The translations under genes and the position numbers were made by a program. Below are positions 1 through 43,128 of a DNA stretch of 43,128 nt, piece after piece; within the stretch, counting starts at the first letter, position 1, and each line of letters opens with the position of its first letter. Source of the stretch: Psammoneis japonica (lineage: Eukaryota). Below the pieces are notes generated by a model, which saw only the letters and a list, made by a program, of their open reading frames with translations, ran no database searches and had not been told where the DNA came from. Location: the NCBI GenBank assembly GCA_008632985.1, contig QPGO01000189.1, positions 62,001 through 105,128 of the forward strand, given 5' to 3'.

Positions 1-73
1 GAATAAACAAAAGAAATGAAAATTGTGTAGCGTATTGTTTTCTATTATATATTCTAGCGTGATGTATTATGAA

Positions 74-514
74 TTATGAAGTTGGTGCTTTTTTGTGTCG
101 TCTATCTCGTTTCTTCTTGCGAAACAGTTTTACTTTCCTTTCCTTTTTCTTCTTTGGTGATTTTTCTTTGTTGTCACATTTCTTTTCTTCAACTGGCTCT
201 ACAGAAATTGCGTCAACTATGAGGTTGACCTTGGACGCTCCAATTAGCGCATAGCAGCTAGCATCCTGCAACAGCTGCGGTCGATCGTGGTTTTCGCTGG
301 AGGATGATTCCACGTGTCTACCCCATGCTGGATAGCTACCAAAAGCTCGGCCTTCTCGGTAGTATGCACCAGGTTGGACTGGAGATCTTTCTTCGCGTTG
401 TTGCGTCGTTGAGCTTTTCTCATGATCTATTTCTTCCGTCAACTTTTTCGTCAAGCCATTTTCCTCTGCTTTGTTATTCTGGGAGAATTCTTTCTCGTCG
501 TTGTGTTCGTTCAT
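74..514 (-). CDS. Hypothetical low-complexity protein (acidic N-terminus, QPGAY motif, Lys-rich C-terminus)
   Basis: ORF from the first ATG (MNEHND) to the stop at 74; charged composition; no recognisable domain. Confidence 0.35.
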   Translation of the reverse strand: MNEHNDEKEFSQNNKAEENGLTKKLTEEIDHEKSSTTQQREERSPVQPGAYYREGRAFGSYPAWGRHVESSSSENHDRPQLLQDASCYALIGASKVNLIVDAISVEPVEEKKCDNKEKSPKKKKERKVKLFRKKKRDRRHKKAPTS

Positions 515-968
515 TGTGGACCATAGATTATTTGTAAAGGTTGAAGAATGCTTGTTCTCAAAAGTAGTCGTTGTTGATAATGTGTGAGATGTGAGCACGC
601 ACGAGGAATAACGAGAATTTGCGTACTAATCGTATCTAACCGGGATTGTGTGGGATCTACGCGGTACTGGTAGCATTCGACTCAGTCGTGTCTTTTTGTC
701 CGCGAATCATCACCTACGTCCTTCTACAGAAAAGTTGATACTGAAAACTGTCGGAGTAGACGGTTGAGTCTTGATCAAATCGGACGAAGGCCAGATTCAA
801 ACGCCACCAATCGCACGGCGGGATTGAGAAAAACATTCGCACACACAAATCCTGCACGACCTCAACCTGACCACTCGTGGTACAGAAGATGACCTCACAA
901 TCTCCACAAGTGTTTTGCGAGACTGCCCACAGTACGCAAAGACACAATCTGCGTTTTCCAATACGATA

Positions 969-2449
969 ATGACGACGCTAAGGCAGCGAAAACAGCAACC
1001 GGCTCCACCACAGAAGCAGTCCTTGTTGCGGCAGGAATCCAAGACATCATCCACTGCCGAAACCGGATCGCTTGTGTCGTTAGTCATTATCGCAATCCTA
1101 CTTGTCGCATATTTGTCCCAACAGCATTTCATCAGCTGGGTGGAAATAGTATTCGAGCTACAAGATCGTTCATATACCAATAGGAGTAACAAAGAAATCG
1201 TGCGAACCTTTCCATTTAGAAGAATCAGGGGCAGCAACAGCAATGATCAACTCGAGGAGAGAAGCGACAAACGCATAATAGTAGAGGATCGACCAGAATT
1301 GACACTTGATGATTTCAAAGTCATCAAGTACTTAGGAAAGGGTGAAGTTAATGTGGGGGTGCTGGCATCAGTTGCAAACGAAACTTTGGCTCGACAGTTC
1401 AACCTTTGGGATGAAAACAAAGCCAAGTCTCACCCGGTCGTGATTAAATACGTCGATACTCGCACGCTTGGGCACACCGAAATCGAAGTCTTTGAGCAAC
1501 TACTGACAGTAGACAAGACCGAGGCTGCAAAAGCGGGCTAGTCCAAGCCGTGTGGACAGCTCGGGATGTTCCAAATCCGTTTCACTGTGGTGGTCACCCT
1601 TGCGAAGAGAACGATCGCATCCCGCCCGGCTCCTCCAGTTCATCTGGCTCTCATCACGAACGATTAGGGGAATTGCCTCTCGTTGATGTGATTGTTTTGC
1701 CCTACTATGAAGAGAACTACATTCTGGACACCTATAATGGAAACATTGAAAGCATAAAAGTCTTTCTGGCAAGTCTGATGGAGCAATTGGCACTGGCACA
1801 TTCAGTTGGAGTTTCTTGCCTCGACTTGCAAGTAAGTCGTAATGTGTTTTGCCATCCGGATACAAGCAAAGCCATTGTCTTTGATTGGAATGCACATGCA
1901 CCGCTGGGTGGATACACCCGTGATCCAACGCAGAGTTGGCACATTGCCGCACCCGAATCATGGTTACAAGATGCGTTTGGCATCGAGGCACGCGTCACAG
2001 CGATCCATTCCATAGATGTGTGGCAAGTGGGAATCATATTCAACAACATTTTATATGCCGGGTGTAAATGGGCCTCAGCTAAAATCCTCAAGGAAGGAAG
2101 AGACTCAGAAAAGAAGAAGTTTTTGGCGACTGTTATTCGAACGTTGGAGGGTAATAACAACAATACCGTCATTCCCATTAACGGTAAGGAATCGATAGAC
2201 TTGCGCGAACTAGCAAGTCTACCCAAGGGTAAGAAATTACCAGTGAAATCATTCAAGACGTTCTTGGATCCCAAGAAAAGAAAGTGTCGAAATGCCAAGT
2301 CATGGTACCTCGATGATGCCAAAGTCTCCGACCATGATAAAGATATCGCAATTGATTTGTTGAAACAAATGTTGGTTTTGTCTCCTACTGATCGCCCTAC
2401 AATGAACGAGCTTCTACAACATCCTTTCTTTGGAAGTCTCCGCAATTGA
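969..2449 (+). CDS. Protein kinase with N-terminal transmembrane anchor; one apparent 1-nt frameshift at about 1535
   Basis: ORFs 915-1541 and 1550-2449 together give the Gly-loop (LGKGEVNVG), VVIK, HSVGVSCLDLQVSRN, IVFDWN, APE, DVWQVG and DRPTMNELLQHPF. Adding one G to the run in GCGGGCTA joins the frames (AG-LVQAVW). Hydrophobic LVSLVIIAILLVAYL near the N-terminus. Confidence 0.8.
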
Positions 2450-2693
2450 TTCTATTTCCTTATTGTTTTCAAAAACTATTTTCATTGAGCTATTATCATT
2501 ATCATGGATTCTATTGTGAAAGAGACCAGTAGAAAGTGTTTACAACTAGACTTGTTTTATGGGGTAATAAATGATGCGTAGTAGACAACTGGGGAAACGC
2601 AAATTGATGCATGAATTTTCCATGAAAGTCAATAGGCCGACAATTCGCTCTATTGACCCAGCTTCGAACCTGTATCTGAATCGTCCCTGCCTT

Positions 2694-3743
2694 CTAGAAA
2701 ACTACAAACTCTGACCCGGCCTTAAATCTTATGACATTCTTTGCTTCAACAATTTGAATTGTCTCCCCAGTTTGTGAGTTTCTGACTTTACGTGCGGCGC
2801 GCTTGGTCAAGGAAAGAGGCCCGAAGCCATTGATTGAGCCGCCACCCTCTACCAGTTCAGGGATGAGATTGCTTCGAATGATTTGTAGCAATCTTAGAGC
2901 CTTCGGCCTGTCCAGTCCCAAACTCTCTTCAAGGCCACCAACAATGCTATTTAACTCGTCAGCGCACGTTCTGGTATTACATTTCAAACGCTCGTCACGA
3001 ATACCCAACTCTGCAGCGGTGACGGCGCCAAGACACAGATCATTGGCAGATGTCTGGGAGGTGGAATTTGGAAGAAGCAACGAAAAGTTGTCAATATTTG
3101 CATCGAAGTTGGAGTCAGGAGATCCTTCGTCTTGCTCCACGACGGCACTGGCGGGCAATTCGAGTGTCATAGTAAGGACTTCGTCACCTATTTGAGGACG
3201 TGAACGGAGTGCCCCGGAAAGCGCAGTAGCTGAGGGCAAGAATAGATGGAAATGAACCTCTTCCATCAGGGATACTTTTCTTATTGAGCACTCCGAGTTC
3301 GCTTCCATATCTCTCTTCTTGATTGACGCTCGTACCTTCATGGCTACCTCGACCGGCCAATTACTGAGTGTTGGCGCCCATAGAAAGTCTGGATGGCGTG
3401 GTGCCAGCGGCGCCAGAGGGATTTCCATTTTCACCTGCAAATTGCAATCTTCATCCAGCTTTGATCCAACCACAACGATCTCTTTTGGCTTCTTCTTCGA
3501 CGATTTATGTGGTCCAGATATCGAAAAGCTTCGTAATCCAACCATAGCGCTGTTACCATCCGTTGTCTGCGATGCAGTTGACGAAGCGAGAACGAATTCA
3601 AGCGCTGCTTTAGCTTCACCTCTATTCAAGTCTAAACCCTCGTCCTTTGAAATCTCAGCTATAAGATCGGCCTTGTTCATGGCTGTACATGGGACAACGA
3701 CAACAGCTAGAAGTCCTATTGTTGACAATGCTCGGCGAATCAT
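2694..3743 (-). CDS. HU/IHF-like histone-like DNA-binding domain protein with N-terminal signal peptide
   Basis: MIRRALSTIGLLAVVVVPCTA is followed directly by MNKADLIAEISK...EAKAALE (HU N-terminus). The C-terminus GFGPLSLTKRAARKVRNSQTGETIQIVEAKNVIRFKAGSEF matches the HU DNA-binding arm signature. No intron needed. Confidence 0.75.
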   Translation of the reverse strand: MIRRALSTIGLLAVVVVPCTAMNKADLIAEISKDEGLDLNRGEAKAALEFVLASSTASQTTDGNSAMVGLRSFSISGPHKSSKKKPKEIVVVGSKLDEDCNLQVKMEIPLAPLAPRHPDFLWAPTLSNWPVEVAMKVRASIKKRDMEANSECSIRKVSLMEEVHFHLFLPSATALSGALRSRPQIGDEVLTMTLELPASAVVEQDEGSPDSNFDANIDNFSLLLPNSTSQTSANDLCLGAVTAAELGIRDERLKCNTRTCADELNSIVGGLEESLGLDRPKALRLLQIIRSNLIPELVEGGGSINGFGPLSLTKRAARKVRNSQTGETIQIVEAKNVIRFKAGSEFVVF

Positions 3744-4587
3744 GATTCCAGTACACTGCAGCATCTCTCTAGAGAGAGTATGCACAACATCTCATGCAGG
3801 TTCTGTTTTAGTTATTTCGTTACAGTACAGAACTTCAAGGTGCATGTCAACTGATGCGACACGAGCAATTCTCGATTTGGAGTTTGGAGACCAACACACA
3901 CTGACTGACGCTCGTTTCGCACAAAATTAATTTCCAAGAGTTGGAAGGCAACATAACGACCATAATGCCTAATGTCATTGTAATGAGAAGCTCACAACAC
4001 ACAGAGGGCCTTGTATGAATAGATTGTGGCTGCTCCTCGCTCCAGAACGAATCCATCGAGCATTCGGAAGAGGGAAAATAAATAATGAGCATGTGTGCTG
4101 CAAAATTTTGTGTTCGCTTGTCTGTCCTTTTGAAATTTTTTGACGACCGCGTCAATTAACTACCAATTACGGGTCGCTTGCGGCTTTTCGAGTTTTGGTA
4201 GGGCTCACTTTTTGAGAGTTTCGAAGGACACTATTAGTCGTTGGTTGAAGTGGAGCTGTGTGCTTGACAAGTGAATGGAGTTTAGAGAGCTTGACACGTT
4301 GCGAGATTCCCGGATGGCTATTCATACCTTTCTCTTTCTCTTTCGTCTCTGAGTTGAGGCTGCATGGAATCATACCTCTAGAGTTTGATTCCAAAAAAAG
4401 CTATGACCTGTGCTCGGGATGTTATAATCTTGAGGCATGGCACAGTGAAAAAATTTACTGGGATGCGAATCGCGCTCTCGTTGTCTCGAGCGTATTGCAC
4501 AGCAGAACTCATTAGCACTAAAGTATAGAACAATAATTGAACGTCAAGCGCATGTAATATAATTTTAGGTCAGATCTTGCTAAGATA

Positions 4588-6038
4588 TTAAAACTGTCCT
4601 AATCGCGGACGCTTATTTGGATCAGCATTGAAATTGTTGTTCGGCCAATCCATTCCTTGAGGCACTTGCTTCATCATATTATTGCCGGGCATGTTGAATG
4701 CCGCCATATGATTGCGCTTGCCGAGACTGTCACGCTGCACTCTCATGTCTTCACAGTCAGTGTGGTGCAAGCGCTTCCAAATCTTGGCAAAAAAGGCCTT
4801 TTGAGAGCCAAATTTCATTTTGGCTCGTTCGGCGTCGTGGTGCTTTCTCAGCTTTTCCAGCGACTCCTTGATTTCTGTCGGGCACTTGCGACATCGTAGC
4901 ATGTGATTGTGCAGAACGTTGAGTGTCTTGGAGGTGTCACTGAGCGTCTTGATGGAGGAGGGAAAGAAGCGACCTGATCCGTAGCCACCGTAGCAATGGC
5001 GACAGGCCAATCCCGCAAATCCTGGAGGCAATCCCTTCCGCTTTCCGAGACGATCAGCTTCAGTAAAGACGCAAGAGCGCATTTGACTCATCAAGAGAAA
5101 CGAGAAGGCAGTACCGTCAGGCCTGTCTACTTCGGACACCAGAAGAATAGACTCTGGTGGTGCATCTACACCCTTCCCACTTTCTTGAAGAGAGCCTTGG
5201 CCCTGCTCAGCGTTCCCAGTGTCGAGCCCTTGCTTTGCAAAGTCGGCGTTGGACTTTGACGAAAACAGGTCAACCGAAGTGTTGGCCGATAGTGTTCCGG
5301 TGGTCGAGTGCTGTTGACGACTCAAGCGCGGAAGTGGTGGCGGTGCCAAGGCTGAGATGCGGATCCCCGAAGGCGTGTCCACCAATCCGAGGCTGAGGGC
5401 GGACTCGACCCAATACTTCTTGGACGTGCCGCTTCGTGCGTCGTCCGCCTTGAGATTCTGGTATTGACTCATGATGTCTTCAGGAACCTCCGGGCAAGTG
5501 TGCAAGTGCCTCTGCAGCAGATTCATGGTGGCGTTGTAAATAGACGAAATGGTGGTGGGATAGTAAACGGATCCCCGTTCCTTGTTCCCCTGGTCATCGT
5601 GGCAGTAAGGACACCGAATGCCGACTTGTCCCACTTGAATCGGCTTTCTCTTGCCCTTGGCCGGAGTCGTCACGTCCTTGGCAGACGCGCAAAAGATGTG
5701 TACGCAATGGCGACGGACAAAGCAGTGGAGTGGAGTTAGCCAGTCTTTGTCTGACTCCATCGCCAATGGCATTGGATGCGTCAGAGAGGTATAGGGACCA
5801 TAACTTTTTTCGACGTCAAAGTTGGCCATTCCTCCACCCATGTTATTGTTCATGGGGCCTTGAAGGTTGCCTTGCATACCGCTTGTCATTCCTCCTCCTC
5901 CTGGAAGAGATGGACCACCAGACGGCGCCGGTAGATTCATCGCCTTGGAGGACTGGTTCCCACCACACATCGACTCATGCAGCACAGCTTCTTCACGAGA
6001 CGCAAATGCCTTGGAGTTGCAGGCTTGACAGACCCACC

Positions 6039-6071
<33 letters not shown>

Positions 6072-6711
6072 CCGGAGAATTAGCAGCTTGCTGTTCCATG
6101 GATGCCCTGAGTCCTGAAGCTTGCATGGAAGTTTCTTGAATACCCGCCAACAGTTGCTGCCGTTGCCGTTCGAGCTCCTTTTGACGTTGTTCGAGCTCAA
6201 ACTGCTGATTCTGCAATTGCTGCTGCCTTAGCGCAATTGTAGAGGCACTTGCGGCGAGTCCAGCAGCAGAGCTACCGCCGCCGAGACCCATACCTGGACT
6301 CGTCATGGACTGGGAAGGCATATCATAGCCTCCACCTCCTGGTGAAGAAGTATTACCGCCTCCCATAATGCCTATGCGACGTCTGGTTAGGTCCAGAATG
6401 CAAGCATCCAAGACAGCTGTAGTATCGTCCAGACCTCCTCCAGAAGTCCCACTATTGCCTCGACGTGCCAACAGATCATCCAGAGTATTTGAAGCTGTGC
6501 GACGGGAGAACATATCAGCAATATGGGAGTCGAGTGCGCTCGTATTGCTGATGCGATCGAAGGAAGAGGGACTCAACATGCTATTGAGGCCGCTCTGACC
6601 TCCTGTCAAGTTTGCTTGCATACTATTCAGCAGCTGATCTTGCTGCTGGTGATGTTGCTGCTGCTGCTGTGCGTTGGGCGGCGGAAAGGGTCCGCCATAG
6701 TGATGCGACAT
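4588..6711 (-). CDS. Gln/Gly-rich putative regulator with a CxxC..H..C finger and two repeated Cys/His domains
   Basis: Long intact ORF; poly-Q tracts; WVCQACNSKAFASREEAVLHESMC; two similar units VGIRCPYC..YYP..HLHTCP and AGLACRHC..FFP..HMLRCRKCP; C-terminal NKRPRL NLS-like motif. Confidence 0.8.
6040..6069. repeat. (CTG)10 microsatellite encoding poly-Gln on the minus strand
   Basis: Seen directly in sequence. Confidence 0.9.
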
Positions 6712-8210
6712 GGTGAATAAAGTCAAACGCACAGCAGAAGAATGTGATGACTGTTGTATTTTGTGTGTGCAACGCTAGTTCAAAAACAGTGGGGAGTCAG
6801 GAACAACGATCTGGACACCCGCAACAGCGAAACAGTGTCCCGTAGAACTCTGTATGCTTCTACGAAAAGAAAGTCACTTCTCTTTGGCCGCATACAAGCC
6901 CAAGGCGATTTCTCCTCATCTCCTCCAATTTTTCAAGGCAAGAAAGACCTTGGAAATTGACATTTCTGCGATCGATTACTTAAAGACGGGTATTTAGTCG
7001 TTAAGTAATTGGCTCTACGAATTCTAATACTCGCCGATAGCTTGATGGGACAAATAACGGCTTTCATAATCGAGTTACATCGTTGGAAACAGTCATTGGT
7101 CCCTCCCATTGTCATATACGGCATAAATCTGTATACAAAATTTTTTCTGTACAAAAAAATTTTGACTTAACACCCAAGACCCAATCAGAAATCTGCCGTT
7201 AAAGAAATGTCTTTTCTTCCAATTTGTTTCATAGTGAGGATGTCTCTTGAAAGAACGGTTTTTTCACGGTCCCAATGATGTCCGTTAATGACCCAAAGTG
7301 TTTCATCGTACGCAGAATCTGGTACTCGCCACGGCACTCAACGGTCATTGGGATAAATCAAAATGTCTCGTCGATCTTGGTCGTGTTTTGTGTCACTTTT
7401 TGTGGCTAAAAAAAGTGAACAAGTCGGTCCACGACTACCTTCGAGATTACAACGCTACCTATGACCGTTGCACTAGCTCAAAATGCTGGTGTCGGAAGTA
7501 GTTGGTTGTTTTGGCGAAAAAGTAGTAGAGACACGGTTTGGTTGATGGGCGTCGCTCGCTGTTTTTGCGTTTAGCCGTCTGTTATGCGACAAAGACGACC
7601 GTGTATGTCAATTTCCGTTGTAGGTAGTAGGCGATAGGGGAAAAATTCAAATCGAGTAGGACAGACGGGACGTGACACTCCAAATATGTCACAAAGCGCT
7701 GGTGCAAATAATGGTGCGTGCATGAATGATGAATGTTGCTGTTGCCTTTGATAAAAGCAGATGGGCGCGCCTGTTGTCCACAGACCCACAACATGATGGA
7801 AAGCTTTAGTAGGAACTAACCAGTAGCACCTAGACCGACATATGCAGCTGATCAAACGCGTGATTCTCAATACGTACAAGTTCTGTATGGTTGATTAGTA
7901 AGATGATTAGTAAGATTAGCGAGAACATGTAATATTATGTTGTATGCTGCTACCCAAACGGCTTTGCCAATCTTCCCCGTCGATTCGCAACAGCCATGGA
8001 TCTATCAATTGGAGCTAGCAATAGAATACTACTGCGACTTACTGCGGTAAGATATGAATGAAGCCAGGCATCTTGTTGTGGATGCAGATTTGACTCACTA
8101 TGGGATGCATCCCGAGCTTTCGCGTCCAATGCAGCAACAATGAAGGCCACCACAAGAGCACATACATACTAAGGTCTATTCATGCTTTAAATATAAGAGC
8201 TCTTCTTTCC

Positions 8211-9711
8211 TTACACAAGCGGTTTGTCGCCGGGCAGTGGGAAAGTCTTTGATATTTCCAGCGTTCGATACCAGGAGAATGGGATAGTAAACAGCTTCTC
8301 CCACTTGTCCACGTACGCTCTCTTATTGAGAGAATCATATCCGTTCTCTTCAATCTTGTCCAAAATCTTCCCATAGCAGTCGAGTGAAGATTGGACTGGC
8401 AACCTGGCTGCGCTCGAAAGCATCGGTACTCCACGCAGAGCACGACCATAGTACATTCGTGCTTTTTCAATTTGATACTTCATAAAGGCAATGTAATTCT
8501 CGTCCACTCTTTGTTCAAAGATTTGTTCTTCTGTACTCCAAACTTAGCCATGTCATCTCTTGGCAGATAGATTCTACCGCGTGTCGTAGCGTCTTCTCCT
8601 ACATCACGGAGAATGTTTGTGATTTGAAATGCAACTCCAAGTGAAAGCGCTGGTTCCCTGTTAAATGTTTGAGTTTGGAGAAACAGGCATGTAAGAAACC
8701 ACAGCCACAAAACTCATCTGCGTACACAACAATTGCCAACTTACTTGGCAGCCTCTTCTGTGTATCCTTCTGCGCATCCAAACACAGGCATGCACATTAG
8801 CCCAACCGTACCGGCAACTCGATAGCAATACAATGAAGCTCGTCAAAGGTATCATAACGGTCTTGACCCAAATTAGGAACATCCATGAGCATTCCTCGAA
8901 TCATATCCACAAACGGCTCAATCGGGAGGTTTGGGTATTTAACGCGAACATCGAGAAGACACAGATCCAGCACATCATGAACTTCGCCGTACTTCCACAG
9001 GTTTTCCAGTCGTAGCTCCCATTGACTCAAGTCTGTCAGCATTTCTTCATCACTGTCACGGGGCGCATCGACGATTTCATCGGTACGACGACACCAAACA
9101 TAAATGGCCCAAATCGCTCGTCGTGCTTCTTCTGGCAACAGTTGTGTTCCCATGTAGAAGTTTGGCAAACGCCCCCGTTACTTCACCGGATTCCTCATAA
9201 GCTTGATTCAAAAGAACACGATACTTTCCTTGTCCTCACTGGAAATAGTTAATGATGCGTCTGTATCATCCGACCGGCTTTCAAACATACCAGCAGGTGC
9301 CATAGATCGCAAATACGCGGCACACGCTTGCACCGACTCGGCATCGGCAAAGGTCCCCAAATCATGGCCCACTTCGGAAATCACATCCTCGTTGATACCC
9401 AAAATTCCTTTAGAGGCGAGCACAACATTTCCACCCTGTTTTCTAGCATTGGCAAGCGCCTTTTCTGCTTTGGAGGGACCCTTGACGGCAGCAAAGTCAA
9501 ACACGGCGCCTCCCTCAAGCAGTGTTCCAGAGGAAAGTTCGGATTCAATCTCATCCTTAGATCGTCCACTCCGACTGCCAGGTGCGCTACTGAGGGGTTC
9601 TGCCAAGGAAGCAAGAGACGATTTTACAGCATTGGAAGGACGAGGTGCGGTAAAGGCAGACGTCGTGCCGACAGCGCTCAGTGCAATCAGCGCAATCGGT
9701 GAGATTCTCAT
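8211..9711 (-). CDS. PSY: Phytoene synthase, plastid-targeted; intron 8658-8744; about five single-base deletions in short base runs, probably assembly errors
   Basis: TSAF presequence; [14 protein letters not shown](T)[59 protein letters not shown] and [14 protein letters not shown] motifs; GTAAGT..TTAACAG intron restores AK-EPALSLG. Confidence 0.93.
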
Positions 9712-10306
9712 AATTTATGTATTGTGACTTGAAAGGTGGGTGTAGCTAGAGGTTTTCCAGAAACGATCTGCTTTCTTTTTACTTTTACTTCGGGATGAAA
9801 CAATTCGAAAGAGCGCAAAGAATTCAATTGCAGTGCTGTCAGATTGCAATTCAATGATGGAGTGGATGGTAATGATGTTCTTCGGTCTCATCATCAGGTC
9901 GTCCTCCACGCGAAACAACACGGGAGCAAGACTTGGTCAACAAGCCTTGAAGTTGATGCTGATGTGTTACATACGTAAGTCTACACGAATTCTACGCAAG
10001 CGGATCTTACGATTACGTCATAGGACAATATCCGGGTTCTGGAATCATAGAAATTGAGATCGCAAACTGATGTAGCTGTCTCTAACAAGATTCCATAGTT
10101 TCTGTATCAGGTGGATGTGCTTGAAGGAGGATTGAAACATTTTATATTCGAATGAAAGCTCATGACGCTTCTCTCGATGCTTTCATCAACTTGAAATTAC
10201 CCTGACAACGCAAGAGCAAAAGAACCATCGCTCTGAAACCTCAATAAAGTCTTGCACAAGGCCAGTAAGTACTAAATGTTTTAATGTGAAGATGCTTCTT
10301 GTTTGC

Positions 10307-11008
10307 TTAGTTGGCAGTATCTTCGTCTCGTTTCGATTCGCAGTCTTCATAATCGGAAGCCTTTGCGGTAGTCCCATTGAATTCAAAAGAACAAAGCATA
10401 TGTTTCCCAAACTGCTTGTTTCGCAATACACTCATGGAATAATCCACAGGATAAGAATAGGTGACACGCGCCAAGGTCATGTGGAATAAAGTCTTGCGGG
10501 GGTGATATATTGGAATACCGGCGTCTTGCAAAGTGTCCTCGATTTGTCTCGCCAAAGCAAACAGTTTGGACTGGTCCGTAGGAAGCGCGTGCAAATAGAT
10601 TGTTTCATTGTTGTGGTCTAGATTGCACGCGACGTCATCGAAATCGATTTCAAACGAACTCCACACCATTTCTTCCAAGACGGTCCGCATCTTGGCAATT
10701 TCGTCATCGTCGTGACAACAAAAATAAAACATGGACGAGTGAAGGCCTGTTTGAGGATCATCAAAGGATATTGGTCCAGAAGACGACGAGTTGGTGGCGA
10801 TCTCGTTCAGTACGGCTTGTGCTTCAGCAGCTGTTCTGACAAGCTCGGGTTCCACGGACAGTGGAATCTTGGCTGTAATTCGCGAGCAATTGATGCAGTC
10901 GCCGTCGGTTTTCTCGCATGTCTCCCATGATGCTGACCCCAACAAGATCAATTGGAGAAGAATAGAAACAAGGAAGGCCGTCCTGATCATGTTGCTGAGC
11001 GTCGCCAT
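10307..11008 (-). CDS. 2H phosphoesterase (LigT-like) family protein with signal peptide
   Basis: Two Hx(S/T) motifs about 85 residues apart (GLHSSM, LFHMTLARV) and a hydrophobic N-terminal leader. Confidence 0.7.
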   Translation of the reverse strand: MATLSNMIRTAFLVSILLQLILLGSASWETCEKTDGDCINCSRITAKIPLSVEPELVRTAAEAQAVLNEIATNSSSSGPISFDDPQTGLHSSMFYFCCHDDDEIAKMRTVLEEMVWSSFEIDFDDVACNLDHNNETIYLHALPTDQSKLFALARQIEDTLQDAGIPIYHPRKTLFHMTLARVTYSYPVDYSMSVLRNKQFGKHMLCSFEFNGTTAKASDYEDCESKRDEDTAN

Positions 11009-11233
11009 TTCGTCTCGTTTGTTTTTTGTTGTGTTCGGTCTGCGGTCTGGTCTTCAACGCATGACACTCGCGGCGGCCACAACGCCAACTTGGAAACTGG
11101 AGGGTGAGTGAGTCGTGCTAACGACTGAAAACACGACCCACGTGGACGCCCGTCACATTCTTGAAGTGTCAACACGACGAAAAATGAGAAGGCGACACTA
11201 CGCGCAGAACACGATTGCTTTGTGTCTTTGACC

Positions 11234-13078
11234 ATGATGGAGGAAAAACACAGTGAAGATATGGAGCCACGTCGCAAGAGGTGGAAGTCGGGCATGGGCG
11301 AGCTCGTTGACGTTGCGTTTCAGCATTATCGAAAGTACACAAAAAGTGATGACGATGTCTCGGAGCTTGTGAAGCTGGTTGAAATAGCTGAACCACTTGT
11401 GCATCCCATCACCAAGTCCGTCCAACAAGTATCGAGCAAGGAAGATCTGCTTCCGATATTGATCAGTGTCGCGAGTCTTGTGCTTGCAGAGGATGCCGTG
11501 AACGGATTCTTTGTGGACGGCAACATCGACCAAGTCGAGAAGCATACCGAAAAATGCCTCACTTTCTTTTCCAAGAATGCGGCGGCATGGGTAATGGGAG
11601 CTAACTTTGCTCGCATGACGGCACGTTTGAGTGCGCATCAACTTGTGGCCTGGTATGAGAATGCTGCTGATTGTGCTGTAGAAGTGCGGGAGGCCGCATT
11701 AACTCTCCTTGACGACACCTCGATTGAGGACGATGTTAAAGAGTGGATTGAAGTCCTACTGCTCAATAAGGTGGTGGAGTCCGAACGACTTGGGTTCTCC
11801 GGTGAAGCTAGTTCGAGCTCTGAATCAAAGAGCGATGGTATTGACGAGATGGAGTGGACAGAATCGTGCGTTGAAGCCACAGCACGTTTGATGACCGCCA
11901 TGCTTCCGTCTATTGCGGGCGACCATGCCACTGCACTTGTAAGCTTGAAGCGTTTCGCTCTGACGCATCGCTTGCACCCAAACATGTGGGAAAATAAATC
12001 CGAAACAGCCTCTGAGGACGTGCATGCAAATAACACATCGGAACCTTCTACCTATTGCCGTGAAGGGGGGCTGCTCCCGAGCATATTGTACCATCAATTG
12101 TGCAGAATATTTGCACCATCCGCGCCTTACTGGGAGGAGAGTGACCATGCAAATCGGGGATACTACTCATTCTTTAGAGAAATTCCTGCACAGAATGAAA
12201 GGCCAGCTAATCTGATGGATGACGTTGTTTTCAATTACCTTCTTCCGCTGGCTAAGCAACATCTAGATGAAGAGACGGCAAAGAAGATTTGCGGGTATGA
12301 ATGGCGCGTGAAGACGCATGCCACGGACGATGATCTTGGCAGTAACTTGCGTTTCGAGTACGATAATGCGTTGAACGGCCTCACCAAAGGGGACCGATAC
12401 CCGATTCTGTCATCTGTCTTGTACCTCACAGGCCAAAACACTGGAGGATCCACCGTTATGCTAGACCAAACTCAGGGGTCGATAGCAAGTGCTCGACATG
12501 GATGGTCCAGCCCTTCCATAGACAATAGCTACCTCGTTTTCAAAGGCGATCTGCTTCGAGGCACGCTTCCGACTAACCCTTCCATGACGTCTACCAAAGG
12601 CCTGATGACGCAGACAACTCTCACGAAGCGTCAGCTACTCAACGTTGCCGACTTGTGGAAGGCACCGTCAGACGATGCCACAAAACCGCTTCCTAACAAT
12701 CTTGCATTGATGATTGGGTTTTGGACTCATGATGTACCTAAACATCTTGAAAAGCCCCCTGAGGTGTACACATCTTGTGGACCACTGCCTCCTGAATCTG
12801 TGTCTTGGGTTCAAGCTCTGAAACATGGATATGAGAGTGAAACACGGGACATGTGTAGCCCGCTGTCACGTCCTGTTGCGAGTCAACCTGCCGTGACAAG
12901 AACACGGTTGCAAAGGGTGCAACCAGCTTGGGAAGAAGTGGATTCGACTTGCTCATCTACTATGGATGAAGAAATTTCTACCGCTTCTGGGTATCTAAAA
13001 GTGCCGAAGAAGTTTAGCAATCGATTCTTTTTCCAGACAGAGGAGAATGAAACGGCGGAGCAGAAGGATTCGAATTAA
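11234..13078 (+). CDS. Protein with a degenerate C-terminal 2OG-Fe(II) oxygenase-like domain
   Basis: Long intact ORF; GYEWRV..LRFEYD..YPILSSVLYL..GGSTVMLDQ..NSYLVFKGDLLRGTLP..LMIGFW follows the order of oxygenase motifs (recognised from memory), but Arg stands at the expected His positions. Confidence 0.6.
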   Translation: MMEEKHSEDMEPRRKRWKSGMGELVDVAFQHYRKYTKSDDDVSELVKLVEIAEPLVHPITKSVQQVSSKEDLLPILISVASLVLAEDAVNGFFVDGNIDQVEKHTEKCLTFFSKNAAAWVMGANFARMTARLSAHQLVAWYENAADCAVEVREAALTLLDDTSIEDDVKEWIEVLLLNKVVESERLGFSGEASSSSESKSDGIDEMEWTESCVEATARLMTAMLPSIAGDHATALVSLKRFALTHRLHPNMWENKSETASEDVHANNTSEPSTYCREGGLLPSILYHQLCRIFAPSAPYWEESDHANRGYYSFFREIPAQNERPANLMDDVVFNYLLPLAKQHLDEETAKKICGYEWRVKTHATDDDLGSNLRFEYDNALNGLTKGDRYPILSSVLYLTGQNTGGSTVMLDQTQGSIASARHGWSSPSIDNSYLVFKGDLLRGTLPTNPSMTSTKGLMTQTTLTKRQLLNVADLWKAPSDDATKPLPNNLALMIGFWTHDVPKHLEKPPEVYTSCGPLPPESVSWVQALKHGYESETRDMCSPLSRPVASQPAVTRTRLQRVQPAWEEVDSTCSSTMDEEISTASGYLKVPKKFSNRFFFQTEENETAEQKDSN

Positions 13079-14017
13079 TCTTTGATGATGTTGGGTCAGT
13101 ATATTACTATTGCATCTAGTTGCGTGCATTTTTACTTTCAAAGGAATATCCTTCACAGTCCTTACTCTGCAGTAGTAGAGAAAATGTCAGCCATTCGTGT
13201 GTGGAGCTCTATGATGCGTCTTGATGCATGAAGGCTCGAAAGAATCAAATTGTACCACATAGGCTTTAGAGAGCGGAGCCTTTGGAATCGTGGGAAGGGA
13301 TACAGCAACAATAACCCATCACACAAGAGCGATGAAAGGAAGAGAACAACAAAGAAATGGACGGGAAATGGAGTCTGGAGCGCACAATGTGTTTTCCTGG
13401 AGTCATGAATGTTCCGTCTTGTCATTGGGGAGTTTCTTTCAGTTCAGCACAGTGCCGGCAGCAACGAGGAATAACAAAGACGTCGTAATGAACAGCGAGA
13501 AGCAGCATGTCCTGCTGGCATGCGATCGAGAGCAGAGAACATCGTCTTCGACAGCTGTCTTAATCAGACACACTGTCACGTGCCGGCAGGCAGCTACACT
13601 TTGTTTCCGAATTCCCTGCAGTACTTCACAAACTCAATTTTGTCGTAGATGAAGTACACCTCATGGAAATCAAGACATGCTAGCTCCTTTTGGACCTCTG
13701 CTTCTTCCCCAATGCCAAAGACACACAATGTTTCAACTCGAAAGCTGTCAAAAGGCAACTGGTCAAGGTCTGTGGCAAAGAACTCATCTCTGCAATCATC
13801 ACTGAACACTGTTGACTCTGTGATTTTAACAGTGTGTCTCGGGCAAGAGGGCCAAGAGCTTCAATGATGGACCAGACAGGGTCTCAGATGTGGCTCAACA
13901 AGGGTCCCTCATGAATCTTGGAGTGCAAGAAGGCTGATTGCCAAAGGGGACAAGGGTCAAGGAGGGCATGGTGCCAACCACAGAGGGGCAGGTGGAGTGG
14001 CAAACATCTTGCAGGAA

Positions 14018-14198
14018 TGGACAAACACTGCCATGACAGCCAAGAATTGAGTGACAGATGAGACTGAGAGCAGCATCAGCAGGATCCAGATTTTTGAGAG
14101 TTGTGTGCAATGATGGGTCCACTGATCTGGTGACAGTGGACTGATCACCAACAGCAAACAACTGCCCACATTTGTGACAGTGCATCGGCATTTGTTCA
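14018..14198 (-). repeat. 3' LTR (181 bp) of the Copia element
   Basis: Minus strand starts TGAACAAA and ends TTTGTCCA (imperfect terminal inverted repeat); preceded by purine tract AAGGGGAC; aligns with 17232-17420. Confidence 0.85.
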
Positions 14199-14206
14199 GT
14201 CCCCTT
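14199..14206 (-). other. Polypurine tract of the Copia element
   Basis: AAGGGGAC immediately 5' of the 3' LTR TG on the minus strand. Confidence 0.65.
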
Positions 14207-14342
14207 GAGCTGACACTGGCTCCACTTGAGTCAGATTGACAGAAAACTGCAACCTGTTGCTGCCCTGTTCCAGGGTGGTTTTGTTGTGAGGATGAAGCTG
14301 CACCCGTGCAACAAACTCATTTGGCTTGTCCTCTTTTGGGAC

Positions 14343-16149
14343 TCACCACAAGACATGAGTTGTGATTTCCTGGAGCTTTGGCCCATGCAACAACTCAGCC
14401 AGTTCACCTGCTAGATTTGTGCATCCATCCTCCCAAGCAATGAGCCCGATTCCTGCAGCTTGCACTTCATGGGTCCTGTGATGCACGACCACATCATTGT
14501 GCTTCTTCTTCAACACAGACTCCAGCCCAGTTGAGTTCTTGAAGACAGCTTCATTTTCACAAAAGACATTGGTGGCCCCATCCAGGAGAATTCCCAGCAT
14601 TCAAAGCTTGCAACACAAGCCTTTGATTGCTCTGCTCCACTGCAGTCTTCATTGCCATGAACCATGACCCAAAAAATGGACAACTCCATGGCATTCTGCC
14701 ATCTAGAGCAACACAAAATGGGCACTCACTGGATGAGTTACAGGGTCGTGGTGTGGGACCTGCAGATCACACAGCATCTCTGGTGTCATTTTGTTGACAA
14801 AGCAAGCAGTTGTCATGCTGTTCCCACATGTCTCTGGAACATTTGGTGGCAATGGTTCAGCCACACCAGGGCAATGTTCTTTCCAATGGCTTTTGGCAAA
14901 TTGACTCTTGTCAAAGATTGGCTCAGTGTTGTCAAACACTGATGGTGCATGCTTTGAATGAGCCTTTAAGTGCATGAAGACATGGAGCACCTCACCCAGG
15001 TGTCCAACTTGTGGTGCCACAAGGCAGGATGACACAAGAGAGATGGCAACAAAGATGTCAATCTGCCCAAGCTCTGCCACCCACCTGAGCACTCCAACAA
15101 GACACCTTGATGGCAATTCACCATTTTGGTGTTCAACTCCAGCAAACTGTCCAGTTCAGGCCTGCACCCTGAGCTCAAGGGTGTCAGCACCTTTGTCAGA
15201 AGGCATCTGTCAGTTTTTTTAAGCTCCAGCTCAACATCTGCTGATGCCCTTTTGATGTGCAAGTCAGAGAACATGGCGCAGCATGTCTTGTCATCCATGT
15301 CAGACAACTGACGCTTTCCAATTTGGGCTCCTGGATGCTTCTTCTCCAGTTTGCAGACACGATTGCTTCTGTCCTTCAATGTGCACCTGGAGCTCACAAA
15401 GTCCACATGACTTTCTGAGGGTCATGGGAGACACATGATAAATTGTCTGCATGCACAAGTGCATGTTCCCAGTGCTTGAAGCCATCCAGCTTCACTGCGG
15501 GTTGTTGCATCCAAGTGTCTGGATCAGCCTTGCATGACTCAAATCTCCTGTGCCATGAAAAGAGTTTCCACCACATCCTCCCCAATTGTGCACCTGACAA
15601 CTTGAGACCACACAAGGCTTGGACTGTGACAACTGGCCTCCCTTCACTCTGCTCACCAAGTTCTAGCCCAGCAGCAGCACAACGCTTTTCATCAGTGTGT
15701 GCATTCAGACAGGCGTTCTGCACATCTGCACTCAGGACCTCCAGGTTGCACAGAGCAGCAACAGCAAAAGTCATCATCCTCATGTGGTCACATGACACTG
15801 CATTGAAATGAGCAAATTCTTTGGGTGGATCAATTTGGTGGCCTCCAGCCATGAATCTTGCTTTGCATTGGAGAGCACTCTTGATGTCAAAGACCATGTG
15901 ACAATTGATGTGTTTGCACCCAACTGGTGCAGCGCGGTTGTCTTGGAACTCAAACACAGGCATGACATTGTGCACTCCCTTCTCATTTGCTTTGAACCAG
16001 AAATTGGTCCCTGTTCTGTTGTCTGTTTCCACAGCATCCTCAACAGACTTTGGGAGCTCAATTTCAAACTTGTGCATCTGTTGCCAATGATGTGACTTGA
16101 CCTCCTTCACAGGATCCTGGTCCTGCAATGCAGTGTGTCTTGGACCCAC
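14343..16149 (-). pseudogene. Decayed Copia reverse transcriptase and RNase H
   Basis: HKFEIELPKSVEDA, CHMVFDIK..KARFMAGGH, DVQNACLNA, ALCGLKLSGA, SCKADPDTW, EHALVHADN (YVDD equivalent at 15442-15453), GVLRWVAELGQIDI, VFCENEAVFKNST..LKKKH; several frameshifts and stops. Confidence 0.92.
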
Positions 16150-16381
16150 CAGTTAAATGCTGGTTCAGTGTCTCATGCAGTCTGTGGCTGACATCTCTGC
16201 AGCAACTGCTTCATGTTCCCTGATGAGGCAGACAATGTGGGCTCCCACCATGGCAATGGATGGTGGCACAGCTTGGTCTCATGTGACTCTTGGAAGGCAG
16301 GGCAATCACAGAGGTGCTTGAGCTCCACAGCACCCCAGGAGTCATCATTGGAATTCATTGATTTCAACTGCTCCAATTCTG

Positions 16382-16708
16382 TCAACCTCTCTGTCTGCTT
16401 GGTGATGATGTCACCAGCAAAAGCAGCATGTGCAGGAGCTTGGTTGCAAGCTTGCCTGCAATCTTCTCTGCCCATGCACACAGAGCCTTGAACTTCTGGT
16501 TGGCTGGGGATGGAAACTGCATCTGAGGGCTGGCAGCAGGATCCAGAGCCTTCATGACACATTTCAACATTTCATTGATTTTGGTCAGAGGAACCTGCTC
16601 CATGTCCTCAACAGCAGCAAAGCCTTGCAAGGCAATGATGCACTGCCTGGTCTGGTTGTTGTGTTCACAGCACGTGAGAGTGGCTGCAACGGCTGTGCCA
16701 GCAGCCAT
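16382..16708 (-). pseudogene. Decayed gag N-terminal fragment of the Copia element
   Basis: Position downstream of 5' LTR/PBS; IIALQGFAAVEDM..INEMLK..QKFKALCAW resembles diatom Copia gag starts (recalled, not searched). Confidence 0.5.
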
Positions 16709-17218
16709 GGGTGGTGTCTCAAAACATCATTTGCATTTCAACACATGAGCATCCACTTGTGTGAGTGGAGAAATTGTGAGAATTGTGCGGTGTCAGATCA
16801 CTTCAGCAAACCCTGCTGGCAAACCTGCAAGCATGCTGGGTCACTGTTTTGTGTTGCACAGCATTTGGTGCAACACACACAATGCAACATTTGACACAAA
16901 ACCAATGATCAAGTGACTGGCACATGTCCTCATGTCCAACATTCTTGGCATGTCAATGTGCTGTGCCTGCACAAATGTTTGCATGACTCAGCCAGCATGT
17001 CACACTCATGTGATCAAACATGTTGCACTCCAACAACATGTCCAACAGATCACTGCTTTGGCTCATTGCAGCATTTGGTTCATGTTCATGAATGCAAACA
17101 CATGCAAAAAGAATTCCGTGATTGCACAAGCAACCATGGAACCAACATGGCACTTGCTGCAAAAATTGACAAACAATGCCGTTGCACTGCTCACAAAGCA
17201 AAAACATCACAGTGCTGT

Positions 17219-17228
17219 GGCTCTGACA
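17219..17228 (-). other. Putative primer-binding site (initiator tRNA-Met type)
   Basis: TGTCAGAGCC three bases after the 5' LTR; one TAT-to-TGT change from the TATCAGAGCC core of the Copia PBS. Confidence 0.6.
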
Positions 17229-17231
17229 AAG

Positions 17232-17420
17232 TGGACAAATGCCACCATGACAACTGAGAATCAGGTGACAGACAAGTTCAAGAAGAGTTGAACAACATCA
17301 ACAGGTTCCAGAATTGTGAGAGTTCTGTGTGCTGCTGGGTCCACTGCATTGGCAACAGTGGACCAATTGCCAACAGCAAACAACTGCCTGTGTTCATGAC
17401 AGTGTGGCAGCATTTGTTCA
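17232..17420 (-). repeat. 5' LTR (189 bp) of the Copia element
   Basis: Same termini as 14018-14198 and colinear alignment over the whole length. Confidence 0.85.
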
Positions 17421-17507
17421 AGAAGATGAGAGGGCAAAGCTTCTGAGGAGCAGGAGGGTGAGTCAGGAGGAGGGGGGGCAATTGGGTGGATTGGCCATTT
17501 GTGTGTT

Positions 17508-17530
17508 AGAGAGAGAGAGAGAGAGAGAGA
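17508..17530. repeat. (AG)n microsatellite
   Basis: Seen directly. Confidence 0.85.
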
Positions 17531-18910
17531 AGATTTGCAAGAGGAGAGAGCAGGCAGGGGAGGGCCTGTTTTTGAAGGTTGGGATGGGTGAGAAGGTGAG
17601 GTGGCAGATTTTGCTTGTGATGACAGAGGCAGGCACACTTGTCAAGGCCATCAAAATCACAGTCTGCAACAGCAAAACAGTGGGTCACAACAAGAAGAGT
17701 TGTGCTGCTGGAGCAGAGAGAGAGGGAGCCAGGAGCCAGGAGCCAGCAGATGGTGCAAAGACACAGAGAGGAGCAAAGGTTGGACCAGGTGGAGAGGACA
17801 ACAGATCAATGGGGTGGCAGGAAAAATTTGCAAGGAATCTCCAGCCAGCTGCTGGCTGAAGAATTTTGCATGGAATTTGTGTTGGAAAAATCTGTCAATC
17901 AGTGCATTTGGGGGTTTCGATGAATGCAGGACAGACTAAAAAATTGTCATTTTCATGCTAAAAAATTGTGCCCAAACATGCTGACAAGCAGATTTTTCCT
18001 GCCAGCAACCAGCCAGAGATGCTCCCCAAATTGTCAATTCTTGCCCACTGAAGGAAGCTCTGTGCTCAGCCAGGTGAAGAGAGTGGGCAAAGGAGACAAG
18101 GAAAAGTGCTTGGACAGAAGAAGCAGAATGTCATGGCAGCTCCCTGGCACCACCAAGGGAAGCCAGGAGGTGAGCAGCAAGCTGGCTGGGCAGCAGCTGG
18201 AGCAAGAAGAGATGTGGTGGAAGGGTGTGTGAAAGCAAGTGCAGGGAATGGCAAATGATGACATCAGAAAAGGTTGAGGCCCAATGAAAGAGGTTGGGCT
18301 GTTCTTGGAGGAAAACTTGCAACAGACACATTGGCAGAGAGGATGCAAGCACCAACAAAACAACACATTGGCTGAAGAGGGCAATTGGGATCAGTTTGTC
18401 AGCTGGCAGGCAGGCTGTGATGTGGAAGAGGTCTTGAGTGAAGGAGTCAGCCTGGGCAGAGAGAGGAGGCAGAGTGGAGGTGAATTCAGAAGAGCTGACA
18501 GGCTGGCCAAGAAAATGGATGACAACAAGTCTTTGCTCTTGACAAGAAGGTCAACCAACAAGAAACAAAACTTTTGCACCTGTGGTTGCACTCTCTGCAG
18601 GCATCATGATTTTTCAAAAGTCATCCAAGGTGGGGTCACTGCAACTGCAATTCTGAATGTGGCAGCAGCATTGTCCGAAATTGCAGTTTGGGTTGACCGT
18701 TGATTTTTCCAGTGGCCATGGACCTGCAATGTTTTGCTTTGTGGCACAGCATCTTGTCCAGAATTGACCCATTTGGTTGGAAGAGCTTCACCAGCTCAAT
18801 TGCCCATTGCATGTTTTGCAGTGTTCCTGCTGCAGCATTTGTCCCTTTGTTGAGTTGGGCACCACCACACAACTCAGCCACCAATCCACTGTTTCCATGA
18901 CAATGGCTTG

Positions 18911-18928
18911 CCCCCCCCCCCCCCCCCC
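18911..18928. repeat. C18 homopolymer
   Basis: Seen directly. Confidence 0.85.
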
Positions 18929-20038
18929 ATTGCAACCCACTGTGTCCTTGTCTGACAACAATGAAAGACACTCTTTTCAAATTGAAACTCCACTTGCATC
19001 AATTTGTGCTCCAGAGCCCAGTTTACAATCACAAGCATCTCCTGCAATGACTGTGTCATCATTTGATTCCTGTCTCCTGTCATCATTCATGCTTCCTGTT
19101 GCCATGAATGCTGGCCAACTGGCTTGACCTTGTCATCACATCACAATTTGACAAATTTCAACATTGACCTGGGTTGCAGTGTGGGTCAATCTGCCCTTCA
19201 TTTGGCATCACTTGGAAGCTGCCAATTGACAACAAACACACCTCAAACACCTTTTGGAATGCCAAGTCATTTGGGGCCACATGTTTGTGATTTGATTTTT
19301 TCTGTGCTTGCACATTGCACTCTGTTTGATGTGCAGCAGATTTCTGCCAGTGAGCACCACCAAACTGTGCCCACTGTCTGTGCATCTCTGCCCCTTGTTG
19401 CTCTGTGAACACGCCAGTTTTGTCTCTTGCAGGAGATTGCAGAGGGTTGCTTGGATGCCTTCCTTGCCCAAGTGCCAGTGTCAAGTGGCTTGTCTGAGAG
19501 AAGGACAAGCATTCTGCATGCACCCAGACTGCATGAGTGACAGTTGCAACCAAGGCTTTGGTGACAAAATCTCATTTGACTTGAGACTTTGTGTGCAAAG
19601 GGCAGCATGGATGATTGGCAACACAACACATTGCAGCAGCTGTGTCATCAACAAGATTGGCAGTGAAGACCTCTCAACAACATTGCAATGAAAGCTTGCT
19701 CTTGACAACTTGTTGCAGCAGAAAAGCTTGACAAGTGGTGCGCACAGTCAACGAAGCTCAATTTTGCATTCTGACTCACATCCCAGCCAATCATCCCATG
19801 AAAGATCTGTTTTTGCTTGAACTTTAGATCAGGATGAAATGGAAGATGGCTTGCCTGCTTGATGCAGCTTCATGCTTCTGACAAAGAGAAACTTGTTTCA
19901 AAAATGCTGCTTCAAATCCTCTGACACTCCACCCCAGTGCATTGCTTTTTTAAGCTTCACCAACCTGCTGCCATTTGGCAATCAAACCTTTGAACAAGTC
20001 ACTCTGGAGTTTGGAAACCCAAGTCTGCTGTTGATCAA

Positions 20039-20805
20039 CCTTGCAGTGCTCCATCAACTGCAGTTCTTAAAGTGTCTCATGCACCTGGGGTGCACCAGAT
20101 TCCACCAGCATGCTCAGCTTTCAGCTGTTGGGTTGGTTGGCACTGCCATGTGGTTCTTCATCATGGAGTTGGAAAATTCAAGTCTGCTGCTGCCAAGGAC
20201 AAGGTGACATGGAGCCACAACCACACAAGAAAGTGCCACAAGATGAACCTTGCCATGCTCAACCACAGCTCTTAAAGTCTCACCTGGGGTGCATCAGACA
20301 CTGCCAATGTCCTCAGCTTTCAGTTCTTGTTGGATTGGCTGGCACCACCATGCAGTTCTTTTGCTGTGGAGTTGGGAAGTTTGAGTCCAATGGTGCAGGA
20401 CAAGGTGACATGGGGTCACAACCACACAAGACAGGCCTTGCAATGCTCAACCACAGTTCTTAAAGTCTCACCTGGGGACCTCCACACTGCCAGTGTCCTC
20501 AGCTTGCAGTTGTTGGATTCATTTTAGATTGTCTTCATGTTGGGTGCTGTGCATTGTGCCACACAAAAAAATGTGCACGTGTTGCTGTGGCAAAGAGTTG
20601 AGTCTGGCTGCTGTTGGAGACAAGATGACATGTGGCCCCATGACACCACAAAATCAACCTTGCAATGCTCGACCACATCTCCCAAAGTCCAACCTGGGGT
20701 CCACCAGACAGTGCCAGTGTCCTCAGCTGGCAGTTGTTTGGTTGGTTGGTGCCATCATCATGGAACCCTTGCACTCTGGAGTTGGGAAGTTCAAGTCTGC
20801 TGACA
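20039..20805. repeat. Diverged tandem repeat, four units of about 190-220 bp (starts about 20039, 20248, 20436, 20658; last unit partial)
   Basis: Recurring CCTTGC(A/C)(A/G)TGCTC..AAAGT..ACCTGGGG..CTCAGCT in all units, with GGAGTTGG and GACAAG(G/A)TGACATG in most. Confidence 0.85.
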
Positions 20806-23132
20806 CTCCATTTTTTGCCATTTTTTTGTTTCTTGGAACTCAGACAAGTTGACAAAAACAGCCAAGGACAAGAAACAAAGTGATGCAACATCACACACAG
20901 GTGACCAGAAACAACAGCATTCTGCAATGCTTGCCAAAGACATTGTTCCAAACTGACAACTTCTCTGTTGTCTTGTGCCAGGGATTGCTGTTGTCTCTTG
21001 CAATGCCCACAATGCCAATGCAGCCAAAAACATCAAGATGTTGGACAGACTGCAGAGACAATGGGGCTGACAATGGGGCAGTGGCTCAAAGAACAAAGGG
21101 AGCAAAGGCAGTGGAATGAGAGCATGGAATGTGAGAGCATGCATCAAATGACAAAAATGCCAGGGCAGAAAGCAAACATCATTGGAAACCAGAATTGCAG
21201 TGCACACCTGTTGATGACAAGAATGAACAAATCAAGAAATTGTCGGTGTGCTCCAGCCAATGAACAACAACAACCAATGAGATCAGCGTGTGCATGTGTG
21301 CACAGAGTCAAACCATGCTTCATTCATTGTTGTTCCCCACTTTGCCAGTTTGGCAAACAACCAACACACTCCAACATTTGTGAGTGTGGGATGGTGGTGC
21401 TGTCCACAACCAACTTGTCATTGCCAAGCATGCAACTGGTGTCATGGATTGGGGCTCAAAAAGGGCACTCTGTGGTGCACAGGTCAGTGATCTGAGTGTG
21501 TTGACTCATTGCCATTTGAAGGTTTAGAAGACTTCACAATCCAGGCAATGAGGTGCACCAAGGGACCAAATTCATGAATCCTTGCACTGGTGGCAGACAA
21601 GCAAACTGAAGTCTGAGAAAACATCATTTTTTGTGAGCAAATTTGCAAAAATTTTTGTGACAAATCAGTCAGATTGATTGCAACAAATCACATTGATTTG
21701 TGATGAGTCAGTGTGATTTGAAATGCACAAGTGTCTGTTTTTGTCAACAAATGTCAGGGATTGCAAACCAAGACCTTGTTGACCCAACCAGCATGGCAAA
21801 AGTCAACAAGTTTGCACCCACAAAATGTTCATGTTGATGGGTGCTTTCAAAAATGCAGTTTTTGCAATGGAGTGTTGCCATGGAATCTCATGCAAACAAC
21901 AAAACAATGAAAAAATTCTGCCAATGGGTTTTCATCTGCCAAGCCACTGTCAACTCCAGTTTGCATTGGCAGATCTTGGAACAGCTCACCATGTGGCCTC
22001 CTTGTTGCCTGAGTTGTCAAGTCCTTCCTCTGCTTGCTTTTTGCAGTTCACTGCAGTTGATTTCTGTGACCAGCTCCTTGCAGAACTTGCACCATGTTTG
22101 CTCCTCTCAGCAGCCATCCCTTGCCCCTCCCTGTCATCTTGTGTCATCTCTTGCCTGTGCCTTCCTCTGCTGTGCTTTTGAGTTGCTTGCTGTGAAGTGC
22201 TTGAGTCACATCTTGTGCACTTTTTCTTCTTTGAAACAACTTCCTTTCCATGAGCTCCTCATTGGCAATGCTTTCAAGCTCACATTTGTGACATCTGTCA
22301 GAGCTGAAAGTCACTCCTCTGTCTTCTGCTCATCTCAAACCCCTGTGTCATTGGAGACAGCACAATGCTGATGCAAGTTTTCCATCTTGTTAGCAGCAAC
22401 ACCCCACCAGTGACACTTGCAGCACATTTTTTCTTGCTGTGCTTGACAAGCAGTGGTTCACTGCCAGCCACTCCTGGTTCAACCCACCTTGTTTCATTTT
22501 CATCCAGAGGAATCCCACCACACCAGCCTCACAGCACACTGTGTTGGCAAAGTCCCTGAATGTGGCAGAAAACATGTGTGCAGCTGGCTGCATGATTTCA
22601 GTGCTGTGCATGTGCATCTGTCACATGTCAAGGGATCAAGATCCCTGCCTCTTCAAGTTGTTCATTGGCCAACAACAAGGAAACTGCCAGTGCAACCAAC
22701 ACATTGTCATGACAACACCACTTTGCCTTTTTTCAATTGTGTCAGCCCCTCCTGCATGCCCAGTTGAAGCATGACAGCAGCAGCCTGTTGAACAAATCTG
22801 AAGCAACACAATGCTCCTCTGGAGAACCAGCTCAACTGCAAAAGAATGCTCTCAAGGTGCAACTGAAACCTCCATGAACACTTTGATGATCAGTGGGCTT
22901 TAGAGAGTTGGTGGCCACACTTGTTGCTGCTGGGTTGTGCATTGTCCCAGCTTCTCTTTGTGTTGTTTGCATTGTCACTGGCTCTCTGCTGCTGTGCTTG
23001 CAGGCAACCAGAGCCATCAAACACATGTGTGGTGCAAGCTGCACTGACAACTGAGCTCAAATGCAGAAATTTTTAGCAGACCCACATGTTTTTGAACTTC
23101 AACACACTTGTCACATTTTCAGGCCATTTTCA

Positions 23133-23160
23133 CCCCCCCCCCCCCCCCCCCCCCCCCCCN
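23133..23160. repeat. C27 homopolymer ending in an N (probable contig join)
   Basis: Seen directly. Confidence 0.8.
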
Positions 23161-26100
23161 ATGATGACACAGCACACCATTTGGCTGTCTCAAGCATGTC
23201 TTCTGCTGCACCTTTGTGAAAGGTCTAGAAGCACACTGTCCGTGTCAGCATCTGTCCACAATTCTGGACAAAGCCTCTTTGTGCAGCATGTCTGTTTCCT
23301 CCCATTCCTTGCTTTGCATCAAACACAAATGTGATGCTCAGAAATGCCATTTCTTTGACATGGTCTCTCACCTTGATGACATCTCTGCCAATCTTGTTTT
23401 TGTTGTTGACTGCACCCACATGCCCAGCTTGGTCTGTGTCTCTGCCAAGCCAGCACAGCTCTCATTGTTTTTGTGTTGTGTGTTTGCAAACATGCGTTGT
23501 GATGCTGCTTTGCATCATTGCAAGCTGGCCTGCCCTTTGTGTGGTCTTTTGACCTGAAAAAAAGGTGTTTCCTGTGTTGTTGTGATGTTGTGCTGCCAAC
23601 TCATGAAAGAACTGATCCACCACACCAAAAAAAAACCAAAAACTAATTTTAAGTGCTGTTGCACCTTTGCCCAGCAACACCGGTGCCAGCTGACCCACAC
23701 TTCCAGCACACCCTGCAAGGGGTGGTGCAGCAGAAGATCGTGTGATCAGTCGGTCACCGCGCCACTTTGAAGCGACGCACCAGAGACAAGAGGTCACGGA
23801 GAAATTGCACAGGAATGAGATCATTGCTTTCTTTTGGAGAGGATTCAATGCACCCAAACTGCCACAGCAAAGGTCAATTGCATCAAGCAGATGATTCAAA
23901 GTCAATGCAAACTCTGGGAGAAAATCTTTGCTTCTGAGGGAGGGTCTTGTCTTCAACAAAGACTGACTGAATTTCAAAATTGCACGCACCAGAACAAAAG
24001 TGTGAAGTTCACTGCTCAGGACAGTGATCTTGGCAGGCCAGCAAGTAGAAAGGAGATGTTTGGGTCTTGCAGGGATGAAATGGGAAGCCTTGGTGATGTG
24101 ATGAGAAGGTTGTTGGAAGAAATGTCATTCTTGCGTGGAATTGACACTGAGTCTTGCACAGAAACAATGCCAATCCGTGCAGCAAATGGACGGTCATCAG
24201 GCAATGCCGATGGTTCATCCAAACAAACACTTGCAGCAGGCGCCACAACTGAGACAGTGCTTTCACCACATGAGGTGAAGAACTTGAGCAGCCAGCAGGA
24301 GTGAAAGAAATTGTTGGGGGCTTTTGGGCATGGAAGGAAGTTGATCGCATCGAAGATGCAATGATCGTTGGTGGACATTTCGGAAGCTTGTAGAATTTGC
24401 ACTGGATTCTGTGTAGAAGTTGTGCCAAATCCGCAAAAAATTGCCAAATTGGACAACATGCATGCAAGCCACAAGGCGTCAATGCCAGCCTTTTTCCACT
24501 GAAAATTGTTGCACATCATGGAGAGAAATGATGGTGCACCAATGGCAGAAGGGGCCAAAAGGTTTTGGGGGGACCCAGCAAAATGCCATCTGAAAAGGGC
24601 AACATCAGCACAAGAGCACGCGTAGAAACACACACAGGGGCTGCTGGTGGGTGCTCACACAGAAAAGCAGGGCCCCAAAGAACTGACAACACCACTTGTT
24701 GCAGTCGCTGCCAACAAACTGCACATTTTACCCAAGACAGACAAGCAACCCTCCATGTCCATGACCCTGGAATCTGCAAGACACATCTGAGTTAATCTGC
24801 ACTCCAGAAAGTGATGAATGAAGCAATCAATGCCAAAGAAGACATGATCTTCATCATGGTTGGGACCCACCACCTCCACCTCTGACAAGGACCCAAAATG
24901 CAATGCCAACACCTTTGACAAAGATGACAACAATTCCACCAATGAGGGCAAAAAGCCCTCCTCTGATGGTGCACGCCTGCAGGAACACATGAAACATTTG
25001 CTGAAACACTTGCCAAGCATGTGGCAGGTCCCAAGCTCTGCAAAAATGCACTCAACCATGTCACAGAGAAAATTCTGACCAACAAGACCTGCCACAATCC
25101 ACACCTTCTACCCCACCCACTGGATGACTGCACAGTGCCAAGGAGTGCTTTGAATGCAAACATGAAGGACCCAACATCCTTTTCAACACCCTCATTCCCC
25201 ACAGCACTGGACACATCATGCACTGTGAAGACAGCAGCGAGCAAGTGCATCATCCTCATGGATGATGCCCTCTGCACAAACACCATCAAGTGGTGTGCAA
25301 AATCATTCCTGCAACAATGTGTCACGTGCAACAAAATCTCACCTCTGGACTTGCCTTGGGCAACAACAAAGATGATGATTTGCCCCTCCACATGTTCATC
25401 CAGCTCATCCAGATGAAAGCTGCAATCTGCCAATGCCTGCAAGAAAATGATGTCTTCCCATCTGACTCCATGTTTCCAGATGTCATGGTGCACCAATGTT
25501 CTAGAGACAGGTGCACCACCCTGAAGATGACAATCTTTGATTTCCATCTCTTTCTATTTTCTTTCTTTGTGACCACCCGGGGACTTTTTTCTTCTAATCA
25601 GCAACTGGATTGCTCATCAGGGGAGGGTGACAGCCAACTGAGTCATGAGTTGTGTGTGCCAGCAACACACCCCAGTCATGTGTCCCAGTCACACACCCAG
25701 TGGATGGATGTCCAGACATCTGGATGGCAGAGGATCTCATCAGATTTCTCTCTGCTCACTTTCTTTCTGACTGGTGCCATTGTGTCATCACAGTCCCAGT
25801 GCACACTGGATTGCACCAGCAGACAGCAATCTGTGCCAGCAGCAACTCCATGATCTTTGTGCTGTGCTGCAATTTGTCAGAAGAAATGGCCTCCTCTTTG
25901 CCACCAGTGGAGTTTTCAGAATCACTGAAAGAAGGGTCTGGTGCCTCTTCCTCTGTGCTGCTGTTCTTGAACTGAGAAAGGGAGTCATCTTGATGGTGCA
26001 CAGGAGAGTTCTCCACTGCTGATCCCACAGCACATCCATTCCTCACCTGTGGGTCAATGAGCAAAAGCCCCTCTTCATTTGTTGATGCCAGTGTCTTTAG

Positions 26101-27689
26101 AAACACCTTCCATGTGGTCTGATGCTGTGCATCGTCTTCAGGCTGCAGCCATGAAAGCAAAATTTTCAGATGCATCTGTGCTGCAATGGAAAAGCACCTT
26201 GGGGGACACACAAATCTCATCCAATCAACATCAGACTTTGCCAAAGTGAGAAAAAGTTGACTGGGTGTGAAGCTCACACAGAAGTCTTGCAAAAAGGACA
26301 AAAAAAAACCCTGCAAAACAAGTCACTTTGCACAACAGACCAAGTGGATTTGTGATTGCCTTGCTCTGGGTGTAAAAAGTTCCCAAAACAGAAAGATCTG
26401 CTGCCAAATCAAGTGCAACTGTTGAGATTTGAGCAGGACAATGTGGGACAGTCAAGGCCATTGTTGCACTTGAGTCAAGATCTGAAAGACAAAACAATTT
26501 GGTTGTGGGGCAACAGCCATGTGCAGGCCAAACCAAAATGGGGGCAACAAATGAAAAGATCAACACAGCAAAAACAAGTGCACACATGCAGTTTAATCAC
26601 AGATTGGCTGATGCAATGAATCTAAGAGTGCACTGACTGGGCAAAAGGGCCAAATGATGGCCTGTGGCTCATGCACCCTTTCTTGCCTCTCTGATGTGGT
26701 GAAGGGTGGGGTGGTTTTGTGTGGAGGGGAGGAGAGAGAAAGTTCTTGTTCCAACGGGAAACACCACAGAAGGAAGGGGGGGTGTTGAGGGGAGGGTGTC
26801 AAGCTGTTTCAGAAAAGAGGCATGATTGGAGTCATCTTGAGGTGAGTGGCTGGCAGACACTGGCTGTGAGTTGGCAGAGGAAAAGTGAGGGTGGGGTGCT
26901 TGTCAGCAATTTGGGGTGTAAAGAGGCAGAGGAATCAGGCGCTCAAGTTTCATTTTCTGGTGGCAATGGCAGCATGGGTGTGGTGGGTTGTGCTGTTGGA
27001 AGAAGGAATCAGGGATGGGTTGGAGGTGGGAGGCTGCAGTGCTTGTGCACTGATGCAAGGCGATTGCAGAAGAGGTGAGAACATGGCTCGAAGGGGTGTG
27101 TTGGGGGTGTGAAAGTTGGAAGGAACAGAGCCCTCACAAGGGCAAGACAAAGAGTCAGTGCCCCCCAAAGGTCAGCAGAGGTGCTTGAGAGCTCCACTTT
27201 TGGATGACTGGGAGGAGGGAGTTGTGGGGTCATGGTTCAACGTGACAGCCTGGTGACACCCCAGCCGTTGGTGTGAGGAGGGCGGGCAGCACAGTGGAGA
27301 AGAGCCAAAGCGACAGTTTGCTGGCGGCCATCACGCTTGGAGAACACAAGGTCCATGTCCTCATCAGAAGGTGCAGGAGTGGTGGGACCAAGAGCAGTGT
27401 GAGAGGAGGTGTAGGATGCATCAGCTTCAGTGTTGGTTTTCGGAGTGAACAAGCCCATCTGCGCGGGGAACAGTTAGCGTTTTCCCCGCGCGGCCGAGCG
27501 CCGAGCGAGCGAATCAGAAAAAGAGGCAATTCGAAAAAAAAGTGAAGGATGGCACTCCATGATCGAAGTTTGTTCACTTGAAGCACCAAGCAACCAGTCT
27601 TACTGAGATTAACCAGTCAATCGCTCATCTTATCGACTTAGGGTCTTGGGGTGAAGGCTTCTTACGACGCTTTTGGAGCTCTATTTAGG

Positions 27690-28355
27690 ATGAGACGATC
27701 GCGGGATGTATACAACAACAGCCATGATGAGTTTGGAACGGCACGTTGGCCACAAAATACAGGCGTCGACGAACCCCAACCGAAACGTCTGCGCATCAAT
27801 AAGGCAGAAAATAGCACCACTGAATCGTTTCAATCATTAAATAATGGAACGGAGTTGACAGAATATCAGCTTCCGGATCAAGTGTTAGAATATCCGAGTG
27901 CAACTGCTCTGGACGGACCACCTCGCCTATATAAACGTCAACGTATCACCATGGCTGACGGCAAACCGCTTCCATCATTATCAAAAACCTTCGAACCTAA
28001 AAAGTATCAGTCTTTGGATGAAGTTATTGTTGTTGATTCTGAATCAGAAGAGGACGATAGCGACGAAGAAAAGACTTTGTTCACAGAGGAGGAAAAAGCA
28101 CGCCATTCCTCCATGATGCAATTGGTAATGGGAACTACGCGAAAGAATCAGGATCCAGTCGATCGTCGGTTGGAGGAAATGATTCGTGAGAGTAGAAGAC
28201 AAGCTGAGAGGTATCAATGCGAAAGCAATATCCTCTTGTTTGGTTCTGCTGGAAATGATTCTTCAACTCGGAGAGACACACAAGTTCATTCGCTTGCTTC
28301 GCACGACGACGAATCAAGCGATGACATGTCGACAACCCCCATGGACTTAGACTAA
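27690..28355 (+). CDS. Hypothetical protein (acidic/basic, probably nuclear)
   Basis: Intact ORF from MRRSRD with normal dinucleotide usage; PKRLRI and KRQRI basic motifs; DPVDRRLEEMIRESRR helix. Confidence 0.6.
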   Translation: MRRSRDVYNNSHDEFGTARWPQNTGVDEPQPKRLRINKAENSTTESFQSLNNGTELTEYQLPDQVLEYPSATALDGPPRLYKRQRITMADGKPLPSLSKTFEPKKYQSLDEVIVVDSESEEDDSDEEKTLFTEEEKARHSSMMQLVMGTTRKNQDPVDRRLEEMIRESRRQAERYQCESNILLFGSAGNDSSTRRDTQVHSLASHDDESSDDMSTTPMDLD

Positions 28356-29102
28356 GAGTTGTTGATTCATCTATGAAAGATACTGTGTCACAATTCGGTA
28401 TGTTTCAAGAGCCGTTGAATCCAGTTTCCGCGGTCTTGCTTATCATATTATAGTCTCCGCGGTCTTGCCTATCACATAAACTCGATTCGTTTTCTCTCAA
28501 CATGCAACCTTGCTCTTTTCCTGCTGTTTCATAGCATCGCGCATCGAGCTCAAAGGTACCTTTTCAGAAAGGTGTCTTGCTTCCTCAGAAGTGCTTTCAA
28601 GCAACGCCCCGAAACGCGCGCCAAATGGGAATTGGTATGGGAGTCGAGAGCACACAACACAATTTTTGCTCTTCAACCGTGACAGCCTCGAGTTGACAGA
28701 GTGTCACTAATGTAGCATTTTCTGTTGCATCCGTTGCCCAATCTGTGGCATCAAAAAAGAGAAAAGGTGCCGCTCCGATGGAACGTTGGGTTCGGTCGGG
28801 GTTCGAATTGCCGTTATGAATTGGGCCACGTAGAGTCCTACGTAGGATTGTACCGGACGGATGGAAGCTTCCCTCTCGGACACGGCTACGTGGAAATGTA
28901 CTGAAGCTTGCGTAGAAATTCACAAATTTGAAACTCACGGAACAAAACGGTGCCGATACCGTCGTCCACACCAACGGACTTCTTGTTCCAGCGATCCCAT
29001 GCCGGAACGTTGCCATCACCACCACATACACCACTTACCGTTTCGGAGCATACTTATTGTCCCTTCCCTTGTATCTACTATTCGCTCTCTCTCTCTCTTG
29101 CC

Positions 29103-29782
29103 ATGTTTATCAAGACGCGTGCCCAAGCCGGTCAGAACGACATCGGCACTACTACTGCTACTAAGGTTGTCATTTCGCCCATCAAGAAAAAGAGGAGGAT
29201 GGTGAAAAACACCGGTCGCTGGGAAAAGCACGAACGAATGGCCTTTCTTCGTGGCTATCGCGAATTCGGAAAGGGCAAATGGAAGCAAATTGGCAGTTTG
29301 ATTCCATCTCGGTACGTGGACCTGTGTTTTTTGTTGTGTTGCCAATGACTCTTGTACATCGATTTCTAACGGCCTGATTCACTATTGCAAACGTGCGGCT
29401 TTGATACAGGACCACGATTCAAGTCAAGACGCACGCTCAAGTTGTTTTGAAGCGTATGGAAATGGGCGAAGACGTCTTTGAAGAGTTGGATCTGTACCTC
29501 CAAGAAGCGAGAGACGACGACATCATGCCTTTTGGAAGCAGCGGCTCTGAATCAAGAGACGACGTCATGGGCGACGAGTTGGTCAAGGACTCTTCGGCAT
29601 CCACCACTAATGATGGTCAAAGCTGGAAGACCGAGAGCGAAGACTTTGACGCGGCAATGGCGTTGACGATTATGCGTTGCGGCGTCATGTCCGCGGGTAT
29701 TCGCGATAACGATGCGTTGATGCACGACGCCGAACCGAGCCCATTCCGTGCGGACCAGCCTCTTCATTTTGCCATGGTTTGA
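29103..29782 (+). CDS. Single-repeat MYB (SHAQKYF-class) transcription factor; intron 29312-29409
   Basis: NTGRWEKHERMAFLRGYREFGKGKWKQIGSLIPSR spliced (GTACGT..ACAG) to TTIQVKTHAQ. Start codon choice uncertain. Confidence 0.85.
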
Positions 29783-30057
29783 TTCAATGGTTGTTGACTT
29801 GGCATGGGTTTCAGTCAGGGTTTCAGAGGTAAATACGTAATGAACAATTGTAGTGGATGACAAGGATTCGCGCTTTAGAAGCGATCAAGACGGTAATCGT
29901 TGGACGATATCGACTAAATCAAGTCCAGATTTACTTTAAGATTAGTTTTCGTTTTTATTGACCGGCTGTACCGCACGTTGTGTTTATTGAACGTGAATTG
30001 TTTATAAGAGTTGTTACATTTTTTGTATCGATAGAGAGGAGAAACTCTTGTATCATT

Positions 30058-32452
30058 CTATGCTGTAACCGATCCGGGCAAGTAGGTCTCGCTGTACTGT
30101 TCAATTGCATCGGCACCGACCCGGTGGCAAAAGTCGCCAAACGACTCAAACTGCTGTCGCTGTTGGATGAACATGGCGAGAATGGGTTCAATGGTTGCCT
30201 CCATGTCGTCGACCTTCATCTTGGCCTTGTACGGGAAGGCGGTCCTTGTTAACACGGGACTGCCGCCAAGCCACACTTGATAGTTCTTGGGACCATCGCC
30301 CACAAATGCTAATTCCGCCATGTAGGGTCGTGCACATCCGTTTGGACAACCCGTCATTCGGATCAAGATTTCTTCATCGTTCAGGTTCATCTTGGTCAAG
30401 ACGGCGCGAATGCGTTCAAGGTATGAAGGCATGATACGTTCCGCCTCGGTCTGAGCAAGGCCGCACAGGGGAAGAGCTGGACAAGCCATGGCCAACCTGT
30501 TGAGAGGGTCAACCTCTTCGATAGGGAGCACGCCATGTTCACGCAAGACAGCCTCGATTCCCTCCTTGTCCTTGGGGTCAACGTCCCGGAAAATGATGGA
30601 CTGTGTTGGACTGAGGATCGAGTGCAAGTTGTACTTGTCAACAAGGACGCGAAGCGCAGACTTGAGGCGTAAGTCACCGTCGTCCTTAACACGGCCATTG
30701 TCAATGTGCTGTCCGTAAAAGAGCTTTCCGTCTCCCTGGTCCCACCAACCCATCCAATCGTTATATTTCCACTCGGCAATTGGCCTCCATGGCTGGATCT
30801 TCTTTCCAAAGTAACTTTCAACAAGCGCTCGGAAGTTGTCAATGCCAAGGGTATGAACAAGGTACTTCATACGAGCATTGGCACGAACATCTCGGTTTCC
30901 GTGGTCACGCTGACTCGCAAGGATACTCTTCATCAGTTCCATAATATCTTCCTTGGGAACAAAGCCCAAATGATCAGCGGCACGAGCAAATGTATTTTCC
31001 TTGTTGTGGGTGCGACCCATGCCTCCTCCAACCATGACATTGAAGCCTTCAAGTTCCCCAGTCTCGTCGTTGGCAATGACAACGACACCAATATCATTGG
31101 TGTAAATATCGAGGGAGTTATCTCCCGGAACGGTAACTCCAACCTTGAACTTTCGTGGAAGGTATCGATCACCGTAAAGCGGTTCTTTTTGATCCGGCAA
31201 AATAATTCCTCGGCCAGAATCGTACAACATTGCCTCATCGACGTGATGTTGTTCCACCTCCTTACTCCAAGTTTCCACCGAAGCGGCCTTTTCACCGTCC
31301 AACCAAATTTCAGAAAATGCGGGAGTCATTGGACGGAAGAGCTGAGCAAACACTTTGGACCATTCACGGGCATACTTGTAAGATGGCGTATCGAAAGGGG
31401 CCGGGGTCGTCATTACATTTCGACTAACATCTCCACAAGCACCGACGGTTGACGACCCAATGTTCATAATGCTGCTAATGACGGTCTTAAGGTTTCCTTT
31501 GAGAATGCCGTGCATCTGGAAGCATTGGCGAGTGGTGGCACGAAGATCCCCTTGTCCGTGTTTGGCAGAGAGGTCGTCCAACAGCCGATAGAGTTCGGGA
31601 GGGAGCTCCCCTGCCGGCTGCTTAAGTCGAAGCATAAACTGATAGTCCTTCACCTTCCCTCTAAGCTCGCGGTTGTTCTGCATGTACGATCCATGATATT
31701 TGAGAATCTGATAAGCATCTTTGGAGATCCCAATTTCTTCTGTTTGTAATTGCTGAGTTAAGAGTTAGAGGGGAAAGACTCGTGAGATTGCGCCGACAAC
31801 AAGGATAGGAGGCAGAATAAGATCAACATCTACAATAGGAAAACGAATCTGTCAAAGCCCACACCGATCAGAGTTCACCCCAAAATGTCCACTGGCTTAT
31901 GGGACGGGGCCTTTCATGTTTGTCTGCCTGTATCGATCAGACGGGGAAAGAATCACTTCATCATCTCGAAAGTGGGGTTGCGACTCGAAAAAATGTGAGG
32001 AGAAAAAAGCCTCGCTTCGTATGGTTCTACGTGTACCTACGTACGAAGAGCCTGAGCCATTCAAAGAAAGAAAAATCGGCTCGTCTCCACCAATCAAAAT
32101 GCCCAATACACGTCATCAAGACATTTACTTTTAACGAACCAAAGAGTGGTGTCGTTAAATAAAGATATCCTATGACATCATGATTGAAGATCATGTACTT
32201 GGCATGACGAAACATCAAGAGCGCCAAAGAGATGATGACCATGGCGAATCTACGTCTTACCTCTCGAAGCGGATGAACAAGATAGTCAGAGTCAATTTTA
32301 AGTTGTTCGATTTTCGCAAGCTTCTTCGTCTTGGGCTTCTCAAGAACCATGGAGAGAGAGGACCCATTCTTTGTTCGAGGAAGAAATGATGGTGCAACAA
32401 AAGCAGAAGCTGATGCAATCACAAAAGTGGTTGCAATGGCAGTGAACTTCAT
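30058..32452 (-). CDS. SiR: Ferredoxin-dependent sulfite reductase, plastid-targeted; intron 31753-32260
   Basis: ASAFVAP presequence; QILKYHGSYMQ, LRATTRQCFQMHG, GACGDVSRNV, YLPRKFK, siroheme/4Fe-4S cysteines MACPALPLCG and MTGCPNGC; GTAAGA..CTCAG intron keeps frame. Confidence 0.95.
31864..31969 (-). ncRNA. Intronic C/D-box snoRNA, snR190/SNORD12-like guide
   Basis: C box ATGATGA (31958-31964), D' box CTGA (31937-31940) preceded by TTCTTTCCCCG complementary to conserved LSU rRNA CGGGGAAAGAA, terminal D box CTGA (31868-31871), short CGA/TCG terminal stem; same strand as the host gene. Confidence 0.75.
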
Positions 32453-33705
32453 CTTCCCTCGATTGCTTATGACGCCAAAATAGCAGAGCTTGAAAGGCGT
32501 CAATTGAGAAAGAGGTGTCAACACACGTAAAAACGAAGAAAGTTGTGTTGTTTCAGCTCGAGCGAAAATCGATGGTGCTTGTGTGGCGATAGAAAGACCC
32601 AAAATGGGCGGCGTAGGATTCAGTACAATTTCCACGTGAAGATACAAGGCAAAACAGAATGCCTACCACTTTCTGGCGCCAACCGCGCCTCTGGATCTTT
32701 TCGTGGAAAGCTACGAGTTCCGGTACTTGTCGCGAGCGTCACGCGGTTTTCAGTCGAAGGGTTCGACATGGGCGAAAAGTCTTTTTTGATCCTCATGTTC
32801 ACATCGGCACAAGTTTCGTGTTCCATCGTCTTCTGAAAAGAGAGGCAACCATAAAATGAGACAAAAGAAACTTGAAACTGGTACCTGAGAAAATTGTCAG
32901 TTGCTACGAACGTTAGCGAGTGGACGAAAGAGTAATCAAATGCCGTGCACTAGCTACTACCAGCGTTTCGTCCAGCTATGGTAGTGCTATGGTGCATGAT
33001 GACGTGACACTACAACACCAGTTGCGTTGTGAAAAGGGGACGTATAACGGGTGACAGACGAAGGAGATAAGTTTTCATCTCAAGTAAGAAAAGCAATCCA
33101 TGCAAAAGAGGATAATTTAAGAACTTCAACTAGAGATTGCATAAGCGGTGCTGGGCCTGAGTTAGACCAGTAAGGACGAGGCAGATGCTACATCGAGAAA
33201 AGGAAAGCCACAAAGCATGCATATCAACCTTCTCATGCGCCACACAAGGGTTGTGTCCTACAACTACCTTTCGTGTCTTCTTTTTCAAGCGACGGTATCT
33301 GTCATTGCCACTCTCTGGACTCTCTACTAATAGTTCTTGTTCATGAGAGCTATATCTGCAATCAAAGCAACCAGCACCAAACAAATCCCTGAAACAAAGC
33401 ATAATCTGTACACGAATAGAGCTAGACTACGGTCGGTTCGTCAAAATCTATGCGCTATAACCAATTATGTGAACACCTAACCACATCAAGACCACTTCAA
33501 AGTTTGTGACCCAGACGCGACCAAAGCTCGCAGATACGCGACGCAATAAAGAGAGACTTTCCAATAAGTATGCAGTCTGAAAACCAATTTCGTCCTGGAT
33601 TCTGCTCTACTACCAAACAGAATCTTCGAACTCCATCAACCCAATTCCAGAACTCCGCACATCTCACTGAAAAATCCACTCTTCACCAACGTCACAACCG
33701 CAAAT

Positions 33706-33957
33706 TTACGAATCTTTTGCGCCAACCTTATCAACGTTGGCAGTAAGCTCGGCAATCTTGGCATCCAGGCGGTCCTCGGCTTCAGCTTCAAGCTTCTTGA
33801 TTTCGGCCTCGAAGTCGGTATCCTTCCATTCTGATCCGTCTGCGGGCTTCCAGGCCTCGGCGTTGAGAGCAGTCTTTGGTGCAACACCGAATGGTGCTGG
33901 GGCAAAGGCAGAAGCAGAGGCCACAAGGGCGGCAACAACAATGACTTGCTTGAACAT
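33706..33957 (-). CDS. Small plastid-targeted coiled-coil protein of unknown function
   Basis: Canonical ASAFAP bipartite presequence followed by an acidic amphipathic helix (FEAEIKKLEAEAEDRLDAKIAEL). Confidence 0.85.
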   Translation of the reverse strand: MFKQVIVVAALVASASAFAPAPFGVAPKTALNAEAWKPADGSEWKDTDFEAEIKKLEAEAEDRLDAKIAELTANVDKVGAKDS

Positions 33958-34504
33958 GGTGGATGCGACTGGTTACAAACGAATGCAATGCAAAGCTAAC
34001 GAACAACAACAACGCGATGGAAGTCAACGTCTTCGCGGTGAATGCGCATACGTGTTCGACTTCTCTCGTACTGAAGGCGTAGATTTCTACGACGTCGCAA
34101 TGCACGGTGAATACGTACGTCAGGTTCTGAGCTCTCGTTTGAAATCGAACGGTTTTGGAGGGAATTTCAACAACCCACGGTCATGACAAAGCATGCGACT
34201 ATGACAACATTCCGTATTCCATTTGTGTTTCAGCTACGCAACGAGAGTTGGCTTTCTCTTTCTCTATCTCCCTCTCTCTAGAGCTAGCTCTGGCTTTCTC
34301 CCTTCTAGCCTACGAGCAAGGTCACCTTTATATATTGCTCTAATCTACTCTAGAATCAAGCTGGATAGTAGACGATTGACTAAGCCTAAGCTATCCCGAA
34401 TCCTTGTCCTTACCTTGCCCAACATTCCACACGCTCTACCGAACGCTACACACTGTACTACTAGAAGTTATACCTATTAATTCTTGGGAATAGAAGCTGC
34501 ATCA

Positions 34505-35662
34505 CTACTGAAACTTACAATCTACAAGCTTTTCACTGACATTCCACAGCGCCTGTGCCGTTTTAGATCCATTTGAGCCATCATTGGGTAGTCTTGGTTT
34601 CGTGTCTTGGTAGCCCACAAACGGTCCAAGCATCTCAATAGCAGGAAATGGCACCTTGGACTTGTCGAAAAGCCGGTATGGTTGTAAATACAGTGTTTCG
34701 GGTGAAAACTCATCAACCACGGCTGCAACAGAAGTGTATGACCCCTTTTCTGGTGAAATGTAAACCAGTTTAAACGCTTGAACCAACAACCTCGGATAGT
34801 CTCTCCAAATGTCGGAAAGGACGGAACCTGGATTGACTGCAATAGACCTCAATCCTTTTGAAGCAAAACGCCGATTAAGTTCCATGGAAAACAAAATGGC
34901 AGCCAATTTGGACGAGCTGTAGCTATTCACTGCCTTGCCGTATGTTGCTTGCTGGAGCCACCAAGCTTCGTCTTTTGCTCCGTTCCCACAAAAGTGATGA
35001 GTAACCGAAGATAAATTGATCACACGTCCACGTCCATCATTTATCAGGGCTGGCATGAGTTGTTGTGTCAATAGAAAATGTCCGAGAAAGTTTGTCTGGA
35101 AACACATATCCAAATTCCTTTCCGATTGTCCGTCTCCGTTGGTTCCCGCATTGTTTACCAATGCATCAATCTTGTTGTATCGACCAAGTATCACTTTGGA
35201 AAATTCTCGAACCGAATCAAAGCTGCCGAGATCAAGCGGATGAACAAAGACAGCCTCTCCCGCATGCTCTCCGGCGCAGGCTTGTTGAATCTGTTCAACC
35301 GCCTTTATTCCCTTTTCGCGAGATCGACAAGCAAGAATAACCTCGTACCCCCTCTCCACAAGCGCCTTAGACGTTTCAAACCCAATGCCCGTGTTGGAAC
35401 CCGTAACGATTACTACTTTCTTGCTCGTCACGGGTACAAACGGCACTTTCCTAGGTTCCAATCGCAGGGATGGAAAGGGGCGAGCACAAAAACATGCAAG
35501 GTGTGCTACCGCGGAGTACACAACAGCAAGCGGTGAAAAAACTGTGGAGAATAATGCGTTCGAATAAAACGGCGACGCTACTGCCGTGGATGGGATCATT
35601 GTGTAAGAGATCAACACACCGAGTAAAGCCGACGACAAGGCAAACAATCGCAACGGCGACAT
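34505..35662 (-). CDS. Short-chain dehydrogenase/reductase (retinol dehydrogenase-like)
   Basis: VTGSNTGIG, LACRS, LDLGSFDSV, LVNNAG, TNFLGHFLLT, YSSSK. Confidence 0.92.
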   Translation of the reverse strand: MSPLRLFALSSALLGVLISYTMIPSTAVASPFYSNALFSTVFSPLAVVYSAVAHLACFCARPFPSLRLEPRKVPFVPVTSKKVVIVTGSNTGIGFETSKALVERGYEVILACRSREKGIKAVEQIQQACAGEHAGEAVFVHPLDLGSFDSVREFSKVILGRYNKIDALVNNAGTNGDGQSERNLDMCFQTNFLGHFLLTQQLMPALINDGRGRVINLSSVTHHFCGNGAKDEAWWLQQATYGKAVNSYSSSKLAAILFSMELNRRFASKGLRSIAVNPGSVLSDIWRDYPRLLVQAFKLVYISPEKGSYTSVAAVVDEFSPETLYLQPYRLFDKSKVPFPAIEMLGPFVGYQDTKPRLPNDGSNGSKTAQALWNVSEKLVDCKFQ

Positions 35663-35952
35663 TGACTACCGGTACTCCATACCCCCTATTGTCGGAGGGA
35701 AAAATTCAAAAATTTCGAAATAAATGTAATGATGGGCAGAGGAGGTTTCCCGCGCAAAAGTCACAGCCAGACTGACTCACAGAGGTTGAACAAGGTGCCG
35801 AAGAGACAAGACGAGCGACCAGGTGTTGTTCGTTTGTTGTATTGTACTTCTTCCTTCTTCCTATTTGTTGTTTGTGGAGGCCAACCCCACAATCACATCG
35901 TTATACTATCCTTATTGTCGTATAGTTGTACCTCATCCCATCATAGTCTACA

Positions 35953-36578
35953 ATGGTGTGTATTCGAATGGCAACCGTTGATGATTTGCTACAAATGCAA
36001 ACCACCAATCTTTGGTGTTTGCCAGAGAATTATCAAATGAAGTACTACTTTTATCACTTGCTCAGTTGGCCACAATTGCTATGGGTTGCCGAAGATTTTG
36101 ACGGAAAAATTGTCGGTTATGTATTGGCGAAGATGGAAGAAGATGAAAAGCAACCTCGTCATGGTGAGTTTTGAAGAAATGTGTGAATCAAACGATGCGG
36201 TTGTGTATCTGTGCTTGCTAACGTCTGCTGCTGTTTATACTAAACATCTGTTTTTCAGGCCACATTACGTCTCTGTCTGTACTACGGACTCACCGTAAAC
36301 GCGGTATTGCCACTGCCTTGATGAGACGGTCTCAATTGGAAATGGAAGAAGTCTTTGAGGCAGAGTATGTGAGTCTCCATGTCCGTGAATCCAACCGTGC
36401 CGCCATTCACCTTTACAACAAGACGCTTCAATACGAAATCAATGATGTTGAAAAGGGATATTATGCCGATGGAGAAGATGCGTATGATATGCGTTGTACC
36501 TTTAAGAAGAACAAAAAACAAGATGGAGTTAAGGAGATTACCAAGGGCGTTGAAAAACAGGTGAAGGTGTCCGCCTAG
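35953..36578 (+). CDS. NAA10: N-alpha-acetyltransferase 10 (NatA catalytic subunit, ARD1); intron 36164-36258
   Basis: [32 protein letters not shown], spliced [42 protein letters not shown]. Confidence 0.96.
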
Positions 36579-36755
36579 AGATAGCATTCCCATCATTTAA
36601 CTTTGTCCTTTATCTGCACAATCTATCTACACTTGTTTATTCGTCTTCTTCCCAATCTTCAAAGTCCACCACTTTGCTTGCGGCCTCTTGGCGAAAGGCC
36701 GTCAATCCAGACGTGTTTTTCCTGTGCCGCATCTTCTTCTAGATCTTCTTCTAGA

Positions 36756-36887
36756 GCATAGTGAGCCGTAGTTCTTAGCGCTTGTTCACTCAATCGAATC
36801 GTGTCGAGCTTTTCTTGACAATACCGCACCCAAAACGAAGACTCCACCGTCGATGCAAACGGAGTATTTTATATTCAAATGCTCCAT
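36756..36887 (-). pseudogene. Probable 5' fragment of an ATG7-like gene
   Basis: PFASTVESSFWVRYCQEKLDTIRLSEQ..AHY fits the ATG7 N-terminal pattern (PFxSxxxxxFWxxxxxxKLxxxRLxE, recalled); the frame ends at 36659 and needs a small indel near 36862 to reach an ATG. Confidence 0.5.
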
Positions 36888-36908
36888 GCACGAGAGACAT
36901 GTAATTTA

Positions 36909-38950
36909 TGTTCAAAATGGATTGTCGTTTTGGAGTTTTGTGTGTCACCTGGGACTGGAACACGTCGCTCGCACGCATTTTCCCGCCACCGGAGCACCCG
37001 GAATCGCCATTGTCGCGAGTCGTCGTCATTTTTGACCATTGTGACCTCAAACCCGGATTGAGTCGTTTCGAACTGTCCGAGTCTCTGCCAAGTCAAGACT
37101 GGCCCCTCAAATCATTCTGCGACGATGCTGATCGCTGCTGTTTGATTGTTGAGTTTCCGGCAAGTCTACGAATGATCCGATGTCAAGAGCTTCCATTTGA
37201 CATTTCGTTTTGAATTCCACGCACATTTGCCACCAGATCCTGCGCTGCAAGCCATCTCTTTGATGTGTGTCAACCATGGCAAGCAACACATCAGGTTCTG
37301 CACTGGTCCCGTCTGCAGCGGGAACCACAACTGCCACTGCTGCTGCTGCTGCTGCCACCCCTGTCACTGCGAAACGCGGCAAAATTCACCCTGAGTGTGG
37401 GCATTTCATGGGCGGATCGCCACCAAATGACGACTGCAAGCTCAAGCTCACTTGGTGCTGCCATTCCACCAACCAGTCTCATGACAAGAAGATCCTTCCT
37501 TGCATTGAGCGCACTCTTTGTGAAGTGAGGGATGGATCGGACGTCATCAAGTTTGACAGAAATGTTGAGCTCGCCAAGGACGGCCTCAACGAACTTGATC
37601 AAGCTCATTTTGTTCAAGCTCTTTGCATCATCATCAAGGAACACAGGCCAGAGATCTTCTTTGTTGTGAAGCTTGATGGCAAGGTTGTGTCACTCTTTGA
37701 CCATCGCCACTCGTTCTCCGTTCAAGATGTCATGACGGAACACAAGGAATGAGTCGATCTTCCTCTCCCAATTGGTTGTCAAGTCTTGCATGTCCTGTTG
37801 ATTTCGAGCAAAGATTGAGGTCCAGCACGGTCATGACAATCTGTTCAAGCACTGTCCAGGCCAAGTCTGCCTCATGATGGCCTTGGATGCTTGCAATGCG
37901 TCCACCATCCATGATGTTGAACAAGCCGCCGAGGATCTCAGTGCCTCATCACTCTTGTCTCACCCTGGGTGAGGACGTTTCCAAGTTTGCCACCAAAGCA
38001 CTCTGTCTCACCAAGCTTCTCCAAGCCGGACATGCACCGCCAATTGATCTCGGCTCTGATGTCCTGAAGAAAGGTCTCAAGACGTTGTGCAAGGCTTTCA
38101 ATCACAAGATCTTCACCATGTTGGACAAGGTGTCACATGTGGAACAGAAGTGTTGTCTCAGTGATCCCAAGGCACCTGCCAAGGACTCCGCCTGTGATGC
38201 TCTCAGACCCACTGCGTGCATCACACATCTCCAACAGCAGCATCACTTTTATGTCACTGAGATGAAGATTGGCCAGGGGGGCTCTCTGCAATGCTGCCCC
38301 AGAGCGACAATGCTTCCAAGACCCCTGGCAATGGGGGGGCTGCAATGCCTGTGGAGCAAAGGACCACTGGGCTGACAATCCCAAGTGTCCTGAGCATGCG
38401 GAATGACAGAAGCACAGGAACGAAAAGCACAAGGAGCGATGCAAGAACAATCGCAAGGACAACCCTGCATTGCCTCCTGCCACAACACTGCCTCCTGCAT
38501 CCTCTGTTGCAGCTGACACTGTCCCTGCTGAGAAGCAACCTGAGCTCAAAAGAAGTTGCTCACCAACGAGCCCCATTGTCACACTCGCCTGGTGGATCTG
38601 TCCAAGCCTGTTGTGAACAAGTGTGGTTTGACCACCCATTTTTGTGGAAAGTGCACGTGCAAGCACACCGGCATTCAAGGGATGCACACAAATCACAAGG
38701 AGTCAGATCATGTTCACAAGCCACCTGAACAAGAGCCACCTGCAGCCAATCTTGCCTCCATTGATGACCCGGATGTGGGCACCCCACCTGGGCCACCCAT
38801 CCAAACTGCTCCTGGTGGTCACGAGTCAACAACCGAGTCTGATTCACGGATGACGCTTCCGGTCATGGATCTCTTCTTCCGGAAGAAATGTCCGTTGAGT
38901 CTTCTAGCGACAGCAATCGGAGTGACACACACGACCGTCAGGTCATGATG
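36909..38950 (+). mobile_element. Decayed Copia 5' portion: putative LTR/leader (36909 to about 37200) and broken gag (37276 to about 38860)
   Basis: TpA depletion begins at TGTTCAAAATGG (36909); fragments ELDQAHFV..DGKVVSLFDHRHSF, GEDVSKFATKAL..FNHKIF and HFCGKC..GMHTNH align in order with the gag at 39284. LTR end not established. Confidence 0.7.
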
Positions 38951-39283
38951 TCATCTCCAATCCCTTGTGAGATCTTCTCACAATTCGCATCTTTGGCGCA
39001 TCTCATTGTCCCAAAACTGCTTCTTGTCATCCTCTGTTGCATTGCACAACCTCAAGAGAGTCCTGAACTCTCCATCCTACACAGTGCATTGTTGCATCCC
39101 AAATGGTTGCGACCCCAATCCACGCACCGGTGTCAACTCGTGATGGAGTTGCTGCCACTCGTTCGTCTCGTTACAGACGACATCCTGTCCAACGGCGATC
39201 TTCCACATCGCAATCCAACGGCGATCATCCATGTCGCAATCCCTGCCCACTGATCGATCCTCCACATCGAATCATCCACAACC

Positions 39284-42200
39284 ATGTCTATGGATCCAGA
39301 TGCCGTCAAGATGTTTGCTGAGGCCTTCGCCAAGATGCAAACCTCGACCAACCCTCCTGCGATCCCCACGCCGCTTCGTGGCGGCATCCACCACTCTCAT
39401 GGAGTGCATCTGGGTGGTTCGGCTCTGAACAACAAGTGCGAGCAGACCGACACCCGCACCCACCGTTTTGCCTCGCAACGTCGCCATCCGAAAGCTGTCG
39501 ACTCTATCGAGCGATCTCTCAGAGATCAACTCGCTTCGGCAACCACATCCAAGTTCAATGGCCAGATTGAGTCATCCAACGGTTCCAGCACTGAACTGGA
39601 CAAAGACCACTTCGTCAAGACCATTCAGGACTTAATCGAGTCGCACGGACAAGAAACTTTCTACCATCTCAAGAAAGTCGACGGCAAGGTCGTGCACCTT
39701 TTTGATCATCTTCACGCCTTCACTGTCAAAGACCTTGAGAAGGAACATGAGACCCGTGTGGTGGCTGCAGGTGACGAAGGCTACGATCAGCATGAAATCG
39801 ATGACATCGGCTTGTCACAACTCATCGTCAAGTCGCGCATCACCGAAACCTTCCGTGAAAAGATTGAAACCAAGTTTAATCACTTGAAGAACTACAAGGA
39901 TCTACCAGGGTCTGTCTTGTTTATGATGGCTCTGGACACCTGCAACGCCAGTGCTCTGGTTGACGTCAAGGCCGCCAAGGAAAAGTTGAACGACTTAACT
40001 CTGGACAACTGCCCTGGCGAGGACTGCACCGAGCTTGCAACCAAAGCTCTGCGCCTGCTCAAGATCATGCAGACGGACCATGCGTTGCCAGTTGAAACTG
40101 GGTCTGCTGTTTTATCTAAGGTGTCAAAGACATCCTCCGAGTTTTTCAATCGTCAAGTTTTTGCCAAGCTCGACTCCGTCAAGCGCTTGGAGCGCAAATG
40201 TCGCTTGCGTGACCCGGCAGAAGTCCCCAAGGATGCCGACTGTGCGGATCTTGGACCTGTTGGCCTCATTGGCTGGATCACCAAGACCCATGGCGAACTC
40301 ATTGGCGATGAAGATTGGCCTGCCTCAGCAGCCAAGCTCCCGGAATCCAACCTCGCCAAGGACAACTCGGAAAAGCATTGCTGCGGCTGTGGCAAGGTTG
40401 GGTGCACCAAACGCACGTGTCCTGCCTGCAAGGAGCAATGCAAGAAGGACAAAAAGGGCACGGCGGACAAGTCCAAGGATGACCCTCCGGATGTCCGGAA
40501 GACTGACCCTTCCAAGAAACCACCCAAGCCGGCCTGGCGTTTCGTTCACAAAGGTGCCACTGTCACTGACGAGCAAGGCACGACCTGGCACTGGTGCGAC
40601 AAGTGTGTGAACAAGGAAACAGGCAAGAAGGGCATGTGTCAAGGCCACTCCTCCGCTCAACACACGGGGAAACCGTCTGTCAAAACCGAAACCACCGCTG
40701 CGGCAAATTTATCTGCTGTGTCGGACCCCTCTTCGGGCATTCCTTTTGGCCCTCCCGAGCAGACGACGTCTCCGCCTACAGACGAACCCTCCGACCCTAA
40801 CGAGCTGGTTTATTGTGGCATGTGGTGTGCACCTGTGGACGACTCTTTGAGTTCGACTCCAGTGACTACGACCATCACGTTCACTCCTGCTCCATCGGCC
40901 GAGAGGGAGACTGCCGTGGCCAAACCCGCTCCCATCTTGGTTGAAACGGTTGACCCCGAAGACGCTGACGATTGCTCCGAGTGCTCCGACGCTCACTCCT
41001 CTTTTGACTCCCTACCGTCAGCTATCGAGCCATTTCCGGCCTATGCTGTGCATGAGATTCAAAATCCGGACGTGTTTTATGACACGATCGCAACTCACGT
41101 GGAAGGTCTGTCCGACGACGTGTCAGACGATCTCGTTTCCGGGGCAAGCATCCCACCTTTCGAAGACAGCTACGAGCACTTACCTCCAAGCACCTAGTGT
41201 CGCGGTTTCGAATTTTACGATCCCGAACCCCAAGATGTTGATTGTGGCGTCGAGGAGGCAACGCCGAGCTCTCATCTTGAGCTCTTCTGGAACTTCTTGA
41301 AGCTCCGAGTTTTCTGGCTGTTTGCCATGTTCTGGGAAATGGCACTGCACATTTGCTGTGCGCCGATTCCTGTCTTACCTCGTCGCACACGCCGTAAGGC
41401 ATTCATCCCAACCATTCACGGTTTCCCCTCTACCTGGATGGTGCTGACTGGAGCTGTCATGGTCTGGGCGTCTGTTTTCAATGGTCAGCTTCCCACATGT
41501 CCATTCTCCAATGTCCCCTCTCGCTTCTCCAAAGCCAGCTCTCAGGTCCACTCGATCATTGAAGAACTGGACGACAAGACAGTGTTAGATCCGGGCAGTT
41601 TGGTGGAACACAACAAGATCAAGGCGCGACAAGTGCTTGCCAAATTTGTGGAGCGCGATCCAGACCATCATCTGAGCAAGAAATTCACGCAGCTCTGGGA
41701 GAACGACGCATGCTCTTCCCCAGGCCGCTGCATCCCTCCAGCTCTAGAAGACCCTGAGTCCCACTTCGACACCTGTGATTCAGAGGAAGCCCTCGGCCCG
41801 CTCCCGACCGAGCCGAGCCACTACTTTGATGCGGTTGAGGAGCTCTCTCCGGACTATTTTCGTTTCGACGAGCTGTCCACCAAGTTTGGTTTCGTGGACA
41901 CCACTCCATGGCAAGACCCTGTGAAGCTTCTCCAGGCAGCTACTGACGGAACCGAAGCCCATCCTGCTCATACCTCCACGCAGGTGTTGACAGGCCAACG
42001 TTCTTTAGCACAACTCGCCGCCGACCCGCAAGCTTTGCTGAGCCTGGCACATGAGCGCCACACCGTCACATGCGATGCTGGCGCATCCTTGGCCATTGCT
42101 TACGATGAAAACGACTTTGTCGGACCTCTGACGATCCCTGATGGCCCATTGAAGCTTGGGGGTCTAGCAAATGGCTTAACCATCGCCGGCATCGGACCCG

Positions 42201-43128
42201 TCTCCTGGGTTTTCCATGATGAGGACGGCTCTGAGCTCGTCGTCAAGACGATGGCGTGCCATGTGCCTCAGGCCGGACAACGTCTTCTGTCCCCACAACG
42301 CCTCTACAGTGAGGAACATGGCNNNNNNNNNNNNNNNNNNNNNNNNNNNNNNNNNNNNNNNNNNNNNNNNNNNNNNNNNNNNNNNNNNNNNNNNNNNNNN
42401 NNNNNNNNNNNNNNNNNNNNNNNNNNNNNNNNNNNNNNNNNNNNNNNNNNNNNNNNNNNNNNNNNNNNNNNNNNNNNNNNNNNNNNNNNNNNNNNNNNNN
42501 NNNNNNNNNNNNNNNNNNNNNNNNNNNNNNNNNNNNNNNNNNNNNNNNNNNNNNNNNNNNNNNNNNNNNNNNNNNNNNNNNNNNNNNNNNNNNNNNNNNN
42601 NNNNNNNNNNNNNNNNNNNNNNNNNNNNNNNNNNNNNNNNNNNNNNNNNNNNNNNNNNNNNNNNNNNNNNNNNNNNNNNNNNNNNNNNNNNNNNNNNNNN
42701 NNNNNNNNNNNNNNNNNNNNNNNNNNNNNNNNNNNNNNNCCAGGCCAAGCCGTCAGCGTGGATCACTTCGAATCCCGTCTCCTCGGCCGAACCTGCGACT
42801 CCTGCGGGAAGGCCTCGTCCCAGCAATGCAAAGGAGGCTGCATTTTTGTGGATCATGCCTCCGGTTACCTGCACATTGAACACCAACTTGGTTTCTCTGC
42901 TGTGGAAACGGTGCGAGCGAAGCAAGCGTTTGAAAAGCACGTGATGGACCACGGCGTCATCATCCAAGAATTTCTTGCCGATTCTGGCGCTTTCAAGGCC
43001 AATGCTTTTGTGCAACACATGCGACAGCACGAACAACGTCTACGTTTTTGCGGAACCAACGCCCACCATCAGAACAGCGTCGCAGAACGCGGCATTCGCT
43101 CCGTCTCCAACATGGCGAGAGCGATGCT
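39284..43128 (+). mobile_element. Copia (diatom CoDi-type) gag-pol: gag, in-frame TAG at 41195, protease, integrase; runs off the window
   Basis: Gag with knuckle-like CCGCGKVGCTKRTC and WHWCDKC..H..H; protease site VTCDAGASLAI (42074); integrase PGQAVSVDHFES..IFVDHASG..FLADSG..AHHQNSVAERGI from 42740, in the same frame; integrase follows protease as in Copia. Confidence 0.92.
42323..42739. other. Assembly gap (N run)
   Basis: Seen directly. Confidence 1.

Follow-up and report, generated by a model that had tools for sequence, protein, structure and literature searches.

TpA-directed transition scars in transposable element DNA of the diatom Psammoneis japonica

A cluster of dead transposable elements (TEs) in the genome of the diatom Psammoneis japonica has lost nearly all of its TpA dinucleotides by transitions to TpG and CpA. 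The changes are specific to TpA, fall on both strands and arose after integration. The loss of TpA is distinct from CpG decay and further advanced, and the core of the earlier reading is upheld. The window analysed here is the whole stretch of 43,128 nucleotides taken from contig QPGO01000189.1 (assembly GCA_008632985.1, positions 62,001 to 105,128). The scar is real and represents a further case of a very recently described process of DNA-level mutation against foreign DNA, which as far as the available literature goes had been reported only from an unrelated alga, in a 2026 preprint.

The TpA-poor tracts and their contents

The main tract (13690..27460) is a TE graveyard between two host genes. 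It contains 42 TpA dinucleotides versus 921 expected from base composition (observed/expected, o/e, 0.05; ~95% gone), which is the very number that the earlier note had estimated by eye for about 13.7 kb. CpG is likewise scarce (71 versus 801, o/e 0.09), and CpA (1637/884, 1.85) and TpG (1560/835, 1.87) are in excess. TA and CG are the only depleted dinucleotides, CA and TG the only enriched ones, and the GC content of the tract (0.482) equals that of the flanks. In 1-kb windows from 14001 to 26501 the TpA o/e is 0.00-0.10, versus 0.4-0.8 in genes and other intergenic DNA (1-13000 and 27501-36500), and the left flank has a TpA o/e of 0.57 and a CpG o/e of 0.94. TpA is thus at normal levels in the flanks, in line with the earlier note, and within the window intergenic DNA outside TEs does not share the loss. 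At the left border, regular TpA and CpG cease together near 13650-13690; at the right border, CpG is back near 27240 and TpA near 27412-27600. TpA depletion exceeds CpG depletion in all four tracts of the window, and in this one window the tracts match Copia and repeat remnants and the neighbouring host DNA is normal. The contigs of the one public sequencing run that contains the stretch match it with 0-2 mismatched letters in each listed piece and with a word depth (57-74) typical of single-copy DNA, but this run may be the assembly's own data, so its support is not independent.

In the main tract lie a truncated Copia element that retains both of its LTRs, a tandem array, a segment of high-copy repeat and further debris. 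The Copia element lies on the minus strand, with its 3ˊ LTR remnant at 14014..14199 and its 5ˊ LTR remnant at 17228..17421. Its degenerate, frameshifted RT-RNase H region occupies 14346..16166 (minus strand) and most of gag-PR-INT is missing; tblastn with full-length relatives placed only residues ~755-1365 there. Directly adjoining the inner end of the 5ˊ LTR remnant is the PBS-like word TGTCAGAGC (17220..17228, minus strand), which was probably once TATCAGAGC, the form known from Copia elements. This is the altered PBS word quoted earlier. It occurs exactly twice in the window, where chance would give 0.74 occurrences, and one of the two adjoins the LTR.

The tandem array consists of four ~205-bp units (20033..20860). 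In the high-copy repeat segment (23240..24880), TpA is erased (o/e 0.06-0.09), CpG is partly lost (o/e 0.20-0.36), and the summed contig depth is 1316-3469 compared to ~60 for single-copy DNA. The earlier description of the phenomenon as repeat-targeted and RIP-like is so far not supported, in that DNA at single-copy depth (24881-25427, depth 60) is as depleted as the repeats. This segment, another at single-copy depth (22693-23239) and the high-copy segment are equally TpA-poor; old copies may just have diverged beyond 85%.

Two additional TpA-poor tracts (36908-39288 and 39289-~41500) lie outside the region covered by the earlier note. The first of these (36908..39288, plus strand), recognised by its composition and Tyr columns, holds a degenerate, frameshifted gag-like copy (37372-38822) and has a TpA o/e of 0.02-0.07 and a CpG o/e of 0.42-0.75. 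The second includes a still-open gag-like Copia ORF of 637 amino acids (39284..41197, plus strand), characterised by its Tyr and Arg columns, whose element reaches at least position 42322. Here TpA o/e is 0.15-0.33 and CpG o/e is 0.79-0.94 (39289-~41500). In this open element, which is GC-rich, the erasure of TpA is still at an early stage.

Direction, specificity and sequence context

The LTR pair is 72% identical in the full alphabet and 91% identical when purines and pyrimidines are collapsed. Across its 189 aligned columns there are 40 transitions, 29 of them inside TG/CA-discordant dinucleotides (14 swaps), and 12 transversions. Swaps between TG and CA thus make up most of the difference between the two LTRs of one element, which shows that the process worked on DNA already integrated. 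Among the units of the tandem array (20033-20860), TG and CA are mixed in eight columns, and in one column T-TA-A is kept in three units with CA in the fourth. The discordance in both structures bears out the previous claim of a DNA-level process rather than RNA editing. ADAR-like editing of transcripts was also rejected, because T>C and A>G are equally common on the coding strand and the LTRs differ.

The direction of change can be read from conserved tyrosines. The codons given in the earlier note are present on the minus strand, with HADN encoded by CAT GCA GAC AAT at 15453 and below, and likewise NACL, ALCGLK and KHWEH. In the RT-RNase H remnant, the 13 columns that have Tyr in 70% or more of the 26 full-length relatives carry seven His (CAY), five Cys (TGY), one Trp and no Tyr. 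Leave-one-out controls changed from Tyr to Cys or His in only 8/329 cases (Fisher p = 3.6e-16). Arginine is kept in 3/14 columns, by AGR codons only, and residues other than Tyr and Arg are kept in 106/162. The gag-like copies were scored against seven outgroups. The copy at 37372-38822 has six Cys, two His and no Tyr in 11 conserved Tyr columns and keeps 1/11 Arg, and the 637-aa ORF has four His, four Cys and two Tyr in 13 columns and keeps 7/12 Arg, all of them CGY codons. Where both copies carry Cys or His, they disagree on which in three of seven columns. Pooled over the three TE remnants, Tyr survives in 2 of the 37 conserved columns, and 28 carry His (CAY) or Cys (TGY). Since the outgroup proteins retain Tyr where this DNA encodes His or Cys, the proposed direction from TpA to TpG and CpA is borne out, and intact relatives do not already have Cys or His at these positions.

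The pooled outcomes (13 His and 15 Cys) agree with the claim that both strands are hit, and a runs test on TG and CA (z = 0.48) gives no strand runs. A strict one-strand rule (TAY>TGY only) failed a codon test, with a purine before only 7 of 13 His events. The outcome asymmetry in the k-mer balance (2.3:1) overlaps the range of flank blocks (0.80-1.49 versus 1.12-1.79). All 13 ancestral TpA sites have changed (six A>G, seven T>C), in contrast with A>G at 6/50 non-TpA adenines and T>C at 2/15 thymines without a following A. In addition, all three first-position adenines preceded by T became G. A>G and T>C changes are therefore far more frequent at TpA than elsewhere, as the earlier reading had required.

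Survival of TpA depends on the neighbouring bases. The context Y-TA-R accounts for 29 of the 42 surviving TpA sites, compared to 17% in the flanks (p = 1.4e-13) and 18.5% among the TpA of Copia loci (p = 1e-12). The surviving fraction is 0 for RTAY, 0.03 for YTAY, 0.05 for RTAR and 0.22-0.31 for YTAR, and CpG survival is flat across context classes (0.08-0.14). Sites of the Y-TA-R type that persist in the tract include TTAG and CTAG.

Relation to CpG decay and to public relatives

Deamination of methyl-CpG is among the fastest spontaneous changes, and 5mC deamination explains the CpG>TpG/CpA half of the scar. However, it cannot remove TpA, and it would lower GC content by ~5 points, whereas GC here equals that of the flanks. 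Against the flank baseline, the mass balance of the main tract gives CA +612 and TG +574 versus CG −715 and TA −484; against the Copia-loci baseline, the values are CA +638 and TG +565 versus CG −637 and TA −623. The balance also closes by context class (RTAY+RCGY −301/+314; YTAR+YCGR −229/+216; mixed contexts −655/+661). The CA+TG excess (1186-1203) is larger than the CpG loss (637-715), with the remainder matching TpA loss, and CpG decay as the sole cause is therefore rejected. The earlier argument that 5mC deamination fails to explain TpA loss is upheld, because the balance needs losses of both TA and CG, and because CpG-intact DNA also loses TpA. That TpA loss runs ahead follows from the 637-aa ORF, which is without most of its Tyr codons yet keeps CGY arginines. 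For the open element itself, the class-level balance does not close with the baseline used (R-TA −77 with no matching gains), and part of its low TpA may thus be native. Diatom LTR elements are described as CpG-methylated (PMC2806351, PMC9998398).

The best 80 related Copia loci, found on metagenome contigs and as best-scoring matches biased to intact copies, have a TpA o/e of 0.46-0.97 (median 0.74), and none of them includes a 1-kb window with TpA o/e <0.15. Because these relatives have normal TpA, the depleted state is derived. When 105 public relatives were scored, only three of them carried this scar. One of these proteins, P0018, retains none of 11 conserved Tyr, nine of which are now Cys or His, and keeps Arg in 7/8 columns and other residues in 83/99.

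Proposed process, rival explanations and known systems

We propose that the dead-TE cluster was altered in place, as chromosomal DNA, by two dinucleotide-specific transition processes. The first would be ordinary CpG>TpG/CpA decay, which 5mC deamination should bring about wherever diatom TEs are methylated. The second, separate and faster, would convert TpA to TpG or CpA (A:T>G:C at a self-complementary step), striking either strand with equal probability up to near-saturation, fastest at R-TA-Y and slowest at Y-TA-R. It would be limited to TE or foreign DNA and would end at host-gene borders. Because such a process cannot make stop codons, long 'ghost' ORFs would be kept in hypermutated elements. 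A dedicated TpA-directed process acting on integrated DNA is, in our judgement, probable.

By analogy, this process may be an active, targeted, enzyme-driven defence of the kind reported for the chlorarachniophyte Bigelowiella natans, in which integrated NCLDV and virophage DNA undergoes TpA-only A:T>G:C hypermutation (Mettrop et al., bioRxiv, April 2026, 10.64898/2026.01.13.699255). According to the available text of this preprint, two integrated viral regions of MA lines gained 231 mutations, of which 230 were A>G or T>C, all GC-biased mutations of these regions fell at TpA, the rate was ~6e-7 per site per generation, and TpA-poor CDS were enriched in RT and DDE domains; the authors propose an ADAT2-like candidate. 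As described there, the two cases share A>G and T>C change confined to TpA, giving TpG or CpA by strand, a restriction to foreign, non-host DNA with normal neighbours, and low TpA with high CpA and TpG in the long term. They differ in that B. natans is a rhizarian alga and P. japonica a stramenopile, and in that the reported targets are integrated viruses rather than LTR retrotransposons and repeats. The preprint reports a rate measured in MA lines, whereas the diatom tract displays the end state alone, and it gives a mild depletion for the NCLDV region (rho TpA 0.45) compared to 0.05 over 13.7 kb here. The diatom signature is overlaid on CpG decay and prefers R-TA-Y; the text of the preprint does not discuss CpG, and its main text holds no flanking-base preference. 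The earlier suggestion of an undescribed phenomenon needs correction, in that the same TpA-only signature is reported in the preprint. For diatoms, our literature search found no report of TpA hypermutation, and the available text of the preprint does not mention them.

The most likely chemistry would be conversion of adenine to hypoxanthine in a 5ˊ-T-A context by a candidate deaminase-fold enzyme, and we place direct adenine deamination tentatively, a little short of evenly balanced. A preference for a 5ˊ U is typical of adenosine deaminases of the TadA/ADAT/ADAR lineage, and A>I change with a 5ˊ U/T preference would yield TpA>TpG. To our knowledge, the natural substrates of these deaminases are RNA. 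Amphioxus ADAT2 is reported to edit DNA (PMC10354150).

A TpA-directed modification of bases in situ is an unlikely alternative. Either the thymine of TpA would be oxidised (5hmU/5fU, TET/JBP-type) and mispair with G, or its adenine would be N6-methylated and then deaminated. In the DNA of dinoflagellates, 5hmU is found preferentially at TpA and TpC. A signature of T>C and A>G changes at one self-complementary step, on both strands, cannot tell these routes apart, and the symmetric hierarchy from R-TA-Y to Y-TA-R would suit a modifying enzyme that reads its site in double-stranded DNA. A bacterial 6mA deaminase, YerA, is described (PMC12133300). However, the authors of the B. natans preprint prefer an ADAT2-like deaminase, from sequence and predicted structure only.

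Slow, context-dependent spontaneous change or repair bias in heterochromatin, with no dedicated system, would suit the age of the main tract as judged from its LTR transversions. We consider it very improbable, because TpA loss outpaces CpG decay in each of the tracts, TpA persists in other intergenic DNA (o/e 0.5-0.8), and the 637-aa ORF and P0018 have TpA erased with the rest intact; the B. natans rate is also reported as episodic and 1000-fold over background. Adenine deamination of RNA or cDNA in the retrotransposition cycle, with copies mutated on arrival, is very improbable. The identified elements are indeed retrotransposons, and these two 'clean' copies would fit one burst, but the TG/CA swaps between the LTRs of one element, the discordant tandem units and strand-symmetric outcomes without runs all argue against it. 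Moreover, erasure is just as complete in parts of the tract that are not Copia or that lie at single-copy depth, and what is reported to mutate in cultured B. natans is the DNA of integrated DNA viruses. Native family composition or an assembly or sequencing artefact is largely refuted and barely credible: the GC-rich open element may owe part of its TpA deficit to native composition and the supporting run may be the assembly's own, but the outgroups retain Tyr at positions that encode Cys or His in the window, the two gag copies differ from each other there, TpA is normal in related loci, only TE DNA is affected and its borders are sharp, other public records carry the same scar, and an artefact would not give one LTR TG and its partner CA.

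Returning to the deamination reading, it is possible, though doubtful, that diatoms and chlorarachniophytes share a dedicated genome-defence enzyme, perhaps with much of the SAR clade, that would read the short and nearly palindromic step R-TA-Y in the chromosomal double-stranded DNA of silenced invaders and convert A to hypoxanthine on either strand, both before cytosine methylation decay and independently of it. If true, this would be a naturally occurring immune system based on a DNA adenine deaminase, an A:T-directed mirror image of RIP and APOBEC.

Fungal RIP is comparable to the diatom process in that it, too, hypermutates DNA by transitions biased to certain dinucleotides, inactivating TEs where they lie and marking their base composition. 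It depends on duplicated DNA and on a sexual phase. RIP changes C:G to T:A (mostly CpA>TpA), thereby making TpA, lowering GC and creating stop codons, whereas the diatom tract loses TpA and its non-CpG changes are A:T>G:C; RIP is rejected on this type of change. Diatoms carry RID-related DNMT4 genes, and nothing in the account of them ties DNMT4 to TpA (PMC9998398). The flanking context of the scar also differs from that of ADAR and fungal mRNA editing, which favour a 3ˊ G, whereas TTAG and CTAG survive here.

Extent and content of the depleted tracts

The main tract (13690–27460) contains exactly 42 TpA dinucleotides where 921 are expected by base composition (observed/expected ratio, o/e, of 0.05), which bears out the count of about 42 made by eye in the earlier note. 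CpG is depleted as well, with 71 occurrences versus 801 expected (o/e 0.09). CpA and TpG are in excess (o/e 1.85 and 1.87, respectively), and the remaining twelve dinucleotides have o/e values of approximately 0.8–1.2. In the neighbouring genes and other intergenic DNA of the window, the o/e values are 0.4–0.8 for TpA and approximately 0.9–1.2 for CpG. The usual density of both dinucleotides ends jointly at approximately 13650–13690 and returns at approximately 27240–27600, and the GC content of the tract equals that of its flanks. A second TpA-poor tract is located at 36908–39288 (TpA o/e 0.02–0.07, CpG o/e 0.42–0.75), and a third extends from 39289 to approximately 41500 (TpA o/e 0.15–0.33, CpG o/e 0.79–0.94). 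In all four tracts, TpA depletion exceeds CpG depletion.

Structurally, the main tract includes a truncated Copia element on the minus strand, which is represented by an upstream LTR remnant (17228–17421), a second LTR remnant (14014–14199) and an RT-RNase H region (16166–14346) split over three frames. Most of gag-PR-INT is absent. A PBS-like sequence, TGTCAGAGC, immediately adjoins the upstream LTR at its inner edge, and a search for the PBS 12-mer allowing up to two mismatches is uninformative, with 7 matches versus 7.6 expected. A Pfam search of 19 ORFs from the main tract at E ≤ 0.01 returned only a weak match to an HA domain, and at E ≤ 10 the RT ORF matched RVT_2 with E = 0.017 at best. 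The tract also carries a four-unit tandem array of ~205-bp repeats (20033–20860) and a high-copy segment (23240–24880) whose summed contig depth reaches 3469, compared to ~60 for single-copy sequence. Beyond the array and this segment, the Pfam search of tract ORFs assigned no identity to the region from 17.4 to 27.4 kb. Three other stretches (13690–13940, 22693–23239 and 24881–25427) have single-copy contig depth (~60–74) and TpA and CpG levels as low as those of the high-copy parts. These are either very old debris or the product of a process that spreads over a domain regardless of copy number.

Further downstream, a frameshifted gag-like remnant (37372–38822) is directly followed by an intact-looking 637-aa gag-like ORF (39284–41197, plus strand). 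The Copia element carrying this open ORF runs on to a run of N characters at 42323. Because the assembly is scaffolded, element structures are uncertain across this 417-base run (42323–42739), which lies within the young element, and across a lone N at 23160 in the main tract. The flanking genes include one for ferredoxin-sulfite reductase (30058–31683, minus strand), whose product is 84–88% identical to proteins assigned to the diatoms Seminavis, Nitzschia, Chaetoceros, Cyclotella and Thalassiosira, none of them matching at 100%. An additional ORF (2694–3785, minus strand) has a long N-terminal extension followed by a C-terminal bacterial HU-type DNA-binding domain (Pfam Bac_DNA_binding, E = 6e-16), and presumably encodes a plastid-targeted HU-like protein.

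Direction, specificity and timing of the changes

When protein sequences were searched exhaustively with the degenerate RT ORF as the query, 2530 relatives were obtained. The RT pieces of the window were aligned to a profile built from 26 of full length, and a column was counted if at least 70% of these sequences carry Tyr. None of the 13 conserved Tyr columns of the RT-RNase H region retains this residue; seven have His (CAY), five have Cys (TGY) and one has Trp. The motifs NACL, ALCGLK, KHWEH and HADN, from which the earlier note had read the direction of change, are all present. Among the relatives, replacement of Tyr by Cys or His occurs in 8 of 329 cases in leave-one-out controls (p = 3.6e-16 versus the window). 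Other conserved columns, with Tyr and Arg left out, are retained in 106 of 162 cases. Arg persists in three of 14 columns, always as AGR codons, and the remainder read CAR, TGY, CAT or TGA, which is the scar expected from CpG loss.

The two gag-like copies, when compared with seven outgroup proteins from other assemblies, exhibit the same pattern. The frameshifted copy retains Tyr in none of 11 conserved columns (six Cys, two His), and the open ORF retains it in two of 13 (four His, four Cys). Of the seven columns with Cys or His in both copies, three have Cys in one copy and His in the other, and such mismatches cannot result from shared ancestry. Among the best 80 related Copia loci from metagenome contigs, TpA o/e ranges from 0.46 to 0.97 and no 1-kb window falls below 0.15, indicating that a low TpA content is not native to the lineage. 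Since both the patterns used in the scan and its ranking are biased towards intact copies, these loci are uninformative on how frequent the scar is elsewhere.

When the ancestral base is inferred from the conserved residue, all 13 ancestral TpA dinucleotides have changed (six A>G, seven T>C), compared to six of 50 A>G changes at adenines without a preceding T and two of 15 T>C changes at thymines without a following A. Changes at TpA therefore far exceed other transitions of the same kind. The k-mer balance within the tract also closes. Relative to the flanks, gains of CA (+612) and TG (+574) accompany losses of CG (−715) and TA (−484), and with the 80 Copia loci as baseline the values are +638, +565, −637 and −623, respectively. 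The balance likewise closes for each class of flanking purines (R) and pyrimidines (Y), with −301 lost and +314 gained for RTAY plus RCGY, −229 and +216 for YTAR plus YCGR, and −655 and +661 for mixed contexts.

The LTRs of an element are identical at integration, and differences between them thus represent independent hits on each chromosomal copy, on either strand. The Copia LTR pair is 72% identical, rising to 91% after purines and pyrimidines are collapsed. Its 189-column core has 40 transitions and 12 transversions, and 29 of these transitions belong to dinucleotides where TG in one LTR is paired with CA in its partner, corresponding to 14 swaps. The tandem units contain eight columns mixing TG and CA, and one column has T-TA-A in three units and CA in the fourth. 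The outcomes at conserved Tyr codons are strand-symmetric (15 Cys, 13 His), and TG and CA alternate along the main tract without forming runs (z = 0.48). This symmetry and absence of runs argue against editing of sense transcripts, editing confined to cDNA, and long processive tracts on one strand. Together with the TG/CA swaps and the specificity for TpA, they uphold the proposal of the earlier note that A:T to G:C change is directed to TpA at the DNA level and on both strands.

Contigs from the single public sequencing run containing this stretch match it at single-copy word depth with 0–2 letters different per listed piece, although the assembly may have been made from these very data. No RNA data set was listed as containing the stretch. 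There are 294 differing places between the window and these contigs, and the 40 listed are of mixed contexts and yield no spectrum. The window reads TA at 14968 and 15664, where the run contigs have TG and CA, respectively, and TG at 14951, where one run contig has TA. These three differences could be allelic or strain polymorphisms produced by the same process, which would hint at recent or ongoing activity.

Separation from CpG decay and flanking-base context

CpG loss as the sole cause of the pattern covers little over half of the CA and TG excess, and would have lowered GC content by approximately 5 points, yet the GC content of the main tract equals that of the flanks. In the open ORF, 11 of 13 conserved Tyr residues are gone, yet seven of 12 conserved Arg residues are retained, all with CGY codons. 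Coverage of the Tyr columns was sufficient for scoring in 105 of the 150 public relatives listed, and three of these, all RT fragments from public assemblies, carry the Tyr to Cys/His scar at different stages. An RT fragment from a Logan assembly (P0018) has lost Tyr at 11 of 11 conserved columns, nine of them to Cys or His, and retains Arg in seven of eight columns, with 83 of 99 other conserved positions also intact. A second relative (P0025) has the TpA and CpG scars together, and a third (P0039) is half converted. The lead of TpA loss over CpG loss in all tracts, in the open ORF and in P0018 indicates that TpA erasure is separate from, and faster than, CpG decay, in agreement with the distinction from 5mC deamination drawn in the earlier note.

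Most of the TpA dinucleotides that survive in the main tract (29 of 42) are in the Y-TA-R context (TTAA 11, TTAG 8, CTAA 5 and CTAG 5), a class that makes up 17% of TpA in the flanks (p ~1e-13) and 18.5% in the Copia loci (p ~1e-12). Expressed as a fraction of the baseline, survival is 0 for R-TA-Y, 0.02–0.06 for mixed contexts and 0.22–0.31 for Y-TA-R, whereas it is flat across the four CpG classes (0.08–0.14). This symmetric hierarchy is the only context effect retained as a finding. By k-mer balance, YTGY/RCAR exceeds RTGR/YCAY by 2.3:1 in mixed contexts, with block-to-block variation that overlaps the flanks. A strict one-strand rule, in which TAY changes only to TGY, is not supported at the codon level, where a purine precedes His in just seven of 13 cases. 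In the open element (39289–42322), 36 of the 38 surviving TpA dinucleotides are preceded by a pyrimidine and two by a purine, and 25 are YTAY versus one of the reverse-complement class RTAR. This asymmetry may stem from the native composition of the element or from a genuine dependence on strand, and the class balance of this element does not close under the baseline used.

Parallels, mechanism and consequences

The earlier note knew of no description of such a process in diatoms. A literature search likewise found no diatom account of TpA hypermutation, and a term search of the classic diatom TE paper gave no mention of dinucleotides or deamination (PMC2806351). However, a 2026 preprint by Mettrop et al. 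followed mutation accumulation in lines of the chlorarachniophyte Bigelowiella natans and located 231 of the 302 nuclear mutations in two viral regions integrated in the genome (bioRxiv 10.64898/2026.01.13.699255). Of these 231, 230 are A>G or T>C, all GC-biased ones are on TpA, and the rate is approximately 6e-7 per site per generation, in some lines only. In the B. natans genome, windows poor in TpA and rich in CA and TG form clusters with an excess of RT and DDE domains, and the authors suggest a DNA adenine deaminase similar to ADAT2. Diatoms, stramenopiles and CpG are unmentioned in the preprint, and its main text gives no flanking-base preference (10.64898/2026.01.13.699255). The diatom tract therefore joins a recently described TpA-only hypermutation and is not unprecedented. 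It differs in representing a second lineage with LTR retrotransposons as targets and near-saturation, and it adds post-integration evidence and a context hierarchy. Fungal RIP is similar in logic only, as its chemistry is the opposite and creates TpA. Diatoms do have RID-related DNMT4 genes of unknown function (PMC9998398), with nothing to tie them to TpA.

Any mechanism must account for action after integration, on both strands, with a flanking-base hierarchy and independently of CpG methylation decay. The most likely candidate is an enzyme that would deaminate adenine in the T-A context within silenced invader DNA. The main rival to direct adenine deamination is a route through modification of thymine or adenine. 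An enzyme responsible for adenine deamination would in effect be a naturally occurring A-to-G editor of DNA, and it would be experimentally reachable because diatoms include transformable model species. If the signature is genome-wide, TpA-directed A:T>G:C hypermutation of invading DNA would extend to a second lineage of algae, one that is ecologically dominant, and what was a one-species observation would look like a widespread defence. The diatom tract represents the end state of this process, with 95% of targets erased, and dating of hypermutated elements by LTR divergence will be badly inflated.

Changes of TpA to TpG or CpA eliminate TAA and TAG and never convert a sense codon to a stop. 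Stop creation is impossible since TGA derives only from TAA. These two properties explain the crowd of ORFs in the main tract, where 69 ORFs of 90 aa or more overlap 13–28 kb, and the survival of the 637-aa frame in a Copia element that is very probably dead. Gene callers will annotate the long 'ghost' ORFs of such elements as genes.

Follow-up and report, generated by a model that had tools for sequence, protein, structure and literature searches.

Background

Flanking-base fingerprints have identified the APOBEC and AID mutators. In ascomycete fungi, repeat-induced point mutation (RIP) changes CpA to TpA, enriching TpA and creating stop codons. A process that erases TA, for which no enzyme is known, has been described only once to date, in a 2026 preprint (Mettrop et al., bioRxiv 10.64898/2026.01.13.699255). 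Hypermutation restricted to TpA was reported there in giant-virus and virophage DNA integrated in Bigelowiella natans, with a high rate of de novo appearance in cultured lines, and among 231 mutations of the experiment, 230 were A-to-G or T-to-C, all at TpA. An adenine deaminase was proposed, with the TadA/ADAT2 family as a candidate, and RIP is named in the discussion. The main text, where accessible, gives no flanking-base rule; the supplements may carry flanks. In the accessible literature, we found neither another account of TpA-to-TpG/CpA hypermutation nor any description of the bases that flank it; PMC3829696, in the part available, concerns only a general under-representation of UpA/TpA.

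Here, we analyze one window, that is, the whole stretch of 43,128 nt, from which all counts are taken and in which ancestral sequences are inferred from baselines. Two tracts of mobile DNA within it have lost TA, and the TA steps that survive do so in non-random contexts.

Results and discussion

A repeat tract that has lost TA

Tract 1 (13600..27300, no strand assigned) is repeat DNA in which TA and CG are nearly erased and CA/TG doubled. Within 13820-27420, the observed/expected ratio is 0.05 for TA, 0.09 for CG and 1.86-1.87 for CA/TG; AA (1.15), GA (0.96) and AT (0.83) show no comparable depletion, and among NA dinucleotides the loss is restricted to TA. The edges of tract 1 are sharp, at ~13.6 and ~27.3 kb; a further edge, that of a second tract, lies at ~37.0 kb. 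The host flanks, to which no strand is assigned either, have TA ratios of 0.46-0.56 and normal CG, and served as unmutated baseline: the left one (1..13300) carries kinase-like, HU-like and other genes, and the right one (27800..36800) genes for a sulfite/nitrite reductase and a short-chain dehydrogenase. A protein atlas yielded only clusters of bacterial-type sulfite reductases for this flank, which carries no information on the organism. Loss of TA is confined to foreign or repeat DNA, and the adjoining genes are untouched.

These features resemble the Bigelowiella process as its accessible description presents it: confined to TpA, yielding TpG or CpA according to the strand, local to foreign or repeat DNA, and leaving as its long-term trace TpA depletion with CpA and TpG enrichment, although in tract 1 CpG decay contributes to the doubling of CA/TG. 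The substrate there is viral DNA in a chlorarachniophyte, whereas here it is transposon relics in another alga, and the older tract also loses CpG. With RIP, the locus shares dense transitions in repeated or foreign DNA, a dinucleotide preference and sharp edges beside intact genes; yet RIP enriches TpA and makes stop codons, while TpA is removed here by A:T to G:C changes that can make none. The excess of TpA that RIP-type C-to-T change at CpA or another CpN leaves is not seen, TpA being almost absent and CpA/TpG doubled.

Copy depth was taken from 1918 contigs of the same sample, aligned at 80% likeness. Most of tract 1 is multi-copy in these contigs, with summed depth up to 3819 versus ~60 in single-copy flanks; four bins (18004-18670, 22006-22672, 24674-25340 and 26675-27341) have a depth of only 63-95 and are equally TA-poor. 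Depth is highest (2421-3819) in a block at 23340..24673 (no strand assigned), where CG is only partly lost; four of its surviving TA steps read GTAGAA, and none reads Y-TA-Y on the + strand. Transitions predominate among the contig differences (A>G 140, T>C 143, C>T 138, G>A 119; each transversion 25-40); the variants listed cover 40 of 785 places and are uninformative for per-context rates. Paralogous segments of tract 1 show TG versus CA at matching sites (13 columns in 189 bases), which points to hits that probably fell in DNA, after duplication; internal repeats hold many such columns, their ancestor (TA or CG) being indistinguishable.

The reverse transcriptase (RT) remnant claimed in the earlier note is real: a copia-type RT/RNase H remnant occupies three frames at 14346..16247 on the minus strand. 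Its ORF at 15397-16152(-) has matches in 31 proteins, 30 of which contain PF07727; identity reaches 53% (E 2e-67), and tblastn maps homologue residues about 767-1416 onto 16247-14346. The remnant was detected by sequence search alone; Pfam returned no transposon domain, whether 117 ORFs were searched with an E cut-off of 0.01 (tract 1 supplied 103 of them and tract 2 the other 14) or tract 1 was translated through in all six frames, stops replaced by X, and searched with a cut-off of 1. No closer copies of the two transposons were found, the best match being 53% for tract 1 and 44% for tract 2.

Contexts of the surviving TA steps

Forty-two TA steps survive in 13820-27420, and the earlier by-eye tally proved exact: 29 are Y-TA-R (TTAA 11, TTAG 8, CTAA 5, CTAG 5), 13 are mixed (GTAG 5, TTAC 3, GTAA 2, ATAA 1, CTAC 1, CTAT 1) and none is R-TA-Y (ATAT, ATAC, GTAT and GTAC each 0). 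In the same order, the classes number 153/497/254 in the host flanks (1-13300 plus 27800-36800; chi2 72.8, p 1.6e-16 versus survivors), 163/403/249 in unmutated transposon relatives, namely four metagenome loci (L001-L004) that are 23-42% identical and were used solely as a baseline (p 1.9e-13), and 730/1688/744 in the flanks of all TG and CA steps within tract 1 (p 9.4e-12). Three Y-TA-R survivors, at 20068, 20273 and 20461, are one site, TCTTAAAG, copied in a tandem array of ~200-base units (20033..20810, +); with this site counted once, survivors are 27/13/0 (p 4e-15). The bias is absent from unmutated host DNA, which is biased the opposite way (Y-TA-R 17%, R-TA-Y 28%), so that the earlier note's condition for refutation, an equal bias in such DNA, does not hold. 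The non-random survivor contexts in tract 1 are confirmed as real. An artefact of ancestral repeat make-up, or of new TA steps from later mutation, is extremely unlikely: ancestral sequences are indeed inferred and three survivors are copies of one site, but three baselines, one of them internal to tract 1, reject it, new TA from CA or TG would fall in R..Y flanks in 23.5% of cases (744/3162) against 0/42 seen, and the pattern recurs in the second tract.

Sparing of Y-TA-R is a preference and not absolute, as had been proposed, because Y-TA-R is itself depleted in tract 1, with 29 sites seen versus ~93 expected from flank density. Relative to that density, survival is 0.31 for Y-TA-R, 0.043 for mixed sites and 0 of ~155 for R-TA-Y. 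At the 84 surviving half-sites, the base 3' of A is A in 41, G in 30, C in 11 and T in 2 (391/412/507/498 in flanks, same order); mixed survivors are TAC-type in 11 cases and TAT-type in 2, versus 246/251 in flanks (p 0.02).

This distribution bears on ADAR, which edits double-stranded RNA with a hot spot at 5'-UAG (PMC10661471, Table 1, in the part available). As here, ADAR changes A to I, read as G, and prefers U/T 5' of A. It prefers G on the 3' side, whereas TAG is spared here, 3' G standing at 30/84 surviving half-sites versus 412/1808 in flanks; furthermore, non-coding DNA and DNA that seems to be single-copy lie within the tracts, and the hits on duplicates point to separate events. An ADAR-type 3' G preference does not hold, since CTAG (5), TTAG (8) and GTAG (5) are among the 42 survivors and the fitted rate for 3' G is near the slowest.

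Strands hit independently

We fitted a four-parameter model in which hits on the two strands are independent events and, on each strand, a single neighbouring base sets the rate. It accounts for all ten tetramer classes, reverse complements being pooled, with deviances of 2.6, 3.9 and 3.0 on 6 df, while uniform survival gives 58-76 on 9 df. Fitted rate differences versus a 3' A are +0.3/-0.1/+0.2 for G, +1.7/+1.1/+1.4 for C and +3.5/+3.3/+3.1 for T; if the base 3' of A is the one that is read, rates thus rank T > C >> G, A. No synergy between flanks is needed, because 0.043 squared over 0.31 predicts ~0.9 R-TA-Y survivors and 0 were seen.

A younger element with a one-sided pattern

Tract 2a (37000..39250, no strand assigned) lies upstream of a transposon ORF; TA is nearly erased there (6 left) and CG largely kept. 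Tract 2b (39254..43126, +) belongs to a younger retrotransposon and encodes gag-like (zinc knuckle) and protease-like parts. Its ORF has partly lost TA and is interrupted only by a single in-frame TAG, at 41195-41197, and by an N gap. In its three segments, 38 of the 40 remaining TA steps are preceded by a pyrimidine (YTAY 28, YTAR 10, RTAR 1, RTAY 1). Over 37000-42300 of tract 2, 43 TA steps are left, as Y-TA-Y 29, Y-TA-R 12, R-TA-R 1 and R-TA-Y 1; the base at -1 is a pyrimidine in 41/43 and the 3' side is nearly free, so that the constraint lies on one flank, which is what independent half-sites should give. With R-TA-Y at 1/43, tract 2 independently replicates the loss of this class. Neither this one-sided pattern nor the second-neighbour effect described below figured in the earlier note.

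One flank decides, because R-TA-R has been lost in tract 2 as fully as R-TA-Y. Reading of the whole duplex palindrome R-TA-Y by a dimeric enzyme that requires both flanks is very unlikely: R-TA-Y is self-reverse-complementary and the sole class with no survivors in tract 1, but survival factorises into two independent strand terms, and in tract 2 one R-TA-R and one R-TA-Y are left while 29 Y-TA-Y and 12 Y-TA-R persist.

Polymerase eta leaves a signature of A-to-G changes at W-A motifs, and polymerase error spectra are less clean than the TpA-confined spectrum of Bigelowiella. Error-prone repair synthesis in place of a deaminase, for example by an eta-type polymerase that errs at TA when patches holding a deaminated methyl-cytosine are resynthesised, would explain the contexts by the polymerase's own rule, and both this signature and the coincidence of TA and CG losses in tract 1 favour it. 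AA, however, shows no depletion (ratio 1.15), most CG is retained in tract 2a although TA has been lost there, and the accessible Bigelowiella data have 230/231 mutations as A-to-G/T-to-C, all on TpA; we consider such repair quite unlikely.

The second neighbour also matters. T stands at -2 in 45/71 surviving half-sites versus 859/3147 product half-sites of the tract (p 4.5e-10), and spared sites then read T-Y-TA-R-A, in which a run of pyrimidines precedes one of purines. Such a motif is a structural class, more than a matter of base identity, and it raises the alternative of a context-blind mutator from which Y-TA-R, and T-Y-TA-R-A best of all, would be protected by base modification, a bound protein or stiff DNA shape. 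TTAA, the best survivor (11 versus ~23 expected), is as A+T-rich as the extinct ATAT, which also fits protection. On the other hand, tract 2 would require protection from a single flank, which symmetric modification or shape does not predict, and the graded series T > C > G, A suits a one-base reader; we regard protection as rather improbable.

Which flank is read

The earlier note had placed the preferred target at the A of TAY, on either strand. The good fit of independent strands upholds the second half of this claim. As to the first, survivor counts fit 'A in TAY' and its mirror, 'A after R-T', equally well, the model being symmetric; under the mirror rule, the A-to-G rate would be set by the base 5' of T on the same strand, R-T-A being favoured.

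Products in tract 1 lean towards TAY. TG has Y after it at 855/1544 steps, compared with 822/1639 in flanks (p 0.003), and CA has R before it at 900/1618 versus 783/1609 (p 8e-5), while the flanks that the mirror rule would enrich are unchanged (TG preceded by R, 716/1544 versus 738/1639, p 0.45; CA then Y, p 0.10). These product counts by context are confounded by CpG decay, which yields TG/CA too and whose own 3'-Y bias, hinted at by Arg codons (RCGR to RCAR 3, to RTGR 0), could give the signal.

Codon tests speak in the same direction. A-to-G at codon start after T occurs in 13/76 conserved I/M/T columns (T|A-Y to T|G-Y, 8/38 and 5/38) versus 1/59 N/K columns (T|A-R, 1/36 and 0/23; p 0.0035), but samples are small and I/M/T-to-V/A substitutions are common anyway: after bases other than T they still occur more often than N/K-to-D/E (13/76 versus 3/59). 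The base before T is R in four and Y in four of the eight T|A-Y to T|G-Y cases of the RT remnant, which speaks against the mirror rule. None of the 20 conserved Tyr codons of this remnant is kept: ten became His (CAY) and eight Cys (TGY). The earlier assertion that Tyr-to-His changes all follow a purine fails, since only 7/10 do in conserved RT columns and 3/10 follow a pyrimidine. Half of the Tyr-to-Cys changes (4/8) follow a pyrimidine, against the mirror rule; yet, taken together, conserved Tyr codons after a pyrimidine gave Cys 4 and His 3, where a TAY model expects mostly Cys, and this favours the mirror.

Tract 2 offers arguments on both sides, its product counts being confounded by ancestral make-up. 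On the + strand, the CA excess is about twice the TG excess, as expected for TAY hits on the minus strand and contrary to the mirror rule. If the sense strand was hit, however, 'R-TA lost, Y-TA kept' fits the mirror, and CA is followed by Y more often in tract 2a than in flanks. CA products show no 5' purine enrichment, and, whichever baseline is taken, more TA is missing than the CA plus TG excess amounts to. In the gag region, His follows T, C, G and C, and Cys follows G, C, A and C; codon-boundary tables of this ORF are sensitive to the assumptions made and to selection that may have acted in the past, and no weight is placed on their estimates. Overall, these sequence comparisons lean to TAY over RTA, and we regard the mirror rule as unlikely.

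A proposed mutator acting strand by strand

We consider it an evenly balanced proposition that a mutator acts on silent repeat DNA, changing A to G at TA strand by strand at a rate set mainly by the base 3' of A. Such a mutator would convert the A of TA on either strand, one strand per event, fastest before T, then before C, and several-fold more slowly before G or A, with the next base modulating the rate (A at +2 would be protective). A hit on either strand would remove TA, and survival would be the product of two strand terms: R-TA-Y, with two fast strands, would become extinct, mixed sites, with one fast strand, would be rare, and Y-TA-R, with two slow strands, would supply most survivors, T-Y-TA-R-A best. 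The survivor pattern, the independent-strand fit and the recurrence in a second tract are direct observations. We infer three things: the base 3' of A, and not its mirror, decides the rate; adenine is deaminated to hypoxanthine by a polynucleotide deaminase; and the process serves to defend against mobile DNA. The independent behaviour of the strands and the one-sided young element suggest single strands as substrate. The earlier interpretation is partly supported as a whole, and the enzymatic cause that it proposed is a reasonable inference.

In eukaryotes, position 35 is a purine in most ADAT2/3 substrates. In the sources available, TadA/ADAT2 enzymes act, as here, on an A that follows U/T; this A is followed by C in tRNA-Arg ACG (5'-ACG), and here too a pyrimidine would be favoured if the 3' side is read, though T more than C. 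As a tentative and rather doubtful extension, a TadA/ADAT-like anticodon-loop deaminase may have been recruited to genomic DNA, strand by strand, as a mobile-DNA defence common to distant algae. If so, young elements should be hit mostly on one strand and old ones on both, and the order T > C >> G, A should also appear in the Bigelowiella de novo mutations.

Implications

The flanking-base rule narrows the candidates: it departs from that of ADAR and comes closer to what a TadA-like enzyme would read. A prediction also follows for the published de novo mutations of Bigelowiella, and the rule permits a model-based scan of other genomes for weak or early tracts. Stop codons cannot arise from this process, so dead genes keep their reading frames open, a point to bear in mind when genes are predicted in such genomes. 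The contexts in which TA survives reveal the sequence preference of a barely described algal DNA mutator.

Context of the surviving TA sites

In a sliding count, the repeat DNA from which TA has been nearly erased (tract 1) begins and ends abruptly, near 13.6 and 27.3 kb. Between positions 13820 and 27420, TA occurs 42 times, against some 800 expected from base composition (observed/expected 0.05), and CG 69 times (0.09); the corresponding ratios for CA and TG are 1.86 and 1.87. An earlier note had estimated by eye some 42 survivors, about 29 of them Y-TA-R, about 13 in mixed contexts and none R-TA-Y, and a count of all TA in this interval returned exactly 29, 13 and 0. The Y-TA-R class comprises TTAA (11), TTAG (8), CTAA (5) and CTAG (5), and the mixed class GTAG (5), TTAC (3), GTAA (2), ATAA, CTAC and CTAT (1 each).

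This bias is real. The survivors (29/13/0) were compared with three baselines, each expressed as Y-TA-R/mixed/R-TA-Y: the unmutated host flanks at 1-13300 and 27800-36800 (153/497/254; chi2 72.8, p 1.6e-16), four metagenomic loci, L001-L004, that are related to a transposon and unmutated (163/403/249; p 1.9e-13), and the bases on either side of every TG and CA step within tract 1 (730/1688/744; p 9.4e-12), the last being insensitive to host-versus-transposon make-up. Three Y-TA-R survivors (20068, 20273 and 20461) are a single site copied within a tandem array, and with array copies collapsed to one site the bias persists (p 4e-15). The same bias in unmutated host DNA was the result that the earlier note had named as speaking against its rule; host DNA is biased in the direction opposite to that of the survivors, so the rule withstands this comparison. 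The flanks carry host genes for a protein whose DNA-binding domain is of bacterial HU type (2694-3791, minus strand) and a bacterial-type sulfite reductase hemoprotein (30058-31764, minus strand), and TA in host DNA itself reaches only about 0.5 of expectation.

Among the 69 surviving CG of 13820-27420 (RCGY 24, RCGR 16, YCGY 15, YCGR 14), we found no rule matching the Y..R bias of TA. About a third of them (24/69) lie in 23320-24819.

A proposed model of independent strands, and neighbour effects

Scaled to their density in the flanks, about 0.31 of Y-TA-R sites and 0.043 of mixed sites survive, and none of about 155 R-TA-Y sites. We propose that each strand would be hit independently, at a rate dependent on one neighbouring base. 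TA survival would then be the product of two terms, so that about 0.9 R-TA-Y sites would be expected to survive (0.043 squared divided by 0.31), and 0 are found. When four rates were fitted by maximum likelihood to the ten tetramer classes left after reverse complements are pooled, the deviance was 2.6, 3.9 and 3.0 on 6 df with the three baselines, against 76, 74 and 58 on 9 df for uniform survival. Expressed by the base that follows the mutated A, and compared with a 3' A, the fitted rate differed by about +0.3, -0.1 and +0.2 for a 3' G, +1.7, +1.1 and +1.4 for C, and +3.5, +3.3 and +3.1 for T; for the host baseline, once length scaling is taken out, the rates A : G : C : T are roughly 1 : 1.7 : 5 : 9. 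The base 3' of A in the 84 surviving half-sites is A in 41, G in 30, C in 11 and T in 2, versus 391/412/507/498 in the flanks.

The second neighbour also affects survival. With a pyrimidine at -1, T occupies -2 in 45/71 surviving half-sites versus 859/3147 product half-sites of the same tract (p 4.5e-10), which makes T-Y-TA-R-A the best-protected site. Simple duplex melting was rejected as the cause, because TTAA survives best and ATAT is extinct at equal A+T-richness.

Which flank is read

The survivors fit equally well a preference for A in 5'-TAY-3', where the rate is set by the base following the mutated A, and its mirror, A after R-T; only the products discriminate. In tract 1, a Y follows 855/1544 TG steps versus 822/1639 in the flanks (p 0.003), and an R stands before 900/1618 CA steps versus 783/1609 (p 8e-5); the mirror-side flanks of the same steps show no shift (p 0.45 and 0.10). 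CpG decay yields the same products, however, and a bias of its own could mimic this signal; Arg codons hint at one, RCGR having changed to RCAR three times and to RTGR 0 times.

Codons offer a second view. The ORF at 15397-16152 (minus strand) matches copia-type polyproteins (up to 53% identity, E 2e-67), and tblastn maps the region from RT to the C-terminus onto 16247-14346; the RT remnant described earlier is thus genuine. At the 20 columns with Tyr in at least 60% of at least 8 homologues, the window has His at 10, Cys at 8, Met and Trp at 1 each and Tyr at 0. The Tyr-to-His changes checked in the earlier note all followed a purine; in these columns a purine precedes 7 of the 10, the other 3 following a pyrimidine; Cys follows R in 4 cases and Y in 4 (Fisher p 0.63). 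That His is nearly as frequent as Cys after a pyrimidine counts as a confound for TAY. After T, I/M/T codons (A-Y) of the remnant now start with G in 8/38 columns, versus 1/36 for N/K codons (A-R; p 0.029), with R and Y each preceding the T in 4 of these 8 events. The same test on the gag part of tract 2, the younger TA-poor tract, gives 5/38 versus 0/23, and the two combined 13/76 versus 1/59 (p 0.0035); relative to its relatives, the gag part stands at +24 for TG-Y and -10 for TG-R. This test is itself confounded, since where the previous base is not T, I/M/T-to-V/A changes occur in 13/76 and N/K-to-D/E changes in 3/59. Moreover, CA products of tract 2 show no 5' purine enrichment, and the balance there between TA lost and products does not close.

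Product flanks and codon tests therefore lean towards TAY, with several confounds: we give this form of the rule roughly an even chance, and hold its mirror to be improbable. The earlier interpretation is supported in part, its context preference holding and the choice of flank being a leaning.

A one-sided constraint in the younger tract

Tract 2 (37000 to about 42300) is likewise poor in TA, with 6 left in 37000-39500 and 37 in 39500-42300. Across 37000-39500, TA observed/expected is 0.02-0.07 and CG remains at 0.4-0.75 of expectation; as TA is lost while CG is largely kept, the two losses are separable processes, and TA loss can precede CG loss. The plus-strand ORF, gag-like then protease-like and about 40% identical to its relatives, is open except for one TAG. 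This sole stop of the 1290-codon frame (41195-41197, CTAG context) lies between the two parts, and may have been there from the start as a read-through stop, or be a slow site that has escaped mutation. An assembly gap of 417 N (42323-42739) falls inside the ORF.

The 43 remaining TA repeat the absence of R-TA-Y (1/43) and show that one flank alone decides: 29 are Y-TA-Y, 12 Y-TA-R and 1 R-TA-R. A purine precedes TA in 2/43, versus 51% in the relatives' sense strand and 53% in host ORFs (p about 1e-11). Pyrimidines occupy position -1 in 41/43 and position -2 in 77%, and the 3' side is nearly free. In the ORF up to the gap (39254-42322), each of the three codon phases holds 13 of the 39 remaining TA, so the pattern reflects mutation and not codon choice. 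A reader recognizing the whole R-TA-Y palindrome as a unit is argued against by this one-sidedness, which supports independent half-sites and implies that hits in tract 2 fell predominantly on a single strand. Survivors are strand-asymmetric in the younger or higher-copy blocks (37000-42300, with 29 Y-TA-Y versus 1 R-TA-R on the plus strand, and 23300-24700, with 4 GTAGAA and 0 Y-TA-Y) and symmetric in old DNA.

Repeat copies

Contigs of the sample holding 92% of tract 1's sampled words give a summed depth over the tract of up to 3819, as compared with roughly 60 for the flanks; in some bins just as poor in TA the depth is 63-95. Differences between copies are mostly transitions. Two paralogous pieces, 14018-14198 and 17232-17420, align over 189 bases with 13 columns in which one has TG and the other CA, which points to the copies having been hit independently, in DNA and after duplication; judging from the alignment, shared ancestral sites were apparently struck on opposite strands.

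Comparison with known systems

The nearest parallel is in Bigelowiella natans, whose integrated viral DNA undergoes hypermutation restricted to TpA: of 231 new mutations, 230 are A-to-G or T-to-C changes on TpA, and the authors propose an ADAT2-like deaminase; flanking bases go unmentioned in the main text of that preprint (10.64898/2026.01.13.699255). The ADAR hot spot is listed as 5'-UAG, and the TadA/ADAT2 motif as 5'-ACG (Table 1, PMC10661471). Whereas ADAR favours 5'-UAG, tract 1 spares TAG; under the TAY reading a 3' pyrimidine is favoured, yet T over the C of the TadA/ADAT2 motif, so the taste is unlike that of ADAR and nearer to that of a TadA-like reader. RIP creates TpA and stop codons, the opposite direction to the erasure described here. 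Our literature search found no other account of a TpA-erasing process or of its flanking bases. What is new here is the context rule of TA erasure, in which the partly supported earlier interpretation is refined by strands hit independently, rates ranked T > C >> G, A, an influence of the second neighbour and one-sidedness in a young element.

Consequences for annotation

Changing TA to TG or CA eliminates TAA and TAG and can never produce a stop. In 13500-27500, TAA and TAG occur at 1.4 and 1.3 per kb, versus 9.0 and 10.2 in the flanks, and 103 open frames of at least 70 codons are found in 14 kb: with stops removed and none created, dead DNA becomes rich in long open frames. In the 15397-16152 remnant, Pfam detected no RT domain at E up to 1, and sequence search recovered PF07727-bearing proteins at E 2e-67; conserved Tyr is lost in 20/20 columns. 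TA hypermutation may thus hide domains from profile scans, and gene finders may call the open frames of dead TA-poor DNA.
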